DNA of 64,000 nucleotides, taken from contig JBHIAE010000013.1 of NCBI GenBank assembly GCA_046758445.1, positions 5,252 through 69,251 on the forward strand, read 5' to 3'. Under the pieces are notes generated by a model, which saw only the letters and a list, made by a program, of their open reading frames with translations, ran no database searches and was not told where the DNA came from. Numbering within the stretch: the stretch's first letter is position 1; each line of letters starts with the position of its first letter. Below are positions 1 to 64,000 of this stretch, piece after piece. This stretch comes from Candidatus Thorarchaeota archaeon. GTDB lineage: Archaea > Asgardarchaeota > Thorarchaeia > Thorarchaeales > Thorarchaeaceae. The position numbers and the translations under genes were made by a program.

Positions 1-1073
1 GAGAACCTCAACATATGGTCATACTTCTCGCCAAAGGCAATCCCCGGAACAGTAGTCACCCCCGTCTTCATGAGTATGAGTTCTGCCAGTGTGGTACTAC
101 TGAGCCCGTAGTTGCTGAAATCTGGAAACACGTAAAATGCCCCTTTTGGCTTTGCACAACTGACTCCTTCCATATCTGACAACAAAGCAGTGATTCTATC
201 CCGTCGTTGTTCAAAGGCGCTTCTCATTCCCTCGACATGGCTTTGGTCACCCGAGAGAGCCTCTACACCTGCATACTGGACAAAGGAAGTCGCACACGAC
301 GTGGTGTTCTGCTGAATCCGAACCATGTTTCGGATGGTTTCTGGATTGCCAATTGCATAACCCAGCCGCCATCCAGTCATAGAGTATGATTTCGAGAAAC
401 CACTGATAACTAGAGTCCGCTCCATCGACGGATCAACCTCCAGCATCGATGCCTGACTAAAGCCATCGTACACGAGGTTCTCATAGATCTCGTCACTGAA
501 GACCACGAAGTCATGATCGGAAGCCAGGTCATATATCAGCTTCATCTGATCTTTCGTCAAGATACCACCCGTCGGGTTATTTGGACTGTTGATCACCAAC
601 GCTGAAACAGTCTTGTTGATACTCCTCTTCAGAGCTTCATCGTCAAGCTCGTATCCTGGCTTCGTTGGAACATCCCTGGGCTTTGCTCCGGCTGTGCGGA
701 GCATAACGCGGTACGTGGGCCATGCTGGAGCGAGTAGTAGCACATCATCGCCAGTATCTATGCTACTAAGGAACCCTTGAAAGAGTGCCATCTTTGCCCC
801 TGGAGTAACAATCACGTCCGTCTGTCCATCTATCTTGATGCCCCTTTTTGAATAGTGCTCTCGGATTGCATCTAACAGTGGAGTAATGCCTCTGGATGCT
901 GTATATCGAGTCAGACCCTCATTCAGGGCGCGAACTGCCGCTTCCACGATGTTCGATGGCGTTGGAAAGTCTGGCTGCCCAACCTCGAAGTGGTAGATGG
1001 TCTTCCCTTCTGCTTCGAGTCGAGACGCGAGCTCAAACATCTTCAGGGTACTAGATGGAGGTATACGCTCCAT
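1..1073 (-). CDS. Class I PLP-dependent (aspartate/aromatic-type) aminotransferase; 3' end runs off the window start
   Basis: Reverse-strand translation from ATG (complement of 1071-1073) gives MERIPPSSTLKMFELASRLEAEGKTIYHFEVGQPDFPTPSNIVEAAV...; typical AAT family N-terminus and fold-type I motifs; open to position 1; not in ORF table because no stop in window. Confidence 0.8.
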   Translation of the reverse strand, partial: MERIPPSSTLKMFELASRLEAEGKTIYHFEVGQPDFPTPSNIVEAAVRALNEGLTRYTASRGITPLLDAIREHYSKRGIKIDGQTDVIVTPGAKMALFQGFLSSIDTGDDVLLLAPAWPTYRVMLRTAGAKPRDVPTKPGYELDDEALKRSINKTVSALVINSPNNPTGGILTKDQMKLIYDLASDHDFVVFSDEIYENLVYDGFSQASMLEVDPSMERTLVISGFSKSYSMTGWRLGYAIGNPETIRNMVRIQQNTTSCATSFVQYAGVEALSGDQSHVEGMRSAFEQRRDRITALLSDMEGVSCAKPKGAFYVFPDFSNYGLSSTTLAELILMKTGVTTVPGIAFGEKYDHMLRF

Positions 1074-1186
1074 GCGATGACTCGTCCAGTCCATTCTGCT
1101 TCGCCACCCATTTCATGGTCGTTCTGACCCGGAACACTTCGCAATACAGCGCGCTCGATGGCTAATCTAATATTGCTTCCGGCGGT

Positions 1187-2014
1187 CTATCGCAACCTCA
1201 TAGATTCCGCAAGAACACGCTTTTGGTGTTCAGTCCCTCTGACGGCTATCCGGTCAAGAATCGCCTCACCAAGTCCTATTTCATGTGCCCTTCGGATGTA
1301 TGGGACCTCTAGAGAATCAAACCCAAGTAGTCCAGCACAGAAGGCGTCGACGGCAACGGCATCCCTCCCGACGACAACCCCTCCCACTCTTCTCGCTTCA
1401 CCTGTCAGTCGCTCTCCCACAACGACCTCGCTCAAGTCCATTATAGTAAGATCAGGACGAGACAAATCTAGCATGTCGAGGAGGACATCATCGAGAAAGG
1501 GGTGAAGCGCTTGCTTGTCCACATCTGGGAGCAATCCAAAAAGGTTCTTAACGGCCCCGGAAACAGCGTGGCTTTCTGGATCTACCTTCAAAGTGGCAAC
1601 ATTGACCAACAGTCGGTTACCAAGAAGCGATATGGGAATCGAATGCGTCTCAAAGTGGTGACCAGGCATAACAACAAGCTTCTGTGGCTCAGTTGTCAGA
1701 TTTACCAGTTTAACTTGATTTCCTGCCAATTCATGATATCCACATTGCGAGAAAGCATCGGATGTGGTTCTGAGCGGATTATCACTCTCAACGATGAGGA
1801 TCTCTGAAGATTCTTTGAAGAGTCCAACAACAGAGTGCATGATGTCCAAAGAGGTGTTGCCTGGCAGCTTCGGATCCAGAATTGAGGGTTTGACCACAAC
1901 TCGGTCAATTGAGCCTGATATTGACAGCGGCGAGGAAAGACTAGCCAATGCTGTTGTCAGAGCTTCATGGACAGTTCTCTTGACAGCGATTGCAACCTCA
2001 ACAGGATGCTCCAT
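1187..2014 (-). CDS. DUF362-family protein (putative Fe-S-associated, function unknown)
   Basis: 275-aa ORF; overall similarity pattern to DUF362 proteins (recollection of family, not a search). Confidence 0.5.
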   Translation of the reverse strand: MEHPVEVAIAVKRTVHEALTTALASLSSPLSISGSIDRVVVKPSILDPKLPGNTSLDIMHSVVGLFKESSEILIVESDNPLRTTSDAFSQCGYHELAGNQVKLVNLTTEPQKLVVMPGHHFETHSIPISLLGNRLLVNVATLKVDPESHAVSGAVKNLFGLLPDVDKQALHPFLDDVLLDMLDLSRPDLTIMDLSEVVVGERLTGEARRVGGVVVGRDAVAVDAFCAGLLGFDSLEVPYIRRAHEIGLGEAILDRIAVRGTEHQKRVLAESMRLR

Positions 2015-2138
2015 GATATCGAGATACGACTCATCCTTGCTTTAAGTGAGCCCCTAAGCGGTTCAATTTGATGAGGTGTCAGAAACGCAAGCAATGGATT
2101 GGATTGTTGCTTGTGCTGATGCTTTGATACATTCGTGG

Positions 2139-2969
2139 TCATGTACCGAAGAACAGTCTCCTTGCGCGCTGCTTTCGCTCTTCCTCAGTTTCGTCTGTTT
2201 CAGGAGGAGGCGGTGGAGGTGGCGGCTTGCTCTTGACGGGGGGTTCGTCTGTTTCTTCAATCTCTATCGACTCTTCGATTGAGGCGTAATCCGATTCAAT
2301 ATCAAACTCATCTTCATCCTCAAATTCGTCATCAGGAATGGGTGGCTCGTCATATGGAGTCCATACCTCACGCCTTTCAGAAGTCGGTGATACTTCAGGA
2401 GATTCTTCCTCATCAGATAGTGCATAGTCCTCAGTCGACTCAATAGCTTCTTCATACTCATGCATGGTTTCGGGTTCCATGTCCTCACTTTGAAGAGTCA
2501 TCTCCTCAGCGAGGACAGAACGCATGATCTCTTCAGGACTGGAGGGTTCAGTCTCCACAGTGGTGGTGTCCAAGGGCGTTACTTCAGACTCGTCCATTAT
2601 GGATTCAGTGACACTCGAGTCAGCAACGGATTCCTCAGGTGGTGTTACCTCGAAGTCGTATGATGCTGGCTCGTCGGGCTCCGATTCTTCAGAGTCTGGA
2701 CCCGCTTCAAGACTCGATTCAGCCATGCGAGCCTCTTCAGCCATCTCTTCGGCTCCCTTTCCATACTTCAGCCCAAGTTCCTTTCCAAGACAGGACTCAC
2801 AACGCTTTGCTGCTGCAACCAACCCTTCAGCAAGGAACTCATCAAGAGACTTAGCATCTTCTGGATGCCTGCTGGCCCACCTCAAGAATGAGTCTACCAT
2901 TCGTAGAGCATCTCGTACACCAATCCAATAGTTGTCGTCCTTCTCATTCGAACTCACGAATGCCACCAA
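2139..2969 (-). CDS. Hypothetical protein with structured N-terminal domain followed by highly acidic low-complexity region and a 9-residue polyproline tract
   Basis: 276-aa ORF; C-terminal half dominated by E/D/S/T, ends ...KSKPPPPPPPPPETDETEE...; codon periodicity maintained. Confidence 0.4.
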   Translation of the reverse strand: MVAFVSSNEKDDNYWIGVRDALRMVDSFLRWASRHPEDAKSLDEFLAEGLVAAAKRCESCLGKELGLKYGKGAEEMAEEARMAESSLEAGPDSEESEPDEPASYDFEVTPPEESVADSSVTESIMDESEVTPLDTTTVETEPSSPEEIMRSVLAEEMTLQSEDMEPETMHEYEEAIESTEDYALSDEEESPEVSPTSERREVWTPYDEPPIPDDEFEDEDEFDIESDYASIEESIEIEETDEPPVKSKPPPPPPPPETDETEEERKQRARRLFFGT

Positions 2970-3023
2970 TTGAGTTAAGCCCGGATTCCGAATAAAGCCT
3001 TTGTATCACACTGCGTTGAAGGG

Positions 3024-3512
3024 CTATTTCTTCGAACCTGCGATCTCGAGGATCTCCTGTAGTAGGTCATCCAAGACATTGTTCACTTCAGTCTTCTTGA
3101 ACTTATCAAGCGAATTCCCCAAGCATATGACACGAGTTGGTGTTCCCTCTCCGAGGTTGTTTCGTATCTCATTTCGGTACACCGTTTCAATCTGGGGGTC
3201 GGCCTCCCTAAGGACTATGATGACACCCTTCGCACCCTTGTATGTCAGGGAGAGAAGAATGTCCAGGGCTGCGTGTTCTGGTGACATGAAGAGAGTCCTA
3301 ACATCAGAGTCCGCAAGTTCAAGTTTCGTCGCGCCAATTCTGATGCCGTCCACTGCGACAACCTGCTGATTAAACACAGCCAACACTCTTCCCAAGAGCA
3401 CGTCTTCCGGGCCCACGACTGTAATCTTGAAGAGATACCGAGACTTCTGCTTGGGCTTCTTCTTGCGTTTGCACTTTGGTTTGGCTTTCTTTACTTTCTG
3501 CTTGGACGGCAT
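3024..3512 (-). CDS. Hypothetical protein with lysine-rich N-terminal tail; globular domain of unknown function
   Basis: 162-aa ORF; N-term MPSKQKVKKAKPKCKRKKKPKQK; no P-loop lysine found so not a canonical GTPase. Confidence 0.4.
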   Translation of the reverse strand: MPSKQKVKKAKPKCKRKKKPKQKSRYLFKITVVGPEDVLLGRVLAVFNQQVVAVDGIRIGATKLELADSDVRTLFMSPEHAALDILLSLTYKGAKGVIIVLREADPQIETVYRNEIRNNLGEGTPTRVICLGNSLDKFKKTEVNNVLDDLLQEILEIAGSKK

Positions 3513-3600
3513 GCTAGTCCCTCATTATTGCATCCCAATGCGGCGCGGCGTGACTTAAAAAAACTCACACTGTATGTAAACTACTCTTTAGCATAGATAT

Positions 3601-4032
3601 GTGTTGTGCGGAGGTGTTCAAAGGACAGCGTATGCACATAGATTATTAAGCGAAATCAGAGGGGGCCAAAATAGTGAGATAGAATTGGCCACAAGCAGCG
3701 AAGTATTTGAGGCCCTCAAACCTGTTATGGATCCAGAACACCCTGTAAGCATCACTGATCCAAGATTGGCAATTGTGAAAGAAGACTATATCAGAGTCAC
3801 CGGAAGTCTCATTCGAGTACTATTCAGACCAACAGTTGGGCATTGCCCAATGTCCGGTCTTATCGGAATTCTTATTCGCCATCGTCTTGAGCAGGTCTAC
3901 CCTGATGCTGAAGTGAAGGTCACTCTTGTACCGGGCTCCCATAATATGGAGAACGATGTCAACACGATGATAAGCGATAACGATAGGTACTCCAGCATAG
4001 TGGAACAGCTGCGAGAACGTGGAATGATCTGA
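3601..4032 (+). CDS. DUF59/MIP18-family Fe-S cluster assembly-associated protein
   Basis: Motif ...PTVGHCPMSG (T-x-x-x-C-P hallmark of DUF59) and DPEHPVSITD..IV start typical of family; true start may be downstream (e.g. ATG 3727) of the longest ORF. Confidence 0.55.
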   Translation: MLCGGVQRTAYAHRLLSEIRGGQNSEIELATSSEVFEALKPVMDPEHPVSITDPRLAIVKEDYIRVTGSLIRVLFRPTVGHCPMSGLIGILIRHRLEQVYPDAEVKVTLVPGSHNMENDVNTMISDNDRYSSIVEQLRERGMI

Positions 4033-4056
4033 ATCGACAAGCAGAGAGGTTGAAGC

Positions 4057-4437
4057 TTGAGAAGAGGAGAACAACTAGTCATCGCAGGTTTCATCACTGT
4101 CTTCATAGGTCTGGTCATTCTTGCATTCTCTTCTGTGAGTCCCGGGGAAGGATTCTTCTTCGTCTTTCCATTCTTCTTCTTCGCGGGTTCGAATGCTGCG
4201 ATAGGTCTGCTCCTCGTAGGTGCGATATTCGTCCTGATATTCTACTTCATACGAACGTTGCAGGTGTCGACTACGACAGAAGCACAGTGGAACACTCGTC
4301 AGGATAGACCTTCGTATGTGAGACTGACCAAAGTATGTGACTTCTGTGGAGAGCCTGTACCAGAGGGAGCATCATTCTGTCCTTCTTGCGGCAGTCCTGC
4401 TCAGCGTGAGTCAACCAGTGACTACTATTCACAGTAG
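4057..4437 (+). CDS. Small membrane protein with C-terminal zinc-ribbon
   Basis: Two hydrophobic segments then CDFCGEPVPEGASFCPSCG (CxxC...CxxC). Confidence 0.45.
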   Translation: MRRGEQLVIAGFITVFIGLVILAFSSVSPGEGFFFVFPFFFFAGSNAAIGLLLVGAIFVLIFYFIRTLQVSTTTEAQWNTRQDRPSYVRLTKVCDFCGEPVPEGASFCPSCGSPAQRESTSDYYSQ

Positions 4438-4451
4438 GCTGCAATTCTCTG

Positions 4452-4934
4452 TTGGAGGATGAGAAAGTGGCTTGGCAGATTCGTCCGGCTCAAGAAAGAG
4501 ACGTTGCCAAAATCAAAGCCATTGAGAACGGGAGTTTTCCGAGACCGTGGGATGAGAGTCTCTTTCGCATTATTGGTGCATGGAGAGGGCGTGTGCCGAT
4601 AGAACGTAACAGAGTCATCTTCATGTACGTGGCAGAAACTGATGAGGAACTTTTGGGATACGTCGTTTGGGAGGAAGATGTGACCGAGAGAATTGGACAT
4701 ATCCTCAACGTTGCTGTAAAGACAGAGAGAAGAAGAGAGGGACTAGGAACAGCACTAATCAATCATGCATTTGATACGCTACGCTCACACAGAATCAATT
4801 CATGTAGACTTGAAGTCCGTCCAAGCAACACTGCCGCACGTCGACTATACGAGCGTGCGGGCATGGCCGCACAGCATGAGGAGAGCGGATACTACGGAGA
4901 TGAAGACGCAATCGTCTACAGCATCAAACTATGA
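4452..4934 (+). CDS. GNAT N-acetyltransferase, RimI-like
   Basis: 160 aa; GNAT core motifs (LNVAVKTERRREGLGTALI; acetyl-CoA binding R-x-x-G-x-G/A); 3' end overlaps convergent gene by 6 nt. Confidence 0.7.
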   Translation: MEDEKVAWQIRPAQERDVAKIKAIENGSFPRPWDESLFRIIGAWRGRVPIERNRVIFMYVAETDEELLGYVVWEEDVTERIGHILNVAVKTERRREGLGTALINHAFDTLRSHRINSCRLEVRPSNTAARRLYERAGMAAQHEESGYYGDEDAIVYSIKL

Positions 4935-7900
4935 CCCGCTCTTGCGTCCACTAGTCAGTCGTGGTCCAAGGAAGTGTTGATACAACTGGAGGTATGAAGA
5001 CTCAGTTGACACAATCGCAAGGTCAGAGTCAGACTCCTCTGACCCTCCGATAAGAATCTCGCTGTCATCTTTGACCGCCAGTGTGGTTGGCGACGCTGTC
5101 TGCCAGATCCTCCAGCCCTTCAGGGCTTGGAGTTCAGGGCTGGCCTCCTCCATCTCAGGGATTATGAGTATCCTTCGCCTTGGAGCCTTTGACTTTGCTA
5201 GCTTCTTGAGATTAAGGCAGTCAAGACTTAGAACTGAAATGACCACTGATTCCTCTGCTCTGGCGACCATGTCCTGCATGTGAGCACAGATCTCACCACT
5301 TCCGGTGACATACCAAGTCCTATCACTAGGAACTGCCAACAACTCTTCTCCGGAGGCCTTGACAGCTTCTAGCGTTTCCATAGTTCGATTGGTGATTTCA
5401 GAAACCGCTTGAACAGCCTCATCAATCTGAGATTCGATAGTGCTCAGGGTCTTCTTCTGCTCTGTCCCCCACTGCCGCATTGTCTTGTCCACGTGTTCTG
5501 CAAGACTATTCAGCGCATCATTCCTTCCCTGTCGAAGAACTGACATTCCCTCTTTTGTATCTGTAGCGGCCTTGGAAGCACTAGCACCTATCTCGGAGTT
5601 CTTGGATGTGAGATCGCTTCTAACCTTCTCCACGAGTCGTGCTGTTTCGCCGCCAAGATGGGTCTTGAGATCTAGACCGATTGACTCGAGCTTTCTGGCC
5701 GAAAACTGGTTTGAAACGAGGACTCCTTGTTTGGCTTCAGAGAGAGCATTCTCAACGTGTTTAGTTGACAGGGTTGAGACTCGCTCGAGAAGTCCATGTG
5801 CTTCTTCCGCGACTGGTTGAGCCAACTCCGTGAACTTTGAGAACGAGGAGTCAATCGCCGCCGTGGCTCCATGACAGTATTCATCGACCTTCTCTGTGGC
5901 TTCGGCAACAGACGCGTCTATAATTCCCTTGAATGTCTCTGGCATGTCAGAGAATCCCTCTCCTACGTTTGTTAGTAGGCTCGTTGATTTCTCTCCGAAT
6001 TCGGTTGACAGTTTCCGAAGACTAGCCTCCGATTTCTTGAGTAGTGCTCGACTAAGGCCTTCGTAATCCTTGAGCCTCTTCTCGCCTCGTTCTCCAATCT
6101 TCGAGGCCACCTTGTCCGCGGCCTTCGTAATGCCACTTGCCAACGTGGCCATCTCTGCGTTCAATTTGGTCCCAAGCTGTTCCAACGAGGATGTAAGATT
6201 TCCTGCCGCTGTTTCTAGTCCTTCGGACGCTCCGATGAATGCCAACGCAACCTCGTTTCTTCGCTCCTCTATGGCCGCCACAGCCTGTTCTCTTGTGGTT
6301 CTTACTGCTTCCGACCTAGACGCGTCCTTCTTGGCAAGAGAAGTTTGAAACTTCTCAACTCTCTCATTGGAAGATTTCAAGAGCTTAGACGCAAGACCAT
6401 CCATCTTCTTGCTTGTACTTGCCAAAAGCTTCTCGCGTGATTCATCTTGTTCAGTGAAGTATGTGTCGATGACGGACTTTATCTTCGCAGTATTCTTCGA
6501 CATTGAGCTTTCAGCAGTGTCTGTGACACTTACCACTCTCTCCGCTATGCTGTCGCGTGCACTATTGACAGTAGATTTGAACTCCTTCGAAACTTGCACG
6601 ATGTTGTCCGCGAACTGGCGAATCGTCCCAGTTTCCATTTCCTTGAGAGCATCTTGTGTGCTTCTCACAGCATCTTCTATGCCACTGAGAGCATCGGCCA
6701 TAGACTTGGAGATCTCAGTCCGCTTCTCCACAGTAAGATCCTCGAGCGCCTTCCTCATGCCATCAACAGCTCCGACGAGCTCATCTACCTTGGCATTCAG
6801 CTCCACCGAGAACTCCTGTTGCAGTTTCTGAGAATCCTCTTGGAGAGATCCAATCTCTGACTTTAGCGACCCCTTGAACTCCGTGTGAACCGAGGCAATT
6901 AGATCGCGAGCTTCGGTGGTCTGACTAGAAAGGAATCCGTTGAAAGTGGCTTCAATGCTCTTCGTCAGATTGATGAACTGTCTGGTTATGTCCTCAACTT
7001 GAACATGGAACTCATTGCGTATGCCTTCCGAGTGTTCGTCAATTCGAGCTACCTGCTCTTCAATTGCCTGGTCGATCTCCTTCTGAACTCTGTTAGCATG
7101 TGAAGTCAAAGCACTCACACCTGACTCGAGTCGTTTGTCAACACGTTTGTTGAAACTGCCATACAGTGCCTTAGCCTCAGTTATCTGAGACTTTGTAGTT
7201 TCGGCGTAACCAGCTATGACTTCAGAAAGTCGTTCGCCGACATCAGCTTCGAACTCGTGCGTGATCTTCTTCACAGAAGTGAGAGCAGACTCCTGCTTCG
7301 TTGCAGAGGTTTTCATCACGGTGTTGTATGCCGACTTGAGTCTGCTGTTTATCGCCTCAGCGAGCGTGTCAATCTCTGAGGCTTCTGTGTCCAAAATCGC
7401 ACTTACTTCCTCCACTACCTGAGTGAGATTCTGGTTCATGGACGTGAGCGCACGCTTTGACCAGTTGTCGATATCGGTAATCGCCTGAAGATTGGCCTTG
7501 TCAAGCTTCTCCTCATGGGCATTTAGTTGCTTCTCCAGAAGCGCTAGAGTGGATTTTCGACAAGTTCCAAGGTTTGCCTCGAACTCGGTATGCACATTTG
7601 TCGCCATATCCTTCAAGGACTCATACTCATCGTCGAACACTTTCTGAGTCTTATCGATGAGACCGGAGGCTGCTGTCTTTACGTTTTCCAAGTACTTTGT
7701 TTCTGTAGACTGGATCTGGTCAAGTTGGGACTTCAGCGACTGAGTTGCCACGTCCATGAACGCCGCAACTTCAGCCTTCCATTCTTCAACATCTGCTCTC
7801 ACTGTTTCAGAGAGTTGAATTGCCTCCTCAATGCGAGTCTTGGCGAATTCTGCCTCTTCGCGAACTTGGTCTCGATTCCTTGATATCATCTCGTTCAGCG

Positions 7901-8840
7901 ACCCTTCGCCTGCCAGATAGCTAGAACTCAATTGTGCGTCAAGCTTAGAGAGCATCGCCTCAAGGTCCTCGCTGGCCGTGGTCAACGCCGCTATTGCACT
8001 GTCAGATGCACCTGTTGACTCTTCAGAGATCCTGCTACTCATCTGTTCCCCAGAAACCTGTACAGCTCTTCTTGATTCCTGTAGAGTGGAAGACAATGAG
8101 GCACTGAGGGATGCGACTAGAGCTGCAATCTTACTCCTTAGTCCATCCACGGCAGCTGCTGACGATTTGTGCTCAGCAGTCAGAACTCTCTTGAAACTCC
8201 TCGTAGTCTTATTGAGTTCGTGATCGAGAGCCTTCTGGCTCTTGTCAAGTTCTTGTTGGAGCGCGGTGAGTCGAGTGCCAAGGCCTTCATCAAGAGTCAC
8301 ATCTAGACCTGTCAACGCTTCTTCGATACTTTGTGCGAACTCGCTGAGGACCTGGGTCGCAAGAGTGGCGACGGTATCAATCTGGGATTGGACGGTGTCA
8401 ATCGTGTTGGACTCGTAGCTCTGTAAAGCAACTCTTCCATCATCGATGGTATTCTTATGGGACTCTAGAACCACCTCGATGTTTTGGTCCACCCTCTCGA
8501 ACTGGGCCTCGAACAACTTCCGAGTTTCCTCAGAGAATGAGCCCAGATCTCCTTTGATAGAAGAGAGCACATCATCTAATGCAAGAATCGTAGGAGCCAA
8601 TCGATAGACTTCTACCACGCCATCTACCTTTCGAATCAAGCCCTTCTTTTCCAGACGCTTGAGCGCACTTCCCACCTTCCTCCTTGACTCACCAGTGATC
8701 TCGACGATTCCCCCAGATGTAAGATTACCCCCAAGGAATATCGAGAGAACCACTTTGGCCTCAATATCCGTTATTCCAAGATTCCTCTTTAGTACTGGAA
8801 TACTCTCAACTACTGTACTTCCACTCAAATCCAATCCCAC
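4929..8840 (-). CDS. Giant (1303 aa) coiled-coil protein with N-terminal winged-helix (TrmB-like) DNA-binding domain and small C-terminal globular domain
   Basis: N-term ...DIEAKVVLSIFLGGNLTSGGIVEITGESRRKVGSALKRLEKKGLI (wHTH); ~1000 aa of heptad-like E/K/Q/L/A/S-rich sequence; no Walker A/B so not SMC/Rad50. Confidence 0.6.
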   Translation of the reverse strand: MGLDLSGSTVVESIPVLKRNLGITDIEAKVVLSIFLGGNLTSGGIVEITGESRRKVGSALKRLEKKGLIRKVDGVVEVYRLAPTILALDDVLSSIKGDLGSFSEETRKLFEAQFERVDQNIEVVLESHKNTIDDGRVALQSYESNTIDTVQSQIDTVATLATQVLSEFAQSIEEALTGLDVTLDEGLGTRLTALQQELDKSQKALDHELNKTTRSFKRVLTAEHKSSAAAVDGLRSKIAALVASLSASLSSTLQESRRAVQVSGEQMSSRISEESTGASDSAIAALTTASEDLEAMLSKLDAQLSSSYLAGEGSLNEMISRNRDQVREEAEFAKTRIEEAIQLSETVRADVEEWKAEVAAFMDVATQSLKSQLDQIQSTETKYLENVKTAASGLIDKTQKVFDDEYESLKDMATNVHTEFEANLGTCRKSTLALLEKQLNAHEEKLDKANLQAITDIDNWSKRALTSMNQNLTQVVEEVSAILDTEASEIDTLAEAINSRLKSAYNTVMKTSATKQESALTSVKKITHEFEADVGERLSEVIAGYAETTKSQITEAKALYGSFNKRVDKRLESGVSALTSHANRVQKEIDQAIEEQVARIDEHSEGIRNEFHVQVEDITRQFINLTKSIEATFNGFLSSQTTEARDLIASVHTEFKGSLKSEIGSLQEDSQKLQQEFSVELNAKVDELVGAVDGMRKALEDLTVEKRTEISKSMADALSGIEDAVRSTQDALKEMETGTIRQFADNIVQVSKEFKSTVNSARDSIAERVVSVTDTAESSMSKNTAKIKSVIDTYFTEQDESREKLLASTSKKMDGLASKLLKSSNERVEKFQTSLAKKDASRSEAVRTTREQAVAAIEERRNEVALAFIGASEGLETAAGNLTSSLEQLGTKLNAEMATLASGITKAADKVASKIGERGEKRLKDYEGLSRALLKKSEASLRKLSTEFGEKSTSLLTNVGEGFSDMPETFKGIIDASVAEATEKVDEYCHGATAAIDSSFSKFTELAQPVAEEAHGLLERVSTLSTKHVENALSEAKQGVLVSNQFSARKLESIGLDLKTHLGGETARLVEKVRSDLTSKNSEIGASASKAATDTKEGMSVLRQGRNDALNSLAEHVDKTMRQWGTEQKKTLSTIESQIDEAVQAVSEITNRTMETLEAVKASGEELLAVPSDRTWYVTGSGEICAHMQDMVARAEESVVISVLSLDCLNLKKLAKSKAPRRRILIIPEMEEASPELQALKGWRIWQTASPTTLAVKDDSEILIGGSEESDSDLAIVSTESSYLQLYQHFLGPRLTSGRKSGS

Positions 8841-8873
8841 CGTCTTACGTTGATGATGCTGTTCTCGAGCAAG

Positions 8874-9698
8874 CTATTTTGCTCTCTTGCGCCGTTTGAG
8901 TTTTGAAACTCTATCAAACAACACGAGCAGGTATTGTACCTCGAATGGATCTGCTGAACCATCCGAGATCACTTCGGCCTCAATATGCATCGAACTGTCC
9001 GTAGCATCCACAAAGAAGTCCTCATAGGCGCTGAGTGCGTCATCCTCCAGAAGAGGCTTGGTCTTTGTAGACTTGGCACTAGCGAGGTCCATCGTAAGAA
9101 GCCACCAGGTGTCAGTTGTATCTGATGCCGAGGCATCTATGTCATAGTGTTTGGAGAGCAGTTCTACATACAACTTGAAGATCTGGAAGTCTTCCACTTC
9201 ATGGTGCCGTGGATTGATGATTACGATGCCACGAGCAAAGTCGAACTGAAACAATAGGTCATCTCCTGCGACCAACTTGACATTGCCCTCCTGAGCTGTT
9301 GTGGTCTTGTTCCAAATCTTGCCAAATCTGGAAACGAAGTGCTTCAACGAGCTGACTCTGAGAGTTGACAAGAAGTCCTTGGTCTGGAGTCGACGATCAA
9401 CCATCCCTCTGCCCTTACGTTCCAGTACGAAACGTTTGACTTGCTCAAGATATTGACTATAGCAGAAGCTAGGAAGATTCTCTGGATCTATACCCAATTC
9501 AATCAGCATGTTGAGGAAGTTGCGGTCTTTGCACGCTGGACGCACCGTGCAGCCCAGACGGTTCTCTTCACACTCTTTGCACTTCTCCTCATGTAGTTCT
9601 ATGAACTCCTTGGCAAGCTGCTTATCCGACACCTTGTCGAGCAGCGCAATTCTCGATGCAAAACCGGTGCTACGTTGTTTCGAACTCATTACTTCCAT
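8874..9698 (-). CDS. Hypothetical protein with Cys4 cluster (CKECEENRLGCTVRPAC)
   Basis: 274-aa ORF, co-oriented 34 nt upstream of giant coiled-coil gene; C-terminal KRRKRAK basic tail. Confidence 0.4.
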   Translation of the reverse strand: MEVMSSKQRSTGFASRIALLDKVSDKQLAKEFIELHEEKCKECEENRLGCTVRPACKDRNFLNMLIELGIDPENLPSFCYSQYLEQVKRFVLERKGRGMVDRRLQTKDFLSTLRVSSLKHFVSRFGKIWNKTTTAQEGNVKLVAGDDLLFQFDFARGIVIINPRHHEVEDFQIFKLYVELLSKHYDIDASASDTTDTWWLLTMDLASAKSTKTKPLLEDDALSAYEDFFVDATDSSMHIEAEVISDGSADPFEVQYLLVLFDRVSKLKRRKRAK

Positions 9699-9885
9699 CC
9701 ACTCACTGAGTACTCTATGGATACAGATAGACCTAGAGCAGTTCGGTCAATACTCTCGCCACAAGAATAGCGGCGAAAGTGTTTCAAGTTGCGCAATTGC
9801 CTTTCAGTTTGATAAGTTTATGGCCCCTGTCACCGCTTCTTCTCGACCAACCCACTGCTGAAACCTAGATTCCACCCCATCAAGG

Positions 9886-10911
9886 TCAGCTGCCCTTGGC
9901 AATCTCCTTTAGCTTGGATGTCCAAGCACGGATTTCAGTATTCAATACGGCAATGTCGTTCTCATTGAGGGTGGCCGTAGGCGGATAGGACTTCAATTCT
10001 CTGGCTTTCTTTCCGAACTGGAAGAGCACAGGAGTATGTCCCTTGATCATCAGTGTCAACTGGTCGCGAACCTCTTCTAAGGCTCCAGCCATTTCCTTGG
10101 CTTCAGTCTGTGGAGTTACCATCTCAAGAAGATCAGCCATTACATCATCAATGGCTGATGGCGTAACCTTCTTTGGTTTCATCTTCACTTTGTCAGCGGG
10201 TTCCTTCTCTTTGGGCGCCTTCTTCGCAGGCTTCTTAGCTGCCTTGGCTGCGGGCTCCGAGGCTGCTGAGGCTTGAGCCATGCTTGCTGCTTCTTCCAAG
10301 GCCTCAGTCATCTTCTCAAGGGACAGGTTGTACTTGCGTTCGAGGTCATCTAGCTGCCGCACAATGATTCCCACAATCTCTTTTGTTTCTGACAAGGAGT
10401 TAGACAAGTCTTGGATATTGTCTTCTATTGCCGAAACACCCGCCACGTACTGCTGGAGATCGTCAATCTTCTTGTCTACGCCGTCAAGCGAACCGGCTCC
10501 CTTGACCTCGTTGCCGATATCCACAACGTTGACAAGAATATCATCCATCTTCTTGAAGAGAACCTCCATCTCCTTGGAATCTCGAATCTCAATCACGGTC
10601 GAATCAATCCCCTTGATAGAATCAGCCAGTCCATCCACCTTCTTGCCGATGCTCTCGGAGGTCTTCGTTTCGCCCAACTTCGCGAGTGTAGTGTTGAGTT
10701 CTTGGACTGATTTGAGAAGATCCTCAATCTTGGACACTGGAGTGACTTGGGACTGTACATCCTTGATCACTTCTTCTATTCCTTCTACTTTCTTCTCGAG
10801 ATCCGTAGCAGCAATGAGTCCTTCTACCTCTTTCCTAATCTTAGTGGTTTCCTCACCAATCTTGTCAATCTTCTTTTCGAAACTCTGAAGATATTCCTTC
10901 TCGCTCGTCAT
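9886..10911 (-). CDS. Coiled-coil protein with internal lysine/alanine-rich (histone-H1-like) linker
   Basis: 341 aa; N-terminal ~220 aa heptad-rich; ...AAKAAKKPAKKAPKEKEPADKVKMKPKK...; C-terminal ~90 aa globular. Confidence 0.4.
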   Translation of the reverse strand: MTSEKEYLQSFEKKIDKIGEETTKIRKEVEGLIAATDLEKKVEGIEEVIKDVQSQVTPVSKIEDLLKSVQELNTTLAKLGETKTSESIGKKVDGLADSIKGIDSTVIEIRDSKEMEVLFKKMDDILVNVVDIGNEVKGAGSLDGVDKKIDDLQQYVAGVSAIEDNIQDLSNSLSETKEIVGIIVRQLDDLERKYNLSLEKMTEALEEAASMAQASAASEPAAKAAKKPAKKAPKEKEPADKVKMKPKKVTPSAIDDVMADLLEMVTPQTEAKEMAGALEEVRDQLTLMIKGHTPVLFQFGKKARELKSYPPTATLNENDIAVLNTEIRAWTSKLKEIAKGS

Positions 10912-11032
10912 GGCATGCCCAACCTATCAAATCGGAGGCCGTGTCCAGCATAATCTCTGCGTATTTAGATTTTCGGGATATCTAAATGATTCGTGGGGGT
11001 CTATCTCTCAAACCACCTGACAACTTCCGCCG

Positions 11033-11884
11033 CTATATCTTACTGGCACGGATGAAATCTAATCCGCACTCTTCGAGGATTGGGAAGATACGGGCCTTGT
11101 TCTCCGCATTAGTTCCCTTCCAGTCTATGATAGCTCGAGAAACCTTCTCCTTGCTCCGTGATATCATATGCTGGATCACATCAACATCAATCTCGTTCAG
11201 GGCGTACTTGGGAGCGATGTGACCGATTCTTACATCTTTCTCTAGAACTAGCTTGTTGAACTTGCTAGCATAGTGCGTGCCACCAAAACCAATAGAGGAT
11301 TCTGACTCAATTGGCGCTCGAATGCATTCCATGACTGCTGCCGCAACAGACCTTGCTCCCTCTTCATGTTGCCAGTAGGCTTCGCCACTGCCTAGTTCGA
11401 CAAAGAGTAGAGGTGTATTCATGGTTGTAGGGCCGTGATGGGTCACTTCAAGCGTGATATCGAACTCCTCCAGCCGGCGCCTGGCTCTCTCCTTCTGTAG
11501 GCTCCGTAAGGCCACGGACATAAGACTTGCTATGGACACAGACAGGCTCCTTGGGGCACCTCCATAGCTAGCATCATCTCCGAAGTTGCCTGTACTATGA
11601 ACGAGCAGGGCAGGCCTGCCCGACTGTGCTCTGTGGCGAGAGCAGAAGATGAACACCTCTGCTTCGAAATGTTGCTCTAGATGATCTGCGAATATCATGT
11701 CGCGCTCTGTTGTGATCAGCAAAGCTGAACTTCCAAGTGAGTAGACTGGATTTCCCTCGAATGTTTCACCGGTTTCTTCGAAGCCATGTTCATCGCGTAG
11801 TAAGTTGCTTATGGTTTGACTCGCTATGTCTTGAGTCGAGGAAACAAGCACCCTCATTTGGATCATCCGTTTCTCAATCGACAA
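11033..11884 (-). CDS. dtdA: D-aminoacyl-tRNA deacylase, archaeal type (DtdA/DTD2)
   Basis: 283 aa; strong match by recollection to Pyrococcus DtdA (..FEGNPVY..; SRHRAQSGRPALLVHSTGNFG; EVTHHGPT; DWKGT). Confidence 0.8.
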   Translation of the reverse strand: MSIEKRMIQMRVLVSSTQDIASQTISNLLRDEHGFEETGETFEGNPVYSLGSSALLITTERDMIFADHLEQHFEAEVFIFCSRHRAQSGRPALLVHSTGNFGDDASYGGAPRSLSVSIASLMSVALRSLQKERARRRLEEFDITLEVTHHGPTTMNTPLLFVELGSGEAYWQHEEGARSVAAAVMECIRAPIESESSIGFGGTHYASKFNKLVLEKDVRIGHIAPKYALNEIDVDVIQHMISRSKEKVSRAIIDWKGTNAENKARIFPILEECGLDFIRASKI

Positions 11885-13118
11885 TACACTTCTCTAGCAG
11901 GGGCTCCAATGATATCTCAAGCTCGAGTGTCACCTTCTCCTCAAAGGACTCCAGAATCTCTGACTCAATTCGGTCCTTATGGTCCCTAACTCGAGCTAGC
12001 TCACGTTCAATATCGTCCCTGATTCGAAGCATATCGCTGCGATGATAGTCAAGATTCTTCTGGGCCTCTTCAAGCTCGCCCTGGAGCCGATCGCTCTCCG
12101 CGTATACATCAGAACCTGCGTATTTCCGGCGTTTCTCCTCCAGCTCTTTAGCTTTCTGCTGCAGCTCCTGGAGAGAACCACTGCTGATAGCGTTCACCTC
12201 TTCAATTGCACGTCTTCCTAGTCGGTCTTTTAGAGAGAGCTTGCCTGTTTCAATTGCTTCCCTCAGTCCCCCAAGTCCTTCAAGTAGTCCCGGATGTCCG
12301 TCGGGCTCCTCGACGATTGCCGTATAGGGGTCCTCGAAGTAATCAAGGAGAGCTCTTTGGCCAGCGGCACCCACTCGCACACCGGTGTCACGTTGGAGGA
12401 ACTTCTTCACCTGCTTCTTCAGAGGATTCATCTTCATCCTTAGAACACCAGCCAAACGATCCGCCTCTTCGTCAAGCGTGAGTAGCCCTGCCACGTCGGA
12501 CGTTTCTGCGAATGTATTGTAGGCGGTCTTCGCCGAATCAAAATCAACTTTGGCCGTGTCAATCTTCATCCTCGTCTGGCGAATCTGGTCTTCAAATAGC
12601 TCTTCGCTGTGACCCAGGTCTTGCAAGGTCTGAATTCTGGTTCCAATCCTCTCCAGGTCTTTCAGCCAGTTGAACTCAAAAAGGAGCTTTTGAATGCGGT
12701 TCATCTCATTCATGAGCTCTTTCATGGCAGAATCAATCTGCTTGATCGTCGTCTTGTGCCTCTTGTCCATCCGCCTGATCCAGCGGGCGCCAGCACCCCA
12801 AAGCTCCTGAATGAAAGCCCTGATCTCCTCCTGAAGATCCTCCATACTCTGGTGGGTCACCTCTTTGTCGACATAGAAGTCGGCAGTGATGTCCTCGACC
12901 TTCATGGCGAATCTGGTGGCAATGCCCATGGAATCTGGTTCATCCTCGCCAGTCTCCCTAAGGTTTCTTGAGAGATCCTTTATGTCTTTGAGAGTCCTCT
13001 CTACAACCTTGTAGCTCCTCTCAGCCTTCTTCTTGAATTCCTTAGATCGATTTGAGAGGCGTTTTCGATACCACTTTTGAAGCTGGTCAACAGTTAGAGT
13101 CGTCATCTGGGGTGCCAC
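11874..13118 (-). CDS. Coiled-coil protein, function unknown
   Basis: 414 aa, mostly predicted alpha-helical/coiled-coil; stop overlaps dtdA start by 11 nt (operonic). Confidence 0.4.
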   Translation of the reverse strand: MAPQMTTLTVDQLQKWYRKRLSNRSKEFKKKAERSYKVVERTLKDIKDLSRNLRETGEDEPDSMGIATRFAMKVEDITADFYVDKEVTHQSMEDLQEEIRAFIQELWGAGARWIRRMDKRHKTTIKQIDSAMKELMNEMNRIQKLLFEFNWLKDLERIGTRIQTLQDLGHSEELFEDQIRQTRMKIDTAKVDFDSAKTAYNTFAETSDVAGLLTLDEEADRLAGVLRMKMNPLKKQVKKFLQRDTGVRVGAAGQRALLDYFEDPYTAIVEEPDGHPGLLEGLGGLREAIETGKLSLKDRLGRRAIEEVNAISSGSLQELQQKAKELEEKRRKYAGSDVYAESDRLQGELEEAQKNLDYHRSDMLRIRDDIERELARVRDHKDRIESEILESFEEKVTLELEISLEPLLEKCIVD

Positions 13119-13319
13119 CTAGTCGCGTGACGAGATTTCCATCCTACTTTTCAACTTTATGAACTGTGAACCACATTATTGCTCATGGAAAACAAGCTTT
13201 TAACCATGCTGACATTTATGGGAAACCTCACGGGCACGAGGCCGGTAATGTCCAAGGATAATCATCCCCTGAAAAGAGGGAGGTGTGAGGAGGAAACTCA
13301 ACTGAATCCCCCTCATCTC

Positions 13320-13760
13320 CTACTCGTCATACTTCCAGCATAGGAAATCGGCTAGCATCAAACCAGCCGATGTGAGCTTCGCAAGCTGTCCCTTGTTTTC
13401 CATGTCACCACCAGATAGCAAACCCATGTCCATCAAAGAACGGAGGTTCCACTTTGTTGTACTATAAGGTACTGATGTTCTTCGTGACACACGGTCTGCC
13501 AGCGCCGTAACGGTCAGGTCGTTGTACTTCAGCAGTTGCGCACTCACTCTCAATACAAGCTTCTGGTTCTTGCTCATTCTTGTGTCTGCCAGTGTGAAGA
13601 ATGATGCGGCAAGACTGTCAAAAGAAGACTCGGCGAAAGGTTCGTGACTCTGACATGCCTGGTTGGCACTAGAGAATACATTCACCTCGTGAAGTAATTT
13701 GGTACTCACCTTTTGCCTTTGCGACCCGACGTCGATGGGCGGTGGCCTCTGTTTCAACAC
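13320..13760 (-). CDS. Small winged-helix (MarR/ArsR-like) protein
   Basis: C-terminal half ...LTVTALADRVSRRTSVPYSTTKWNLRSLMDMGLL... HTH-like; start uncertain (internal Met possible). Confidence 0.35.
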   Translation of the reverse strand: MLKQRPPPIDVGSQRQKVSTKLLHEVNVFSSANQACQSHEPFAESSFDSLAASFFTLADTRMSKNQKLVLRVSAQLLKYNDLTVTALADRVSRRTSVPYSTTKWNLRSLMDMGLLSGGDMENKGQLAKLTSAGLMLADFLCWKYDE

Positions 13761-13852
13761 CCATTTCGCTTTTCACCTCTTTCTTGATTGGGTCATTTCA
13801 CGGCTAATCAAGACAGCATTTAAGCGTTTGCAGAAGGCTTGCTGTGCGGCAT

Positions 13853-14374
13853 TCACCTCATATCTTCAGGAATCTGAAGTCCCATTGAGTCTAGCTTGCC
13901 AAACCCTTGGCTGTAAAGACTCATGTTGTGCCGGATCTCTTCCTCAGTTTCTGTTACAGTAGAAAGGTATGAGTTTATCTCATCCAGTCCACTCTCTTTG
14001 TACTCTTCCATCATTGAATAGACAGTATCACTCATGCGGAGCATTAGGTCTTGTATGACAGTGCTGAGATCGATCATAGACTGGACTACCTCAACTGCGT
14101 CATCATCAGGCATGTAGGGAAGAAAGTCCTCAAGTGCGACACCAGCCTCTCTGCATCGGTCGACCCGACCAGGAATCACTTCATCATACATTGAATGCAT
14201 CCATCCCAGACGCTCCTCGTGAGTCAGAGTTCCAAGGTTCTCGAGAGAGAAGTAACCAGTCCACGGGCCAAACTCAGAGCTCTCATAGGAGATCCAGTTG
14301 TCAAAAGCACCCAGAACACGATGCCAACCCTCTACGGTCTTCGACATCAATCCATCCCGAGATTCTGTCATCAT
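13853..14374 (-). CDS. Hypothetical protein
   Basis: 173-aa ORF with coding periodicity, no recognised motifs. Confidence 0.35.
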   Translation of the reverse strand: MMTESRDGLMSKTVEGWHRVLGAFDNWISYESSEFGPWTGYFSLENLGTLTHEERLGWMHSMYDEVIPGRVDRCREAGVALEDFLPYMPDDDAVEVVQSMIDLSTVIQDLMLRMSDTVYSMMEEYKESGLDEINSYLSTVTETEEEIRHNMSLYSQGFGKLDSMGLQIPEDMR

Positions 14375-14412
14375 CGGTTGTTATAAACTAGCGTGAAATA
14401 CTGAGTGACAGA

Positions 14413-15084
14413 ATGACAGACAATCGCCTCTCGATTCTCATTGGAATACTAAGGAACTCAAATGAGTTAGACAAGATTCTCGCTAGTGACGAAGTCACGA
14501 CAGATCTTCTAGAACAGGCGGGAGCCACACAAGTAGATGAGGAATCCTGGACACTTGACAGCGCAGCAAGAGTATCTCTGGCCATTCAAGCCAACCTGTT
14601 GGGTGCTGAGCTAGAGGAGATTGTGAACCTACTCTCGTGGAAAGACTTTGAGGGGCTAGTGGCAAGAATCCTGACAGAAAACGACTACCGTTGTCTTGAG
14701 AACTTCAGGAAACGTGGAACGAAAGAAGCAAGAGGCATGGAGATTGATGTCATTGGAGTCAAGGGCACGAGCGTTATTTCAGTTGATGCCAAGATGTGGG
14801 GAGTCAGGTCAGGCAAGTCAACTGCCTTGAAGTCTGCAGCAGAGAAGCAGGAAGAGAGAACAGTTCGCCTATGTGATCAGATGCACATGCTGGCGGAGAA
14901 ACTGGGTGGTATCCCTAGCGGAGTATACTCACTCACGCCAGTCTTGGTTACTTGGATGGTTGAAGAGGTTGTCTTCCATGATGGAGTTCCCGTTGTCCCC
15001 GTCTTCAAGCTTAACACATTCTTGCAGGATATGCCAATCTACCAGGACATGATCGCGTCTTCCGACTGTGTCTTTCATAGCTAG
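14413..15084 (+). CDS. PD-(D/E)xK nuclease-fold protein (Mrr/Hjc-like restriction-endonuclease-like domain)
   Basis: ...GMEIDVIGVKGTSVISVDAKMW... matches D...(E/D)xK arrangement of the fold; N-terminal helical region. Confidence 0.4.
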   Translation: MTDNRLSILIGILRNSNELDKILASDEVTTDLLEQAGATQVDEESWTLDSAARVSLAIQANLLGAELEEIVNLLSWKDFEGLVARILTENDYRCLENFRKRGTKEARGMEIDVIGVKGTSVISVDAKMWGVRSGKSTALKSAAEKQEERTVRLCDQMHMLAEKLGGIPSGVYSLTPVLVTWMVEEVVFHDGVPVVPVFKLNTFLQDMPIYQDMIASSDCVFHS

Positions 15085-15109
15085 TGTTTGACCTTCCTGC
15101 GCAAGCAAA

Positions 15110-15922
15110 TCATGATCTGCCTTCAACAGTCCAAAGAGATTCATGAATGACGTCTGAATATGTAACTCTCACGCGCTGAGTCGCCAGAACCCGGAAGTTC
15201 CTGTAGAGCCGATCAAGCTCGGTTAGACTGTATGGTGCTGTCCAATTGATACCTAGCCGCTCCCTAAAGACCGAACTTGGCACACCAATGTCACATACAT
15301 ATAGGTCTCCTAGACTTTCCGGCAATGTTTCAAGAAGACCAGACTTCACGAAGGCAATCGTCAATGTGGCGAGGGGGTTGACTCTTCCGACATTCTCGCC
15401 TGTGGTTACGTCCAATCCCGAGGGAGCATCCAAGGATAGTACTCTCTCTGACTCCTTAAGAGCGGCAAATACATCATTCGCCAGCGGGTCCTCACGTCTA
15501 GTAAATCCATACCCAATGAAGGCATCTAAAACCAGAGTCTTGTTGTCTGAGGGGGCAGTCAGGGGACCTTCAAGAATCTCGGAACCAACCGATTTGAGCC
15601 TCTCCAATTGAGCTCGGGGTATAGAGCGGAGCGACCTGATGCCTTTGGGAACCACGACTTTGACGTTGTAGCCCCAACCGAAGAGTCGTCGTGCAGCAAC
15701 TAGTCCACCACCTCCGTTATTTCCCGATCCCACAACAATCAGAAACTGAGTGGATGAATCCCCTGACAACTCTACTGCTAGCCGTGCAAAGCTGGAACCA
15801 GCATTCTCCATCATCAGCTCAACAGGAATGCTCAGCTCCTCCATCATAATGCGGTCGACTTCAATCATCTGGTCCCGTGATATGCCTGGCAGACCCATAC
15901 CAAATGGATAGACGCCAATCAC
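15110..15922 (-). CDS. nnrE: NAD(P)H-hydrate epimerase (YjeF N-terminal domain)
   Basis: ...FLIVVGSGNNGGGGLVAARRL.GWGYNVKVVVP... canonical YjeF-N glycine-rich motif. Confidence 0.7.
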   Translation of the reverse strand: MIGVYPFGMGLPGISRDQMIEVDRIMMEELSIPVELMMENAGSSFARLAVELSGDSSTQFLIVVGSGNNGGGGLVAARRLFGWGYNVKVVVPKGIRSLRSIPRAQLERLKSVGSEILEGPLTAPSDNKTLVLDAFIGYGFTRREDPLANDVFAALKESERVLSLDAPSGLDVTTGENVGRVNPLATLTIAFVKSGLLETLPESLGDLYVCDIGVPSSVFRERLGINWTAPYSLTELDRLYRNFRVLATQRVRVTYSDVIHESLWTVEGRS

Positions 15923-16038
15923 TTAGCCCTTGCCAATCATTCTAGCTGCTAAGGAGGTCATCAGAGCCTCCTGAGGTTCATCTTTTTATCTGGTCAATAC
16001 ACTTCATCAGACAGATTCCGAAGCGGGAGATATGATCA

Positions 16039-16932
16039 ATGGCTCTGTTCGGTGTAGTCTATCACGAAAACGTAAACAATTGGGCTACTGCCAGTCTCAT
16101 TGAGGCCATAGAGGCAAAGGGACACACCGCCAAGCCCTTCCGCCTAGCAGATGTGGCAGCCGAACTTCCTCACAGATTCACGCATCTAGATGAGGAAGAC
16201 GTTTCAGGAATGGACGGGGTCATGGTCCGCACAATCGGTTTCGGAAATAGCGACCAGATAACCTTTCGAATCAGTCTTTTGGAGCATTTCGAGGATGCCG
16301 GTATTTACGTGATGAACCCAGCCTATTCATTCAGAAGAGCCAAGGACAAATACGCGACCTTGACTGCACTGCATAAGGCGGGAATCAGAGTCCCACGGAC
16401 GTACATTGGCGAGAACCTCGAGGCTGCAATCAATTTCGCAGATGAGGTCGGAGATGTCATAATCAAGCCTCTCATTGGTGCCCGTGGCCTTGGCGCAATT
16501 AGAGCCCAACATCCCGAACTCAACTACCGGGCCATGAAATTCATTCACCAGTTGGGTCAAGTCTTATACGTTCAAGAAGTGATACCTAAGCCAGATCGTG
16601 ATATTAGAGCATTCGTTATCGGCGACCAGTTGGTGGGGGCAATGTACAGATACCTCCCCGAGGAAGACAAGGATGAGTGGCGGACCAACGTTTATGCCGG
16701 GGGTCGTGCTGAGCTGGCGAGCCTTGATGATGAATATTCGGAGTGTGCAATCAAGACTGCCGCCACCCTCAATCTTGACTATACTGGAGTAGATATCATT
16801 GAGTCACCTGAGGGCCCCTATGTGATTGAGGCTAACGCAGCTCCTTCTTGGAGCGCCCTCTCACGTGTTACAGAGAAGAACATTGCAGGAATGATAATCG
16901 ACAGGCTGATCCACCAATCCGGTGTGAAATGA
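16039..16932 (+). CDS. RimK-family ATP-grasp alpha-L-glutamate ligase
   Basis: 297 aa; ATP-grasp layout (KP.IGARGLG..; ...VDIIES..GPYVIEANAAPSW) typical of RimK/LysX/MptN/CofF; exact substrate not assignable. Confidence 0.75.
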   Translation: MALFGVVYHENVNNWATASLIEAIEAKGHTAKPFRLADVAAELPHRFTHLDEEDVSGMDGVMVRTIGFGNSDQITFRISLLEHFEDAGIYVMNPAYSFRRAKDKYATLTALHKAGIRVPRTYIGENLEAAINFADEVGDVIIKPLIGARGLGAIRAQHPELNYRAMKFIHQLGQVLYVQEVIPKPDRDIRAFVIGDQLVGAMYRYLPEEDKDEWRTNVYAGGRAELASLDDEYSECAIKTAATLNLDYTGVDIIESPEGPYVIEANAAPSWSALSRVTEKNIAGMIIDRLIHQSGVK

Positions 16933-16997
16933 CTGCTGGGCTAAAATGAATACAGGTGCACTTGATTCAGAACTCGTAGCGACAGCTCGGATTAGAA

Positions 16998-17729
16998 CTA
17001 CCCGGCAGCAAGGATCTCTTCTACTTCCTCCTGGGAGAGTATCCTGAATGTCTTGTCTGTAGTGTCAATCTTGCCGATTTCTATTCTCCTGGCTCTCTCA
17101 GCCGGAGGCTCTTCAGAAGTTTCACCGTTTCTGATCAGTCCTTCCAATGCCAACTTCAGAGCTCCATCGAGATCCGTCTTCTCTTTGTAGTTCTCTTTGA
17201 AGTAGTCGCGGACTACGTCAGCCTCCTTTCCAATTGCAGTGGCTCTCCAACCCCAGAAGGAGCCTGAAGGATCAGTCGTGAAAAGCTGTGGTCCATCGTG
17301 GTCGATTCCAGCAACGAGTAGGGAAACACCAAAGGGTCGGTACCCTCCGACCTGAGTCACTGACTGTTTGATATCGCAAATGTTGACGACCAGTGACTGG
17401 ATGGAGATGGGCTCATCGTAACTAAGTCTGTTGATCTGAGCTCTTAACCGAGCTTCGTCTATCAACTTTCGCGCATCAGCGTGTAGACCCGCGATTGCTG
17501 TGCCGATGTGGTCATCCACAAGCAGAATCTTCCTAAGAGTGTCTAGGTCCACAAGCGAATGAGGCGATCTCTTCTCACCGGCAAGGACAACTCCGTCAAC
17601 GGCTTTGACACCGACAGCGAGTGGCCCGTGGCGAACTGCCTCAGTCGCATACTCAACTTGATATAGCCGTCCCTCGGGACTGAAGACAGTGATTGCGCGG
17701 TCATAACCCATGCTCTGTGTTGGAAACAT
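16998..17729 (-). CDS. psmA: Proteasome subunit alpha
   Basis: MFPTQSMGYDRAITVFSPEGRLYQVEYA... hallmark alpha-subunit N-terminus; 243 aa. Confidence 0.9.
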   Translation of the reverse strand: MFPTQSMGYDRAITVFSPEGRLYQVEYATEAVRHGPLAVGVKAVDGVVLAGEKRSPHSLVDLDTLRKILLVDDHIGTAIAGLHADARKLIDEARLRAQINRLSYDEPISIQSLVVNICDIKQSVTQVGGYRPFGVSLLVAGIDHDGPQLFTTDPSGSFWGWRATAIGKEADVVRDYFKENYKEKTDLDGALKLALEGLIRNGETSEEPPAERARRIEIGKIDTTDKTFRILSQEEVEEILAAG

Positions 17730-17798
17730 GCTTTGATAACACTCCAGTCAATTTGAGCCCACTACTGGAAGGGTCAAACAAACGTCAATAGTGCCACG

Positions 17799-17805
17799 TT
17801 TAAAA
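17799..17805 (-). promoter_or_regulatory. TATA-box-like element (TTTTAAA on minus strand) upstream of psmA
   Basis: A/T heptamer ~70 nt upstream of psmA ATG in otherwise GC-balanced spacer; distance is long for archaeal promoter so weak. Confidence 0.2.
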
Positions 17806-17848
17806 GCTTGTCTGTGTGTTTGTTTGCAACCGGAGCTACACGAGGCTC

Positions 17849-18586
17849 CTATCGCCATTCCAGACGCATTGACACTCCCTTTGGTAGCCGACCAAGCACT
17901 GGTTCAATCTCTTCTCGGTCAGGAACCCTCAGACTCTCGGCCTCAGATTCCTTGACGCCAGAAGAGTGCACATAGTTCTGTACAACATACTCTCCTTGGA
18001 AGCCAATCTCCCTCAAGACCTTGAGAACTCCATCTATCTCGGCAGGTGACATCAGTTCTCCAACATAGGTTGTTCTTGGCCAGAAAGCGACATCAGAGTC
18101 CAATAGAAGCTCGATGCTTTTCAGAACTCGAGTCCAAGGGTTGTCCTGAGTTCTGGCGACAACGGGATATCGTTCTGGCGTCGTCTTCAGGTCGAACCAT
18201 ACGGAATCGAGAAACGGAATGCAACTCTCAAGTACTGACGGAACCGAACCTTGTGTGTTTAGGTTAATGTGAAAGTTGGCCTCAGCACTGAGTAATCTGA
18301 GGAGGTCAGGCAGGTCTCTGTGAATTGTTGGCTCTCCCCCTGTCACACAGAAGCCGTCAGTGAGATGTCCTCGCGCTTTCTGAGCGATCTCTTCAACGGG
18401 CGTTTCAATCCCGGAATCTCTTGGGACTAGTTCTGCATTCTGACAATATGGACAGTCAAAGTTGCACCCTCCCGTAAATATCACAGTAACAGGAATTCCT
18501 GGGACATCCACAAGGCTGATGTCAATTATCGATGCTAATCGCATTGCCCGGTGACTACCTCTGTCAGTTAGTGAAATCTGGCCCAT
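17849..18586 (-). CDS. Radical SAM enzyme, activating-enzyme-like (PflA/NrdG/AmrS-type)
   Basis: CNFDCPYCQN CxxxCxxC motif near N-terminus; 245 aa. Confidence 0.7.
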   Translation of the reverse strand: MGQISLTDRGSHRAMRLASIIDISLVDVPGIPVTVIFTGGCNFDCPYCQNAELVPRDSGIETPVEEIAQKARGHLTDGFCVTGGEPTIHRDLPDLLRLLSAEANFHINLNTQGSVPSVLESCIPFLDSVWFDLKTTPERYPVVARTQDNPWTRVLKSIELLLDSDVAFWPRTTYVGELMSPAEIDGVLKVLREIGFQGEYVVQNYVHSSGVKESEAESLRVPDREEIEPVLGRLPKGVSMRLEWR

Positions 18587-18716
18587 AAATGTCCAACTGT
18601 AGGGTTACGTCCGCGTATAGTCTGTGATATTGCCCTGATATGACTGAATATACTCGAATATCCTTACTATAACGCTTAAAGATAGGTTTAGCACACCTCA
18701 TAATGGGGACCATGCA

Positions 18717-18986
18717 ATGGCGATTAGGAGTATCAACAAGGAGAGTATTTTGAAGAGTACACTCTTTCACATTCAATTGAAACAGTGCCAGTACATAGAT
18801 GACTTCCCTGAAATGGTCGCAGACATCTTTGAGAAGAGTGTTGAGCGCGGCAGACTTCGGGAATATGAGAAACTGAAGAGGAAACTGTATCGAATCAGCA
18901 CGAGCTTCTTCGAGGTCAACAAGAGCATAATCAAGAAGAAGGACTTCTTCGAGTCACTCTACAAGCGGATTGCTAGAAGGATCTGA
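18717..18986 (+). CDS. Small hypothetical basic protein
   Basis: 89-aa ORF in 400-nt intergenic space between convergent genes; K/R-rich; low support. Confidence 0.25.
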   Translation: MAIRSINKESILKSTLFHIQLKQCQYIDDFPEMVADIFEKSVERGRLREYEKLKRKLYRISTSFFEVNKSIIKKKDFFESLYKRIARRI

Positions 18987-18998
18987 TGACGTATCGCT

Positions 18999-20792
18999 CT
19001 ATCTTTCAACTTCCCGCAGCGTTAGAATGAACTTAGCACCATGACTAGGCTTTCCTTTAACACGATCTCTTACTTCAATCGTACCTCCATACTTCCTTGC
19101 CATCTGAGAAACTAGTGTAAGTCCAACCCCTCCCGAATGACCTCGACGACCGAAGATAGTTTCCTTTCTCGCACTGCTGATACCCGGGCCATCGTCTGAA
19201 ACTGAAAGCCTGTAGAATTGCCCCTCCCTGCTTCCAGATATCCAGACCTTTGGCTTCTCTCGAGGATTGTGGCGTACCGCATTCTCGAGTAAGTTCCATA
19301 GGAGCTCTCCCAGTAATGCATCAGCTCGAACGTGCACTGGCGGCTCAATGTCCTCGACAAAGACTGTGGCGCCGTAGATTCTAACTAGTACTTTCACCCT
19401 TTCTTCTAGGACGTTGGTGAGCTCCACATGCGTGGTCGGAAGACGCCTGAACTCTCCAGCACGCTTTACTTTGGTGATTAGTCTGTTACATCTCTCCACT
19501 GCATCAAGAATGTCGCCTTGTGCTTCTTGAAGGTAGCTTCGTGGGACGTCCCTATCTAGCAGACCAGCAGCCGTGATGATTACTTGGAGTTGATTGGCTA
19601 TGTCGTGTGTGAGCAAATCAAGATAGAATTGGATGGTTTCCTCAGCCTCCTTCTGAGCTGAGATCTCAGTGATTACTCCGAATGTTCCCAAGAAACGACC
19701 ATCATTGTCCTCCAAGGGCGTGGCCGAGATTATTGTCGGCACTACCTCGCCATTCTTGTTCAGCCACTCAAGCTCATACCGGGCAGCCATGCCGCTCCTT
19801 CGTTCGTCAATCTTCGTCTGGACCCATTCATAGTCCTTGTCTTTTGTGAACTCGTGCCAGGGCCTACCGACCACCTCATCCTGAGTTCGGCCTAGCATCT
19901 CGCAGAATGCTTCATTTGCATAGACAAGGTTCCCGTTTTCGTCATCAATGGCCAGGCCGTCGTTCATGGTTTCAACCAGTACTCGGTAGCGCTCTTCTGT
20001 TTCTTCAAGTGCCTTTTGTTCTCTCCTTCTTTCAGTGATGTCGAGAATGTGCACAATGGTCTTCTTTGAGCCGTCTCCAGCCGTAGCCATGGAAACACGT
20101 GCCTCGACTGTAATAGAACGTCCGTCTTTGAGCGTTAGCTCAACGAGATAGACATCAGGAACTGCTTCACCCTCTCTTCGCAGAGCATAGCGTTTGCCAG
20201 TGGATTCAGCTAGGTCTTCGTCAACAAATCGCCTGAAATCCTGCCCGATGAAGTCCTCCTTGACACCCCCAATGAGTTCCACAGTCCGATCATTGACGTA
20301 CTCAATCTTGTATTCATCGCCGACAATCGCTATTGCATCGTGAGAGTTCTCGATGATCGTCCTTAGAACTGCATCACTGAAGGGAAATCTCGTACTGATC
20401 AGCCCAGTGAAGCTCACATCGGTTGCAAACACACGAATTCGCTGAGATTTCCCTTTCTTGCCCTTGAGTACGATTCGCAGGTCAGCGTCAATCGTCCTGC
20501 CAGTTTTAGCTTGAAGTGACACTGACACCACAATGGACTCATCAGGCGTGGTCAGGGCAGCAACTGCTTCACGGAAGCGCTTCCTTTGCTCAGTAGCAAC
20601 AAAAGATTCTAGCGAGGTGGTGCGTACGGACTTCTTGTCTTCGACTGCTAGCAGATTCCTAGCATACTTGTTCATGTACACAAGCTTGTAATCCATCTTG
20701 GCCTCGAATACTGCAAGCGGGAGCTCATCTGAGAACGCTCTGAACTCACGAGCTCCAGTCGCGCTGTGCTTCCGTTTTGCACGCTTGCTCAT
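18999..20792 (-). CDS. Multi-PAS sensor histidine kinase
   Basis: 597 aa; several PAS-like repeats; H-box LTHDIANQLQ; HATPase_c motifs (LLENAVRHN..., SDDGPGI, GGVGLGL-like). Confidence 0.8.
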   Translation of the reverse strand: MSKRAKRKHSATGAREFRAFSDELPLAVFEAKMDYKLVYMNKYARNLLAVEDKKSVRTTSLESFVATEQRKRFREAVAALTTPDESIVVSVSLQAKTGRTIDADLRIVLKGKKGKSQRIRVFATDVSFTGLISTRFPFSDAVLRTIIENSHDAIAIVGDEYKIEYVNDRTVELIGGVKEDFIGQDFRRFVDEDLAESTGKRYALRREGEAVPDVYLVELTLKDGRSITVEARVSMATAGDGSKKTIVHILDITERRREQKALEETEERYRVLVETMNDGLAIDDENGNLVYANEAFCEMLGRTQDEVVGRPWHEFTKDKDYEWVQTKIDERRSGMAARYELEWLNKNGEVVPTIISATPLEDNDGRFLGTFGVITEISAQKEAEETIQFYLDLLTHDIANQLQVIITAAGLLDRDVPRSYLQEAQGDILDAVERCNRLITKVKRAGEFRRLPTTHVELTNVLEERVKVLVRIYGATVFVEDIEPPVHVRADALLGELLWNLLENAVRHNPREKPKVWISGSREGQFYRLSVSDDGPGISSARKETIFGRRGHSGGVGLTLVSQMARKYGGTIEVRDRVKGKPSHGAKFILTLREVER

Positions 20793-20886
20793 ACGAATCT
20801 GGACTCCAGTCCTCTAGGCCAAAGTAGATGATGACGGGAGAATTAAAGGTCATTGTATTATAAGCCTAGTTCGGCTATAGATGCCA

Positions 20887-22269
20887 TTACTGGGTTATAG
20901 TAGAGGGGTAGCCATACTTCCTCCACAGCGTCCCGGGTTCTCTCTGTTTTCCGTAACCAAGAAGGTCATCGAACATAAGGATGACTCGATTCATCCACGG
21001 AAATCGGCGGACAATCCAAAGAATGCTTCTATGGAGAAGTCCGTCCTTCTTGTTGTAGGGGCAAGATCTTATGCAGTTTGAACAATCACTGCCATTGTCC
21101 ATCCAGAAACCATAGCAGGTTTCGGGATTGACATACCACTTCTTGACGCCCTGATTATTCGAGATTGTTTCGCCATTCCAACTCCGAGCGCGACCCTTAG
21201 GAATGGACTTTGAAGGGCAATGGTCGGCACATTTCTCACAAGTTTCGCAGAATCGTATCACCGCTTCACAGAAGCCCTGATCGGGCCTGTCTGGCACAAG
21301 GGGCATGTTGGTCAGCACTTTCGCTATTCGGACCCTAGGGCCAAACTCCTTGGTGATGAGTATCCCGTGTCTTCCGTATTGTCCCAGACCTGCATCTATT
21401 GCCAAAGGAACACTTAGTGCAATATCATTGCCGCAAGGGATCGCACCATAGCCCAACCTCCTGATGAAGGCGGTGAGTTCAATCTCAGCAAATGCCATCA
21501 TCGAATAGCCAACAGCGACTGCTGCCGATGCAGGAAAGGCAGGCGATGTGGAGATGCCCTCATAGTCAAGCTCGACGGCCATGACAATTGCTCTAGTGTA
21601 AGTGTCTGGAATGCTGTACGACATCCCCTTCCTGTCGGCCGTGTAGAGCCAATTGGGGTCCAGCGCGGCGACACCCACCAGGCTAGCCCCATATAACCTA
21701 GCGGCCCTCTTGGTCGCCAGTGTCAAATCCTCAGGGTTAGAACCAACAGTTGGAGTCCCACCTATTCTCTGACTAGCATCATTGAGCAAAGGACCTGTCA
21801 CGGACTGTCGGTTATCATAAAGCTCCCAACCAGCACCTGCAATCTCACGCTCAAGCCTTCCATAACCCGGTATGCGTTTAGCAATCATTGCTTCAGAACC
21901 ATACCACTCGTCCTTCCCAAAGTGCTCAAATGTTGAATCATTGTGCACGCGCGCAAAAACCATGTCCTTCTCAGAGAAGCGGCTGTACGACTCAGAAACC
22001 TCGTATGGGCGACTGTAGGCGAGATCTTTCCGAGCGGCCTGAACTGTTCTCGTGTATTCCAAAGATTCCTCTTTGCAAACAGTGGTGATTGCACCGAAGG
22101 GACAAGCCCGGATGCATGATAGGCAGTCTGTGCACCCGCTTACGATTATGGGGAACTTAGCATTGTCAGGAAATGTGAGTGGCGAATCCTCTCCGTGTAT
22201 CTCGATACATGCTTCAACGCACTCTTTGTCGCATCGGCTTGGTCTGCAGAGGTCCTCTAGTATCCGCAT
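20887..22269 (-). CDS. Reductive dehalogenase/epoxyqueuosine-reductase superfamily Fe-S protein with extra N-terminal ferredoxin-like domain; cytoplasmic (no TAT signal)
   Basis: C-terminal CEAVIRFCETCEKCADHCP and CSNCIRSCP (CxxCxxCxxxCP + CxxCxxxCP) as in RdhA/QueG; core GYGAIPCGNDIALSVPLAIDAGLGQYGRHGILITKEFGPRVRI resembles RdhA; N-terminal CTDCLSCIRACP. Confidence 0.6.
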   Translation of the reverse strand: MRILEDLCRPSRCDKECVEACIEIHGEDSPLTFPDNAKFPIIVSGCTDCLSCIRACPFGAITTVCKEESLEYTRTVQAARKDLAYSRPYEVSESYSRFSEKDMVFARVHNDSTFEHFGKDEWYGSEAMIAKRIPGYGRLEREIAGAGWELYDNRQSVTGPLLNDASQRIGGTPTVGSNPEDLTLATKRAARLYGASLVGVAALDPNWLYTADRKGMSYSIPDTYTRAIVMAVELDYEGISTSPAFPASAAVAVGYSMMAFAEIELTAFIRRLGYGAIPCGNDIALSVPLAIDAGLGQYGRHGILITKEFGPRVRIAKVLTNMPLVPDRPDQGFCEAVIRFCETCEKCADHCPSKSIPKGRARSWNGETISNNQGVKKWYVNPETCYGFWMDNGSDCSNCIRSCPYNKKDGLLHRSILWIVRRFPWMNRVILMFDDLLGYGKQREPGTLWRKYGYPSTITQ

Positions 22270-22428
22270 GCATTCACTCTCAGGAGTCTGCTGAGTATCG
22301 TAGATTGCGTCATTAAACAGTTCCTATGTGAACAGGTCACCATGTGCTGGCTAGGCAAAGATTATTGTGTTGCTTGAATCTGGAACCTCTCCTAGAACTC
22401 AATTCCGGTTGACTTCACAGTCTTAGGG

Positions 22429-23343
22429 ATGATGCGTATGATGCCATACACCTCAGAGCAAAGAACCCTAGATATTGGAGGAGTAAAGGTCGGAGGAAGA
22501 CCAGGACTCATACCGACAGTCATGGTCGGGTCAATCTTCTATTCAAAGGACAAGCTTGTTGTCAATGAGAAGTCGGGTAGTATAGACAAGCAGAAGACTG
22601 AGGCAATGCTTGAGCAACTTGCAGAAGTATCGGAGAAAACCGGACTTCCGAGTATGTTAGACGTAGTTGCAGTCACGCCCGAAGCAATTGACAACTACCT
22701 TCGAATCCTAGCTGACTTGACAGATATGCCCTTGCTCATTGATGGATCTGGTTCAAGTGAGGTAAACTCAGCCGGACTGGCTACTGCACGAAACGCGGGA
22801 TTTCTTGATAGGGTCGTCCTAAACTCACTGACTCCTGAAGATGGAGATGATATCTACAATGCGATCCAGGATACCGGGGCCCGGAGTGCAGTCATCCTGA
22901 CATTCTCGAGTGTAGCGATGGCGTCAGCAACAAAGAGAAGTGAGATTGCCGACAGCCTTTTGCAGAAGGCAGAACGTGCAGGGATCACAAACATCTTGTT
23001 TGATACCGGAGTTGTAGACCTCTTGACACTTGGCTTGGCATGCAGAGCACTTGTTTCGATTAAGGAACATCATGGATTACCGGTTGGATGCGGAGCTCAC
23101 AATGCGGTCGCAATGTGGAATGGCCTTGTTTCCAAATTCGGAAGGAAAGCCAAGGAGCCTGCGTTCGTTGGCTCGAGCTTGATGCCAGTTGTACTTGGGG
23201 CTGATTTCGTGCTCTATGGCCCCATTAAGCATGCCCCAATCACTTTCCCTTCGATTGCTATGATAGACGTGGCGCTCTCTGGAGCACTCCTTGAGGACCG
23301 ACTGCGGCCCGAACGTCCTCATCCCAGATACCTGATTGGATAG
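22429..23343 (+). CDS. MtrH-family methyltransferase (methyl-corrinoid:tetrahydromethanopterin/tetrahydrofolate methyltransferase, pterin-binding TIM barrel)
   Basis: LDIGGVKVGGRPGLIPTVMVGSIFY...MLDVVAVTPEAIDNYL...PLLIDGSGSSEV closely parallels MtrH N-terminus (recollection). Confidence 0.7.
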   Translation: MMRMMPYTSEQRTLDIGGVKVGGRPGLIPTVMVGSIFYSKDKLVVNEKSGSIDKQKTEAMLEQLAEVSEKTGLPSMLDVVAVTPEAIDNYLRILADLTDMPLLIDGSGSSEVNSAGLATARNAGFLDRVVLNSLTPEDGDDIYNAIQDTGARSAVILTFSSVAMASATKRSEIADSLLQKAERAGITNILFDTGVVDLLTLGLACRALVSIKEHHGLPVGCGAHNAVAMWNGLVSKFGRKAKEPAFVGSSLMPVVLGADFVLYGPIKHAPITFPSIAMIDVALSGALLEDRLRPERPHPRYLIG

Positions 23344-23352
23344 GCGAAAATC

Positions 23353-24978
23353 TTGAGCGAATGCATCCTCGTGTTTGAGCCATCTGGACTGAGAATCTCG
23401 GTAGAAGAAACGATCTCAGTCCTAGACGCGGCTCGCAACCTGGGCCTCCACATCTCCTCTGAATGCGGCGGTCGAGGTACATGTGGAAAATGCATTGTCG
23501 CAATGCAACCAGTGCCTGCACCATCTGACAGGGACCTCCAGCATCTTTCTGAGGACGATGTTGAGAATGGATTCCGTCTTGCGTGTCAGCACTCTGTCAG
23601 CACCAATACAAGAGTTGTTGTACAACAGGCCATTGCCAAGACGAAGATCCTTGTTGAGGGTGTCACAATAGGCGAGGAGTGGGACATTGATGAGGGCCTA
23701 TCACCTGCGAAAGGTGTCGCGGTCGATCTAGGCACCACGACAATTGTAGCGTACATGATGAATCTGGCTGATGGAGTTCAAATTGGGCAAGCCGCAGCGC
23801 TGAACCCTCAAGTCAGATACGGCGAAGATGTGATGTCTCGCATTACCTATGCGACAAGAGAAGAGAATGGTGGCGTTGTACTCAAGGATGCCGCATTGAA
23901 GAAACTTGATGTGCTGCTGAGTAGTCTAGCTGATTCGGTTGGAGTCAACTTGAACGAAATCACTAGGCTTTCCATTGTCGGGAACCCTGCGATGCATCAC
24001 CTGCTTCTTGGTCTGGATGTAAGTTCTCTCGGCATGGCCCCTTACGAACCAGTCATTCTTGAATCACTCACGACAAATGGAGAAGTTCTGGGGCTTGAAA
24101 CTGCAAAGGAATCGCAAGTGTATCTTGCCCCCAACATTGCGGGATTTGTGGGCGGCGACACTGCTGCTTTCATTCTCTCACAGCGATTGGACAAGGCAGA
24201 TGACATTGTCCTAGGAATTGACATCGGCACAAATGGAGAGATCATCCTGTCTGTTCAAGGAGAGATCTCCTGCGCCTCAGCAGCTGCTGGTTCTGCCTTC
24301 GAAGGTGCGTTGACGAAACACGGCATGCGGGGACAAGAAGGAGCTATCGAGTATCTGAAGATCGAAGACCCTGGAGGCCCGCCAGAGATATTCGTCATTG
24401 GTGATGTCCCACCCAGAGGGATTTGTGGCTCAGGAATCGTGGACACTGTTGCACAACTTAGGGCAGCAAATGTGGTTGATGTCGGAGGAAGAATGCATGA
24501 AACTGCGCGGGTCGAAGAGTCTGCCGAGGGGGAACGATACTATATCGTCGTTGAAGAGGGAGAGAAAGGCTCAGAGCGTCAAATAGTGTTCACTCAGAAT
24601 GATGTGCGGCAGGTACAACTGGCGAAGGGAGCGATCCTTACAGGCGCAACGATTCTGATGGAGTCTGCTGGGATCGATGTTTCCGAAATAGACAGACTTC
24701 TGCTTGCCGGTGCCTTTGGAAACTACATCAACCCTGAGAGTGCACTCGCAATAGGCCTCCTTCCACCGGTTGGATTTGACAGAGTAGTTCCAGTAGGCAA
24801 TGCAGCTGGCGAAGGGGCCAAGAAGATGCTACTTTCATCAAAGATGAGAGCACTAATTGAGCAAATTGTGTCCGACGTCAATTACTTGGAGCTCGCTACC
24901 CAGGATAGCTTCTCGAAAGTCTTCGCCATGTCGACTCTCCTCTCAAGTAGTATGCCCAAGCGACGAAACAAGCGATGA
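23353..24978 (+). CDS. RamA-like reductive activator of corrinoid enzymes (2Fe-2S ferredoxin + ASKHA ATPase, COG3894)
   Basis: N-terminal CGGRGTCGKC...C plant-type ferredoxin motif followed by ~450-aa ASKHA-like domain; 10 nt after MtrH-like gene. Confidence 0.7.
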   Translation: MSECILVFEPSGLRISVEETISVLDAARNLGLHISSECGGRGTCGKCIVAMQPVPAPSDRDLQHLSEDDVENGFRLACQHSVSTNTRVVVQQAIAKTKILVEGVTIGEEWDIDEGLSPAKGVAVDLGTTTIVAYMMNLADGVQIGQAAALNPQVRYGEDVMSRITYATREENGGVVLKDAALKKLDVLLSSLADSVGVNLNEITRLSIVGNPAMHHLLLGLDVSSLGMAPYEPVILESLTTNGEVLGLETAKESQVYLAPNIAGFVGGDTAAFILSQRLDKADDIVLGIDIGTNGEIILSVQGEISCASAAAGSAFEGALTKHGMRGQEGAIEYLKIEDPGGPPEIFVIGDVPPRGICGSGIVDTVAQLRAANVVDVGGRMHETARVEESAEGERYYIVVEEGEKGSERQIVFTQNDVRQVQLAKGAILTGATILMESAGIDVSEIDRLLLAGAFGNYINPESALAIGLLPPVGFDRVVPVGNAAGEGAKKMLLSSKMRALIEQIVSDVNYLELATQDSFSKVFAMSTLLSSSMPKRRNKR

Positions 24979-24988
24979 AGAAACATAT

Positions 24989-25735
24989 ATGCCACGTGGA
25001 TTGAAACATGGCACGGTCGCAAGGCGAACAATCTTCGCCGCTGGCATTAACGACAAATCGAGGCTTGAGCAAAGAAGACAGTGGTGCAAACGAATGAATG
25101 AACTTACAGAGGCATTGGTTGAACTCGAAGAGAAGAGAGTGCGCAGCCTTGTTGAAAAGCAAATCTTGGAAGGCAGAAACCCTCTGGTGATACTTGAGGA
25201 TCTGAAGACAGGAATGGACATAGTTGGTCAGAGATTCTCTGACAATGAGTACTTCCTCGTTGAGCTGGTTATGTCGGCTGACGTCTTCAACCAGGCCTTG
25301 GAAATTCTTGAGCCAAAGCTCCTAGAAACGCAGCCAGTTGCTGAGAAAGGCAAGGTTGTCATTGGGACTGTGAAAGGAGACATTCACTACATTGGCAAGA
25401 ACCTGGTTGTGGCCTTTCTGAAGTCAAATGGGTTCGAAGTCCATGACCTTGGAGAGGACGTGGCACCCGACATCTTTGTTGAGAAACTCAAAGCCACTGG
25501 AGCACCAGTTCTGGGTCTGAGTGGGCTCATCACTACGACGCACGACGTCATGAGGGAAACCATCGAAACCCTTCAAGCAGCAGGTTTCAGGGGAAAAGTC
25601 AAAGTGATGATTGGGGGTTGTGATGTCAATCAAGAGGTAGTTGATTACACTGGTGCTGATGGATTTGGAGCAGATGCTGTAAGCGCGGTGAGTCTTGTAA
25701 GAAAGTTCCTTGCCGAGTTGGGTCAAGAGTCCTGA
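24989..25735 (+). CDS. Corrinoid (B12-binding) protein of methyltransferase systems
   Basis: B12-binding motif GTVKGDIHYIGKNLV (D-x-H-x-x-G) plus N-terminal helical cap; longest ORF starts 24857 inside RamA gene, trimmed to ATG 24989 just after RamA stop; ATG 25094 also possible. Confidence 0.7.
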   Translation: MPRGLKHGTVARRTIFAAGINDKSRLEQRRQWCKRMNELTEALVELEEKRVRSLVEKQILEGRNPLVILEDLKTGMDIVGQRFSDNEYFLVELVMSADVFNQALEILEPKLLETQPVAEKGKVVIGTVKGDIHYIGKNLVVAFLKSNGFEVHDLGEDVAPDIFVEKLKATGAPVLGLSGLITTTHDVMRETIETLQAAGFRGKVKVMIGGCDVNQEVVDYTGADGFGADAVSAVSLVRKFLAELGQES

Positions 25736-25763
25736 TGTGTGAATCAACGCTGATCTGGAGAAC

Positions 25764-26654
25764 ATGGTGATTCGTTTGACCCTGCGAAAGGGAAAGAAAC
25801 CTCTCAACATCAGTCATGATAGGACATGTGACTGTGATCCCAACCATATCAACTGCTTGACAGCAAAAGAATGGCTACAGCACCAGATTGCTGTTTGGGA
25901 GTTCTACTATGAGAAGCGAGATATACGTGATAAGAAGGTACACCCTGCAGTGTTCCCAATAGCGCTACCAACAAAATGCATTAGACTCTTCTCACATCGA
26001 GGGGAGCTTATCCTAGATCCTTTCGTCGGATCAGGAACAACGCTTGTGGCTGCTCAAGACCTCGGGCGAAACGCAGTTGGCTTTGATCTCAAGGAAGAAT
26101 ACGTACACATATCCAATGAAAGGATTGAAGCAGATGGAACTCAGAAGACTCTACAGATGGCAATCTGCGATGATGCACACAGTATTCCAGAGTACCTGGA
26201 GAACCAGACTGTTGCTCTAGTGGTAACGTCTCCTCCGTACGCCAACCTCCTGAATCGCAAACGTCGTAACAAGAGTAGACGCGGGGACCTTCGCAATGAT
26301 GAACACTATCTGACCGTTCAGCAGTATTCTGATGATCCGAGGGACCTCGGTACCATGAATGTCCATGCTTACGCTGAAACGCTAGGTCGGATCTTCAAGG
26401 GGATTCTTCCTCTGCTGAAACGAAGGGGCCACTGTGTCATCAATATCAGTGATTATTGGTGGGAGAACAAGCGAGTACCCGCCCACCTACATGTGATTGA
26501 GGCGATGCAAGAAGTCGGGTACGAACTCCGAAACACCATAGTCTGGGACAGACGCAACTTGGTGAACAAGGCAGGGATATTTGGTTGGCCTTCAAACTAC
26601 ATTACACTGACTACGACCTTTGAGTACCTCCTTCATTTCTGGAAACCGAAATAG
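25764..26654 (+). CDS. N6-adenine/N4-cytosine DNA methyltransferase (PF01555-like)
   Basis: Motif I ILDPFVGSGTT (res ~85) precedes motif IV VVTSPPY (res ~155); orphan (no adjacent nuclease). Confidence 0.75.
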   Translation: MVIRLTLRKGKKPLNISHDRTCDCDPNHINCLTAKEWLQHQIAVWEFYYEKRDIRDKKVHPAVFPIALPTKCIRLFSHRGELILDPFVGSGTTLVAAQDLGRNAVGFDLKEEYVHISNERIEADGTQKTLQMAICDDAHSIPEYLENQTVALVVTSPPYANLLNRKRRNKSRRGDLRNDEHYLTVQQYSDDPRDLGTMNVHAYAETLGRIFKGILPLLKRRGHCVINISDYWWENKRVPAHLHVIEAMQEVGYELRNTIVWDRRNLVNKAGIFGWPSNYITLTTTFEYLLHFWKPK

Positions 26655-26672
26655 CGGCCGGGGCTAGTCTAG

Positions 26673-27752
26673 TTACAACCCCAGAATTGGGAAGACGAGA
26701 TCCTTCACTCTCTGCACATTTCTTCTCACGATGCTCCACGTTTCCTCATCATCTTCAAAGGGCGGGCTTTGAGGTGGTGGTTTATAGTCATGTCCAGAGA
26801 TCACAGACATGACCGTTCCCATGCCCCAGAGGAACGAATCGCGATGATATCCGCCACCTGAAAGGACAGCCATCTGGCCTTTAGCCCATGTATGAGCCGC
26901 CTCGTGAATACGTTCCGTCACGTAGCGTATCATGTCTGTTGTGAGCGTCAGGTGTGCGAGGCGATCCATGTAGTGGGCGTCGAAACCAGGGAGGAAGATT
27001 ACGAATTCCGGTCTAAAGAAGTCAATAAGAGAAGGAACAATCTCGTCGAACGCATGTCGGTATACAGCGTCACCAGAGTCCATTGGAAAGTGCATGTTCA
27101 CGTTGTAACCAAGTCCAGGGCCATCGCCGATGTCCTCGATAAAACCATCATGAGGATACATCCATTCTGGGTCTTCATGAAAGGAGATCTGCATTACCTC
27201 CGGGTCATTGTAGAAGTAGACCTGAGTCCCATTACCGTGATGAACGTCGAAATCGGCAATCAGTATTCGTCGAAACCCTCTGTTCTTCAGATGATATACT
27301 GAGGCTGCAACATCATTGAAGATGCAGAAACCTCCGCCCCGTTTGAAGCTAGCATGATGAAACCCTCCAGTTGGAGAGATCACGTGATTGACTTCTCCGT
27401 TGACAATTGCCTTTACACCTGTCACTGTCGCGCCACTGGTGATTCTCGCATTGTCATAGATTCCCTCGAATCCCGGCGTGTCAATATCGATGTCCCCCAT
27501 GCCACTCCTAGAAATCTCTCTCACCATGTTCAAGTATTCCTGAGAATGAGTCTTGTCGAGAAGTGGCAACACCAAGGGCTCAGGTGTGATTATCTTCACG
27601 TTCGGTTGCGCGAGGAATCGGACCTCTTCCAGAAACTGCTTCACCATCAGGAACCGGCCAACACGGATAGGATGCTTTGTGCCAAAGTCGAATGTTTCAA
27701 GGTCCTCGCTCCACAGGAATCCGGTGTCGCAGCCAGTCATGGAAGCACTCAT
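26673..27752 (-). CDS. Histone deacetylase-family enzyme (acetoin-utilisation/acetylpolyamine amidohydrolase-like)
   Basis: DFDVHHGNGTQ zinc/active-site motif and overall HDAC class layout; 359 aa. Confidence 0.8.
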   Translation of the reverse strand: MSASMTGCDTGFLWSEDLETFDFGTKHPIRVGRFLMVKQFLEEVRFLAQPNVKIITPEPLVLPLLDKTHSQEYLNMVREISRSGMGDIDIDTPGFEGIYDNARITSGATVTGVKAIVNGEVNHVISPTGGFHHASFKRGGGFCIFNDVAASVYHLKNRGFRRILIADFDVHHGNGTQVYFYNDPEVMQISFHEDPEWMYPHDGFIEDIGDGPGLGYNVNMHFPMDSGDAVYRHAFDEIVPSLIDFFRPEFVIFLPGFDAHYMDRLAHLTLTTDMIRYVTERIHEAAHTWAKGQMAVLSGGGYHRDSFLWGMGTVMSVISGHDYKPPPQSPPFEDDEETWSIVRRNVQRVKDLVFPILGL

Positions 27753-27820
27753 TATGACGTTGCTTCCAGCACATGCTTATATGCTTACATGAGTAAAGCC
27801 AACAAGGTGCTTGGTCGAAC

Positions 27821-29257
27821 GTGAGATTGCGAGAAGTCGCAAGGGTACCAATCTCCGCCAATGCCTACAGCCTGTACGTCAGGCAAGGAAAAGATGCGAG
27901 AACACAGGTATTCTCTCTAGACTATTCCGAGAAACTCAGAGTATATGACACTCAGGGCTCCCTCGGTTCATCTAGAAGCTGGAGCAGCAAGGTCAGGTGT
28001 ATTGCCGTAGCTGACATAGAGAGCGAAGGAGAAGACGCTCTTGTTGGAGGAGTAGGAAAACGAGTCCTTGTAGTCGACCAACAGGGTCGCACGCTATGGA
28101 AGATTGAGCTAGAGAGTTCAGTAATTGCGTGCGATGCGCGTGATGTTGATGGTGACGATGCCGCGGAAGTCGTGGCAGCCCTCCAAAACAAGAGAGTCAT
28201 TCTATGGAATCATGATGAAACTGCGCTCTTCAGCAGAACAGTAGAGCAACCCATTGCAGACGTTTGGCTTGAGGACATAACCAATGACTCTGAGCTTGAG
28301 GTTGTCATAGCCGACCGGAAGGGTACTGTTCTGATACTATCCGCCGCAGGTTATGAGTTGAAGCACCTTACCCTTGGATCAACCATCACTGTCTTTGGCG
28401 TACTGACCTTCGGAAAGCGAAGGCTCTTTGTCACTGGAAATCACTCTCCTGAGCTCAGAATCTGGGACATAGATGGGAATGAAGTTACAAGGGTTTCTTT
28501 GACGGCACCGCCAAAGGCGCTGGCGACAGGAATGCCTGATGATGTGTCGAACGTTGCATATCTCGTAGTTAGCTCTCGAGACAGGAAGCTTACCTTTTGG
28601 GAGGTTCAAGGCACGCTCAAAGTGAAGAAGTCAGAGAAGGTCATCCTGCAGGAAATCGAGTCAACAAAGACTGAACTCTATCGAAGGGCAATCAAGTGCG
28701 GAAACTGCGGAGCACCAACTTCACCTGAAGCTATTGAATGTGCCGCATGTGGGGCCAAGCTAGAGATGCTTGATGAGTACGCGATTGAAGAGTACTTGAA
28801 AGAGAGCATAGAATCGATCACGTCCAAGCACACTCGAATCAAACTGAAAGAGTTAGACCGGATTCTTAGAAAGACCCTGCCTAGACCGGCTGCGTACAAT
28901 CTTCGAAGGAGTATACAGACTATGATAAAGAAGGGAACCGTAGAGGGTCTTTTCGACGGGAACCTTTTCATACGTACTTTCGAGGAGAAGCCGAAGAGAG
29001 TCGAGAAACCAAAGAGAGTCACAACAAGGGCGGCTGCGAATCTGATACAAGAACTGCTTGCCAAGGAAGACAACTTCGACGTCCAGCGAATCGAGAAGGA
29101 AACAGGTGTGCCGCGCAGCATACTTAGGCAGACTCTGATGATACTTCTTGCCGAAGACTCCGTTGAAGGGACTCTTTATGGCGATATCTTCACTGTGGAC
29201 GAGAAGCAGGACATCAAGAAGTTCGCGGCAAAGCTACAGAAGGAACTAGAGGCGTAG
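27821..29257 (+). CDS. FG-GAP-like beta-propeller protein with internal zinc-ribbon and C-terminal wHTH-like domain
   Basis: Repeated D-x-D-G-D / D-x-N-D-S Ca-binding-like loops (DVDGDDAAEV, DITNDSELEV); CGNCGAPTSPEAIECAACG zinc ribbon; no signal peptide. Confidence 0.45.
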   Translation: MRLREVARVPISANAYSLYVRQGKDARTQVFSLDYSEKLRVYDTQGSLGSSRSWSSKVRCIAVADIESEGEDALVGGVGKRVLVVDQQGRTLWKIELESSVIACDARDVDGDDAAEVVAALQNKRVILWNHDETALFSRTVEQPIADVWLEDITNDSELEVVIADRKGTVLILSAAGYELKHLTLGSTITVFGVLTFGKRRLFVTGNHSPELRIWDIDGNEVTRVSLTAPPKALATGMPDDVSNVAYLVVSSRDRKLTFWEVQGTLKVKKSEKVILQEIESTKTELYRRAIKCGNCGAPTSPEAIECAACGAKLEMLDEYAIEEYLKESIESITSKHTRIKLKELDRILRKTLPRPAAYNLRRSIQTMIKKGTVEGLFDGNLFIRTFEEKPKRVEKPKRVTTRAAANLIQELLAKEDNFDVQRIEKETGVPRSILRQTLMILLAEDSVEGTLYGDIFTVDEKQDIKKFAAKLQKELEA

Positions 29258-29324
29258 ATGGAACAATGTTTGAGATTCTGGGATTGAGGATCAGAAAAAG
29301 ACAGAACGAGAGGAGAAGACAGTA

Positions 29325-32174
29325 GTGGAAATCAGCAAGAGGATTGTCATAACATTCGTGATCGTGGCCCTGATACCGATTCTGGTTATCGCAGCACTCT
29401 CTGCAACAACCGTGTTCAATGTTTCAAATGAGAATGCTGGGGACGCTTCTGACGCCTTGAAGGCAGAAGAACTCGCCAATTTGCTTAGAGTTTCCCAAGA
29501 TACTGCAGCCTTCATTGATGAAAGGATGCAGCAGTATTTCGATGGCGTCTATATGATGGAGAAGTATGCCGAGGACCTGTTCAATGGCAGAATCAACGCC
29601 ACATCACAGTACTCATACTTCTGGGACCCCGATTTGGAATGGATTCATAGTGGTAGGACGATCCCCGGAAGGAATGCCGCTGTCTATGATGAAGACTACG
29701 AGTCCTATGACATCTCCTTCGACGTGAGCTGTTGGTATATGCCTACAGATGACTATAGGACGCCCAGCGACCCATGGGACTGGAGTCAAACGACACGTTA
29801 CTTCATCGAGAACTCCAGCAATCTGGACAATGTCTTCCGGGCGCTGCATCAAGCGAGTGAGGACTACATCTGGCTCTACATGGGATTCTCTCCAGGCATA
29901 TGCGACACTCGACTCTTCAAGAACTACCCCTATGACAATCTGGCATACTTTGAAGATTGGTACGGCCTAGGACAAGACTACGACCCGCCCAGGGAAGAGT
30001 GGTACAAGAATGCCGCGTCCATCAATGGAAGCGAAATCGCATTCACCAGCCCTTATGGGGATCCGTCCACAGGACTAGTCATCTCAATGGGGCGCCCAGT
30101 GAGATTCGACAATGGTACTCTAATCGGAGTCATCTCGGCTGATGTCACGCTTGACAGAATCATGTCCAGCGTACTCGACATCCAAGTACTAGGCAGTGGC
30201 TATGCGTATCTCCTTGAGTCTGACGGCGACCTGATTGCACATCCTAACTTGGTGTCAGAGGACCAGAGCTTGATTGATGTGGAGTTTGCTGGAGCGTCAC
30301 CCCAAGAGATTGCCGCTTTCACATCGCTTCTTCCGTCAATCTTGGCTTCCCAGGGCGATCAGTCAGAGTTTCAAAAGATGGGCATTCCCTGGTACATCAC
30401 CCATTCCAGAGTAAATAACACGGGATTCGTGCTGGCAATCGTAGTTCCGTCGGCAGAGGTCATCGCACCAGCCACTCAGATTCTTGATCTTGTTCTTGCT
30501 CAGACACTCATACTCACTGTTGTATTAGGCGGTCTTTTGGCCCTCGTGGCCGTGGGGGTAACGGTGCTCTCCTACAGGAGAGGGAACGCTGTTGTGGAGC
30601 CGATAAAAGAGATGACACGCCTTGTCGAGAAGATGGCTCGTCAAGACTTCACAAGAGGTGTCACTACGACGGGAGCCATGTTTGAAGAGGTCGGAACTAC
30701 AGTTGATGCACTGCTCAGCTTCCAGGAGGCATGTAGATTCGGAAACCAGGCGTTCATCCGTGGCGATCTTAGGCGTGCACTCGCTAACTATCAGAATCTA
30801 CTCGAGATCAGTAGGCGACTCGGAATCGAGGTTGGGGAGCAGACGATGTATCTGAACATCGGCAACGTGTTCCGCCAACGGGGTGACACAGGAAACGCAA
30901 TGGACTACTATCAACATGCCCTGAGAATGGCGAGAGCCATGCTCGAGGAGGCGAAGGAGGAAGGAGCCGATGAAACCGACGCGATGTTACGTGTTGCCTC
31001 AGCCTATCACAACATGGCGTTAGTGGAGATGGATCGCGGAAACTCAAAGACAGCAATGGACCTCTTGGAAGACGCACAGGCCATCGATCTCACCCTCAAA
31101 AATGATCGAGGCCTCGCCAAGAGAAATGATGCGATGGGCTTGGTCCTCATGAGAGAAGGCCGATACAGCGAGGCCCTCTCAAGGTTCAAGGAAACGATGA
31201 AGATTGCAGAGAGCGAGAGATACGAGAGAAGCATGGCCTATATCCAGTTCCACATGGGTGAGCTGCATCAAGTCCAGAACCAGCTCAAGAGAGCGGAACG
31301 TGCCTATAAAGAGGCAATCAGACTTGGGAACCTGACCGAAGAGTACTGGCTTGTTGTCTACACAATGCAAAACTTGGCTGATGTCTTGGACCAGCTAGAC
31401 AAACCAAGCCACGAATTGCGGAGAGATGCTGAGAAACTTCGTAGGTCGATCATGTTCAAGAAGAGTGTAATCTTTGTGATTGACTACTCTGGGAGCATGC
31501 AGGCACAGAACCGCATCCGAGCGGCCACTCAGGGTGCAAAGGAGATTCTGGATAGCCAGGTGAACCCACAGGATGAGGTCAGCATCATAGTGTTCAACTC
31601 ATCCTATCGAGAGATTCTTCCTCTGACTCGCAAAGGGGAGTATGACCGACCCAGAGATAGTCCGATTGTACGTGCATTGGACTCTCTTAGGCATCCCAAT
31701 TATGCCACGGCTTTCTACGACGCACTTGGAAGAGCGCTAGTCGAGTTGGACCGAATTGAGTCCAGCGAGCACAGATGGGTGATTGCCTTGACTGACGGTC
31801 AGGACAACAGTTCTGAGCAGTTCTCTCTTGATGCGATTGAAGGCATATTCACCGAGAAGGACCGACGTCGCAAGAAGCGGGCGTTGACAATCGAGGGCTT
31901 CATCCGGGACAATCACTTGGATGTGAATCTGATAATCATCGGTGTGGGCGAGGAGCTTAGGCGGCCTATCGAGGATAAAGTGAGGTCTGCGAAGACAGGC
32001 CGGAGAATGACATTCGAGGAACTCCTCGAGTCGGTTTGTGAGAATATTCCTCAAGGACAATACCTCTCGGTTCTAGACAGCATCGATGTGAGAAGCGACA
32101 TTGAGAAGGCCTTCCAGCAGGTCGGAGTGTTAATGGCACAGCTGGAAGTCGGAGGCAGCACAATAGACTACTAG
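29325..32174 (+). CDS. Membrane sensor protein: TM - Cache (dCache-like) - TM - TPR repeats - von Willebrand factor A domain (MIDAS)
   Basis: N-terminal TM, periplasmic ~350 aa with aromatic-rich Cache-like region, second TM (LILTVVLGGLLALVAVGVTVL), TPR-like repeats, vWA start VIFVIDYSGSM (DxSxS MIDAS). Confidence 0.6.
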   Translation: MEISKRIVITFVIVALIPILVIAALSATTVFNVSNENAGDASDALKAEELANLLRVSQDTAAFIDERMQQYFDGVYMMEKYAEDLFNGRINATSQYSYFWDPDLEWIHSGRTIPGRNAAVYDEDYESYDISFDVSCWYMPTDDYRTPSDPWDWSQTTRYFIENSSNLDNVFRALHQASEDYIWLYMGFSPGICDTRLFKNYPYDNLAYFEDWYGLGQDYDPPREEWYKNAASINGSEIAFTSPYGDPSTGLVISMGRPVRFDNGTLIGVISADVTLDRIMSSVLDIQVLGSGYAYLLESDGDLIAHPNLVSEDQSLIDVEFAGASPQEIAAFTSLLPSILASQGDQSEFQKMGIPWYITHSRVNNTGFVLAIVVPSAEVIAPATQILDLVLAQTLILTVVLGGLLALVAVGVTVLSYRRGNAVVEPIKEMTRLVEKMARQDFTRGVTTTGAMFEEVGTTVDALLSFQEACRFGNQAFIRGDLRRALANYQNLLEISRRLGIEVGEQTMYLNIGNVFRQRGDTGNAMDYYQHALRMARAMLEEAKEEGADETDAMLRVASAYHNMALVEMDRGNSKTAMDLLEDAQAIDLTLKNDRGLAKRNDAMGLVLMREGRYSEALSRFKETMKIAESERYERSMAYIQFHMGELHQVQNQLKRAERAYKEAIRLGNLTEEYWLVVYTMQNLADVLDQLDKPSHELRRDAEKLRRSIMFKKSVIFVIDYSGSMQAQNRIRAATQGAKEILDSQVNPQDEVSIIVFNSSYREILPLTRKGEYDRPRDSPIVRALDSLRHPNYATAFYDALGRALVELDRIESSEHRWVIALTDGQDNSSEQFSLDAIEGIFTEKDRRRKKRALTIEGFIRDNHLDVNLIIIGVGEELRRPIEDKVRSAKTGRRMTFEELLESVCENIPQGQYLSVLDSIDVRSDIEKAFQQVGVLMAQLEVGGSTIDY

Positions 32175-32181
32175 GAGGTGG

Positions 32182-33642
32182 ATGATGATGGCACAGAGAA
32201 CAGAAACCATGAAGAAGGGCAGCTTTCGACGAAATGTGATCCTGACATTTGTGACGATATCCATCCTGTCCTTGGGCGCGACTGGGGCAATCTCCTACTT
32301 CTTTGTAGACTTGATTGGCGACTTTACGACCACTGAGAGCAGCACGGCTCTGGACTCTCAGACACAGATAAACATGCTATCGACCGCTGAGAAGACCGCG
32401 GCAGTGATCAACCAGAAGTTGACGAATGCGGAGGCAATGGTACTGGCCATGGCTGAGGAATGCGAGAGAATCTTTAGAGCTGACTCTACATTCCAGCCCA
32501 GAGAGGTCTATTACGACTTCTTCTTCCAGAACGTTGGCCCACCCGGCTCAAGGCCAAATGACACTCAGTTCAGCGCCGAATATGGCATCAACGTTTCTTG
32601 GAGCTACAGCAGCTGGTATGTTCCGGAATCAGACTCTTCAAACTACGGGAACTACTTGGCAAGCAACACAGATAGACTGGGTCGAGTGTCGAACCTCGAC
32701 TATATCTTCCAGGCCATCCATCAGCAGATTGACTTCAGATGGCTCTATCTGACTTTTGCAGACGACAGCCTCTTCATTAACTACCCAGGTAGCATCCTAG
32801 GCGGATCAGACATAGACCGACAGACAGACCCATGGTATCCCGTTCTTGATGAATGGTATACTGAGATTGAAGGAGGAGGGGGTGACATCGTCTTTGTAGA
32901 GCCTTACTACGACCCCATTGATAGAGTTCTTCTCATATCCATCGGAAAGACGGTATACTATGAGAACGGCACCCTTCTGGGTGTGATAGCCGGAGACATC
33001 ACCATTGAAGACGTCAATAGAAGAATCCTGGACATCACGATTCTCGAAACAGGTTATGCAGCTCTTGTCGAACAGGTCAACCATGGAGTCATAGCTCATC
33101 CCGACCTCGTGCCAGACGACTATATAGTTGGACTGCCAGACCTAGCCAATGTGGAGTCCAACACTGACGGGAGCCCAACCGACCTGAATGTGGCTCAGGT
33201 AGTTTCGGGTGCTACGGGTTCACTTCAGTACACTAAAGACGGCGAGGAATACCTCTTGGCGTATACTCCCATCGGGAAGGCAAATTGGATCTGCGTCATA
33301 ATAGTCCCCTTGGACGAAGTGCTTGAAGCGATTCCAGTACTTGAAGCACGAATAGCCGGAGCCAATTCACAGGCCACTTTGTTCATCTTGACAATAACAG
33401 CCATTGGGATCCTGGTTGCTGCAGGTGTAGCAGTGGCAGTTTCGAATCAGATCACAGGGCCACTTCAATACATGATGGACTTGGCAACCAAGAATGTGAC
33501 GGCAATGATACGGCAGGACCCACTTGATACCCTTGACTTGCAGGTAGATGTGACGTATACCTCTAAGGATGACGAGATAGGCGAGCTTGCCAGAGCCTTC
33601 CAAGGTATGCTGGACTCTATCCGAGAAGAGGACTCTAGCTAG
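32182..33642 (+). CDS. Membrane Cache-domain sensor with C-terminal HAMP-like helix, no output domain
   Basis: Paralogous periplasmic domain to upstream gene (shared W..Y..D..Y, VGAxITxDVTLDRI-like motifs), two TM, ~60-aa cytoplasmic tail. Confidence 0.55.
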   Translation: MMMAQRTETMKKGSFRRNVILTFVTISILSLGATGAISYFFVDLIGDFTTTESSTALDSQTQINMLSTAEKTAAVINQKLTNAEAMVLAMAEECERIFRADSTFQPREVYYDFFFQNVGPPGSRPNDTQFSAEYGINVSWSYSSWYVPESDSSNYGNYLASNTDRLGRVSNLDYIFQAIHQQIDFRWLYLTFADDSLFINYPGSILGGSDIDRQTDPWYPVLDEWYTEIEGGGGDIVFVEPYYDPIDRVLLISIGKTVYYENGTLLGVIAGDITIEDVNRRILDITILETGYAALVEQVNHGVIAHPDLVPDDYIVGLPDLANVESNTDGSPTDLNVAQVVSGATGSLQYTKDGEEYLLAYTPIGKANWICVIIVPLDEVLEAIPVLEARIAGANSQATLFILTITAIGILVAAGVAVAVSNQITGPLQYMMDLATKNVTAMIRQDPLDTLDLQVDVTYTSKDDEIGELARAFQGMLDSIREEDSS

Positions 33643-33654
33643 AAGAGAAGCAGG

Positions 33655-35493
33655 GTGCAGAGAGTGAGCGGTGAAGATTGGTCAATTGACAAGTCAAGAC
33701 TAGTATATGGTCTAAACCGCAATGACCTCCACTTTCTGGATATTGATGAGAACGGCCTCCTGAGTATTCGAATCGGAGAGAAGGTCATATCGGTTGAGGA
33801 AGTCATCAAGCGGATTGAAACACAGAACGGAGAGAAAGTAGGTTACACCTCCTCTTTCACTCTCAGGTTGCCTCAGCTCATCTCCTACCAAGTGAGGAAG
33901 CTGAGGTCAACCTTCATGAGAGTCATCAATGAGATGGACTACTCCGGCCGTTTTCTGGGGCTTTATCCAGTGAAGGTCAACCAACGTCAAGACTATGTTG
34001 TTCAGGTCCTTCGCACTGATTCTGACTACGGGCTTGAAGCTGGAACTAAGGCTGAGCTGTTCTTAATCAAGTCTGTTATTGCGAAAGAGAAACACAGATT
34101 GATAGTATGCAATGGAGCAAAAGATCCTGAGTATCTAGAGAACATCAACGATTGTATCGAGGAAGGTTACAACATAGCGGTTTCAGTAGAATCGTTTCAC
34201 GAGGCAAGGCTGATAGCTGATGTGATCAACTCGGAAAAAGCGAACTTGATACTTCGGATCAAACCATACCTGACGGTAAGAGGACACTGGTCACATTCGG
34301 CTGGAAGAGATTCCAAGTTTGGGCTAAGCATTCATGACCTGCTCGATGTCGTGGGCTTCCTGAAGGAGAGAGGACTCCACGACCGAGTCTCCGCGATTCT
34401 CGGACACGTTGGCTCTCAGATTACTGCGATTGAGGACTTTCGCCTATTTGCTGTGTTTATGATCAGAGTCTACCAAGAGCTGAGGGAGATTGGACTATCA
34501 GGACTCGACACGATTGACTTTGGTGGAGGTCTCCCAATTGACTACACAAGTTCTCATCCCCCCGACCTCATGGAGCTATATGCCCGCTCGCTGATGACTG
34601 GAGTCCAAGAGGAACTCAAGAATTGGCCCGATAGCCTTGTACCAAACATAATGATTGAGTCAGGTCGAGGTCTCACGGCTTTGGGTTCTCTGGTTGTAGT
34701 GAAGGCACTCGAGGTAAGATCAGTGTTTCCTGCTGGTCAAGAACAAGAAGTTGAGAAGACACTTGGCGACACCATCGCGGAGATTTCCGAGGCCTCCTCA
34801 GGTAGTGAGCTGCTAGAGATATGGAAGGAGTTCGATTACACGAGATCAGTCTTGGCTGAATCATTGAGCATTCTGAGAGAAAGGGAGAGAACTATTGGAA
34901 TTGTCAGGGCAGAGATTCGTCGTCGGCTGGCTGAACTGGATACGACGGGTCTAGAAGCTCATGCTCTGATTGAGAACCTGTGGCATCCAGACCACATAGT
35001 GATTGGGAATTTCAGTGTCTTCAACAGTGCGTGCGACTATGTCTTGGTGGATCAACACTTCCCTATCTTCCCGATAAGGGACCTTCATGTTCGACCAGAA
35101 ACCACGGTTAGGTTAGTGGACATCACCTGCGACTCCGACGGTGAGATATCTCAGTTCCACAGAAAGGAAACTGATGAGATCTGGTTCACAAGAGACAACA
35201 GACCTCTAACAATGACAGTGGCGAGGATGGGCCAAGGCATCCCGGTAGGATACTTGGAGAAGATCCAAGGGTCATACTTCGTTATTGCTCTCACCGGAGC
35301 TTATCAGGATGTCATAGAGATGGACCATAATCTCCTGGGAGACCTACCTGATGTGGAGCTTGTTCTGACAAAGGATATGAAATGGCAAGTAAGGTGGATA
35401 ACAGGGGCTGAGAGCATGGAAGAGATCCTTGAAGAGATGGGATATGTCGGTTTCGACATCGACGAGGACCCTTACATGTCAGAGAAGGATTGA
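33655..35493 (+). CDS. speA: Biosynthetic arginine decarboxylase (PLP-dependent, SpeA type)
   Basis: 612 aa; fold-type III PLP decarboxylase layout, YPVKVNQ (PLP-lysine region) and C-terminal beta-domain characteristic of SpeA. Confidence 0.8.
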   Translation: MQRVSGEDWSIDKSRLVYGLNRNDLHFLDIDENGLLSIRIGEKVISVEEVIKRIETQNGEKVGYTSSFTLRLPQLISYQVRKLRSTFMRVINEMDYSGRFLGLYPVKVNQRQDYVVQVLRTDSDYGLEAGTKAELFLIKSVIAKEKHRLIVCNGAKDPEYLENINDCIEEGYNIAVSVESFHEARLIADVINSEKANLILRIKPYLTVRGHWSHSAGRDSKFGLSIHDLLDVVGFLKERGLHDRVSAILGHVGSQITAIEDFRLFAVFMIRVYQELREIGLSGLDTIDFGGGLPIDYTSSHPPDLMELYARSLMTGVQEELKNWPDSLVPNIMIESGRGLTALGSLVVVKALEVRSVFPAGQEQEVEKTLGDTIAEISEASSGSELLEIWKEFDYTRSVLAESLSILRERERTIGIVRAEIRRRLAELDTTGLEAHALIENLWHPDHIVIGNFSVFNSACDYVLVDQHFPIFPIRDLHVRPETTVRLVDITCDSDGEISQFHRKETDEIWFTRDNRPLTMTVARMGQGIPVGYLEKIQGSYFVIALTGAYQDVIEMDHNLLGDLPDVELVLTKDMKWQVRWITGAESMEEILEEMGYVGFDIDEDPYMSEKD

Positions 35494-35598
35494 TTGGAGA
35501 GATTTCGAGTATAAGGACGTGACTCAGGCTCAGATTACACTATAATCACTGCAATCCCAGAAACCATGTGCTCAAGCTTACAATGCCCTAGTGCAAGC

Positions 35599-35805
35599 CT
35601 AGCCTGACATCTCTTCTCCGGTCCACTCTTTGACCTGATTGTAGAGTTTGCGAATCTGGTCATAGTTCAGACGTGCCATTTTCTCCGAGATCCACTTCCT
35701 CATCATGTACGCATTCAGGTATTGTTCCCTCAGTCGCTTTGTTGCATTTGACAAAGAAGCCGCCCTCCAGCGAGTTCCTTTAGTTGGGTTGCCCGCAGCT
35801 TGCAC
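35599..35805 (-). CDS. Small hypothetical basic protein
   Basis: 68-aa ORF in 560-nt intergenic region; weak. Confidence 0.2.
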   Translation of the reverse strand: MQAAGNPTKGTRWRAASLSNATKRLREQYLNAYMMRKWISEKMARLNYDQIRKLYNQVKEWTGEEMSG

Positions 35806-36056
35806 AATTCGCTAATAACCTTTTGCGAATGATTTTACTAGATTCGGAGGATGCGGATTTGGGGCTAATGTGATGGGATGAAGCTCCTGAGGCCGAGTCA
35901 TGAATGAGGTTGTATGACAGCCTTGAGCGATTCCTGCCGCTGTTGTACCTCAAGATCAAGCTCCTGCACATAGCATCGTCGGAATACCGGTTTCCAATAC
36001 CGACATTTAACACTGAGGCTTTGGCCACAAGGATGTGCCGGAGGACCAGCGCAGTA

Positions 36057-38705
36057 TCATCTTGTACTCTGGATGAACTGCCTCTGCTTCTTCTGCTGTT
36101 TCTCCCATTTCTTCCGTTCTGAGCGCAGCTGGAACAGGTCCACGTCCTTGAGAATCAGACTCTCTTTGGCCTTGGGTATGGTCCTCTCTGTTCGATCCTT
36201 CTCAGGAGAATGAGTGAATGAATCGCCAAACTCTGCAACGTTCGCAAAGAAGCAATAGGCATAGATCGACCTTCGAGCATCGAAATGAGCAGCGCGGAAA
36301 TCTGCCGTTACCGGGGTAAACGCTGGATTGAGAACAATGTCCACGGGGGGTTCAGAGTTCTTCAACTCCACTCTGAGGTCCATGTCGAGAAAGTCTCGAC
36401 AGATTGCTATCGCTATTCTTCCGAACTCTGTGTTGCATATGACTGTCTTTCGCGGGTAAACTTCAGTGTCTATTCCTTCATCGATTCTTTGACCCTCAAT
36501 GTGAATGGTTGCAGGGATATGCTTCTCCTGTTCCCATAGAACCCCGTCAGGACCTACAACTCTGCTGACGTTCTGTTTCGCCTTATGTTCGTGGTAGGAC
36601 CCTGGCACAATGTACATGCCGAACTGTTTGGCAAGATCTGTCACTTCTTTCTCTAGCTCACCATAGTTGAGGTCAATTGCCAGTTCCGGGAATAGCAGGA
36701 GGTCAACGCCTTCCGCATGGGCTCTTTCAATCATATCTCGAGTCTTCTTGCGAATTCCTTCAACCTGACCCTTCCGAGTCCTGAAGAGTCCTCTTTCCTT
36801 CTCCTCATACATCTCTCCAAGAATGTCGCCGCCTTGGGACAGTCCTATCTGGGCGATCCCTACTCTGAATCTGTCCCTCTCACTCTTCCCAGAGTCCGTA
36901 AGTAGGTCCAAGTGTGTCAGCCTGTATTCCTTTCTGGGTGCAGCCTCTCCTAGCGTCTTGCCATCTTGTTCTGCAAGGACAGAAACTGTCTTGCGAATCA
37001 TTCGTTCAAGGAAAGAGTCCAGCTGCGTTAGATCAATCATCTCCTTCGCCGAGGGTTGCTCCCGCAAGATACTCTCCCACTTCTTGAGTTGGGATTGGAG
37101 CAACTCTCGTTCCTCGGCAACAGCTTGGGCAAGCTTCTCAAGACCTTTCTCCTCAGCAATGACGTGCGCCTGCGCCAGAAGGATCCTCGCTTGGTCAACG
37201 TCAAATTCCACGAGTGCAAGCTTTGATTGCAGTATGTAGGACTCAACCAGAAGCGTGTGTGAGGACTGTTCCTTCGCAATATCTAGAAGCTTCTGTGTCA
37301 ATTTCTTCGTCTTCTCAAGAATCTCTTCTTCTCCTGTGAGCTTCAGTTCTAACAATAATAGGTCACAAAGATGAATCATGGCTGTAACAGTCAGAGAATG
37401 GTCAATAACATCCTCGGAAACCACGCGTTCTAGAATCTCCTCCGCCTTCACACGTTCCCGAGTCCTCTTGCTCTTCTTTAGAGAGAGTGCTTTGGCAACA
37501 CGGTACCGCAGGTCGATTATCCGATTGTCTACTCGCTCATTGATTTGTTCGAACCTCCGGAGATACTTGGCAGCTGATTCTCGATCATCAGAGTCCAGGG
37601 CAACCAGCACGATGTGGTACAGGGGTATGGCCGCATACGGATCATTCCCTGCCTCCTCATAGATTTCCAGACTCCGCTGATAATGCTGCATTGCCTGATC
37701 GAAGTCGTTCTTTCTCCAATGCACATACCCAATGTTGACAAGGGACAATGCGATCTCCTGTTTATTGCCCAGCTCTTCTCTTGTCGCCAGACTTCGTTTG
37801 TGATACTCAAGTGCCTGGTCGAGGTCGCCCTTCCTCTGATAGGCACTACCCAGGTTGTTTAGGGCAAGAGCAATCATGTGGTCAATGCCCAGCTCCTCGT
37901 AGGTTTTCAAGCTACGATGGTAGTGCTCCAACGCCTGATTCAGATTGCCTCCTGTTTGGTAAAGACTGCCGACGTTGAGGAGTGACATAGCAATTCCCTG
38001 TTTGTTCCCCAGCTCCTCCCGGATTCTCAAGCTTCGTCCGTGATACTCTAGTGCTCGACTTACGTCTCCTCTCAGTGCGTATACATTGCCCAGATTGTTG
38101 AATGACGAGGCGATGTCTGTCCTACTGCCAAGGTCCTCTCTGATTCTCAGACTCCGGTTGTGGTAATCTGCTGCAGTATCATAATCACCCTTGGACTGAT
38201 AGACGAGAGCCAAATTGTTGAGCGAATCAGCGATGCCTCTCCTATTTCCTAGCTCTTCTCTAATTTCCAAGCTGCGCTGGTGGAACTCAAGGGCCTTCTC
38301 TAGACTGCCCTTATACCAATGAATGATGCCTGATTGAAGTAGAAGGTCGCCTTCTCTCCTCCTGAGTTCTCGTTCATCGATCTTCAGGGGTTCCTTTTGA
38401 ATCTCTTCAAGTAGCCGTCGTGATTCTTCCACGGCCGCAAGTCCAGCGTCCATTCTCCCAGAGGACCAAGAGACCTCGGCCTTCCTCGTCAGGGCATCGA
38501 TGAGCAATGCAGGATCTTCCATTTGGCGAGCGTCTTGGAGAGCTTCTTCTATCAGCGATTGTGCTCTCTCCAATTCTCCAATTCTGACCCTCAAACCGGT
38601 TTCAAGAAGCATGCAAGTGAGTTTCGCCTCACTGGACAGCCCCTTTCTCGCTGCTAGAGCATTCACAACTTTGAGCGCCTCTTTGTATTCCCCCTTGTCC
38701 AGCAT
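36057..38705 (-). CDS. TPR-repeat protein fused to C-terminal carbon-nitrogen hydrolase (nitrilase-superfamily) domain
   Basis: ~12 TPR-like repeats (AL.YHGRSLRIREELGN...) N-terminal; C-terminal LLLFPELAID... and AIAICRDFLD (E-K-C catalytic triad context of CN hydrolases). Confidence 0.6.
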   Translation of the reverse strand: MLDKGEYKEALKVVNALAARKGLSSEAKLTCMLLETGLRVRIGELERAQSLIEEALQDARQMEDPALLIDALTRKAEVSWSSGRMDAGLAAVEESRRLLEEIQKEPLKIDERELRRREGDLLLQSGIIHWYKGSLEKALEFHQRSLEIREELGNRRGIADSLNNLALVYQSKGDYDTAADYHNRSLRIREDLGSRTDIASSFNNLGNVYALRGDVSRALEYHGRSLRIREELGNKQGIAMSLLNVGSLYQTGGNLNQALEHYHRSLKTYEELGIDHMIALALNNLGSAYQRKGDLDQALEYHKRSLATREELGNKQEIALSLVNIGYVHWRKNDFDQAMQHYQRSLEIYEEAGNDPYAAIPLYHIVLVALDSDDRESAAKYLRRFEQINERVDNRIIDLRYRVAKALSLKKSKRTRERVKAEEILERVVSEDVIDHSLTVTAMIHLCDLLLLELKLTGEEEILEKTKKLTQKLLDIAKEQSSHTLLVESYILQSKLALVEFDVDQARILLAQAHVIAEEKGLEKLAQAVAEERELLQSQLKKWESILREQPSAKEMIDLTQLDSFLERMIRKTVSVLAEQDGKTLGEAAPRKEYRLTHLDLLTDSGKSERDRFRVGIAQIGLSQGGDILGEMYEEKERGLFRTRKGQVEGIRKKTRDMIERAHAEGVDLLLFPELAIDLNYGELEKEVTDLAKQFGMYIVPGSYHEHKAKQNVSRVVGPDGVLWEQEKHIPATIHIEGQRIDEGIDTEVYPRKTVICNTEFGRIAIAICRDFLDMDLRVELKNSEPPVDIVLNPAFTPVTADFRAAHFDARRSIYAYCFFANVAEFGDSFTHSPEKDRTERTIPKAKESLILKDVDLFQLRSERKKWEKQQKKQRQFIQSTR

Positions 38706-38963
38706 TAGTTCTACGCGGGACAGTTCTTCACGGGGTAAGTGTCAAGGCGTTTCTCTTCCTGAACCGTTCTGAATTTGATTGAGGCTCTGGTAGGACAGTT
38801 GTGATTCGGTTTCTGCCCACCAGACCACGACGGGAATACGCTCTGTATCAACAGGACTCCTCCGTCTAAAAGCATTTCCAGAAGGACGGTGAATAGAGGA
38901 TTTCCCAGAGTCCGCAGCGATGAAGTTATAAGGAATTAACAATGGTTATTTCACAATGGTGAG

Positions 38964-39218
38964 GTGAACGCCTCCATGACAAGTGTTGAACCAGTGAAGA
39001 CCCTTGATTGTTTGGGACTCTATTGCCCTCAACCGCTATTCCAAGCCAGAGAAGCAATAGACAGCATAGGACCAGGCGAGGTACTGGAGATGCTCGCCGA
39101 TGACCCAGCTGCTGAAGAGGACATCAAACGATTCTGTAAACGGACTGGTCATGAGCTACTTAGCTTTGAACGATTGGAGGATGGCACCCAGAGATTCTTG
39201 ATTAGAAGGAAGGAGTGA
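38964..39218 (+). CDS. tusA: TusA-like sulfur carrier protein
   Basis: LDCLGLYCPQP (CPxP active-site motif); 84 aa. Confidence 0.7.
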   Translation: MNASMTSVEPVKTLDCLGLYCPQPLFQAREAIDSIGPGEVLEMLADDPAAEEDIKRFCKRTGHELLSFERLEDGTQRFLIRRKE

Positions 39219-39225
39219 GTCATCA

Positions 39226-39579
39226 TTGAGTAGTATACTATACGTTCAGACAAGTGACGACCCAGAACGTCAATACTCACCTCTAGTCCTAGCCCAAAGC
39301 GCGAAGGCGATGGACATCAAGGCTGAGATCTACTATCTCGGTCAGGGTCTTAGGATACTCCAGCCCGGAGCAGCCGAAAAGATCCAAGTTGGTGACTTTC
39401 CGAGTGTCGCTGAGATGCTTCAGAAGGCAATGGACATGGGCATTAAGGTATACGTCTGCGAGGCTTCAAAGCAGATGCTTGGATGGGAAGAGGTCGAGCT
39501 TGTTGAAGGATGTGACATCGTTGGAGCGGCAACGCTCAACGATTTGGTCCTAGAGGCAGATGCGACAATGTGGTTCTAG
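39226..39579 (+). CDS. DsrE/DsrF-like sulfur-relay family protein
   Basis: 117 aa, DsrE-like fold signature (conserved Cys in VYVCEAS), immediately between tusA and iscS. Confidence 0.55.
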   Translation: MSSILYVQTSDDPERQYSPLVLAQSAKAMDIKAEIYYLGQGLRILQPGAAEKIQVGDFPSVAEMLQKAMDMGIKVYVCEASKQMLGWEEVELVEGCDIVGAATLNDLVLEADATMWF

Positions 39580-39589
39580 GTGAGTACTG

Positions 39590-40768
39590 GTGGCCGAAGT
39601 CAGGGAGGTGTACCTCGACTATCAGAGCTCGAAGCCTGTCGACCCGCGCGTCATAGAGGGAATGATGCCATACTTCCATGAGCGCTTCGGCAATGCTTCA
39701 GCACTTCACCACGTGGGGGACGTGGCCACTGAGGCACTCGAAGAGAGCCGCCGTGTCATAGCCGAGTTCATAAACGCAGATGCAGACGAGATTGTCTTCA
39801 CCTCTGGGGCAACTGAGGCGAACAATCTAGCCCTTATTGGATACGCCATGCGACAGAAGCGCAAGGGCAATCACATCATAATCTCAGAGATCGAGCACAT
39901 CTCTATTCGTAACATTGCCAAGTATCTTGAGCGAGAAGGGTTTGAAGTCACGCGAGTTCCGGTGGACAAGTATGGACGTGTCGACCCTCGGAAGTTGGAA
40001 CGGCGAATAAGAAACGAAACTATCCTGGTTTCAGTAGGCTATGCCAACAATGAGATTGGCACGATTCAGCCCGTCGCAGAGACAGGGAAGTTGGCGGAAG
40101 AGCATGGGATTGGTTTTCATACCGATGCTGTGGCCGCAGAGGGTCTCATTCCCATTGATGTCAAGCGTGACAAGATTCACCTGATGTCTCTATCGTCAAA
40201 CGACTTCTATGGACCCAGAGGAGTTGGAGCTCTCTACATGAAGAAGCGTTATAGAGTAAATCCAATCCTGATTGGTGGAGGTCAGGAGAGGGGCCTAAGG
40301 TCTGGGACAGAAGATATAGCAGGCATCGTTGGCATGAAACTGGCTACAGAGATAATGAAGAAAGAGATGCCTAAGGAAGTAAAGCGACTCCAAGGGTATC
40401 GCGACAGACTAATCAAGACAATCCTGGAGGAGATTCCTGATAGCCACCTCAATGGTCATCCCACCGAGAGACTGGCAAGCAACGCGCACTTCAGATTCGA
40501 TGGCGTCGAGGGCGAAGCGCTCATGCTGTCCTTCAAAGACAAAGGAATCTCAGTTTCTACGGGCTCTGCATGCACATCCAAGACTCTAGAACCGTCACAC
40601 ACTCTGATTGCTACTGGGCTCATTCACGAGGAGGCCCATGGGTCACTTCAGTTGACACCTGGAAGATTCAATATAGATGAGGACATTGACCGCGCCCTCG
40701 AGGTAGTACCAGAAGTGGTGTCACGGATTCGAAAACTGTCTCCAATCTACAAACCAAAGGCAAGTTGA
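39590..40768 (+). CDS. iscS: Cysteine desulfurase (IscS/NifS family), GTG start
   Basis: 392 aa; class-V aminotransferase motifs, PLP-lysine region (SLSSNDFYGPRGVGALY), active-site loop STGSACTS. Confidence 0.85.
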   Translation: MAEVREVYLDYQSSKPVDPRVIEGMMPYFHERFGNASALHHVGDVATEALEESRRVIAEFINADADEIVFTSGATEANNLALIGYAMRQKRKGNHIIISEIEHISIRNIAKYLEREGFEVTRVPVDKYGRVDPRKLERRIRNETILVSVGYANNEIGTIQPVAETGKLAEEHGIGFHTDAVAAEGLIPIDVKRDKIHLMSLSSNDFYGPRGVGALYMKKRYRVNPILIGGGQERGLRSGTEDIAGIVGMKLATEIMKKEMPKEVKRLQGYRDRLIKTILEEIPDSHLNGHPTERLASNAHFRFDGVEGEALMLSFKDKGISVSTGSACTSKTLEPSHTLIATGLIHEEAHGSLQLTPGRFNIDEDIDRALEVVPEVVSRIRKLSPIYKPKAS

Positions 40769-40781
40769 TTCTCCTCACGAC

Positions 40782-42380
40782 TTAATCTGTTCCACGGAGG
40801 ACTTCTTTGGGCATGGGTATCCCACGTTGTCTTGACAGAATAGAAAGAGTCAGCTGGGCGGCAGGACCAAGCTTTGAATACTCTATCATTAGCCGCTCAA
40901 GGGCATCAATCTTAGGTCGCCCCCTCCATTCAGGAGGATAGTCGTCCGCAAGAGGAATCCCAGAGGCTGTGCAAATCCTAGCCATGGTTTCTGGACCATG
41001 GATTGACTGTCCCCTGACTATGAGAGTATAGCCCAATTCCTCCAATGGAGTTGGACCAGTAAGCTTCAACGGACTGCTCCATATCGCATCAACTCGCGGC
41101 CATTTCTCGGCACTCAACAGTTCCAACCAGTAAGAGAACTCTTCGAATCCCCTCAGGTCATATGCATTGTAGCGGCCTATAATCCTCAAGGAGTAGGCCC
41201 TTGTCAGTCTCGTGACGAACGAATCCAACCTTTCTCGACCAAGAGCAGCTACAAACTGGGCCAGAATCCTCATCCATTCACCGAACAGAAGATTGAGTCT
41301 ACCAACATCTAGATCTTCAAGCAACTTGAGGTCAAAATCAACAGCCCACCTACCATCTTTCAAACGCAATTGTCCTAGCGTTTCAGGAGTGTCGCTGCTA
41401 TTCATCACCGACCTTAGCGCGTTTGTTACCTCATTCACATGGAAAGTTTCCTCGGCCTCACGAAGTGCTATGTCAAGTGCCTCCTTGACCAGAAGGATGC
41501 GCCTTTTCTCAGGAGAGAGTGCCTCAATGACATCTGCCTCAAGGAGGTAGTCCATTACTCTCAATAGCTCTGTTTCGTCATATTGCCGTCCGAGTTCAGC
41601 GAGTATCTCTCTGACAGTCTGACGTCCGTCTATGAGTCCAGCCAGACGCGGGATGACTCCAACCATCTCCGGGTGTAGACTTCGAAGATCTCTTGTTTCA
41701 CTTGAGGTTGACTGTGCATATCTCAAGAATCGAGTCCTTGCGCTCATGAAATCATTGAAGTCAAGCATGTTGCGAAACCGGATGACCCGGTGCGCCCAAA
41801 GCTTGGACATCTCAAGTTTGGTCTCTCTCTCAGACAGCCCAGAGAGTTCCCGTATCTCCTTCACGCTTCTGGATCCGTCGATGAATTGCGCTATCGTACT
41901 TCCAGTTATCGCACCGTCATCAGGTTTGACTGCAAAGTATGGCACCCATGAGTCCTGAAGAACCTCGAGAGAGAGCTTGCTCAGAACACTCTCCCCGAAT
42001 GACTCCATGTATACCTCTACAAATGACGCGTGATATGCAAAGGGGTCGATCACTTCGAGCCATTCAAACTCAAACTCCACCAGCAATGAATCAAGCACCT
42101 GTATGGTCTCCTGACTCAGGCGGTGAGCACCAACGGCTATCAGATTCGTAGTCACCCCATTGAACACTGTAAAGAGGCGGTCCCCGTAGTTGACCTGAAA
42201 CACTCGTTCACTTTGCTGAAAGACCTCTCTTGAGAACATATCGATGGCAGCGAAGAAGCTTGACGCGAGGACCGGGTCCATATCGAATGCCAATGGATCG
42301 AGCTGCATGAAGAACTTGGGAATGCCACTCTTGTCCGCAATCAGTATCGCTTCTATGGCATGTCCTGTCACACGGTCCAC
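40782..42380 (-). CDS. Hypothetical protein with Roadblock/LC7-like N-terminal domain and two winged-helix-like segments
   Basis: N-term HAIEAILIADKSGIPKFF...FFAAIDMF resembles Roadblock/MglB; two ...VKEIRELSGLSERE... / ...VREILAELG... HTH-like segments; 532 aa; low confidence. Confidence 0.35.
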   Translation of the reverse strand: MDRVTGHAIEAILIADKSGIPKFFMQLDPLAFDMDPVLASSFFAAIDMFSREVFQQSERVFQVNYGDRLFTVFNGVTTNLIAVGAHRLSQETIQVLDSLLVEFEFEWLEVIDPFAYHASFVEVYMESFGESVLSKLSLEVLQDSWVPYFAVKPDDGAITGSTIAQFIDGSRSVKEIRELSGLSERETKLEMSKLWAHRVIRFRNMLDFNDFMSARTRFLRYAQSTSSETRDLRSLHPEMVGVIPRLAGLIDGRQTVREILAELGRQYDETELLRVMDYLLEADVIEALSPEKRRILLVKEALDIALREAEETFHVNEVTNALRSVMNSSDTPETLGQLRLKDGRWAVDFDLKLLEDLDVGRLNLLFGEWMRILAQFVAALGRERLDSFVTRLTRAYSLRIIGRYNAYDLRGFEEFSYWLELLSAEKWPRVDAIWSSPLKLTGPTPLEELGYTLIVRGQSIHGPETMARICTASGIPLADDYPPEWRGRPKIDALERLMIEYSKLGPAAQLTLSILSRQRGIPMPKEVLRGTD

Positions 42381-42538
42381 CCAATAGCTATCAAGGGGCT
42401 TGAGTGAATATTAGCCTTGTTTGGAGAGAGGGGTATCGATTCTCAACCTGATAGAGGAGTGGTTGCTGGTGGCCGAAAGAAGAAGGGGCTCCGTCGTGCC
42501 GAGGAAGGGCTCTAAATGTTCGAAAAGATAGATATTCA

Positions 42539-43024
42539 TTGACACGATATGATTTGATTGACTCGCTCTTGAGAAGATTCACGTTAGGACGCAGGCATCT
42601 GATTGTAGTCATATTTCCAATTGTTATTGTCGTTATCGTTGCCTTTGCGCTTCATCCTTTGTATCTTGGAATAGGATTTGTAGCAGACACTGGTGGCTTC
42701 TGCTTTGTGAGTACACCATATGGACCAAATGATAATGTAACATACACAGTTGATTTTCATGAGGTAAAGTTCAAGTTTCTCTATTGGTATACTCCACCAC
42801 ACGCGTTTGACATTGGTTACACTGTGTATTTCAACATCAGATTCGAAGACGGAACTACAGAAACGTTGACAGTTGCGACAGGATCATGGTGGTATACTCA
42901 TGGAGGGCTCAAGCGGCCATTGTCAGGAACTGCTACTGAACACACATCTCCAACAGAAGGCATCCTTGTGGGTGACTACTTGGATAGTCCTCCAAGATGG
43001 CAGTTCACAGTTAGCTTCACTTAG
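42539..43024 (+). CDS. Small secreted/membrane-anchored hypothetical protein
   Basis: N-terminal hydrophobic segment HLIVVIFPIVIVVIVAFAL, beta-rich remainder. Confidence 0.3.
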   Translation: MTRYDLIDSLLRRFTLGRRHLIVVIFPIVIVVIVAFALHPLYLGIGFVADTGGFCFVSTPYGPNDNVTYTVDFHEVKFKFLYWYTPPHAFDIGYTVYFNIRFEDGTTETLTVATGSWWYTHGGLKRPLSGTATEHTSPTEGILVGDYLDSPPRWQFTVSFT

Positions 43025-43351
43025 TGTGGATGTTTCTTGTCTGGCTTGTGCCACTTGGCTCCTTCATCGGCTACATCGACGCCTTCTTCCGTCCCAAGGG
43101 GAACGACTCGACCTTTGAGGGGACTGCAGACGATGAGGATTTAGACCTAACTGCATCTAGACCAAGGAGGGACTATGTCCATCAGAACACCTTGGTAGCC
43201 TTCATGGATGAAACAGAGAGTCAGGCCCCTCCAGTCCTCTGAGCGGAGCGTCATGGGGGAGCGGCGGGGACGAACTCGATTGGCAACGCATAGCTCAGCA
43301 TTCATGTGGCAGAATTCGTAAGCTTTATACGCAATTAACAATAGTGCATTC

Positions 43352-44146
43352 GTGTGGGAAACGTTATTGAAATCTACACAATACAGCGAAAAAACACTCG
43401 ACCACTTTAGGAACCCGCGCAATGTTGGTGTTCTCGAGGGAGATGATGTAGCAAGTGGTCGCGTGGGGAATCCCGTATGTGGGGATCTTATGGAATTCTT
43501 CATCAAAGTAGAGGATGAGAGAATTGTTGACGCCAAGTTCAGGACGTTCGGATGTGGTTCAGCTATTGCCACAAGCAGTATGACTACTGAGTTGGTGATT
43601 GGCATGACTCTAGACGAGGCAATGGAGGTCACGAGAGAGGACGTTGCCTCGGAGCTAGACGGTTTGCCACCGATTAAGATGCACTGCTCAAACCTTGCTG
43701 CTGATGCACTCCACGAGGCTATCAAGACATACAGAGCAAGGCAGAATCCTGATGATGTGATAGAGCCGGAAACCGAGTATACACAGCCTACATGCATAAT
43801 TGGACAAGACAAGTTGATGGACAAGGGAGTCTTTCTCGACGTGAATGACTTGGAGGACTTTGCCGACCTTCGTGTATTGGTTGTTCATACTGGCGATGAG
43901 TCAGTAGAGTCAGCTCTAGAACTGACCTCGCAGACGGATCGTGTAGTCCTTCTCACTCCCGAGAAGGAGGTAGTTACAACAGATGAGCTCAGAGAGGAGC
44001 TCGACAGGTCAAGTGTCAAGATTATCTTCGAGTCTAGACTCTTGGAAATCCGCGGAGAGTTTGAGGTAGAGAAGGTTCTGATTCACAATCTGGATGAAGA
44101 CGAGGAATACGAGTTGTTTGTGGACGCCGTCGTGATTATTGAGTGA
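43352..44146 (+). CDS. IscU/NifU-like Fe-S scaffold domain fused to ~130-aa C-terminal domain of unknown function
   Basis: YSEKTLDHFRNPRNVG; GNPVCGD; FGCGSAIATSS; MHCSNLAADAL - three conserved IscU Cys; IscU normally ends ~res 130, here acidic extension to 264 aa. Confidence 0.65.
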   Translation: MWETLLKSTQYSEKTLDHFRNPRNVGVLEGDDVASGRVGNPVCGDLMEFFIKVEDERIVDAKFRTFGCGSAIATSSMTTELVIGMTLDEAMEVTREDVASELDGLPPIKMHCSNLAADALHEAIKTYRARQNPDDVIEPETEYTQPTCIIGQDKLMDKGVFLDVNDLEDFADLRVLVVHTGDESVESALELTSQTDRVVLLTPEKEVVTTDELREELDRSSVKIIFESRLLEIRGEFEVEKVLIHNLDEDEEYELFVDAVVIIE

Positions 44147-44308
44147 CTTCTTGACAACCAGCAATGTTGTCCCAATGTATTAAGTGCCGACAAGGAGTAG
44201 TTTGTCTGGGCATCTGGGTTGACGGAGAACCAAGAGAAGACCATAAGGCAATGGCTGGCGCGGCTCGCAATTCTCCTAGTGGCCCCGCTCATGCCGTACT
44301 GAGTCTGG

Positions 44309-45097
44309 ATGAAAAAGGGGGTTGTGTTCAAAGTCACCTCACTCTTCTGGGAGTACGATCAACTATCTGAGGGATGGTTAATACGCCAGAATCCTACCTT
44401 GCTCTTCGGAATGGTCCTTTTGTGGCTGCCAGGCATTGTGTTCTCATATATGCTGGACACGCTTCCTCAAGACAAGTCGCCGATATCCATTGGGCTGATA
44501 CTCACTGCGGTCACAATCGTAGCAGCGGTGCCTTTCAGGCTCCCAGGACCACCTGTCACTGCTCTGGTAATGTTGTCCTATTCCATATTACTCGTCTTCG
44601 GTATGATTATCGTTCCCATGACAAGAAGAGAGTTGTCTATACGTTCAGATAGTCTGACAGATGGATGGCCATCCACTCTGCACCGTGGAGCCTTTGTCGT
44701 TTGGCTCTTGGCTCTACTATCTCCATATAACATCCAGTTTTTCGGAGGCCCGAACTCATTCTTTCTACATGCATGGCCCTACCAAGTGGGCCTTACCTAT
44801 GACCTTGGAGGATTCAGTGCGTCCATCTGGCTATTCCCCTTCATCACAGCGACGATGGGCCTATTCTTTCCTCCTCTCCTTCTCATTCCCCTACTCAACA
44901 TTGCGTTTTCCTACTATGTTACGCAGTACTGTTTGGATCATAGAGAGTCCTCAAGGAGTAGGGCCATACTGCTAGCATTCCTTGCCATACCTGCAAATCT
45001 GCTCCCCCTCCTAGGAACTTGGGCCATGGAGTTGTATGTACCGTTTCCGCTCGTGCAGGCAGTCGGACTGCTTCTCATGAAACGCTGTGGTGAATGA
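44309..45097 (+). CDS. Polytopic membrane protein
   Basis: 6-7 hydrophobic helices. Confidence 0.4.
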   Translation: MKKGVVFKVTSLFWEYDQLSEGWLIRQNPTLLFGMVLLWLPGIVFSYMLDTLPQDKSPISIGLILTAVTIVAAVPFRLPGPPVTALVMLSYSILLVFGMIIVPMTRRELSIRSDSLTDGWPSTLHRGAFVVWLLALLSPYNIQFFGGPNSFFLHAWPYQVGLTYDLGGFSASIWLFPFITATMGLFFPPLLLIPLLNIAFSYYVTQYCLDHRESSRSRAILLAFLAIPANLLPLLGTWAMELYVPFPLVQAVGLLLMKRCGE

Positions 45098-45175
45098 CTG
45101 GCAATATAGTCACAGAAGTGGAATCTTGCCCCGGTATCCGGTAAATACAATTGACTGGTCTGTTTCGAGAGTAGC

Positions 45176-45634
45176 ATGCGGACTGTGAGAGGAGCTGTAG
45201 ACTCTGACAGAGAATTGCTTGTGAAACTGTTTGTGTCTGAGGTCGAAGACGATGCCAAACTGGCTGAACAGTTCGCTGACGACCTGTTACGATTCCGAAC
45301 CATTCTCTGTCTTGAGAACCAAGAGGTAATTGGCACTGTTAGCTGGGACATCAGGGGAAACCTTGATGATGGAGTTGTAGAGCTGATTGGACTCGGAGTG
45401 AATCCCAAGTTTCGAAGACAGGGAATAGCCAGGAAACTTGTGGAAACACTGATTCAAGATGTGTCAGAGTACTACTCCAAGAGTAAACACCACCTTCGAG
45501 TGATCTATCTCTTCATGGAGAAGCAGAATGATCTCGGGCGCTCCTTCTACAATACCATGGGTTTCAAAGAGGTTGCAGAGGTTCCTTTATTATACCCGCA
45601 TGATGACGCTAGTATTTGGACACTGCACCTATGA
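45176..45634 (+). CDS. GNAT N-acetyltransferase
   Basis: ...LIGLGVNPKFRRQGIARKLV... acetyl-CoA-binding motif. Confidence 0.6.
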   Translation: MRTVRGAVDSDRELLVKLFVSEVEDDAKLAEQFADDLLRFRTILCLENQEVIGTVSWDIRGNLDDGVVELIGLGVNPKFRRQGIARKLVETLIQDVSEYYSKSKHHLRVIYLFMEKQNDLGRSFYNTMGFKEVAEVPLLYPHDDASIWTLHL

Positions 45635-45645
45635 GGTAGCTGGCC

Positions 45646-47757
45646 ATGGTCTTCATAGAGAGAAGCTTTCCAAGCAAGGAGATCGATGAGATAGCTTGGA
45701 GTGAGAGCAACTCTAGGAAACCGATATACCACATGCACAAGTGGTTCGCCAGAAGGGTAGGTTGTACATTCAGGGCAATCATTCTTGCTAGTTTTCTGGA
45801 AAGAAACCCAATGGATCGATACTACGAGCGCGTTCAGCTCACCAATGCTGAAGGGTCCCCACCAGTCATCCTTGATCCCTTCATGGGTGGCGGCACCACA
45901 ATCGTCGAAGGGCATCGTCTAGGATGCAAGATGATAGGCGTTGATGTCAATCCTGTGGCATGGTTCATCACGAAGCGAGAGCTTGAACATGTAGACCCAG
46001 AGAGTGCCACGAGGGAGTTCAGGAGAATCGAAGAGACCGTTGGTACCAGAATCCTCTCATTCTACAAGACGAGATGCAACAAAGACCACGATGGCGATGC
46101 GATGTACATCTTCTGGGTCAGAAAGATCAACTGCCAAGACTGCGGCGAAGAGGTCCCTCTCTTCAAGTCGTTTTTGTTAGCGAACCTTGGGTCGGATGGG
46201 AGAGTATACTATTGTCCTGACTGCAGAAAGATAGTCAAATCGAAAAAGGACCCCCTTTGTGAATGTGGTAGGGACCTTTCGGGGAGATATTCAACAAACA
46301 AGGAATACACATGTCCTTCTTGCGGCATTCAGGGGGACCTGACTTCTGCATGGTTATCAGATGGCAAACCTCCCGCTGAGGAGATGTTTGCAATAGAGTA
46401 CGACTGTAAGGTCTGTGGTAGAGAGTTCAAGACACCCGATGATAGTGATCTATCGCACTTTGAAGAGGCCAGGACTGAGTTTATTCGTCAGAAGACTCGG
46501 CTGATGGGCAGAATAATCCCTGAGAAGTGTGTGCCTTGGAACAAGATGGCGACAATGAGACCTCGGTGTCTCGTGTATGACAGATATCACCAGTTCTTCA
46601 ACGAGCGCCAGCTGTTGTCGTTGGCATTGATAATGGAGGAGATTCTAGAGATTGATGACATCTCGCTTAGGGAGTTCTTTGCACTCACATTCTCCGATGC
46701 ACTGAATGCCAACAACATGTTCTGCATATACAACACTACCGCACGAAAACTTGAACCGCTCTTTGGAGGTCACTACTTCTCTCCACCAACAACGCCAGTC
46801 GAGAACAATGTCTGGGGTGCCAGAGTAGGAAGAGGCACTTTTCGGAGGTACTTCCTGAAGGGTCTGAGGGCCCTCAAGTACCAAAGTAGCCCCCATGAAA
46901 TAAGGTTCAACTCGAACATTGGGATTGGGGGAGGAGTCGTCAGGCATAGAGAACGTGTGGTAATCCCAGGTGACCGGATAGATGCAGAGTTTGCAGACTC
47001 CTTCAGCGACCTCGAAGAGGGAAAGGACACGCTTCTCACTTGCAAGTCATCAGAAGACCTTGGTATGCTCCCTGACAACTCTGTTGATGCAGTAGTCACC
47101 GACCCCCCATACTATGACAACATCATGTATTCGGAGCTCTCTGAATTCTTCTACGTATGGCTGCAGAAGATAGTCCCCGATGCATTTCGGAACTTGTCGT
47201 CTGGGTCATCAAGTTCAGACGACAGAGAGATTCTAGTAAACTCCAAGATTGGCAAAGGAGATAGCTTCTTCGTGGACTCCATGACTCGAGTCTACATGGA
47301 ACTCAACAGAGTGCTCAAGGATGATGGCCTACTCACGTTCGTCTTCCAGCACAAGCGGCCGAAGGCTTGGTCAGCACTCCTCAAGACTCTGATTAGGTCT
47401 GAGTTCCAAGTCACGGCCATGTATCCAACTCATGGCGAAACCCCCAGTGGTGTCCGAGCTCATGGCATGAGCTACAACACCATTCTTGTCTGCAGAAAAG
47501 GGTTGGAAAGAACACAGAGCCCGATCTCCATGGATGAATTGAGAGATAGAATCCGTACCAGCGTGTTTCAAGTTCTCGTTGACCATCCGGAGATCAACGA
47601 AACCGAAGCACTAGTGCTCGCCATGGGGAAGGCACTCCAGATTTGCACTCAGGATGCTGGATTGATAGACATCGCCAGAGAAGATCAATCAGAAAAAGGA
47701 TCGACGGACATGCTGGAGCACCTTGTGAGAGAGAGTATCAGGGATCACTACTCGTAA
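45646..47757 (+). CDS. DUF1156/COG1743 adenine-specific DNA methyltransferase with zinc-ribbon insert
   Basis: N-terminal SFPSKEIDEIAWSESNSRKPIYHMHKWFARR (DUF1156 hallmark), motif I LDPFMGGGTT, multi-Cys zinc ribbon (CQDCG...CPDC...CECG...CPSCG), motif IV VVTDPPYYDN. Confidence 0.8.
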   Translation: MVFIERSFPSKEIDEIAWSESNSRKPIYHMHKWFARRVGCTFRAIILASFLERNPMDRYYERVQLTNAEGSPPVILDPFMGGGTTIVEGHRLGCKMIGVDVNPVAWFITKRELEHVDPESATREFRRIEETVGTRILSFYKTRCNKDHDGDAMYIFWVRKINCQDCGEEVPLFKSFLLANLGSDGRVYYCPDCRKIVKSKKDPLCECGRDLSGRYSTNKEYTCPSCGIQGDLTSAWLSDGKPPAEEMFAIEYDCKVCGREFKTPDDSDLSHFEEARTEFIRQKTRLMGRIIPEKCVPWNKMATMRPRCLVYDRYHQFFNERQLLSLALIMEEILEIDDISLREFFALTFSDALNANNMFCIYNTTARKLEPLFGGHYFSPPTTPVENNVWGARVGRGTFRRYFLKGLRALKYQSSPHEIRFNSNIGIGGGVVRHRERVVIPGDRIDAEFADSFSDLEEGKDTLLTCKSSEDLGMLPDNSVDAVVTDPPYYDNIMYSELSEFFYVWLQKIVPDAFRNLSSGSSSSDDREILVNSKIGKGDSFFVDSMTRVYMELNRVLKDDGLLTFVFQHKRPKAWSALLKTLIRSEFQVTAMYPTHGETPSGVRAHGMSYNTILVCRKGLERTQSPISMDELRDRIRTSVFQVLVDHPEINETEALVLAMGKALQICTQDAGLIDIAREDQSEKGSTDMLEHLVRESIRDHYS

Positions 47758-47781
47758 GTGGTACACGCTGTACGGGTTTGG

Positions 47782-49068
47782 TCATGAAGACAATGGAACT
47801 TGAAGCAGGTACTTGAAGCCCAAGTCTTGACTATTCATGACGTCTTGCTTGAGCGTCTTCACGACACGCCTTATTCGCTCCGAGCCAATCTCTGAAACCG
47901 TCTTGAAGCCTGCCTCTACGGCCCTTGAGTCTGCTGGTACTTCTTCGGGACTCTGTACCATGATGAACCTTCTATTGCCGCCGTCTTCATGATTCAGCTC
48001 GAGAACTGCATGTGCTGTAGTACAGGATCCCGCAAAGAAGTCCAAGACGATGTCATTCTCACTGGCCTCAGTGCTTAGACTTAACATCCTCTTAATCAGT
48101 CGTACCGGTTTCGGGGTGTCGAATACTCCAACGTCACCAAAGATCTCTCGAATGCTACGACGAGCCTCCTGATTGTCCCCAACCTCTGTGCGTTTCCAGA
48201 TAGTTCGAGGAGTGACTCCTGGCTTGACGTCAGAGAGAAAACGCTTCAGTCGCGGCACGTTGCCCCCCTGATCGCCGAACCAGACCCGATTCTCGCTAAC
48301 CAGCGCGAGGAATGAACTCTTCGGCATACCCCAACATCTACCTCTCGGCGGCTTCACAATACGACCTGAAGGGGTGGTAATCTCATAGTCGTAGTCCTTG
48401 TTGTACGTCTTCACAGTCAGGTCGCTTGAAGTCCACGGACCACGTGCGTCCTCATCTCGATTCTTATAGCGGGAGTCAACCTCATCTGTACGCGGCAACA
48501 GGTTAGGACGCCATCTTTCCTTGGTGCGGGCGTAGAGCAAGATGTAGTCATGGTTGTCCGACAACCATCTGGCGTCATTCTGTGGTGAGAACTTCTTCTC
48601 CCAGACAATAGTGGCAACGAAGTTCTCCTCACCAAAGACCTCATTCATCATCATGCGAAGGTGATGAACCTCATTGTCATCAATCGATGCGAAGATGACG
48701 CCGTCCTCCCTGAGCAGCTTGCGTGCGAGTAGCAATCTTGGAAATATCATTGAAAACCAACCAGAATGAGGATTCTCGTTTGAAGATGAATTGAGTCCGG
48801 TCTGGTGTCTATCGCTGTATACGTAGGCCCCGCCAGAATTGTATGGGGGGTCAATGTAGATCATTCTGACCTTGCCCTCGTACTGCGATTGAAGCAGTTT
48901 AAGGACTTCTAGATTGTCACCCTCGACAAACATATTCTTGGTGTTGTCAAATTCGACTGACTGCTCCAGATTGGGTTCTAGTCTGAACAAGGACGGTGAG
49001 AACGCGCGCTCTCGTGCCTTGTCCTTTCTAGGCCACAAAAGAGTGCAAGTGTGATCTCGCTCGGTCAT
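47782..49068 (-). CDS. Beta-class amino-DNA methyltransferase (Type III Mod-like/Type II N6A or N4C)
   Basis: Motif IV IYIDPPYNSG near N-terminus, motif I VLDFFAGSCTTAHA near C-terminus; 428 aa; convergent with the DUF1156 MTase, 24-nt gap. Confidence 0.8.
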   Translation of the reverse strand: MTERDHTCTLLWPRKDKARERAFSPSLFRLEPNLEQSVEFDNTKNMFVEGDNLEVLKLLQSQYEGKVRMIYIDPPYNSGGAYVYSDRHQTGLNSSSNENPHSGWFSMIFPRLLLARKLLREDGVIFASIDDNEVHHLRMMMNEVFGEENFVATIVWEKKFSPQNDARWLSDNHDYILLYARTKERWRPNLLPRTDEVDSRYKNRDEDARGPWTSSDLTVKTYNKDYDYEITTPSGRIVKPPRGRCWGMPKSSFLALVSENRVWFGDQGGNVPRLKRFLSDVKPGVTPRTIWKRTEVGDNQEARRSIREIFGDVGVFDTPKPVRLIKRMLSLSTEASENDIVLDFFAGSCTTAHAVLELNHEDGGNRRFIMVQSPEEVPADSRAVEAGFKTVSEIGSERIRRVVKTLKQDVMNSQDLGFKYLLQVPLSS

Positions 49069-49110
49069 TCTGCAAAGTAAAAGGATTCAGTTGCTCGTAT
49101 TTCAGTATTG

Positions 49111-50175
49111 TCAGCGGCCAGCGGTTCTGTTGCGGATTATCTGGATGGATCTCTCCAAAGGGATGCTCCAAGTACACGTCTTCTGATCGAGCAGCTCAAG
49201 AGGATGTGACGGTTTGACCAAAGGAGAACTGTGCAAGGTCTGGAAGAAGTAGGATGCGACGTGGGGACGGATGATGTCAAAGCCCCTCAGGAATCCCTTG
49301 TGGTCCCTTGATGACAGACTGAAGCGTATGTAGTATCGCGTTCTCGACTCCATCATGACATAGAGTTGAAACGGGAGTTCATAGAAACTCTTGAGAACGC
49401 CATCTACAGGTTCTTCAAGCTCCAGAAACATGACAATCATTCCATGGTCACTATACGGAGAGAATGCAGACTTGTAGCCCTTTATGATGCCGGTCCTCTC
49501 CAAACGGTGGAGCCTCTTATTGACTTGGGTCTCTGAGAGTCCTAATTGCTGGGAGAGTTGCTTCTGAGTCATCTCTGACGCCTTCGTAACATGTTTGAGC
49601 AGAAGCACGTCCTTAGAGTCGAAATCTACAACTCTGGGACTGAGTTCCATTCTTGGTGGAGACCCCTCTCTAGTTCGTAGATTCCTCTCAATCTGCTTGT
49701 ACCACTCTGTCCAATCCCATGACCAGCTTGAGTCAGTGTTGAAGTACCGGTAATCCGCTCGTTTGTACTCATAGTCCACAATGTCAAAGATATGGTAGTC
49801 AGCTACGAGGTCTTCTTCTTGCATGGCCCTCAATAGTGTCCTCGTTGTGCTTGGAGAAGAGAGAGGATAAGCAGTCTGAGCGATGTAGCCGTTGTACTTC
49901 CCGTAAGTTTCGCTATACCAGTAGAATGGTGTGAGTGCTTCAATCACATATCGAAGATGGCGCGTCCCTCTCCTACTCGTTTCTAATGCAACGAGGTTGT
50001 TGCCGAGACCTAACTTACGCTCATGTGCGATGGCATGAGGAGGGTAGAGGATACCGGTCCTCCTCAATCTTGAGCGTCGATACCTGACAGTCCTAGAGGG
50101 AATCCCAAGAGTTTCTCCTAGCTGCTTCGCTGAGGCTTTGGCTCCAATCTCATCAAGAGCACCAATGATGTCCAA
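49111..50175 (-). CDS. Tandem Lrp/AsnC-like transcriptional regulator (two HTH + ligand-domain modules in one polypeptide)
   Basis: Two HTH-like stretches (LGETLGIPSRTVRYRRSRLRRTGIL; LSQQLGLSETQVNKRLHRLERTGII); 354 aa. Confidence 0.5.
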   Translation of the reverse strand: MDIIGALDEIGAKASAKQLGETLGIPSRTVRYRRSRLRRTGILYPPHAIAHERKLGLGNNLVALETSRRGTRHLRYVIEALTPFYWYSETYGKYNGYIAQTAYPLSSPSTTRTLLRAMQEEDLVADYHIFDIVDYEYKRADYRYFNTDSSWSWDWTEWYKQIERNLRTREGSPPRMELSPRVVDFDSKDVLLLKHVTKASEMTQKQLSQQLGLSETQVNKRLHRLERTGIIKGYKSAFSPYSDHGMIVMFLELEEPVDGVLKSFYELPFQLYVMMESRTRYYIRFSLSSRDHKGFLRGFDIIRPHVASYFFQTLHSSPLVKPSHPLELLDQKTCTWSIPLERSIQIIRNRTAGR

Positions 50176-50394
50176 GTCCTTGCGATCGATGGAAAGGTCA
50201 CTTGTCAGGTGATCACTTCCCTACTATGAAGCCAGAGAATTCATTTAATGATAGGTTTCCGAGTACGAAGCCTTACGCTGTTGGCAACTCTTATAAAACG
50301 AGAATTGCCTATGGTACGTTTGATGGTGCAAAGTTGGCAATCGGACCACCATGAAGTGGCCGAAACTTGCATCAGTTCCTAAGGAGGATAAGAT

Positions 50395-50679
50395 GTGCGA
50401 TTACCATTCGGACTCACCAAGAGTTCAATTGTAGTTCTTGACAAACTGGCCAATGAAGGCCCGATGTACCCACAGGAGATTGCTGACAAAGTGGGTCTCG
50501 CCCCACGAACTGTCACTCTTGCCTTGAGGAACCTTCTGAAACATAATCTATGTCGCAAGGTTGCCAACTTCCAAGACATGCGTAAACCGCTCTATCACGC
50601 TGACATCGAGAGAGTCCGCAAGCTTGAGAAAGAGCTTGACATCTGGAGAACACTCGCGAGCGTGCAAGTACGAGCATAG
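50395..50679 (+). CDS. Small winged-helix transcription regulator (MarR/PadR-like)
   Basis: ...PMYPQEIADKVGLAPRTVTLALRNLLKHNL... HTH. Confidence 0.45.
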   Translation: MRLPFGLTKSSIVVLDKLANEGPMYPQEIADKVGLAPRTVTLALRNLLKHNLCRKVANFQDMRKPLYHADIERVRKLEKELDIWRTLASVQVRA

Positions 50680-50777
50680 GATATGCATCAGTGACGTGTC
50701 TTCACTTCTTTGCGGACTAGTGCTGATGCCATTTCTTTGTCGCAAGAGAGTAGAATGAGATCTGATAACGACTACTC

Positions 50778-51116
50778 TTACTCGTTGAAGCAGCCTTTGA
50801 GAACAGCGTGCATGATCGCACCTCGCACCTTATCGATGTCTGGCAATCCTGCAATGACATTCCTACAGATGCTGATGGTCGGGAGCCCAATGATTCCTGA
50901 GTAGTCACGAACATCACCGCCAAGCGCGCTAGCATCAACCAGCTTGATAGTGGTATCCGCAAGCCCAAAATCAGACACTACCTCTTTGAGAATCTCCCAC
51001 GCAGCATCACAGAAGAAGCAGTCATTGCCTGTGTACAAGGTGATACAGCCAGGTTTTCCACAGGGTGTCTTCGTTGGCTCAAGTAGGATACTGGGCAAGT
51101 GAGTTCTGACGGTCAT
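50778..51116 (-). CDS. Glutaredoxin/thioredoxin-fold protein (CxxC)
   Basis: ITLYTGNDCFFCDAAWEIL... CFFC redox motif in thioredoxin-fold context. Confidence 0.55.
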   Translation of the reverse strand: MTVRTHLPSILLEPTKTPCGKPGCITLYTGNDCFFCDAAWEILKEVVSDFGLADTTIKLVDASALGGDVRDYSGIIGLPTISICRNVIAGLPDIDKVRGAIMHAVLKGCFNE

Positions 51117-51369
51117 GTTGATTCAAGACACCAGTAGTCAATTGGTATATAATGGGTTGTAGTGAAACCATCCATTCACAGAAGTCCGCAAAACATCCTC
51201 CCGCTGCGCTCTGTTTGTATTACATTGGCCGTCTGGAGACCGACTGCGACTCCAGCAGTTTCCGTGGAAAGTTCGAAGCTTCCGCACCCGGACTCAACTT
51301 AACATTCGGACACATATCATCCTCGTATATAACCAGGTCCAAGGCTACGGAAGAGACTCCTCGGTCTGC

Positions 51370-52656
51370 CTACACGACCCCGCACGCAATGCCGAGTCCA
51401 CGTTGTAGATCTGCAAGAAGGTCTTCAGAATCCTCAATGCCCACTGAGAGTCTAACAGTGGACTCCGAGATGCCCATCTCTGACAACACATCGTTGTTGA
51501 TGCCATAATGTGTGGTGAGCACAGGAATGCTAGCCAGACTCTCAACGCCCCCTAGGGAAACAGCATTCAGAAAGATCCTCAGCGAGTCTACGAAGGTACG
51601 AGTGGCCGCTAGGTCACAGTCTACCTCGAGAGACAACATTCCACCGAAGCCCTTCATCTGCTTCTTGGCAATATCATGGTTTGGATGACTTGGAAGCGCT
51701 GGATAGTGGACTCTCCTCACTCGGGGATCTTTCGAGAGCGTTTCAGCAAGATATAACGCGCTAGAGTTGTGTTGTGCCATTCTGACCGCCAGCGTCTTGA
51801 TTCCTCGGTCTAGAAGAAACGCGGCGAATGGATCGACTGTTCCTCCCAATAGCTTTGCTGCACTTCTTATCTTGTCGATTACCTCTTTTGAGCCCGACAC
51901 TGTTCCCGCGATGATGTCAGTGTGGCCACCGAGGTACTTGGTCGCGCTATGCATCACCACATCAATGCCCAGCTTGTGTGGTTGCTGGTTTATTGGAGTT
52001 GCAAAGGTACTGTCAATCATGCTTGTTGTCCCCACAGAGCGAGCAGCATCAGCGACTTTGGAAATATCCACTATTCTCAGTGTGGGATTCGTAGGTGTTT
52101 CAAAGAAGCAGAGCTTGTACTTGCCACCTGAGTCTGAGAGATGGTCGGCAAACTCGTCGTGGTCAACCATGTCAACTTCGATTCCATTCTGAGGGAGTAC
52201 ATCCTCAAAGAGATGTACAGTCCCGCCGTAGATGGACTCACTGGACAGAATTCGCTCGCCTCCCTTCACTAGACCCATCACAGCTGTGGTGATGGCAGCC
52301 ATTCCGGAAGACAGGACAAGTGTGTCTTCCGTTCTCTCAAGGGAACTGATCTTGTCCTCCACATGCTTTGTCGTGGGATTGCTCCACCTTGTGTACACAT
52401 GACCTCCAGACTTGCCCGTCACTGAGTCAAGCATCTCGTCCTGATTCTCAAAGACGAATGTTGATGTCTGGACGATGGGAACAGCTGCAGGTCCCGACTT
52501 CTGAACCTTGGTGCCTTGGACGCATAGAGTTGCTGGTCGTCTCTCTTCACTACTCATTCTTCTCACTCCAGATTGTTCAGTCAAACATGATTGGGATACT
52601 TCAGATGGTATGTGCTTTGACTTATAGATGAGTGCAAAGGGACTTGGGCCCACCAT
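51370..52656 (-). CDS. Cys/Met-metabolism PLP enzyme (cystathionine gamma-synthase/O-acetylhomoserine sulfhydrylase family)
   Basis: HSATKYLGGHTD PLP-lysine motif; 428 aa; cannot assign MetB/MetC/MetY. Confidence 0.8.
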   Translation of the reverse strand: MVGPSPFALIYKSKHIPSEVSQSCLTEQSGVRRMSSEERRPATLCVQGTKVQKSGPAAVPIVQTSTFVFENQDEMLDSVTGKSGGHVYTRWSNPTTKHVEDKISSLERTEDTLVLSSGMAAITTAVMGLVKGGERILSSESIYGGTVHLFEDVLPQNGIEVDMVDHDEFADHLSDSGGKYKLCFFETPTNPTLRIVDISKVADAARSVGTTSMIDSTFATPINQQPHKLGIDVVMHSATKYLGGHTDIIAGTVSGSKEVIDKIRSAAKLLGGTVDPFAAFLLDRGIKTLAVRMAQHNSSALYLAETLSKDPRVRRVHYPALPSHPNHDIAKKQMKGFGGMLSLEVDCDLAATRTFVDSLRIFLNAVSLGGVESLASIPVLTTHYGINNDVLSEMGISESTVRLSVGIEDSEDLLADLQRGLGIACGVV

Positions 52657-53395
52657 GAAAGAGAAGTCTCAAATCACAGTTTGTCCTCAAGTGGGCCCAG
52701 AGGTTCTCAGCATGAACGACCAGGCTACAGGACTTCCGTGTACCTGTGCTGATGAGTCAGTCTGTGGCGACTGTACTCTTGAAGACTTGTTGAACTGTAG
52801 ATACGACGAAGAGCTTGTGATGTGCTTTCGCAAAAGACATCTGCCGTATCGTGGACTCGCCTTGTTGACAGTGGGCATTGCATCTTCCGTGACCAGTGTG
52901 TGGTGGATGTGTTTTGCGTACGCACTAGTCACGCTGTTGAACTTCACACTGATTGAGTCTTGGTACCTGTGTAGACACTGTCCGTTCTATGTGAAGGAGG
53001 GCCGTACTCTACACTGCATCACCTTGAAGGGAATGCCCAGACTATGGAGATATGATCCTGGACCTCTGAACCGAACCGATAGGATGGCAATGCTCCTGGT
53101 TGGGGGTTTCATAGACCTCTTTCCAATTGTTGCGGGTGGATATGCTACTTGGGCCCTATTCACGGTCGGGGCCGATACGGTCCTCGTCACCGCGATTGCT
53201 GCCATGACCATACTGATGCTCGGTGTATCTGTCTACATCGGCAGATTCCTGGCTGACAACTATTGTGTCAAGTGCGTGAACTTCTCCTGTGTCATGAGCA
53301 AGACACCAAAGGCTGTGGCTGACGAATACTTACAGAGGAACCCGTTCATGAGGGAAATATGGGAAGCTTGTGGGTACGTGCTTGGAGATGAGTAG
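52628..53395 (+). CDS. Membrane protein with N-terminal Cys-rich segment
   Basis: CTCADESVCGDC then four hydrophobic helices. Confidence 0.4.
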   Translation: MSAKGLGPTMKEKSQITVCPQVGPEVLSMNDQATGLPCTCADESVCGDCTLEDLLNCRYDEELVMCFRKRHLPYRGLALLTVGIASSVTSVWWMCFAYALVTLLNFTLIESWYLCRHCPFYVKEGRTLHCITLKGMPRLWRYDPGPLNRTDRMAMLLVGGFIDLFPIVAGGYATWALFTVGADTVLVTAIAAMTILMLGVSVYIGRFLADNYCVKCVNFSCVMSKTPKAVADEYLQRNPFMREIWEACGYVLGDE

Positions 53396-53455
53396 CCAAT
53401 ACGGGCACACAGGGCTGCCCAAGTCGACTTCACTCGGAGGAGGGAATGTAAGTCC

Positions 53456-53968
53456 ATGACTGATGAAGGTAAGAAAGAGCTTGTTGAGAACCTTCAGGCA
53501 GAGCGTGCTAGGATTGAGGCCATGTTGGCTGAATTGACTGAAGAGCAAATGGAGATACCAGGCGTACAGCATGACTGGTCTGTGAAGGATATCATAGCGC
53601 ACATCACAACTTGGGAGCGCAGAGGGACAGGATGGATAAAATCAATGGTCGATGGAGAAGACCCACAAGTGTCATTCAAAGATCATGCTTGGGAAGAAAT
53701 GGTGGCTGCACATGATCAACTCAACTTGGACATCTATCACCAAAACCGTGACAGACCGCTTCAAGATATTCTGTCAGAGTTCAATCAGTCCTTCCCGCTC
53801 TTAATGGACCAAGTGCGAAGTCTGACTGATGAAGACCTGGACAAGCAGTACTCGTTTCGCTGGGCCAAGGACCATGTGAGTGGACGTCAAATCGTTGCTT
53901 GGCGCTTCTACCACTATCGTTTGCATGCCAAGCACATAGAAGCCTGGCTGGATTCTCTGAGGTGTTGA
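53456..53968 (+). CDS. ClbS/DfsB (DUF1706) family four-helix-bundle protein
   Basis: WSVKDIIAHITTWE ... FRWAKDHVSG...VAWRFYHYRLHAKHIEAWL follows ClbS/DfsB pattern (recollection). Confidence 0.55.
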   Translation: MTDEGKKELVENLQAERARIEAMLAELTEEQMEIPGVQHDWSVKDIIAHITTWERRGTGWIKSMVDGEDPQVSFKDHAWEEMVAAHDQLNLDIYHQNRDRPLQDILSEFNQSFPLLMDQVRSLTDEDLDKQYSFRWAKDHVSGRQIVAWRFYHYRLHAKHIEAWLDSLRC

Positions 53969-53989
53969 ATCTCCGGCAAGGCTACATCG

Positions 53990-54670
53990 TCAGTCGTCCC
54001 GCAACACCCGCCACGCTAGACATGTGCCAACAGTTTCGAGTGGATGCCATTTCTCAGCAAACTTCTTGACCTGAGAGGGAGTCGGCATGTCCTCTAGGCC
54101 ATAAAGCTTCATCATGCCCTTGCGAACACCCAGGTCTCCTGGAGAGAGAACGTCTAGTCGGCCAAGAGAGAAGATCAGATACATCTGTACTGTCCACTCA
54201 CCCACACCTTTGATGGCTGTGAAGAGCTGGACAATCTCAGCGCTGGACAGCTTCTTGAGTGCATCAAGACTGGTGTAGCTTCTGAGAGGACCTCCCTTGC
54301 CAAATGCTGCGGCAACATTATGGAGGTAAGAGGCCTTTTGCCTAGATAGACCAACACTTCGAAGTTCTTCTTGTGAAACTGCTAGGACCGATTCTGACGT
54401 CAAGTCACCAACGAGTTCGATCATTCTATCATGGATTGTGCGAGCTGCCTTCCCTGACAACTGCTGGTAGACTATGGATCTCACGAGCATCTGGAATGGT
54501 GGTTCCTTGGAGGGTTCTAGCACCAGCTCCCTAGAGCTGATGGCATCTTTGAGTTCAGGGGCCTTCTTTGCGAATCTGGCGAGTACTCTTGCGGTGAAGA
54601 CGTTTGGCATCAGCTCATCAGAGGAAGAACACTCTGAAGAATTGTACTGCTTACGCAAATACTCGACCAA
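53990..54670 (-). CDS. alkA: DNA-3-methyladenine glycosylase II (AlkA-like HhH-GPD)
   Basis: HhH-GPD motif IKGVGEWTVQMYLIF...LSPGDLGVRKGM; catalytic Asp context. Confidence 0.7.
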   Translation of the reverse strand: MVEYLRKQYNSSECSSSDELMPNVFTARVLARFAKKAPELKDAISSRELVLEPSKEPPFQMLVRSIVYQQLSGKAARTIHDRMIELVGDLTSESVLAVSQEELRSVGLSRQKASYLHNVAAAFGKGGPLRSYTSLDALKKLSSAEIVQLFTAIKGVGEWTVQMYLIFSLGRLDVLSPGDLGVRKGMMKLYGLEDMPTPSQVKKFAEKWHPLETVGTCLAWRVLRDD

Positions 54671-54713
54671 GTGCCAGCGTGCCCAGGAACTGAGAACTCC
54701 TTGATTCGAGATC

Positions 54714-56303
54714 TCATGAAGTCATCTCTGTGTATGTACCACTCTCAATGACATCATCGGGTAGACTCGGTGAGAATAGTTGAAGGCTACTGATGAGCCG
54801 ATCTCTTTCAGATGGCATCACAACTAGAAATGATATCGTGCTATTGTATGCCACGACGTTGTTCCTGATGGTCCAATGGCCCACTGGTTCCCATTCTTCC
54901 GGTATGAATCCGTCCAAGTAGATTGCTGCTATCTTGACACCATGTTCCGATGCAATGCTTCTCAACGTGTCTGCACTCATTGAACCATTAAGAAGAGACT
55001 CTCCTATGTCCAGCGTAGCGAGGCCCCACTTGTCAACACATACTATGTCAGTGAGGTAATTGGCGTAGCCGATATCATTAAGCATGACGGCCTCACCATA
55101 GTAGAACTCATCCAGAAAGCGGGCCATCTCATAATGCTGATCGTGGATGTTTGTAGATGCGATTGGAGTCCAATACATCCACAGAGCGCCCCGCGCTGCC
55201 AGTGGTGTCACGAACAGAACAATCAGAGCGAGTCCGTACAATCGGTTCTTGTTCCCGCCAAGGTCTATTTGAGGTGCTCTTAGTGAATCGAGGGTCAGCT
55301 TGGAAAAGAACCTGTGACCTTGGATTGACAGTGTGAGTATGCCAAGCGCGACCAGGTACGCCTCATACCTGAAGAACCATCCAATCTTGCCCAGTTGTAG
55401 GTGCAATATACATGCCGAGATGAACACCCACTTCATCACAGTACCAGTCGTCCAAGGTTCTTGAGCTTGCTCAGCAGTTAGCTTGATTGATGCCATGAGA
55501 AGCACAAGCAGATGTGGTGAGACTATCAAAGAGCCTATGCCTCGAACAAGAAACCAGACCAGACCTTGGGCAATGGCGTCAGCCCCCTTCACTACCAAAG
55601 AATTGGGAAGAGGCAGCCAGCCGTTCAACATCGAAACAATGCCGTATACAGCCCAGGGCAAAGCTGCCATGCCGAGAACAGCAATTGCGAAGCCCCATCT
55701 CCTCTTCACTAGGAATAGGATTGCTACTGGGATGACTAGGAACATGGACTCAATGCGTGCAGCGGAAACGAAGAAGGTGACGACCATAAAGAGAGTTAAC
55801 TGCTGGACGTTGCTCTCTTGCTCAGTGATGATCCTTGTTGAGAGCACTATGAAGACAAGCGAGAAGACAGTGTGAAGAATGTGCTCCATTCCTGTGAAGA
55901 CAAGGCCAGGAAGCGAGGTGAAGAAGACAAACGACACCAATACCGCCGTGATGTATCTTTCACTCATATCCAAGTTCCTGAGAATTGCATACATCGTCAC
56001 AACAGCGGCCGTTGACAGCAGGACATTGAGAGCCAAAGGGACCATATCGTTCACGCCAACTAGAGCAAATCCTGCACAGATTATCAGATTCCAAAGAGGA
56101 GAGGACGAACTTGAGCTAAACTCATGCCGGGTCACTCCGAACACAGAGAACTCATTCAGGTTCCGGGAGATGGCCATGTGAATGTAGATATCGTCAATAG
56201 TGTAGACCATCTGACCAGAATTCATGGTCAAGATTGCGACAAGTAGCACAATGAGGGAAAGCCACAAGCATGAAAGCGCAATCAGTAATGATTGATGTTT
56301 CAC
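54714..56303 (-). CDS. Large polytopic membrane protein, possibly GT-C-fold glycosyltransferase
   Basis: ~12 TM helices N-terminal and ~150-aa C-terminal soluble domain (ArnT/PMT-like topology); no catalytic motif confirmed. Confidence 0.35.
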   Translation of the reverse strand: MKHQSLLIALSCLWLSLIVLLVAILTMNSGQMVYTIDDIYIHMAISRNLNEFSVFGVTRHEFSSSSSSPLWNLIICAGFALVGVNDMVPLALNVLLSTAAVVTMYAILRNLDMSERYITAVLVSFVFFTSLPGLVFTGMEHILHTVFSLVFIVLSTRIITEQESNVQQLTLFMVVTFFVSAARIESMFLVIPVAILFLVKRRWGFAIAVLGMAALPWAVYGIVSMLNGWLPLPNSLVVKGADAIAQGLVWFLVRGIGSLIVSPHLLVLLMASIKLTAEQAQEPWTTGTVMKWVFISACILHLQLGKIGWFFRYEAYLVALGILTLSIQGHRFFSKLTLDSLRAPQIDLGGNKNRLYGLALIVLFVTPLAARGALWMYWTPIASTNIHDQHYEMARFLDEFYYGEAVMLNDIGYANYLTDIVCVDKWGLATLDIGESLLNGSMSADTLRSIASEHGVKIAAIYLDGFIPEEWEPVGHWTIRNNVVAYNSTISFLVVMPSERDRLISSLQLFSPSLPDDVIESGTYTEMTS

Positions 56304-56463
56304 CCCCGTTTCACTCTCCTCGTGTTGTTCTCTCCGGGTGTCCAGCCGTTCAGGATAGGCTGTTTCGCGAATGCCTAGAATACTATGAACAAGCCGCTTT
56401 ATTATTTTGACTCAAGCAGGCTGAATCCACATGGTGGTTCTCAGAGGTTACGGGTTCTAACCA

Positions 56464-56919
56464 CTAGAATTCCAGCCGATTGCGTTCAAGACCGGTCGGT
56501 GAGATCTTGGTCAGAGTGCCCTCTTTGGGACTAAAGACCATGATGACCCGGGTGTCTTTGGATAACACTTCCAGGTATGGAAATCTTTCCTCTAGTCTAT
56601 TCCAATAATCATTGAACTCAGGAGACTCGCTGGTGTATACCACTCCCGAGGCCAGGATTTGCAGGACCCTGAAAGTATCCGCTTTCTTGGGGGCCAATAC
56701 ATCATGAATCTCATAATGCACCCACGGATTCTCTCTGAGATTCTGCACTGCAACGTGATCTTGTGAAATCTCAACGAAGACTAGCCAGTCTTCTGACGCA
56801 TATTCATGGGGCGTAGCGTTGGGAATGCCATCCTTCGACGCAGTGGCCATAGTCAAGGTCACATGGCTTCTTAGGAAAGCTAGCGCATCAGTCATGACTC
56901 GAGAGATGTCTTCAGTCAT
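56464..56919 (-). CDS. Pyridoxamine-5'-phosphate-oxidase-like FMN-binding split-barrel protein
   Basis: LAFLRSHVTLTMATASKDGIPNATP typical PNPOx-like N-term; start trimmed to internal Met (longest ORF to 57129 would overlap next gene by 158 nt). Confidence 0.5.
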   Translation of the reverse strand: MTEDISRVMTDALAFLRSHVTLTMATASKDGIPNATPHEYASEDWLVFVEISQDHVAVQNLRENPWVHYEIHDVLAPKKADTFRVLQILASGVVYTSESPEFNDYWNRLEERFPYLEVLSKDTRVIMVFSPKEGTLTKISPTGLERNRLEF

Positions 56920-56971
56920 AACTGCTGATTCGAGAATTCCGATTGAAAAAGCGTATGGTCGAAGTATTTGG

Positions 56972-57532
56972 TCACAAGACAGCTCCACAGTTCCTGCATC
57001 TCGGGCTGATGGCTGTGTTGTCGAACTCACAGTATGGACATTCAAGTACGTCCCCAATCTTCTCGAATGCTCTTGCTGAAGAGCCATCCAGACCTTTGAG
57101 TTCAAAGACTTCATCAGATGTCGGATCATAGATGCGTATCATGTAGACTGGCCGATTATTGCTTCTGTGTGAAACAGTTGCTTCGAGAAACTGCCCTATC
57201 GGTTTCCCGGCGAAGTGTTCCAGCGGAATCTCCTTGTTGATTCGACCACCCCTAACCTCAAGGATCCTCTCTGATGTCAGATAGTATCTGGTTCTTCTGG
57301 TGCGAACAAAAGACCCGAGAATGATAGATGCTCCAATCAAAGTGAGAAAGAGAAGCGGTGTAGCCACTGCCATTCCGAATTCGTCAAGCGCGACTAGTGA
57401 GAGTGCTGGCCCTCCCGCGAGGACTATGAAACCAACGAAGATGATCCAGAAGCCAGTCCCTGCCCTCCGGGTCCACACAATGTTCTCTCCTGGCCAGAGG
57501 CCCTCTTTAGGGGGGTCAAAACGATTTGTCAC
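56972..57532 (-). CDS. Membrane bacterial-PH-like (DUF304/YdbS-like) protein with C-terminal zinc ribbon
   Basis: Two TM then PH-like domain; C-term CPYCEFDNTAISPRCRNCG. Confidence 0.45.
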   Translation of the reverse strand: MTNRFDPPKEGLWPGENIVWTRRAGTGFWIIFVGFIVLAGGPALSLVALDEFGMAVATPLLFLTLIGASIILGSFVRTRRTRYYLTSERILEVRGGRINKEIPLEHFAGKPIGQFLEATVSHRSNNRPVYMIRIYDPTSDEVFELKGLDGSSARAFEKIGDVLECPYCEFDNTAISPRCRNCGAVL

Positions 57533-57990
57533 TGATTTCGCTCCTGACTGGGTAATTCTTGCACCTTGTTAGAACAGTGCAGCACACTCAATTTGAGTAT
57601 TCTTCAGAGGAATAGAATGTTCTTCAGCAGGCTTTAATTGACCTTTGCAATGCATTGCGAGTTCCTTCTTAGTCAGCTGTGGTTAAGAGAAGGATCGGAG
57701 ATGAGGAAGAATGACGGACTATCGTCAACTCATTCTTAGAATCGGGATATTGCTGATAGCAGTTGCTGGAGTGTTCTGGGTTCTCCTATCATTCCGTATC
57801 ATTCCTTTACCGTTCTCTGAAGAGGGTTTTCTAATCAACTCTTCACCTTTCTAATTCCAGGTATTGCAGGCTTTTGCTTACTCTTAATTGGTGCAGTGGT
57901 AAGGGAACGCAAAGAGGCTCAATGGTAGTCAACGAAATCTAGACGCCCCAAACGACACGTTCAATAGGTATCCGATTCGCTGCATCTATC

Positions 57991-58677
57991 ATGAAGGTCT
58001 TAGCCATCAATGGGAGTCCACGAGCTGAGAGGGCAGCAACCTTAGGTGTTCTGGCCCCGTTCATGGAGGGGATGAAGGGTGCGGGCGCTGAAGTCGAGCT
58101 TATTCATGTCCAGAAGCTGAATCTCAGACCATGTCGAGGTTGCTTCAACTGTTGGTGGGAAACACCTGGAACGTGTGTGCAAAACGACAAGATGAAAGAC
58201 GTTCTGCCGAAACTAGCGGACGCTGACGTATGGGTCTTCGCGACGCCAGTCTACGTGGATGGAATGACTGGCACAATGAAGACCTTCATGGACAGAATGA
58301 TTCCTCTTCTCGAAGGCCGCTGGGAGATAAGAGATGACCATTGTCGTCATCCCCTGAGGGAAGGAACGAAGCCGGGCAAGATAGTTCTTCTCTCTGTAAG
58401 CGGATTCACAGAGCTGGACAACTTCGACCCGCTTGTGGATCATATGAACGCAGCATCCAAGAACATGGGCAGGGAATTTGTTGGAGCTGTCCTTCGACCT
58501 TGTGCATGGGTCATCCCTCATCTGATGAAGAGGGGAATGTCTGTAGACGATGTGGTTTCTGCTCTGAGAGATGCAGGCCAGCAGCTAGTCACGAGTGGGG
58601 AAATGTCAAACGAAACCCTAGACATCATCTCTAGAGAACTGGTTCCTCGTGAGCAGATTTTCGAGATGTACAGTTGA
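57991..58677 (+). CDS. Iron-sulfur flavoprotein (Isf; NADPH-dependent FMN reductase fold)
   Basis: MKVLAINGSPR...; compact Cys motif RPCRGCFNCWWETPGTC (CX2CX2CX7C) diagnostic of Isf. Confidence 0.7.
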   Translation: MKVLAINGSPRAERAATLGVLAPFMEGMKGAGAEVELIHVQKLNLRPCRGCFNCWWETPGTCVQNDKMKDVLPKLADADVWVFATPVYVDGMTGTMKTFMDRMIPLLEGRWEIRDDHCRHPLREGTKPGKIVLLSVSGFTELDNFDPLVDHMNAASKNMGREFVGAVLRPCAWVIPHLMKRGMSVDDVVSALRDAGQQLVTSGEMSNETLDIISRELVPREQIFEMYS

Positions 58678-58845
58678 GGCCCGAGCGGGATCCGTAACAG
58701 GTTACATGGCTTTTCACCCTTCAATTCGCTTTTCGACTCAGTCCGGTTCTCCAAGACCAGCGGAGGTTGTACCTACCGTCATCCATCAGCGCTTGGAGGT
58801 TGCGCCAGTTGTCCGATAGAAACAAGAGTAGGAACACAGCCCTGG

Positions 58846-59568
58846 ATGTCGAAGGTGCAGCGTATGACTAAAGTTTTGGCCATAAATGGGAGTGGACGGA
58901 TGGAAAAGGGATACACAGCCAAGATTCTTGCCGCCTATCTTGAGGGCATGGAGGATGCCGGGGCATCTGTTGAAACAATCTATGCCAAGCGGCTCAAGAT
59001 CAGGCCCTGCAATGGTGATTTCCAATGCTGGTTCGAGAAAGTGGGTGAGTGTATGCACTCTGACGACATGCTGAGAATGCTCCCCAAACTGCGAGAGGCC
59101 AACATCCTCGTTCTTGCGATGCCGGCATACCTTCCACTTCCGGGTGAGATGCAGAATCTGTTGAACAGGCTGATGCCAATCGTTGAGCCAATCCTCGAGT
59201 TCCGAGAAGGAAGAACCCGGGCCAAGTTTCACGACAACGTCAACATATCGAAGATTGCACTAGTTTCGACCGGGGGATGGTGGGAGAAGGACAATCTTCA
59301 CACTGTGGTCAGAGTCGCCAAAGAAGTTGCAGAGGACTGCAGCATTGAGTTTGCGGGAGCCGTTCTTCGACCTCATGCCTTTTGGATGGCCACAGAGGAA
59401 GAGAAGGCCAAGGAGGTCCTTGCAGCGACCAAGCAGGTTGGATATCAGCTAATCAATGATGGAAGAATGTCAGCTGAGTTGCTCGATACTATCAGTCAGC
59501 CCTTGGTTGCCGAAGAGGAACTACGGCAGTGGTACAACAACATGTATGAAAAGGCCAGACAGGGATAG
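58846..59568 (+). CDS. Iron-sulfur flavoprotein paralogue with Cys-to-Asp substitution in cluster motif
   Basis: MTKVLAINGSGR...; motif RPCNGDFQCWFEKVGEC (C-x2-D-x2-C-x7-C). Confidence 0.7.
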   Translation: MSKVQRMTKVLAINGSGRMEKGYTAKILAAYLEGMEDAGASVETIYAKRLKIRPCNGDFQCWFEKVGECMHSDDMLRMLPKLREANILVLAMPAYLPLPGEMQNLLNRLMPIVEPILEFREGRTRAKFHDNVNISKIALVSTGGWWEKDNLHTVVRVAKEVAEDCSIEFAGAVLRPHAFWMATEEEKAKEVLAATKQVGYQLINDGRMSAELLDTISQPLVAEEELRQWYNNMYEKARQG

Positions 59569-59593
59569 TGGCTGGAGTCAACTCCAACCTAAC

Positions 59594-61357
59594 CTACCCA
59601 GCCTTCCGCCTCCTGATGAGAAAGACCACCACAACTATGACCACAACACCTGAAGCTCCCACTACAAGCAACAGAAACAGAGGCCCCATGAACGGGATTG
59701 GCAATATAGTCACAATGACCTCGTCAGTAGCCACGTTGTTCCAGGGGTCAACCGCAACTATGGTGTAGTTGTAGACACCAGGGCCAAGCTCTTCAATGAC
59801 TATTGTAAATGATATGAACGGCCTGAACATGTCATCATAGGTGACCTGGGTTCCGTTTCTGAGAAGCCTGTAACTCACGCCGCTCAGATCTGACATGATC
59901 CATTGCAGCTGATGCTCAGTCTCTCCAAAGGTATAGACGATATCCTCTGGACTGGTCAGGAGCGGGGGAGTTGTATCTTCAATCGTAAGGGTGAGCGTAC
60001 CCTCAGTAACAGCCCCATAGATGTTGGTCGCTCCAATCTGGAGCGGATAAGTTCCAACAGGGAGAGCTGATGTGCTCATCAGAGTTTCAAAGTCAATTAC
60101 GAAGTTTGGAGTATCGCTGACCCACAGATCAAAAGGCGCAGTGATTGGGGTGGTCACAAACTCAAGTGCGTACATAAAGACAGTTCCAAACTCAATGACC
60201 TGGTCAGTAGGAGCGTGCTCCCATTCTGGTGAGAATGGACTGTACATCAATGGATTAGAGTCGGAGTTGACACTGAGTATGTATGCTGTATCGCCGATAC
60301 CGTCTTGGTCGGCGTCAGCCCCTGTGTAGTCAGACCAGTAGTTATAGTCGAAGGTATTGCCCGTCGCGGAATCAAAAGCGCTCGCCAGTGTGTTGTTTGC
60401 GAAGACATTCCAGACGACATCATTGTTGTCAGCACCTGTGTGGAGTGAGATGCCTTCTCTATTGGAATTGGAGGTGTTGTTTGCCACAATGTTGGAATCG
60501 GAACCATGGAGAACAAAACCTTGGGCGGTATTCTCGTTGGAAGTATTGTCGGTCACGTTGTTGGAACCCAATTGCTGGACATAGATGCCTTCCCTGTTGA
60601 AGTTGCAGGTATTGTCTTCTACGACGACAGAGGTGGATGAAAAGATGTACATGCCGGAGTTGGTGTTGTTATTGCAGGTGTTGTCAGTAACAGTGCTGAA
60701 ATTCGTATTGTAGAGGAAGATGCCATAGAGGTTGCCATTGCAAGTGTTGTTGGTCACAGTGCTAGAATTGGAGTCTCTGAGGTAGATGCCATAGTCAAAG
60801 TTGTTGTTGCTTAAGTTGTCAATCACAGTCACAGAACTGGAGTCAAAGATCCTGATGCCAAAGAGGTTGTTGCTACAATTGTTGCCGGACACAAAAATGT
60901 TCATGCTCTTGCCCAGGATTCGAATCGCGTCTTCGTATGCGGCAATGTCGTTGTTGACTATCTGGCCATTTGTGACATTCTCAAGGAAGATTCCGTAAGA
61001 AAGCGTAGCAGATGGGCCTACCAGATTGCATCCTCGAATAACGAAGTGTGAGCGAGTATGACTAATGTTAATTGACGACATAGGGGTGGGACCCAGAACA
61101 AAGTCGAGATTCTCAATGATGTATGGGGTCGATGAAGAACCGTCACCCGGCCAGCCCTCGGCCCGAGCTGTATCAGAGAAATTGGCATCTCCGTTGATGA
61201 CTATGGGGTCATGCTGAACATTGGCAATTTGCGTCCCCAGTCCTTCTGAATCTGGCGTGATGGCTGGCGTAACGCCCGTCGCGACATTCAATAGTAACAC
61301 TGCAATGGTCAACGACACGGCAACCCAACATAGACGGTGCTTCCTTGGCATCTGCAA
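59594..61357 (-). CDS. Secreted right-handed parallel beta-helix (PbH1/NosD-like) repeat surface protein with C-terminal TM anchor
   Basis: Signal peptide MQMPRKHRLCWVAVSLTIAVLLLNVATG; >10 PbH1-like repeats (SNNxFGIxL..., TVTDNTCNNN...); C-term LFLLLVVGASGVVVIVVVVFLIRRRKAG. Confidence 0.65.
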   Translation of the reverse strand: MQMPRKHRLCWVAVSLTIAVLLLNVATGVTPAITPDSEGLGTQIANVQHDPIVINGDANFSDTARAEGWPGDGSSSTPYIIENLDFVLGPTPMSSINISHTRSHFVIRGCNLVGPSATLSYGIFLENVTNGQIVNNDIAAYEDAIRILGKSMNIFVSGNNCSNNLFGIRIFDSSSVTVIDNLSNNNFDYGIYLRDSNSSTVTNNTCNGNLYGIFLYNTNFSTVTDNTCNNNTNSGMYIFSSTSVVVEDNTCNFNREGIYVQQLGSNNVTDNTSNENTAQGFVLHGSDSNIVANNTSNSNREGISLHTGADNNDVVWNVFANNTLASAFDSATGNTFDYNYWSDYTGADADQDGIGDTAYILSVNSDSNPLMYSPFSPEWEHAPTDQVIEFGTVFMYALEFVTTPITAPFDLWVSDTPNFVIDFETLMSTSALPVGTYPLQIGATNIYGAVTEGTLTLTIEDTTPPLLTSPEDIVYTFGETEHQLQWIMSDLSGVSYRLLRNGTQVTYDDMFRPFISFTIVIEELGPGVYNYTIVAVDPWNNVATDEVIVTILPIPFMGPLFLLLVVGASGVVVIVVVVFLIRRRKAG

Positions 61358-61584
61358 TCTCTCCTCATTTGCGATGGACGCTGTACAGGCTTGCTTGAGT
61401 ACACCCAGATGTTGTCAGTCAATGCCGTGCTGTTGCTTTCAATCTCCCTCGCAACGCTACTGATGGTAGTGCGGCCAACGCATATTAATGTCGGCACAGG
61501 TTCTTCGGCAACAAGATTGAAAGGCGGAGTTTCATCTCCGAGGCCATCCTCCGGGATGGAGCCAATCTAGCCTTTTCTCTGGGT

Positions 61585-61965
61585 CTAAGGTTTCGTCAGG
61601 TAGGCATAGAGGAACAGCACGACGAACAATCCGAATAGTCCCGTCATGAGCCATCCTGCGATTGGAATTGTTGGATATGCGAACATCATCCAGACAGAGC
61701 CTACGAGTAGGAGAACACTACCAATGACGTCTTGAATGACGATGATTTCCACCTGCTCCCACGATGCTGCCCTATATCCCAATGCCGATGCCATTGCCCA
61801 CGCAATCGTCATGGCACCGATTACTCGACCCGCATATGGGTCAAGCCACGGCCAAGCTGCAACGGTTTCCCAAGTCTCCACTGCAATGAAGAACCAGATG
61901 CCGAAGGCCATAGCTACTATGAAATGAAGGATGAAGATGTACTTCAGAATATTAGAAACTGTCAA
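61585..61965 (-). CDS. Small four-helix membrane protein
   Basis: 126 aa, four hydrophobic helices, W-rich. Confidence 0.4.
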   Translation of the reverse strand: MTVSNILKYIFILHFIVAMAFGIWFFIAVETWETVAAWPWLDPYAGRVIGAMTIAWAMASALGYRAASWEQVEIIVIQDVIGSVLLLVGSVWMMFAYPTIPIAGWLMTGLFGLFVVLFLYAYLTKP

Positions 61966-62149
61966 TCACGAACACCTCTCTCCCACGATTGATTATTCAA
62001 TCGAAGGCAGAATTAGATAGACACGAACTTTGCTAAATGTCTTTTCAAGCAATTCGATGCCGAATTCTAATCACAGGACCTGGATATGGCCACTATGGCG
62101 CAGGAAAAGTCGGAGAGAAGCACTAGGGATTCGATGAATCTCCGAAGAT

Positions 62150-63979
62150 CTACCTCGACCCCTTAGACGAAGCCAGCTTCAAGACATACTGCTTGAGCTC
62201 ACGCGACATGGCCACCGCGTATTGCTTGGAGAGGCGTTTCTTCTTGAATCTCTTAGTCTTGAATTTGAGGCCTCGATCACGAAGTGCTTCTTTGACTCTC
62301 TCGAATCTCTCAACAGTCGTCTTCTTCAGCGGCATCTTGAGGCCCTTTAGTACTTCAAAGCCATGTACCGTGAGCCATAATGGTTCGAGATGGACACTTC
62401 CCTTCTTCTCCGGGACTATCGTGTTCTCAAGCTCTTCTTTGCGCCTTCTCTGAATCTTCGGAATCAGGACTTCACCCTTCGTCTTCCTGAGCTTGTCAAC
62501 GTCAAGGAAGAATGAGGACCCACCCTCATCTAGCTGTTCTTGAAGAAGCCGAACCACTCCTTCATGGAGCTGGTTCTTTGCTCGTCTGAAGCTGACCTCA
62601 CTCTCAATTGATTCCATCAAAGGCGTGATGTCCTTGTCTACACCTGCCAGCTCAGCCACGCCCATGTCCTCAAGAAAGGCCCTCTTTGCTGCAAACCTCC
62701 TAGGCCCTTTGAGGCAGCGAAGATACTTCTTGACTCTACCGCTCACTCCTTCCCAACCACTTTCCTTGAATACGGCACGAATGGGTCGCCACTCAAAGCT
62801 CACTGCAGTGTTCTCGCCCCACTCCAATTTCGGCGCTGCTTGTCTGAGAACAGAGTCAGCCTCCACCCTCACATTGGGCTCCACCAGAATCTCGAGGCTT
62901 TCAGATGTGGTGCAGAGAAGGCCGGAGATATCGAGAGTTTCTGTATTGTTATTCCTGAGATCTAGCCTCTTTAGCTGTCTGCACCCAGTCAATGAATCAG
63001 AGTCCAGAGTAGTGAGCCTGTTCCTGTGAAGTAGAATCTCCTCCAGTTCGGAGACCTTCGACAAAGGAGTCAGGTCAATTGTCTTGAGTTGATTGTTTCC
63101 GAGGTTCAAGACAGTAAGGCTTCGAAATGCGCTGAGCGGGCTGAGGTCAATCTTCTTTATTCTGTTGTCCTCCATTCTCAGTGTCCGCAGGTTGGTATTC
63201 TTTGCCAAAGGCAAGAGGTCGATCCTTGAGAGAGCATTTCTCCCTATGTCCAAGAATCTTAAGTCTCTGCATTGCTCCAGTGGAGAGAGATCCAGTTCCT
63301 TGATCTCATTATACTCCAGACTGACTGAGGACAGCAATACACAGGAGTTAAGGGGAGAGAGATCTAGAGCTGCAAGATGGTTAGAATCCAGAGACAGATA
63401 CTTGATCTTCACGCATTCGCTAAGAGGCGAAAGATCCAGGCTCTTCAAGTCAGCAAATGATACATTCAGGCTCGTGAGATTGGTGCATGCCCGGAGGGGC
63501 GACAGGTCCAGTTCATACAGCCCACTGGCGATTATGTCTAGACTCCTAAGATTCTTACATGAAGAGAGAGGTGTCAGATCAATACGCTTTAGATCGCTGA
63601 GAGAAATGTAGAGGGTTTCTAGACCAGTGCATGTCTTCAGCGGGGATAGATCAAGAGCCGTCACAGAACCAAGAGAGAGCCAGAGCCGTTTCAATTCCTT
63701 ACAGGAATGGAGTGGAGAAAGGTCAACCTCAACGGCATCTTCGTCGGAGAGAGTAAGCTCGAGGCCTCCATAGTAGTGCTCCCTCACTTCCTGCATCCTG
63801 AAGATGTTCTGACTAGTAATGTATCTAACATGAGGTACTGCCCATTGAGCGAATTGCTTGGCAATGTCGTTGATCGATTCACAGAATGCTGGCGGAATGA
63901 GAAGGTCCTCCGAAACCATCCGAACGTACAGTGTGAGGATTTCATTCCAAGACCGCAGTCTGCAAGCTGGAACATCCAA
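62150..63979 (-). CDS. Leucine-rich repeat (LRR) protein; reading frame remains open to window end so true start may lie beyond 64000
   Basis: ~13 tandem 22-23-aa repeats of form LDLSPLxxCxxLxxLxLxxNxIxx; C-terminal ~200 aa basic helical tail. Confidence 0.7.
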   Translation of the reverse strand: MDVPACRLRSWNEILTLYVRMVSEDLLIPPAFCESINDIAKQFAQWAVPHVRYITSQNIFRMQEVREHYYGGLELTLSDEDAVEVDLSPLHSCKELKRLWLSLGSVTALDLSPLKTCTGLETLYISLSDLKRIDLTPLSSCKNLRSLDIIASGLYELDLSPLRACTNLTSLNVSFADLKSLDLSPLSECVKIKYLSLDSNHLAALDLSPLNSCVLLSSVSLEYNEIKELDLSPLEQCRDLRFLDIGRNALSRIDLLPLAKNTNLRTLRMEDNRIKKIDLSPLSAFRSLTVLNLGNNQLKTIDLTPLSKVSELEEILLHRNRLTTLDSDSLTGCRQLKRLDLRNNNTETLDISGLLCTTSESLEILVEPNVRVEADSVLRQAAPKLEWGENTAVSFEWRPIRAVFKESGWEGVSGRVKKYLRCLKGPRRFAAKRAFLEDMGVAELAGVDKDITPLMESIESEVSFRRAKNQLHEGVVRLLQEQLDEGGSSFFLDVDKLRKTKGEVLIPKIQRRRKEELENTIVPEKKGSVHLEPLWLTVHGFEVLKGLKMPLKKTTVERFERVKEALRDRGLKFKTKRFKKKRLSKQYAVAMSRELKQYVLKLASSKGSR

Positions 63980-64000
63980 AAGCGCCGCGTCGCTGTTCTT

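Follow-up and report, generated by a model that had tools for sequence, protein, structure and literature searches.

The locus and its giant gene

The window analysed here, a 64,000-nt stretch from a Candidatus Thorarchaeota archaeon, encodes on its minus strand a protein of 1303 amino acids (4929..8840; GTG start, stop codon at 4929–4931) that consists of an N-terminal winged helix-turn-helix (wHTH), a long hendecad rod and a C-terminal domain resembling that of TrmBL2. The reading frame coincides exactly with the one given in the first-pass annotation, has no internal stops in translation, and has a base composition close to that of the remainder of the window. All full-length homologues are colinear and 1288–1327 aa long (an identical protein and 16 homologues; 36 full-length representatives; 43 genomic loci), which refutes a merge of several genes, and length is essentially unchanged among 69 full-length homologues from Thorarchaeota. 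The gene is single-copy, with one copy per genome at 43 loci in Thorarchaeota-type genomes, and its neighbours are housekeeping genes with preserved synteny. A regular-expression search of the 1303-aa protein detected no Walker A, Walker B, LSGGQ, HKD or CxxC motifs, and neither Pfam nor NCBIfam returned a match to SMC or Rad50; with the ATPase, signature and hook motifs absent, the earlier exclusion of SMC, Rad50 and SbcC holds.

A second conserved gene (8874..9698, minus strand), encoding a protein of 271–274 aa, lies 33 nt upstream on the same strand. It is found directly upstream of the giant gene at most of the loci inspected, in the Thor, Frey, Baldr, Hel and one more lineage. Alignments of the partner protein reveal five invariant cysteines, among the invariant positions C40, C43, C50, C56 and F78-C79-Y80, together with an INPR motif. 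Its 117 homologues are either unnamed or 'hypothetical', the named ones carry Asgard labels, and no known domain was recognized in it by Pfam or PADLOC. This conserved partner was not part of the first-pass annotation, and neither were the hendecad nature of the rod, its antiparallel pairing and the TrmBL2-like character of the C-terminal domain.

Relatives of the giant protein, of about 800–1794 aa, as well as forms of about 350 aa, are encoded in many Asgard lineages. Colinear orthologues of about 1302–1308 aa occur in Freyarchaeota and further lineages, members of the superfamily were found in the Hel, Hod, Baldr, Atabey, Sigyn and Odin lineages, and all named members of the giant family bear Asgard labels. 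Homologues are listed in databases only as 'hypothetical', as 'HTH domain-containing' or, automatically, as 'TrmB', and the JGI label for the giant protein is 'sugar-specific transcriptional regulator TrmB'. Literature searches found no published description of the giant family, in keeping with the initial impression that it is not a described one.

The terminal domains

The N-terminal winged helix noticed at first reading is a TrmB-type wHTH (aa 17–83; 8592..8792, minus strand), recognized by Pfam as PF01978 with an E-value of 3.4e-8 and a score of 33.7 bits against a gathering cut-off of 25.6. The same domain has been precomputed for 15 of 17 homologues, and the alignment contains two invariant motifs, GGN.T.GG and KG...G.V.VY. 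In our reading of the alignment consensus, the position of the Tyr-Asp pair in the recognition helix of TrmB (PMC4158304) is not kept in the giant family. Judging from this domain, the giant protein is likely to bind DNA.

At the other end, the small C-terminal domain that had been proposed turned out to be a separate alpha/beta domain of about 134 residues (aa 1170–1303; 4932..5333, minus strand), modelled by AlphaFold at pLDDT 72 with a phospholipase D (PLD)-like fold of the TrmBL2/TrmB type. A Foldseek search with this model gave as best hits TrmBL2 structures 5BQT and 5BPD (E 4e-8), followed by PLD3, NucT and TrmB, with TrmB structures 2F5T and 3QPH matching at about E 1e-4; in predicted fold, the domain is thus closest to the chromatin protein TrmBL2. 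PDB searches gave no direct sequence match to TrmBL2, and the best PDB match of a broad sequence profile was to residues 86–201 of TrmB 3QPH (E 0.04). PF11495 (Regulator_TrmB) matches 12 of 14 members weakly and below its cut-off, with an E-value of 0.089 for this protein and 3e-4 at best. Because the alignment is limited to positions 3–121 of this 233-position profile, the protein lacks the sugar-binding subdomain, which in TrmB comprises the region of G320/E326. The HKD motif is absent from the PLD-like domain according to the regular-expression search.

The hendecad rod

The two terminal domains are joined by a predicted uninterrupted alpha-helical rod (aa 88–1168; 5337..8579, minus strand) of about 1,080 residues, or some 98 hendecads, with core positions a/d/e/h. 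The first-pass annotation had described this region as a coiled coil of about 1000 residues; a continuous helical rod it is, but its repeat is the hendecad and not the heptad. Hydrophobic periodicity is strong all along aa 89–1145, with peaks at 11, 5.5, 3.67 and 2.2 residues and no heptad peak at 3.5 residues, and every one of the top autocorrelation lags is a multiple of 11. The large majority of superfamily members with at least 500 aa likewise show an 11/3 periodicity and hydrophobic residues at a, d, e and h. AlphaFold, with low confidence, predicts helix over essentially all of aa 105–1167; its model of aa 104–1303 is unreliable (pLDDT 48, pTM 0.28) and yields no topology.

From aa 89 to 305 the 11/3 phase stays constant, and it does so again over aa 330–1145, a run of more than 800 residues. 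The only register change lies between them, at aa ~310–330 (7851..7913, minus strand), where the phase moves from some 135 to some 235 degrees, equivalent to a slip of roughly one residue; the mirror site of this change falls near the invariant E917/G919, and low-confidence AlphaFold helix breaks are seen at aa 323–326 and 916–920. Sequence identity among the 69 homologues drops to 22%, and the indels in the rod amount to one deletion of a single residue; the 1,080 residues include one conserved proline.

The most conserved segment of the whole protein is the rod centre (aa 596–660; 6861..7055, minus strand), and in the conservation profile the middle of the rod is more conserved than the DNA-binding domain. 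F611, F622 and F633 form a ladder that is symmetric about F622, and H603, H612 and H652 are invariant in a 14-sequence alignment.

Antiparallel self-pairing of the rod

Charge covariation, charge complementarity and the symmetry of conservation within the Thorarchaeota family show the rod to self-pair in antiparallel orientation, with residue i opposite residue ~1244–1247 minus i and the centre at F622. The mirror-centre scans covered 700–900 possible centres in an alignment of about 26 effective sequences and used ad hoc statistics. The three lowest values of charge covariance were found at i+j = 1243, 1246 and 1247 (z −4.9, −3.9 and −3.1), the product of mean charges had its minimum at i+j = 1246 (z −3.8 to −4.8), and i+j = 1243 ranked second by MI-APC. 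The same sums came first or second in six of the eight scorable 90-residue windows with i between aa 95 and 605, and across the register change at aa ~310–330 the best mirror sum goes from 1246 to 1247/1243. The conservation profile is mirror-symmetric about sums of 1247–1251, the conserved glycines G188 and G1055 add up to 1243, and in the antiparallel register W354 lies opposite G890 and F505 opposite G738. A control for parallel lags went down to z −4.4 at a single lag with few pairs, and neither the Gly/Pro mirror test nor the scan for small residues opposite aromatic ones was significant. Since single-sequence scans in other lineages gave only noise, the pairing is shown for the Thorarchaeota family alone. 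In one natural variant (P0030), aa 512–743 are present as a diverged tandem duplication (75% identity, centre 627.5) that is nearly symmetric about the dyad, a length change of the kind that antiparallel pairing tolerates.

The covariation fits pairing between two chains and folding of a single chain alike, as does the symmetric duplication in P0030. In the latter case, the chain would turn back at about aa 622–635 to form an antiparallel arm of ~80 nm like those of SMC, Rad50 and MukB; one head would combine the wHTH with the C-terminal domain of the same chain, and the invariant apex would be the tip at which the protein dimerises or binds a ligand, in analogy to a hinge or hook. We regard such a hairpin as rather unlikely, although the most conserved segment does sit at the fold-back point, G628 and N634-G635 are kept in most Thorarchaeota members, and AlphaFold places a low-confidence helix break at aa 637–641. 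The register centre at 622–626 precedes these Gly and Asn-Gly sites by 6–13 residues and is itself strongly helical (TRQFITL), and the hendecad rows pass straight through aa 605–660 with the amphipathic phase unbroken. Neither the divergent members nor the colinear orthologues have Gly, Asn or Pro turn residues at the centre, and the protein contains neither a hinge domain nor a CxxC hook. Furthermore, the homologous helix of TrmB pairs between subunits, in antiparallel fashion, through F81/I91', F84/L88', L88/F84' and I91/F81' (PMC4158304). Because there is no conserved turn motif at the centre, we favour an antiparallel homodimer of ~160 nm over a hairpin of 80 nm: pairing is likely to be between chains, and the rod, probably ~160 nm in length, would have DNA-binding heads at both ends.

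Comparison with known systems

The first-pass annotation likened the protein to a TrmB-family regulator with an inserted rod. That likeness is borne out by the wHTH, the TrmBL2-like C-terminal fold, the weak PF11495 match, the match to 3QPH and the TrmB-like antiparallel pairing. As in TrmB, the sugar-responsive regulator of P. furiosus (3QPH, 2F5T), a PF01978 wHTH is followed by an antiparallel helix, and the C-terminal domain of the giant protein can be aligned with the first subdomain of the TrmB effector domain. In contrast to TrmB, the giant protein lacks the sugar-binding beta-barrel subdomain and has a rod some 35 times longer than the TrmB helix. TrmBL2 (5BQT, 5BPD, 5BPI, 5BOX), a chromatin protein of Thermococcales that binds DNA non-specifically and shapes chromatin (PMC4158304), has the same order of parts, an N-terminal TrmB-type wHTH, a helix and a PLD-like C-terminal domain. 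However, it is only 264 aa long, its helix spans a few dozen residues where the giant protein has a hendecad coil of ~1,080, its C-terminal domain is only 15–17% identical to that of the giant protein, and all named giant-family members carry Asgard rather than Thermococcales labels. TrmBL2 is further characterised as an abundant protein whose sequence-non-specific DNA binding gives rise to filaments or thick fibres.

The closest working analogue of the proposed bridging model is Sso10a1, a wHTH chromatin protein of Sulfolobus that bends and bridges DNA and has an antiparallel coiled coil (PMC4941522); it has a mass of ~10 kDa, its coil spans a few nanometres, and it lacks a C-terminal domain. 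The arms of SMC, Rad50 and MukB likewise place a very long antiparallel coiled coil between DNA-binding ends, but the giant protein lacks an ABC ATPase head as well as Walker and signature motifs, it has neither a hinge nor a zinc hook, its rod is hendecad- rather than heptad-based, and its pairing is probably between chains instead of within a hairpin. The 11-residue repeat is shared with the peripheral stalks of rotary ATPases and with the tail of ZorA, whose PADLOC profiles match the rod via their tail regions; unlike the giant protein, these have no wHTH or TrmB-type domain. No counterpart to an antiparallel self-pairing hendecad rod of ~98 repeats was found.

The Pfam TrmB domain, the JGI label and the relationship of the C-terminal domain to the TrmB effector-binding domain would also fit an ordinary TrmB-like regulator, with an effector-sensing head that represses specific promoters and a rod that is a lineage-specific elaboration with no architectural role. 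This appears very unlikely: the sugar-binding subdomain is missing, as it is in TrmBL2 (PMC4158304), and a single-copy, indel-free rod of 1,080 residues that is retained across a whole class, with a middle conserved beyond the DNA-binding domain, is hard to explain as dispensable. In addition, if the rod is an extended dimer that keeps its two wHTHs a full rod length apart, they cannot bind next to each other on one palindromic operator.

Pfam labels the rod as Apolipoprotein A1/A4/E (PF01442; 10 stretches, 102.1 bits with the cut-off at 90) because 11-residue amphipathic periodicity drives the score. Apolipoproteins A1/A4/E consist of tandem, proline-punctuated amphipathic helices of 11/22-mers and are secreted lipid-binding proteins. 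The periodicity would suit an apolipoprotein-, LEA- or perilipin-like protein whose helices rest on the surface of a membrane or lipid and anchor DNA to it, which we consider highly improbable. The narrow hydrophobic stripe is of the coiled-coil kind and takes up roughly 3 of 11 positions (a, d/e, h), proline punctuation is lacking, the signals of antiparallel helix-helix pairing are specific, and position-specific conservation is far above that usual for such repeats; the translation has no visible signal peptide or transmembrane-like stretch and begins with the wHTH. Finally, an artefact of genes fused by assembly or frameshift errors, refuted by the same uninterrupted length in 69 independent assemblies and at odds with the uniform base composition, or a mobile or defence component such as Zorya, suggested by PADLOC and NCBIfam matches to ZorA that are confined to coiled-coil tail positions (e.g. 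255–492 of 692) in a protein with no MotA/ExbB membrane domain and no ZorB–D among its syntenic housekeeping neighbours, can be dismissed as next to impossible.

Proposed structure and role

We hold, with middling confidence, that the protein is a giant DNA-binding protein of the TrmB/TrmBL2 type, an antiparallel homodimer whose dimerisation helix has grown into the ~1,080-residue rod. The short antiparallel helix that follows the wHTH in TrmB would have expanded here into an unbroken hendecad coil, and two chains most likely run antiparallel over their whole length about a two-fold axis at F622. The resulting rod would be nearly straight and would end on both sides in a TrmBL2-like head, in which the wHTH from one chain joins the PLD-like C-terminal domain from its partner chain. 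With each residue having a specific partner on the other strand, nearly any indel would throw the register, which would account for the fixed length and the lack of indels.

This anatomy fits the DNA-anchored structural or tethering role proposed at first reading. The protein would act as an ATP-independent architectural element that keeps a fixed long distance between two DNA sites, or between DNA and some other structure, and the cysteine-rich protein encoded upstream may dock at the invariant centre of the rod. Its part would be that of a bridge or spacer in chromatin and not that of a classical regulator controlled by an effector.

Identification and conservation of the giant gene

The open reading frame at positions 4929–8840 (-) of the window, previously proposed to encode a 1303-aa protein, was recovered exactly in the ORF listing and by translation from a GTG start codon, and its base composition is like that of the remainder of the window. 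A homologue search found an identical protein and 16 homologues, an exhaustive profile search found about 30 more full-length representatives of the family, and, when one genome of each species was scanned, 43 loci were detected, a single one per genome, the closest of which encodes a protein with 91% identity. Nearly all of these loci carry the label Thorarchaeota; for a few it is Promethearchaeota or uncultured archaeon, and for one it is Hermodarchaeota. Complete members of the family are all 1288–1327 aa long. The giant ORF is a genuine gene: the possibility raised in the first-pass annotation, a merge of several genes, is rejected because uninterrupted homologues of matching full length are encoded in many genomes, at 43 single-copy loci. 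The sole indel in the rod among 69 sequences, some with as little as 22% identity, is a one-residue deletion in one of them. The gene is convergent with a GNAT acetyltransferase gene (4452–4934, +), the 3′ ends of the two overlapping by 6 nt. A convergent overlap with an acetyltransferase gene of this type is also seen in L001, a homologous Thorarchaeota locus (41% identity), where that gene occupies 13871–14353 and the giant gene ends at 13894.

Terminal domains

Residues 17–83 of the giant protein match the TrmB winged helix of Pfam above the gathering cut-off. In 12 of 14 members, the last ~134 residues give a weak match to Regulator_TrmB of Pfam, with only the first half of the profile covered. 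For the AlphaFold model of this C-terminal domain (pLDDT 72), the closest structure is that of TrmBL2, a chromatin protein of archaea (E 4e-8), followed by PLD-fold proteins and TrmB, and the best PDB match of a broader sequence profile is TrmB 3QPH residues 86–201 (E 0.04), an alignment that spans the TrmB coiled-coil helix into the effector domain. The C-terminal profile found no match among PDB sequences, the N-terminal sequence searched singly against the PDB returned only generic winged helix-turn-helix (wHTH) proteins (E 0.1 or worse), and no HKD motif was found in the giant protein. Because of the TrmB-type wHTH and the C-terminal Regulator_TrmB and TrmBL2 matches, the layout appears TrmBL2-like, that is, a wHTH, a helix and a PLD-like domain lacking the sugar-binding subdomain, in support of the earlier description of a TrmB-type regulator with an inserted rod. 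Walker A/B, LSGGQ and CxxC motifs were sought in the giant protein and none was present, so an SMC or Rad50 reading is rejected and the first-pass exclusion of SMC, Rad50 and SbcC holds; the likeness is limited to long antiparallel coils, and the protein fails each defining test for those families.

A rod of 11-residue repeats

Residues ~88–1168 are helical, with a repeat of 11 rather than 7 residues. The hydrophobic power spectrum of the rod has peaks at 11 residues and the corresponding harmonics but no signal at 3.5, the list of top profile autocorrelation lags begins with 22, 11, 33, 66, 110, 88 and 44, and hydrophobic residues occupy the a, d, e and h positions of a canonical hendecad. 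From aa 89 to 305 the 11/3 phase does not change; a single shift of about one residue follows at aa 310–330, after which the phase is again constant to about aa 1145. There is a single conserved proline, and conservation along the entire protein is highest in the rod's middle part (aa ~596–660). The rod is a natural case of ~98 hendecads in phase, with a register that can be read from covariation, and is to our knowledge among the longest uninterrupted coiled coils of any prokaryote; the myosin II rod is comparable in length (our estimate, at ~0.15 nm per residue).

The 11-residue periodicity also accounts for two database matches. Membership in the Pfam Apolipoprotein family is rejected, as the protein has neither the proline punctuation nor a signal peptide, and so is membership in the ZorA family, since the NCBIfam and PADLOC matches are to the ZorA tail only and the MotA domain is missing. 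A defence-system reading of the gene, considered through the PADLOC search, is rejected as well.

Antiparallel self-pairing of the rod

Self-pairing was evaluated by scanning every possible mirror centre, each expressed as the sum i+j of two residues set opposite each other, in a non-redundant alignment of 63 sequences (~26.6 effective). The three lowest of 900 charge-covariance values were at i+j = 1243, 1246 and 1247 (z -4.9, -3.9 and -3.1), and the product of mean charges had its minimum at 1246. By mutual information in a reduced alphabet (MI-APC), 1243 ranks second, and five of the eight top sums lie within 1242–1250. The same sums rank first or second in six of the eight scorable 90-residue windows (i between aa 95 and 605), and the best sum, 1246 on one side of the one-residue phase shift, becomes 1247/1243 on the other. 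The conservation profile has mirror symmetry about 1247–1251, with z only ~2.7, and we use it as supporting evidence only, as direct-lag correlations of like size exist.

Not all scans showed this register. Three Gly pairs seemed at first to share one midpoint, but this failed the alignment-wide Gly/Pro mirror test (best sum 1049, z 3.1), which leaves as anecdotes the conserved G188 and G1055 (sum 1243), the near-invariant W354 opposite G890, and F505 opposite G738; F611, F622 and F633, all conserved, are placed symmetrically around F622. The scan for small residues opposite aromatic ones was not significant, core-volume and hydropathy covariation had no peak at 1243–1247, and single-sequence charge-complementarity scans of 54 superfamily members gave noise except in four Thorarchaeota sequences.

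In one homologue, P0030 (1537 aa), a stretch of 232 residues equivalent to aa 512–743 of the window protein, centred at 627.5, is duplicated in tandem. The two copies are gapless yet only 75% identical, which argues that the duplication is real and old and not an assembly error. Its boundaries match two mirror-related helix breaks, aa 512–517 and 715–735, in an AlphaFold model (pLDDT 48), and a central duplication of this kind is the sole kind of length change that preserves an antiparallel register. Because charge covariance, mean charges, MI-APC, window scans, symmetry and P0030 agree, there is a fairly strong case that the rod of the Thorarchaeota family is an antiparallel, self-paired one. 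Such pairing would account for the near-absence of indels and provides a clear reason for the frozen length of the rod.

Hairpin or dimer

The covariation cannot separate an antiparallel homodimer from an SMC-like hairpin of ~80 nm, as a chain folded back on itself explains it equally well. We favour the homodimer and regard the hairpin as less likely, though a serious rival, because hendecad rows and the amphipathic phase continue without a break through the centre, and because the Gly and Asn-Gly found nearby sit 6–13 residues off the register centre and are absent from the divergent members and colinear orthologues examined. Moreover, the homologous helix of TrmB pairs antiparallel between subunits (F81/I91′, F84/L88′, L88/F84′, I91/F81′; PMC4158304). 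The AlphaFold model of aa 104–1303 is all helix with unusable topology (pLDDT 48, pTM 0.28). An extended homodimer would be ~160 nm long (our estimate: 1,080 × 0.15 nm), and at each end the wHTH would come from one chain and the C-terminal domain from the other.

Distribution among Asgard archaea

Searching with a C-terminal domain profile yields 121 representatives. Apparently complete members range from ~800 to 1794 aa, in addition to a ~350-aa short form, P0100. An organism name was available for 14 of 20 sampled clusters, and all 14 are Asgard: Thor-, Frey/Sigyn-, Hel-, Hod-, Baldr- and Atabeyarchaeia or generic Promethearchaeota. The homologue search with a broad alignment, which yielded fragments only, also found a partial Odinarchaeota entry. 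Sampled members, as read from their sequences, start with the same type of wHTH, and the great majority of those of at least 500 aa have the 11/3 periodicity. P0053 (Freyarchaeota), P0063 and P0070 (~1302–1308 aa) are largely colinear with the Thorarchaeota profile, with which P0063 aligns end to end. Other forms differ in length: 1732, 1316 and 1245 aa under the Helarchaeota label (P0062, P0074 and P0125), 968 and 804–808 aa under Hodarchaeota (P0065 and P0079), and 1140 aa in P0097, also labelled Thorarchaeota. The 350-aa P0100 has both ends in common with the 1732-aa Helarchaeota protein, so that the two differ in length only within the central part of the rod. The 359-aa P0051 is a chimera, its first ~200 residues being transposase-like and its last ~160 near-identical to the C-terminus of P0053, which suggests a gene disrupted by an insertion sequence in one genome.

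The partner gene and its neighbourhood

Directly upstream on the same strand (8874–9698, - in the window) lies a gene for a protein of ~270–300 aa that is found in the Thor-, Frey-, Baldr- and Helarchaeota loci and in one further lineage. Alignments show that these proteins are homologous and that Cys40, Cys43, Cys50, Cys56 and an F-C-Y motif do not vary among them. Neither Pfam nor PADLOC gave a match; the family comprises 117 members, "hypothetical" where named, and its named organisms are Asgard. By alignment, the upstream genes of the Atabeyarchaeia and Hodarchaeota loci have no clear relation to the partner. In the Atabeyarchaeia complete genome (CP147779.1, locus L003, 4328–5068 and 11742–13395), no cysteine-rich partner of the usual kind can be recognised, and the giant gene has as neighbours KaiC/RecA-like ATPase genes (PF06745) and a STAS, anti-sigma and SpoIIE-type signalling cluster, with an Arf/Rag-type small GTPase gene close by.

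Two genes upstream of the giant gene, 9886–10911 (-) encodes a helical protein of 341 aa with a Lys/Ala/Pro-rich linker AKKPAKKAPKEKEPADKVKMKPKK and weak coiled-coil-type matches only (Spectrin, DUF948, LmuB, JetC). L001 has a 315-aa gene at the equivalent position (8018–8965), a match by position, and the other Asgard lineages examined have none there. The gene at 11033–11884 (-) encodes an archaeal-type D-aminoacyl-tRNA deacylase (PF04414, E 1.5e-65) and belongs to a co-directional five-gene block conserved between the window and L001. A 414-aa protein encoded at 11874–13118 (-), with a 409-aa gene at the same position in L001 (5816–7045), has a weak Pfam match to VPS28 (E 0.0023; 18.1 bits, cut-off 24.5), which may be coiled-coil noise or may indicate a divergent ESCRT-I-like protein.

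Proposed function

The closest working analogue of the giant protein, in combining a wHTH with an antiparallel coiled coil, is Sso10a1, a wHTH protein of 10 kDa whose dimers form by way of an antiparallel coiled coil and which both bends DNA and bridges it (PMC4941522). The best-supported reading is that of an architectural DNA-binding strut, for which we infer DNA binding and bridging, the oligomeric state and docking of the partner. The antiparallel dimerisation helix of a TrmBL2-type protein would have grown into a long and stiff spacer, locked in its length, between two DNA-binding heads, one at either end. The claims about structure are fairly strong, and the proposed function is directly testable: the model predicts the rod length in electron microscopy, cross-link sums of ~1244, bridging of DNA at one fixed distance and binding of the partner at aa 596–660.

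All named database entries of the protein are "hypothetical", "HTH domain-containing" or automatic TrmB assignments, and no description of such a protein was found in the full-text literature, a coverage that largely leaves out subscription journals; to that extent the first-pass view that this is not a described family stands. The domains belong to a known family; what appears to be new is the architecture, the antiparallel rod of ~98 hendecads and the conserved module of two genes. The gene joins a chromatin-type DNA-binding head to a very long coiled coil and is single-copy in 43 Thorarchaeota-type genomes.

The chromatin and cell architecture of Asgard archaea are intensively studied for their bearing on the origin of eukaryotes. 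Speculatively, and with low confidence, these archaea may share an ATP-independent device of chromosome architecture, a rigid, antiparallel ~160 nm hendecad homodimer with TrmBL2-type DNA-binding heads at both ends and an invariant dyad clamped by the dedicated cysteine-rich partner. Such a device would fix the long-range distance from one DNA segment to another, or from the nucleoid to some other structure of the cell. If so, it would be the prokaryotic equivalent of the long coiled-coil proteins that act as scaffolds and tethers in the nuclei of eukaryotes, found in the archaeal lineage closest to them.

Follow-up and report, generated by a model that had tools for sequence, protein, structure and literature searches.

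TrmBL2 of the Thermococcales is a chromatin protein of the TrmB family, and an 11-residue period is typical of amphipathic helices that bind lipid surfaces. Within Thorarchaeia, a 'Vps5-BAR fused to Vps28' has been described as a candidate eukaryotic signature protein (Eme et al. 2023, Nature; PMC10307638). Thorarchaeota also possess a separate Vps28, the protein that Hatano et al. 2022 (PMC9192718) employed in two-hybrid assays. The gene array analyzed here, G-(F)-E-dtdA-C-B-A, is located on the minus strand of a Thorarchaeota (Asgard) contig, in a stretch of 64,000 nucleotides that was analyzed as a whole and is referred to as the window. A preliminary description of this DNA had read it as Asgard, and as a cluster of long coiled-coil proteins with dtdA embedded, fitting cytoskeletal or membrane-remodelling repertoires. 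The origin is indeed a Thorarchaeota organism, and the minus-strand open reading frames listed at that time (8874-9698, 9886-10911, 11033-11884 and 11874-13118) are all present. The features of the array are as follows:

13853..14374, minus strand: G, acidic protein of 173 aa (pI 4.2), first gene of the conserved array
13320..13760, minus strand: F, small basic protein (pI 9.2), winged helix-turn-helix-like
11874..13106, minus strand: E, conserved 410-aa protein, all-alpha by prediction, of an Asgard-wide family
12540..12929, minus strand: weak Vps28-like region of E (aa 60-189), sub-threshold
12162..12434, minus strand: most conserved core of the E family (aa 225-315), with invariant K235 and near-invariant K231 and P260
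11858..11873, minus strand: spacer between E and dtdA, 16 nt, GAAACGGATGATCCAA, with the Shine-Dalgarno-like GGATGATCC
11033..11857, minus strand: dtdA, archaeal DTD2-type D-aminoacyl-tRNA deacylase, conserved MRVLV start (ATG 11866 alternative)
10474..10911, minus strand: N-terminal repeat rod of C (aa 1-146), KK[IV]DxL repeats about 27-30 aa apart
10327..10473, minus strand: central motif of C (aa 147-195), near-invariant EIVGIIVRQLDD[IL]ERKYN
10162..10269, minus strand: Lys/Pro/Ala/Glu-rich linker of C (the 'AKKPAKK' stretch), conserved in composition and not in sequence within Thorarchaeota
9889..10161, minus strand: C-terminal domain of C (aa 251-341), near-invariant, containing HTPVLFQFGK.ARELKSYPPTATLNENDIA
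8874..9689, minus strand: B, 271 aa, Cys-rich N-terminal part and predicted alpha/beta C-terminal domain
9462..9581, minus strand: five invariant cysteines of B, Cx2Cx6Cx5Cx22C (alignment A3)
4929..8840, minus strand: A, 1303 aa, N-terminal TrmB winged helix-turn-helix, long periodic helix and TrmB-C-like end

The five genes E (410 aa), dtdA, C (341 aa), B (271 aa) and A (1303 aa) are collinear and co-oriented wherever a Thorarchaeota species genome contains all of them (55 of 55), the synteny counts covering only Thorarchaeota genomes with a contig long enough to give gene position. Counted gene by gene around E, dtdA keeps its place in 66/66, C in 63/63, B in 57/58 and A in 53/55. G precedes E in 53/55 Thorarchaeota loci (58-97% identity) and F is present in 56/57, while an opposite-strand gene of 241 aa lies between F and E in 49/57 genomes. 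Loss of synteny and low-complexity artefacts had both been named as grounds for doubting the cluster. The array was found in all sufficiently long Thorarchaeota contigs and in a distant relative, genome L079, and homologues number at least 289 for E, 296 for C and 155 for B; all four of the noted open reading frames are real genes with many homologues, none being a low-complexity artefact.

Conservation of this kind could have a simple cause. The flanking proteasome alpha, RimK and GNAT genes are about equally syntenic within Thorarchaeota and, together with the H nuclease-like gene, stay in place in most of the 69 genomes, so that gene order conserved within the class alone does not demonstrate shared function. 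Phylogenetic inertia, in which functionally unrelated genes sit on a slowly rearranging Thorarchaeota stretch and dtdA accompanies E for convenience, as in the mixed 'superoperons' of archaea, would account for this and for the wholly different neighbours of E homologues in other Asgard lineages. It also accommodates the opposite-strand gene that parts F from E in most genomes and the spacers of 121-213 nt ahead of C, B and E in the window, which leave space for separate promoters. We nevertheless consider inertia rather unlikely, because in L079 the order and orientation G-E-dtdA-C-B-A survive at 17-43% protein identity although the flanks are rearranged (F undetected, W absent, X inverted). 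There the intergenic gaps are 61, 10, 31, 83 and -8 nt, a packing that resembles a single operon. The E-dtdA distance, within about 40 nt in 67/67 genomes, and the joint loss of B and A in genome L062 argue against inertia as well. In L079 the protein E is 36% identical to that of the window, B is 34% identical with its Cys motif kept, and G is 35% identical and located 61 nt upstream of E.

Searches at the sensitivity used recovered C, B, A and G from Thorarchaeota and a single deep relative only, and outside the Thorarchaeota lineage none of the four had a homologue near E. E is the sole array member with homologues across Asgard archaea. Its family comprises 138 representatives, and those with names are Asgard bar one (Thor-, Odin-, Hel-, Hod-, Loki- and Ranarchaeia, plus one Bathyarchaeota cluster). 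The reading that we tentatively favour, while giving it somewhat less than an even chance as a whole, is a vertically inherited, Thorarchaeota-lineage-specific gene array that is not an ESCRT, BAR or cytoskeletal cluster, in which E would have a link to translation and C, B and A would form a DNA-associated rod system added to it.

The enzyme dtdA is itself ordinary, a full-length DTD2-type DtdA (PF04414) of about 275 aa; what sets it apart is only its fixed place right behind E across Thorarchaeota. Its previous identification was confirmed by Pfam (tRNA_deacylase PF04414, 221 bits against a cut-off of 33.6) and NCBIfam (NF003072, 246 bits), the latter alignment beginning at residue 10 of the open reading frame. 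Homologues and the gene caller place the start at ATG 11857 or 11866. A start codon (TTG/ATG/GTG) stands at the MRVLV position in 64/67 Thorarchaeota genomes, and in most genomes dtdA starts 12-20 nt past the E stop. The 11-nt overlap between the two genes that had been described results from taking the longest open reading frame, from TTG 11884, a codon that is not conserved and is missing in a 92%-identical relative (L003); the conserved start codon follows the E stop at a distance of 16 nt. A 5-mer of SD type precedes dtdA in 26 of the 67 genomes (39%) versus 6.5% in controls, and a G-rich box at -11/-10 is conserved over the 67 loci. E and dtdA are, to judge by these sequences, an operon-type pair with dtdA behind its own Shine-Dalgarno-like box. 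Coupling of the two stands in the form of a tight pairing seen everywhere, by way of a short SD-bearing spacer and not of an overlap.

The start of E at ATG 13106 (410 aa) is backed by homologues and the gene caller. Mean column identity in its alignment (A1) is 76%, with the motifs ELWGAGARWIRRMDK, LRMKLNPLKKQVKKF, DTGVR and SLEPLL, while the conserved core of the family was taken from family-wide alignments of 54 sequences, at 16-22% identity outside Thorarchaeota. The AF2 model (pLDDT 85.5) contains 14 helices, and periodicity analysis gave a power of 91 versus 47+-12 in shuffles with no dominant period. E is therefore predicted to be a multi-helix protein and not a periodic coiled coil or coiled-coil filament protein, and the long coiled coil formerly assigned to 11874-13118 does not hold for E. 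No fold match was obtained when the pLDDT-85 model was searched against the whole PDB with Foldseek. A Foldseek comparison had been proposed against ESCRT, crescentin, intermediate-filament and SMC-type folds, with BAR folds also considered here; for E and B none was found, the best values for either protein being an E-value of ~0.06 and TM <=0.31.

Whether E nonetheless belongs with membrane-remodelling proteins depends on its resemblance to Vps28 and BAR domains. Pfam VPS28 matches E of the window at 18.1 bits, under the cut-off of 24.5, and a Thorarchaeota E profile finds the Vps28 C-terminal domain (2j9w_A, E=0.008) as its best PDB sequence match. Among 40 Thorarchaeota homologues of E a VPS28 match occurs in 11 and a BAR match in 9, all below the Pfam gathering score (best BAR score 27.8 bits against 28.5), and in one sub-clade sub-threshold VPS28 (aa 5-192) and BAR (aa 227-375) matches span the whole protein. 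Because it comes from the same lineage and has a Vps28-like N-terminal half and BAR-like C-terminal half in Thorarchaeota homologues, E is probably the protein published as the 'Vps28 + Vps5-BAR' fusion. It shares lineage and apparent architecture with that fusion, but its matches are sub-threshold, limited to 9-11 of the 40 homologues, lost in the wider Asgard family and not backed by Foldseek against PDB.

Compared with ESCRT-I Vps28 (PF03997; C-terminal four-helix bundle, 2j9w), E is likewise all-helical and at aa 109-190 has weak profile similarity to the C-terminal domain, yet it is twice as long, under the family cut-off and outside an ESCRT gene cluster. With BAR proteins (PF03114; SNX-BAR Vps5) it has in common long helices in the C-terminal half and the conserved lysines K231 and K235; however, E of the window has no BAR match in Pfam and no BAR structure is among the significant fold matches. 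Among BAR-type structures, the F-BAR 2efl comes highest in the Foldseek search, at rank 46 (E=3.5, TM 0.13).

A remodelling or cytoskeletal module, as put forward in the preliminary description, would cast E as a membrane adaptor resembling both ESCRT-I (Vps28) and BAR proteins, with filament or scaffold roles for C and A. The matches above and the published fusion speak for it, as do the oligosaccharyltransferase subunits near E homologues in some lineages and the central helix of A, which exceeds the Pfam Apolipoprotein threshold with the 11-residue period of the lipid-binding type. We regard this module as decidedly improbable. The Vps28 match disappears with the family-wide profile (among 54 E-family members VPS28 is matched by 2, and BAR is not among the matched families), Foldseek of E against the whole PDB returned no Vps28 or BAR structure, and heptad periodicity is missing from both C and E. 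Furthermore, the lineage contexts examined contain no ESCRT gene in the vicinity of E, nor is there one elsewhere in the window; no ESCRT or retromer gene is beside E, and the E family is also present in a Bathyarchaeota-labelled MAG. The Vps28/BAR similarity of E is sub-threshold, confined to Thorarchaeota and without backing from structure search or gene context.

In the array as we tentatively read it, C, B and A would have been added within this lineage and would probably act as a rod system anchored on DNA, a view that draws on one winged-helix domain and sequence periodicity. It would consist of A with its TrmB head and long helix, B as a tightly linked partner with five cysteines, and C with its rod, central motif and C-terminal domain. 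Co-expression with E-dtdA would apply at least to the deep-branching relative with its compact array. A matches Pfam TrmB at 33.7 bits (cut-off 25.6) and has a weak Regulator_TrmB match at its C-terminus, which aligns it with the TrmB-family winged-helix regulators through an above-threshold N-terminal helix domain and a weak TrmB-C-like end. Between these ends, about 1050 residues form an uninterrupted, nearly proline-free helix with an 11-residue period (3.66, power 750 versus 46+-13 in shuffles), an arrangement that to our knowledge is absent from characterised TrmB proteins. The centre of A also scores 102 bits with Pfam Apolipoprotein (cut-off 90), and with its sharp 3.66 period resembles apolipoprotein, perilipin and LEA-type 11-residue repeats; the likeness is one of repeat type and not shown homology, and A differs from them in its DNA-binding-type ends.

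A begins 33 nt past B in the window, and the two overlap by 8 nt in L079. The start of B at ATG 9689 follows homologues and the gene caller (alignment A3). Its AF2 model has a pLDDT of 80 and a pTM of 0.74, with the C-terminal domain above 90, and neither fold nor sequence of B found a match in PDB. The Cys4 protein of the earlier annotation carries five invariant cysteines, which probably constitute a metal site, Zn or Fe-S being the candidate types.

Only the N-terminal ~175 residues of C warrant the former label of a long coiled coil, and the hydrophobic period of the rod is about 3.36 (power 244 in the shuffle test), not the heptad 3.5. Repeat copy number in the rod differs between species, PDB sequence searches gave generic coiled-coil matches only, and the rod is missing from the L079 homologue. 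The central motif, with 14 of 18 positions invariant, is kept there as EIREIVAIIVQQMDSLERKYN, and the C-terminal domain, which has no Pfam or PDB sequence match, is recognizable. The linker carries AAKAAKKPAKKAPKEKEP; the histone H1-like AKKPAKK character once ascribed to it is present in the window and is not conserved in L079, where the linker is non-basic, acidic/polar and Ser/Thr/Glu-rich.

These proteins could alternatively be a nucleoid or chromatin module in which A, C and F bind and bridge or tether DNA with B as a metal-dependent partner, E, G and dtdA being co-expressed passengers. The above-threshold TrmB winged helix of A, its two TrmB-like ends with continuous helix between them, the Lys/Pro/Ala-rich linker of C, the winged-helix-like F and the close linkage and joint loss of B and A would all suit such a module. 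It is quite improbable, however, given that the basic linker becomes acidic and polar in L079, that F (whose TK0271-family and TrmB HTH matches are all sub-threshold) was not detected in that genome, that neither an SMC-like ATPase nor a known chromatin fold turned up, and that the conserved position of E-dtdA is left unexplained. G gave no Pfam or NCBIfam match.

Returning to the favoured reading, E may be a soluble scaffold or adaptor acting with the translation apparatus, as its neighbours in other lineages suggest. In Odin the gene lies between deoxyhypusine synthase (DS) and Mtq2 with gaps of 15 and 9 nt, and the same trio occurs in Hod. Dph5 adjoins the E homologue in L080, aIF2-gamma in the Bathyarchaeota-labelled MAG and a RimI-like GNAT in Ranarchaeia. 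A translation-related gene (dtdA, DS and Mtq2, Dph5, aIF2-gamma or RimI-like acetyltransferase) is directly beside the E family in six of ten lineage contexts, a count of gene neighbours read after the fact, with fewer than ten contexts independent because a single ancestral arrangement is common to Odin and Hod, and Thorarchaeota and L079 have the same array. dtdA would then be the Thorarchaeota form of this association and not a housekeeping enzyme that has strayed into a set of structural genes, and the translation-related neighbours outside Thorarchaeota serve as a lead on E. Some neighbourhoods point in another direction: Ribophorin I adjoins the E homologue in L076, Odin and Hod have OST3 and STT3 nearby, and Ranarchaeia a glycosyltransferase and a signal peptidase. 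DS and AMMECR1 recur close to E in several Asgard lineages, which could reflect inherited gene order and not function.

Seven minus-strand genes at 4929-14374, labelled in the order G to A, make up an array that includes the genes presented in the preliminary description as a cluster of long coiled-coil proteins with dtdA embedded. That observation is real, but its description proved partly wrong.

Genes of the array, in order of transcription
13853-14374, minus strand: G, 173 aa, acidic
13320-13760, minus strand: F, 146 aa, basic
11874-13106, minus strand: E, 410 aa, helical protein
11033-11857, minus strand: dtdA, D-aminoacyl-tRNA deacylase, about 275 aa
9886-10911, minus strand: C, 341 aa
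8874-9689, minus strand: B, 271 aa
4929-8840, minus strand: A, the giant protein, 1303 aa

The shorter starts of E and B used here are backed by the gene caller and by homologue alignments. For each of E, C and B, NCBI has an identical protein annotated as a hypothetical protein of Candidatus Thorarchaeota archaeon. Database searches returned at least 289 homologues of E, at least 296 of C and at least 155 of B, and dtdA is full-length and of DTD2 type, so that the open reading frames are real genes and the coiled-coil frames cannot be dismissed as low-complexity artefacts. The best 120 homologues of E are 61-100% identical to it and about 410 aa long, and an alignment of 40 Thorarchaeota sequences has a mean column identity of 76% with long invariant motifs. 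Judged by sequence, G, C, B and the giant A, of TrmB type, are new families, with conserved domains that no Pfam family covers. Scanning all 64 kb of the window turned up neither a tRNA gene nor an Rfam family at gathering score.

A synteny scan with the E alignment, taking one genome per GTDB species, yielded 69 loci, whose titles are nearly all Thorarchaeota with a few Promethearchaeota, Hermodarchaeota or 'uncultured archaeon'. Among loci whose contig extends far enough, E is followed by dtdA in 66 of 66, by C in 63 of 63, by B in 57 of 58 and by A in 53 of 55, and the 55 loci with all five genes invariably keep them collinear and on one strand. Median identities across the loci are 62% for E and for dtdA, 48% for C and for B, 38% for A and 66% for G. 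In locus L062 (12171-14064) B and A have been lost together, while its close relative L061 retains both; in L006 (13315-15960) B is cut short where it meets 2-oxoacid:ferredoxin oxidoreductase genes, which could reflect rearrangement or misassembly. An opposite-strand gene of 241 aa and no known family lies between F and E in 49 of 57 Thorarchaeota genomes (for example L010, 9055-9780, minus strand), which suggests that E starts its own unit. The clade of the present genome lacks this gene and has a 213-nt spacer in its place (13107-13319). Upstream of the array and divergent from G is H (14413-15084, plus strand; 223 aa), which gives weak matches to Mrr_cat/NERD nuclease domains; of 51 Thorarchaeota loci, 49 have it at this place.

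Mixed operons with conserved gene order are common among archaea. The flanking proteasome alpha, RimK and GNAT genes are about as syntenic as the genes of the array, so that a gene order shared throughout the class is no distinguishing mark of the array. The best evidence for some constraint on the core gene order comes instead from a distant relative, locus L079, on the contig of assembly GCA_053994715.1 that encodes P0243, an E-family representative 36% identical to E. There the array, at 104-8212, reads G' (35% identical), E', dtdA (43%), C' (25%), B' (34%), A' and an opposite-strand GNAT gene, and the spacings along the series G' to A' are 61, 10, 31, 83 and -8 nt. A' matches A at 17.5% identity over the full length (E=2e-57), and F was not detected in L079. 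The flanks of L079 differ from those in the window: they have no Fe-S assembly gene, and X lies in the opposite orientation. X itself (3024-3512, minus strand) encodes 162 aa of no known family, with an N-terminal tail, MPSKQKVKKAKPKCKRKKKPKQK, that is very rich in Lys, and is conserved in Thorarchaeota; the inverted counterpart in L079 is 39% identical.

Conserved order across related genomes, proposed as the check on the cluster, is thus borne out by all 55 five-gene Thorarchaeota loci and extends to L079. The further suggestion that the set could form one functional module gains partial support from the compact L079 array. The best-supported reading is of an array belonging to the Thorarchaeota lineage and made of two parts, the apparent operon pair E-dtdA and the lineage-specific additions C, B, A and G. 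Because C, B, G and A are present across the Thorarchaeota genomes examined, they are probably of importance to these archaea.

The product of dtdA is an ordinary full-length DTD2-type deacylase: its match to PF04414 spans profile positions 4-204 of 205 and scores 221 bits, where 33.6 would suffice. Against NCBIfam NF003072 it scores 246 bits, slightly below the strict equivalog cut-off of 272, in an alignment that begins at residue 10 of the longer reading frame. That frame is the basis for the earlier proposal that dtdA is coupled to E through an 11-nt overlap, which requires a TTG start at 11884. The codon is not conserved among 67 Thorarchaeota genomes, and L003, whose E is 92% identical, has no corresponding TTG start. 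A start codon at the position of the MRVLV motif is present in 64 of the 67 (TTG in 44, ATG in 13, GTG in 7), lying 12-20 nt past the E stop in most genomes and overlapping by 4 nt or more in a minority. The coupling of the two genes is therefore conserved but the overlap is not. In the window the E-dtdA spacer is GAAACGGATGATCCAA. A Shine-Dalgarno 5-mer occurs upstream of the dtdA start in 39% of loci compared with 6.5% of control windows, and the G-rich box ahead of the start reaches a G frequency of 0.75 at -11/-10. With the short spacer, the Shine-Dalgarno-like box and the conserved start, the two genes resemble an operon pair, dtdA being served by a putative ribosome-binding site of its own.

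An exhaustive profile search extended the E family to 138 representatives of about 400-430 aa that match end to end. The members that carry a name belong to Odin-, Hel-, Hod-, Loki- and Ranarchaeia, with one cluster from Bathyarchaeota. Homologues beyond Thorarchaeota are 16-22% identical to E; only K235 is invariant, with K231 and P260 near-invariant. Ten lineage contexts were compiled as loci from exact-protein look-ups, with Thorarchaeota and L079 counted as two.

Neighbours of E homologues in other lineages
L071 (9038-11986), Odinarchaeia: deoxyhypusine synthase (DS)-E-Mtq2, gaps of 15 and 9 nt; RadA and OST3 downstream
L073 (6939-9974), Hodarchaeota: DS-E-Mtq2 trio as in Odinarchaeia; OST3 and STT3 close by
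L072, Helarchaeota, and L075, Lokiarchaeota: conserved uncharacterised 317-318-aa gene upstream of E; DS 3-4 kb off
L074 (8001-10503), labelled Bathyarchaeota: aIF2-gamma, convergent with the E homologue
L076: Ribophorin I upstream of the E homologue
L078, Ranarchaeia: RimI-like GNAT upstream, glycosyltransferase downstream, signal peptidase and an OST3-like gene close by
L080 (6973-9209): diphthine synthase Dph5, divergent from the E homologue
L077, labelled Promethearchaeota: E homologue beside genes of no known family

A translation-related gene directly adjoins E in 6 of the 10 contexts, the functions being factor modification, aIF2-gamma, a RimI-like acetyltransferase and aminoacyl-tRNA proofreading. 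By a rough estimate this exceeds chance (about 0.003 if some 13% of contexts were expected to show it), although the comparison is post hoc and the contexts are not all independent. Homologues of G, C, B and A were not found near E in the loci outside the Thorarchaeota lineage. For E, the strongest lead is a role associated with translation. The full proposition would make the family an overlooked component of the translation apparatus across Asgard archaea, its gene wired in different lineages to those for DS (acting on aIF5A), Mtq2 (aRF1), Dph5 (aEF2) or aIF2-gamma, and in Thorarchaeota to that for DtdA; we regard it as a long shot. If it were true, the conserved coupling to dtdA would reflect function and not accident. 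The genes of 317-318 aa immediately upstream of the E homologues in L072 (7001-7954) and L075 (5029-5985) are 35% identical to each other. N-glycosylation and secretion form a second recurring theme near E homologues (Ribophorin I, OST3/OST6, STT3, signal peptidase, glycosyltransferase), seen in L076 at 4190-7254, L078 at 2996-7727, L071 at 14225-14659 and L073 at 11171-16838.

The AlphaFold2 model of E, built on the 40-sequence alignment (pLDDT 85.5, pTM 0.52), contains 14 helices and short N- and C-terminal strands, which we infer from the model to pair together. The hydrophobic periodicity of E is weak (power 91 against 47±12 in shuffled sequences; 750 for A and 244 for C), and E is accordingly a helical multi-domain protein and not a long periodic coiled coil. 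Foldseek comparison of the model with the whole PDB gave nothing significant, the best E-value being 0.06 and TM scores at most 0.31.

Membership of E in the Vps28 or BAR families would agree with the membrane-remodelling role suggested for the cluster. The published description of Thorarchaeia includes a 'Vps5-BAR fused to Vps28' (Eme et al. 2023, PMC10307638), and in one Thorarchaeota sub-clade sub-threshold matches to VPS28 (aa 5-192) and BAR (aa 227-375) tile E in a manner that probably corresponds to this protein. The PDB sequence best matched by the Thorarchaeota profile of E is likewise the Vps28 C-terminal domain (E=0.008), and Pfam VPS28 (PF03997) matches 11 of the 40 Thorarchaeota homologues at E<0.1. 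E itself scores 18.1 bits against a gathering score of 24.5, however, and 22.1 is the highest value among the Thorarchaeota homologues that were scored one by one. Across the family the signal is lost: VPS28 matches 2 of 54 members, and no Vps28 chain is among the 60 PDB matches listed for the family-wide profile, whose divergent alignment may dilute a real signal. For BAR (PF03114), which matches 9 of the 40 Thorarchaeota homologues, the E of the window gave no match, the best homologue scored 27.8 bits against 28.5, and the domain is not among the Pfam families listed for the 54-member set. The sole BAR-type PDB match to the E model is the F-BAR structure 2efl (rank 46, E=3.5, TM 0.13), which gives no support for the antiparallel three-helix bundle of solved BAR structures.

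A canonical Asgard Vps28 gene is linked to other ESCRT-I/II/III genes. ESCRT genes were absent from the window reading frames checked and from the E-family loci of other lineages examined. Given the sub-threshold scores, the loss of signal family-wide and these neighbourhoods, membership of E in the Vps28 or BAR family is not supported, and the Foldseek check proposed earlier gave no significant match to an ESCRT fold. Lists of Asgard 'eukaryotic signature proteins' shape models of eukaryote origin, and the Thorarchaeota 'Vps28 + BAR' protein is a cited hint of ESCRT-linked membrane bending. That the similarity is weak, confined to one clade and lacking in structural or gene-context support lowers one piece of the Asgard trafficking argument; were the translation reading of E correct, the published call would have to count as a false positive. 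A new lead is that E belongs to a family spread across Asgard archaea, with genes that lie repeatedly beside those for translation-factor-modifying enzymes.

Other resemblances of E were considered and set aside. Chains 8ohd_B and 8qfc_C of the ribosome-bound UFM1 E3 ligase complex (E 0.3-0.6, TM 0.21-0.26) were judged chance matches, since neither is listed among the PDB matches of the Thorarchaeota or family-wide profile and there are no UFL1 or DDRGK Pfam matches; nor was any tie found between E and the published Asgard origin of UFL1/DDRGK1 or the Vps28/Vps23-adaptin-UFL1 fusions. DUF2935 matches 18 of the 40 E homologues weakly and PDB entry 3d19 is among the weak fold matches, yet a hemerythrin-like metal site is expected to carry a conserved His cluster, and H355 is the only invariant histidine of E.

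The designation of C and E as long coiled coils also fails where a canonical heptad is meant, as neither has a dominant 3.5 period. Such dominance, as in an intermediate-filament- or crescentin-like rod, was found in none of C, E and A: over residues 1-200 of C the power is 8 at 3.5 and peaks with 244 at 3.36, and the values at 3.5 for E and A are 0 and 1.3, the peak of A lying at 3.66. The N-terminal rod of C consists of KK[IV]DxL repeats with 3-3-4 hydrophobic spacing and a period of about 3.36 (aa 1-175), shorter than the heptad, and its repeat copy number differs between species. Beyond the rod, C has a central motif, EIVGIIVRQLDD[IL]ERKYN, that is near-invariant; a linker rich in Lys, Pro and Ala, whose composition is conserved among Thorarchaeota; and a near-invariant C-terminal domain of 90 aa with no Pfam or PDB relative. 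The profile of C gave only generic coiled-coil matches among PDB sequences. The histone-H1-like AKKPAKK linker noted earlier is indeed present in C, but C' of L079 keeps the central motif and C-terminal domain while lacking the rod and having a non-basic Ser/Thr/Glu-rich segment in place of the linker. The H1-like linker is thus not the conserved feature of C.

The Cys4 designation of B stands with a small amendment, the invariant cysteine ligands numbering five instead of four in 34 sequences and in L079. B is a putative metal-binding protein with a confidently modelled alpha/beta domain (AlphaFold2). No fold or sequence relative was found in the PDB, where the profile search returned nothing; B and E are thus both without a solved-fold match.

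In A, an N-terminal TrmB winged helix-turn-helix (PF01978, 33.7 bits against 25.6, residues 17-83) and a final 129 residues that weakly match the TrmB C-terminal domain (PF11495, E=0.072) enclose about 1050 residues that keep up a hydrophobic periodicity of 11 residues (3.66) without a break and include just two prolines. This helical region exceeds the Pfam Apolipoprotein threshold. By analogy with SMC or Rad50 proteins, the helix could fold back so that both ends form one head.

Elsewhere in the window, at 29325-38705 and 62150-63979, lie large sensor-like proteins (dCache + TPR + VWA, 949 aa; dCache + HAMP; TPR + CN-hydrolase, 882 aa), with no ESCRT genes among the reading frames checked there. 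A leucine-rich-repeat protein is encoded at the window end.

Follow-up and report, generated by a model that had tools for sequence, protein, structure and literature searches.

Lineage-persistent orphan methyltransferases usually serve host functions such as replication timing, repair and gene control. The haloarchaeal CTAG m4C methyltransferase, Dam and CcrM are of this kind: they are nuclease-free, are inherited vertically within their clades, evolve as ordinary genes do and keep a conserved specificity region. Persistent orphans are already known in archaea, mostly as Type II-like groups; in a REBASE survey, none of 29 archaeal persistent groups was Type III-derived, and the only Asgard genome in a survey of this kind held two Type III Mod genes and no Res gene.

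Related methyltransferases are also found in defence systems. [quoted passage not shown] Furthermore, shorter DUF1156-family enzymes of about 700-770 aa occur in Type II R-M systems together with an EcoO109I-like endonuclease, with a small same-strand gene ~10 nt upstream.

Here we have analysed two convergent methyltransferase genes, M1 and M2, in a 64-kb stretch of Thorarchaeota DNA (the window). They are probably 'persistent' orphan DNA amino-methyltransferases, captured from two unrelated defence systems and then domesticated. Unlike the mostly Type II-like persistent groups known from archaea, this locus would hold two defence ancestries fixed together, abutting and accompanied by a GNAT acetyltransferase gene. 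Since orphan methyltransferases derived from R-M systems are already known, the finding is an incremental one and comes as no surprise, and we regard the pair as a modest new case of a known phenomenon, the domesticated persistent orphan methyltransferase.

Layout of the locus and search for partners

The genes and motifs discussed below are as follows.

45176..45634, + strand: GNAT acetyltransferase, 152 aa (Pfam Acetyltransf_1, 2.2e-13)
45646..47757, + strand: M1, DUF1156-family (BREX-related type) amino-methyltransferase, C-terminally truncated, 703 aa
45874..45900, + strand: M1 motif I, SAM binding, DPFMGGGTT, aa 77-85
46132..46416, + strand: M1 Zn-ribbon cluster inside the target-recognition insert, ten Cys, aa 163-257
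47101..47112, + strand: M1 motif IV, catalytic, DPPY, aa 486-489
47506..47754, + strand: M1 C-terminal tail, aa 621-703
47758..47781, no strand: gap separating the convergent stop codons, 24 nt
47782..49068, - strand: M2, minimal Type III Mod-like beta-class amino-methyltransferase, 428 aa, core and target-recognition domain (TRD) lacking NTD and CTD
48016..48042, - strand: M2 motif I, DFFAGSCTT, aa 343-351
48133..48498, - strand: M2 target-recognition-like middle region, aa 191-312
48841..48852, - strand: M2 motif IV, DPPY, aa 73-76
49111..50175, - strand: tandem Lrp/AsnC-like protein, 354 aa, directly upstream of M2 on the same strand
50395..50679, + strand: small MarR-family gene, divergent from the Lrp-like gene (Pfam MarR, 1.3e-10)

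By ORF coordinates in the window sequence, the M1 stop meets the M2 stop tail to tail with 24 nt between them (47758-47781); the convergent pair of the original prediction, 703 and 428 aa across a 24-nt gap, matches exactly in coordinates, strands and lengths. A scan of the M1/M2 gap itself gave no terminator-like hairpin, and in orthologous loci the gap is ~0 to 27 nt. As the spacers within the GNAT/M1/M2/Lrp-like block measure only 11, 24 and 42 nt, a hidden gene would not fit inside it; a GC anomaly is likewise absent from the block. Among the flanking genes, the GNAT, tandem Lrp-like and MarR identities given earlier all stand, while 'glutaredoxin' is an approximate label for a 112-aa CxxC protein that matches the thioredoxin family weakly. 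The block may be read as two converging transcription units, GNAT-M1 and Lrp-like-M2, and co-transcription of M2 behind the Lrp-like gene is plausible.

Neither Pfam nor PADLOC detected a Res, restriction endonuclease, BREX or DISARM component in the ±10-kb flanks or among the other 43 large ORFs of the 64-kb window. DUF499 and PglZ gave zero matches in the window or in any Thorarchaeota locus by tblastn and iterated HMM search, M1 has no helicase neighbour, and a res gene is absent from the window and from 12 orthologous loci; in all, the partner search covered 64 kb of the source genome and MAG fragments of other genomes. These searches bear out the original prediction that the pair has no Res, Type II REase, BREX or DISARM companion in the window, and no Res or REase gene turned up just outside the flanks first considered, within ±10 kb or in the rest of the 64 kb. 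An effector hidden in an unrecognised neighbour, which had been offered as an alternative, finds no support at the locus: the block has no intergenic room, its neighbours are metabolic and syntenic, and M2 lacks the domain that contacts Res in EcoP15I.

Probable ancestry and trimming of the two enzymes

M2 is most likely a descendant of a Type III Mod subunit, judging by its sequence matches to Pfam N6_N4_Mtase (3.6e-37), PADLOC MTase_III (2.9e-138) and EcoP15I Mod (2.2e-54). It shares with the Type III Mods a TRD-like region and the beta-class motif order, in which DPPY precedes the TRD and motif I (FxGxG) follows it, and its DPPY is invariant in alignments A1 and A5. Relatives at 40-60% identity are ~600-aa Mods; those at 57-60% adjoin ResIII and RE_endonuc genes, and a Res gene is present in 41 of the 43 metagenomic relatives with enough flank, against none of the 13 loci of the M2 lineage (the window and its 12 orthologues). 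The alignment spans only residues 57-501 of 644 in EcoP15I Mod and 90-513 of 618 in the H. pylori enzyme. M2 lacks ~50 N-terminal and ~130 C-terminal residues found in Res-linked relatives and, by alignment and the published domain limits, has no equivalent of the EcoP15I NTD or of its Res-contacting CTD. What is retained is well kept: the TRD-like region is the best-conserved part of M2 among Thorarchaeota orthologues (78% identity, 54% invariant columns) and retains 59% identity to the corresponding part of Res-linked Mods. In most of the lineage ~25 aa following DPPY have been deleted as well. One deep-branching M2 lineage keeps an internal loop, but its CTD is already gone. Without the Mod NTD, M2 might be hampered in the dimerisation used by beta-class enzymes.

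M1, in turn, most likely had as its ancestor a BREX-related methyltransferase of the DUF499-centred type, as its sequence relationships suggest. It matches PADLOC DUF1156_MTase (1.8e-30) and HmaB (6e-27), Pfam N6_N4_Mtase in two separate pieces (3.9e-11) and Pfam DUF1156 at 24.2 bits, just over the cut-off of 24; against the NCBIfam equivalog (NF042963) it scores 139 bits where the cut-off is 1000. Its AlphaFold model is confident (pLDDT 89.9, pTM 0.90), and with the BR enzymes it shares the DUF1156 helical domain, a split core in which motif I precedes motif IV, and a large recognition insert bearing 4-Cys Zn fingers. The Zn-ribbon cysteines (Cys 163, 166, 190, 193, 205, 207, 223, 226, 254 and 257) are all invariant in a nine-sequence alignment (A2) and in 21 Thorarchaeota orthologues (A6); across the 70 sequences of a third alignment (A7) eight of them never vary and C257 hardly does, and motifs I and IV are invariant in all three alignments. 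Past the family level, structural matches to M1 are generic Rossmann methyltransferases, RNA enzymes included; the matches to RNA methyltransferases are weak (E > 1e-3, TM about 0.13).

The sister clade of M1 consists of 834-870-aa methyltransferases (40/40 bootstraps), and the two members with readable flanks both lie within DUF499/PglZ BREX-related systems; identity to members in DUF499-PglZ operons is 49-57%, and the long M1-like forms agree with the published Type-3 BR systems. Although M1 resembles the EcoO109I-associated methyltransferases in length and in its closely spaced upstream gene, that gene encodes a GNAT rather than an endonuclease, identity to those enzymes is 33-41%, and M1 branches with the long BR forms. 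Relative to the 834-870-aa forms, the alignment shows M1 to lack ~160 C-terminal residues; two of the three C-terminal HTH-like domains are missing, and it has no DUF499, PglZ or helicase neighbour. Its remaining tail is modelled as four helices (aa 629-702) forming one helical domain of ~75 aa and is poorly conserved among Thorarchaeota orthologues (30% identity, 2% invariant columns). One Thorarchaeota-labelled MAG (L074) carries extra DUF1156 methyltransferases elsewhere.

Vertical inheritance of the block

A convergent M2 accompanies M1 in 12 of 12 other loci in which M1 is at least 54% identical and the contig reaches past the M1 3' end, with the GNAT and Lrp-like genes present wherever the contig allows. 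Beside M1 homologues at 50% identity or less, M2 was never found. The 13 loci (the window and these 12) share one housekeeping site for the block, flanked on one side by TusA-DsrE-IscS-NifU and on the other by MarR-Trx-CysMet PLP-HhH-GPD, genes of sulfur-relay, Fe-S and amino-acid metabolism. Since these flanks are syntenic too, M1 and M2 may have stayed together through general synteny and not because they are functionally coupled. When the loci are ranked by identity, block genes and flank genes give the same order. Reading frames are whole in all of them, genes are kept down to 54-62% identity, and comparison with the two closest orthologues gives a dN/dS of 0.15 and 0.12 (M1) and of 0.13 and 0.14 (M2); for the GNAT it is 0.07. 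The block is thus vertically inherited and under purifying selection.

The GNAT is co-inherited with the methyltransferase pair. It lies upstream of M1 in every Thorarchaeota locus reaching that far, ending 11 nt before M1 in the window and in L001 and 3 and 14 nt before it in two deeper loci, and it is missing from the orthologous neighbourhoods that lack the methyltransferases (L086, L087). Among solved structures it comes closest to NAA60 and RimI, though it matches either of them weakly.

Candidate roles of the pair

The original suggestion that both enzymes are orphans is well supported, in that they are trimmed defence methyltransferases, fixed in the lineage and inherited vertically. 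Capture from two unrelated systems would have taken place in an ancestor of this Thorarchaeota lineage, followed by domestication. M2 would have kept its catalytic core and TRD while losing the N-terminal dimerisation helices and the Res-docking CTD; M1 would still have its DUF1156 helical head, split Rossmann core and Zn-ribbon recognition insert but would have lost two of three C-terminal HTH-like domains. With the effectors gone, each enzyme may do no more than methylate one fixed motif of its own in host chromosomal DNA, the DPPY motifs making N6-methyladenine the predicted product of both. We infer that the two are active on DNA and play a host-directed epigenetic or housekeeping role.

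Could the pair instead still be active in defence, with a Res subunit for M2, or a DUF499 ATPase, PglZ and helicase for M1, encoded elsewhere in the genome and acting in trans? The stretch examined is 64 kb of the genome, another Thorarchaeota-labelled MAG (L074) has its additional DUF1156 methyltransferases elsewhere, and the recognition insert and catalytic core of M1 are intact, so that M1 might still label self DNA on behalf of a BR module located far away. We nevertheless consider this quite unlikely. M2 has neither the NTD nor the CTD that contacts Res in EcoP15I, the partners are adjacent in relatives (Res in 41 of 43, DUF499 and PglZ beside the long M1 forms), and throughout the lineage the block is fixed and keeps its synteny, whereas defence systems are typically patchy. 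Furthermore, a conserved M2 TRD is the pattern reported for persistent orphans and not for patchy, horizontally exchanged R-M genes. Resident epigenetic markers are more likely than a hidden restriction system, because the pair is kept adjacent under purifying selection at one housekeeping site. It is also unlikely, if a little less so, that the enzymes act mainly in 'vaccination' rather than regulation, pre-methylating the host genome so that incoming viruses or mobile systems (Type III or BREX-related) with a matching specificity are neutralised, or limiting post-segregational killing. Both are of defence-system origin, and the 59% identity of the M2 TRD-like region to widely circulating Res-linked Mods makes a shared specificity with mobile systems plausible; however, one specificity fixed over the long term in a lineage is, according to the literature, more typical of housekeeping orphans, and close viral relatives of the methyltransferases were not found.

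The lasting abutment of the genes, with its short tail-to-tail gap in all loci, would be accounted for if M1 and M2 formed a couple methylating both strands of one asymmetric site, like paired Type IIS methyltransferases; Type III Mod enzymes do methylate a single strand of an asymmetric site (PMC4490356). This is very unlikely, as the source systems and recognition modules are unrelated, there is no sign of matching specificities, and joint insertion with general synteny explains the linkage equally well. We give still less credence to the idea that an RNA or protein substrate has become the new target of one enzyme or of both, perhaps with the co-transcribed GNAT. The GNAT-M1 spacing does stay at 3-14 nt into the deeper loci, the GNAT resembles N-terminal protein acetyltransferases, and RNA enzymes appear among the structural matches to M1; yet those matches are weak, and the full DNA-methyltransferase architecture, including the TRD or Zn-ribbon insert, is retained at 50-60% identity to defence relatives. 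Finally, the loss of domains from both proteins and the degenerate M1 C-tail might suggest functionless, decaying remnants, a reading that the selection data all but refute: no locus has a broken frame, dN/dS stays at 0.12-0.15, the catalytic motifs do not vary, and the genes persist in loci as divergent as 54-62% identity.

Beyond the orphan reading preferred here, we can offer, as a doubtful extension only, that GNAT, M1 and M2 together form a lineage-defining, vertically inherited module in which the two defence-derived enzymes, shorn of their partner-docking domains, place two fixed adenine marks on the chromosome, with both the convergent arrangement and the co-transcribed N-acetyltransferase functionally meaningful. 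Were this so, the genes might, for example, be expressed in a coupled manner, mark complementary strands or be linked to the acetylation of chromatin proteins.

Asgard archaea are the closest prokaryotic relatives of eukaryotes, and to our knowledge almost nothing is known of their DNA methylation; the locus supplies two concrete enzymes open to expression and testing. It would also be a clean natural example of the domestication of defence methyltransferases, in which both enzymes hold on to their catalytic and recognition modules in frozen form. What is lost differs between them, namely the partner-docking domains in M2 and C-terminal HTH-like domains in M1. At least three settings are now seen for DUF1156-type enzymes, namely BREX-related systems, Type II-like pairing with an EcoO109I-like nuclease, and the orphan state; this matters for automated defence annotation because these genes would otherwise be flagged as anti-phage.

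The Lrp-like and MarR neighbours

The 354-aa protein upstream of M2 had been put forward as an atypical double-Lrp and a candidate controller of the methyltransferases. Its AlphaFold model (pLDDT 90.1) comprises two Lrp/AsnC-like units in tandem; Foldseek returns NirDL (4ch7) as the best match (E 6e-11), and many Lrp/AsnC structures match either half. On the strength of this model, ORF 49111-50175 can be placed in the Lrp/AsnC (FFRP) superfamily. With the siroheme decarboxylase NirDL/AhbAB it shares tandem wHTH and RAM-like units, NirDL being the best full-length structural match, but it is only 15% identical to NirDL, and its NCBIfam AhbA score falls far under the cut-off. The protein is not atypical in its own lineage: its family numbers 48 proteins, and the source-named members are all Asgard.

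Nor does a controller role agree with its distribution. The Lrp-like and MarR genes occur without the methyltransferases in related Asgard genomes (L086, L087, L088), and the orthologous neighbourhoods of L086 and L087 keep both while lacking GNAT, M1 and M2. The Lrp-like gene is therefore older than the methyltransferases at this site, and, since both regulators occupy it in methyltransferase-free genomes, they are not a dedicated controller of the pair. Control of the C-protein type known from classical R-M systems was likewise rejected, the neighbour being a 354-aa tandem Lrp-like protein, with no small Xre-type HTH protein travelling with the methyltransferases. Members of this Lrp-like family are always paired with a small MarR, and Asgard genomes conserve the divergent MarR/Lrp-like pair whether or not the methyltransferases are there.

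Architecture and inheritance of the methyltransferase pair

Both methyltransferases at this locus are probably persistent orphans, domesticated from defence systems and now serving as writers of resident epigenetic marks. The window sequence bears out the original prediction on both reading frames (coordinates, strands, lengths and 24-nt convergence) and on their flanks, where the protein previously called a glutaredoxin is a CxxC thioredoxin-like protein. By the names of its closest database homologues, the window belongs to Thorarchaeota, a group within the Asgard archaea.

Features of the locus (window positions)
45176-45634, GNAT
45646-47757, + strand, M1, DUF1156-type amino-methyltransferase, 703 aa
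47782-49068, - strand, M2, Type III Mod-like amino-methyltransferase, 428 aa
49111-50175, Lrp-like protein, tandem Lrp/AsnC-like, upstream of M2, 354 aa
50395-50679, MarR, 94 aa
CxxC thioredoxin-like protein, 112 aa

M1 and M2 are convergent, with stop codons 24 nt apart, in a region of flat GC content and housekeeping surroundings (TusA, DsrE, an IscS-like desulfurase, NifU, a Cys/Met PLP enzyme, an HhH-GPD glycosylase and flavoproteins). Intergenic gaps within the block are 11, 24 and 42 nt, leaving no room for an unrecognised gene. TATA-like AT-rich stretches can be seen by eye upstream of the GNAT gene and between the Lrp-like and MarR genes; the promoter and terminator consensus scans used bacterial-type patterns, which are uninformative for an archaeon.

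Orthologous loci were gathered from contigs encoding homologues and from an M1-profile scan of one genome per GTDB species, the latter giving 79 loci whose neighbours were compared by tblastn; the related sequences are exclusively MAG or metagenome fragments, with partly loose taxonomic labels. M2 is convergent in all 12 of the other loci that have an M1 of at least 54% identity and sequence past its 3' end, and the M1/M2 gap across orthologous loci ranges from about 0 to 27 nt. The GNAT gene lies 3-14 nt upstream of M1 wherever the contig reaches (11 nt in the window and in locus L001), and the Lrp-like gene is directly upstream of M2 in all loci whose contig reaches. By tblastn, M2, GNAT and the Lrp-like gene were all absent near the ~65 M1 homologues at 50% identity or less. 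Flanking housekeeping genes are syntenic across loci, and M1, M2, GNAT, IscS, NifU and others rank the loci identically by identity, as joint vertical descent predicts. Compared with the two closest orthologues, past which dS is saturated, M1 has dN/dS values of 0.15 and 0.12 and M2 of 0.13 and 0.14, comparable to those of neighbouring genes. We regard the pair's architecture, ancestry, domain losses, inheritance pattern and purifying selection as established, together with the lack of local partners in the scans described below; enzymatic activity, substrate, target base, operon structure and biological role are inferred.

Ancestry and domain losses of M2 and M1

M2 matches Pfam N6_N4_Mtase (3.6e-37) and, in PADLOC, models of Type III methyltransferases (2.9e-138). 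Among solved structures it matches the Mod subunits of H. pylori (3e-68) and EcoP15I (2e-54). Its nearest relatives outside the Thor clade (the close M1/M2 orthologues) share 57-60% identity, are ~600-620 aa long and adjoin a ResIII + RE_endonuc gene. A metagenome scan with the M2 profile found bacterial Mods only among the matches listed (80 relatives, 40-57% identity); a gene for Res, the Type III helicase-nuclease, accompanies 41 of the 43 listed relatives whose downstream sequence reaches at least 3.5 kb, which marks this as a bona fide Type III Mod family. In the alignment, Thor M2 proteins lack ~50 residues at the N-terminus and ~130 at the C-terminus; most of the lineage also lacks a ~25-residue loop after DPPY. 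M2 aligns to residues 57-501 of the 644 in EcoP15I Mod. In EcoP15I, the Mod NTD (aa 14-60) intertwines in the dimer, and one protomer contacts Res extensively through its CTD (aa 539-644) (PMC4490356). Taken with this structure, the alignment limits show that M2 has lost exactly its partner-docking and accessory dimerisation domains, keeping the core and TRD. The deep-branching loci L118 and L119 have the loop and already lack the CTD, which suggests that M2 was reduced stepwise. Across the Thor clade, conservation in M2 peaks in the TRD-like region (aa 191-312; 78% identity, 54% invariant columns), the opposite of the pattern in diversifying R-M enzymes.

M1 matches Pfam N6_N4_Mtase in two pieces, its motif I (DPFMGGGTT, aa 77-85) lying far upstream of motif IV (DPPY, aa 486-489). 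It scores 24.2 bits for Pfam DUF1156 (gathering cut-off 24) and 139 bits for the NCBIfam 'anti-phage-associated DUF1156' model (equivalog cut-off 1000), with PADLOC matches to DUF1156_MTase, PglXI and HmaB at 1e-26 to 1e-30. Ten cysteines in Zn-ribbon motifs (aa 163-257) are invariant in the alignment across distant homologues, and no solved structure was found to resemble M1 beyond the generic Rossmann core. In a neighbour-joining tree of 76 family members, a simple distance tree, the Thor M1 clade is monophyletic and sister to a group made up of 834-870-aa proteins alone (40/40 bootstraps for each). Flanks are readable for two sister proteins, from Syntrophoarchaeum and Theionarchaea, and both belong to operons of a DUF499 ATPase, a standalone PglZ-like protein and a DUF1156 methyltransferase, an arrangement corresponding to 'Type-3 BREX-related' systems (PMC12839542). 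Thor M1 proteins end ~160 residues early in the alignment; in the AlphaFold model (pLDDT 89.9, pTM 0.90) a single four-helix element occupies aa 629-702, and M1 is poorly conserved in this tail alone (30% identity, 2% invariant columns).

The wider family offers other contexts. An uncultured archaeon (L018) carries a long, 851-aa M1 relative, with DUF499 and PglZ undetected in 7.7 kb upstream and 9.5 kb downstream; this enzyme may have a divergent partner or be a long-form orphan. Among loci with short DUF1156-family methyltransferases (L020-L041; Chloroflexota, Bacillota and others), a ~240-aa gene lies ~10 nt upstream in 15 of 39. The one such gene scanned matches Pfam RE_EcoO109I at 70 bits and no PADLOC model; the arrangement is a Type II-like R-M context for the family. 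Membership of M1 in this EcoO109I-linked short clade, as a Type II methyltransferase, was rejected on phylogeny and identity.

Neighbours, partners and competing explanations

The original prediction recognised no Res, REase, BREX or DISARM component near the pair, and Pfam and PADLOC scans agree. All window ORFs of at least 200 aa plus small flanking ORFs were scanned, covering the +-10 kb flanks and 43 further ORFs across all 64 kb. Across the window, no Res helicase-nuclease, Type II endonuclease, BREX, DISARM or DUF499 component was found by Pfam or among the best 25 of 86 PADLOC families, which extend to E ~1e-14; very divergent partners may escape tblastn and home-made HMM searches. The suggestion that a neighbour hides a nuclease or effector did not survive, since the Pfam and strongest PADLOC matches (the IscS-like protein against DndA/SspA, coiled-coil/TPR proteins, a third methyltransferase and a borderline Mrr_cat protein) are all unlinked to the pair and the tight block gaps leave no space for a further gene. 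A viral or proviral origin was likewise rejected, viral-contig scans having returned no M2 relative and M1 relatives only at 41% identity or less.

Several of these matches merit separate mention. The IscS-like cysteine desulfurase (39590-40768, + strand) matches PADLOC DndA/SspA at ~1e-139 in the context of a TusA-DsrE-IscS-NifU sulfur relay, with no further Dnd/Ssp families among the strong matches (best 25 of 86 families), and automated defence annotation could miscall it. A 223-aa protein (14413-15084, + strand), 31 kb from the pair, gives a borderline match to Mrr_cat (PD-(D/E)xK restriction endonuclease) at 20.4 bits against a cut-off of 21, with no PADLOC match; if real, it would be a nuclease of the methylation-dependent type. 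PADLOC also matches two window ORFs to 'ZorA' (E 8e-17), perhaps as coiled-coil artefacts from proteins such as a coiled-coil protein with a weak VPS28 match (11874-13118, - strand; E 0.002) and a 1303-aa protein with a TrmB domain and apolipoprotein-like repeats (4929-8840, - strand).

The model of the Lrp-like protein (pLDDT 90.1) is a tandem of two wHTH + RAM-like units, and by structure comparison either half matches Lrp/AsnC regulators, so the earlier description of a tandem-fused Lrp/AsnC protein was right. Its best full-length structural match is NirDL, a fused siroheme decarboxylase (E 6e-11); at 15% identity and with an NCBIfam AhbA score far under cut-off, such an activity was rejected. 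The family has 48 members in a 5.8-billion-protein database, all source-named members being Asgard, and a small MarR gene consistently forms a divergent pair with them. Two loci have this pair and lack GNAT, M1 and M2, one (L086) sharing A_deaminase, MarR and Trx-like genes with the window and the other (L087) sharing TusA, IscS and NifU. The regulator pair is thus older than the methyltransferases at this site, and GNAT-M1-M2 behaves as a three-gene block specific to the Thor clade. Given this context of its homologues, the proposal of a dedicated controller role for the Lrp-like protein was rejected, and nothing points to it as an effector. The promoter of the Lrp-like gene may well drive M2 too; the two genes are 42 nt apart in the window, and in L001 they overlap by 14 nt. 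Homologous proteins start ~10 residues earlier than the Lrp-like protein, and their consensus LDxKDL matches an upstream in-frame peptide, IDRKDL (within 50176-50223, - strand). No ATG, GTG or TTG separates the TTG at 50175 from the in-frame stop at 50221-50223, so the protein is either slightly shortened here or uses a non-standard start codon.

If the two enzymes are indeed domesticated orphans, an ancestor of this Thorarchaeota lineage would have gained two enzymes, a Type III Mod and a BREX-related methyltransferase, whose effectors, if ever present, were lost and whose docking and accessory domains were shed. M1 and M2, their recognition modules frozen and their DPPY and SAM motifs intact, would have been kept under purifying selection, each presumably active and methylating adenine in its own host-chromosome motif. 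It is possible, though unlikely, that the enzymes instead act as a protective 'vaccination' against mobile systems sharing their specificity. A partner encoded elsewhere in the genome seems slightly less likely again; CTD loss speaks against it for M2, and it is less excluded for M1. We find it improbable that M1 and M2 mark complementary strands of one asymmetric site, and more improbable still that they have been re-targeted, together with GNAT, to RNA or protein. Simple decay of both genes is the least credible explanation, being contradicted by the selection data.

Known orphans and further methyltransferases

'Persistent' orphan methyltransferases are well documented in archaea and bacteria, and the 29 persistent archaeal groups in a REBASE survey include 20 Type II orphans, two BREX-like groups and none derived from Type III (PMC10609329, PMC6471742); the sole Asgard genome in that survey has two genes for Type III Mod and none for Res. 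The pair fits this category. New are a Mod-derived member cut to core and TRD, a BREX-related DUF1156 member shortened at its C-terminus, and the fixation of M1 and M2 as an abutting convergent pair with GNAT across a lineage. The locus is of moderate interest, as a testable entry point into Asgard DNA methylation and a clear view of domain loss on domestication.

A third amino-methyltransferase in the window (25764-26654, + strand; 296 aa; PADLOC MTase_II 9e-128) has motif I LDPFVGSGTT and motif IV SPPY, the latter suggesting an N4-cytosine type. It lies between genes for a corrinoid-binding protein and a histone-deacetylase-family protein and, with no endonuclease nearby, is another apparent orphan. 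The deep-branching Thorarchaeota locus L119 has two more N6_N4-type methyltransferases (14723-16674; 386 and 277 aa) ~3 kb past MarR, making four within ~8 kb with no endonuclease recognised; the 277-aa enzyme shares only 28% identity with the window's third methyltransferase. Asgard archaea may commonly carry orphan-like DUF1156 enzymes. Two short (~695-725 aa) DUF1156-family methyltransferases stand in tandem, without DUF499, in five loci, labelled Thorarchaeota (L074) or Hodarchaeota/Heimdallarchaeota (L053, L054, L069, L079). In three of the five, they flank, by eye, phosphate-transporter-like and PhoU/DUF47-type genes and are preceded by a ~775-aa gamma-class methyltransferase.
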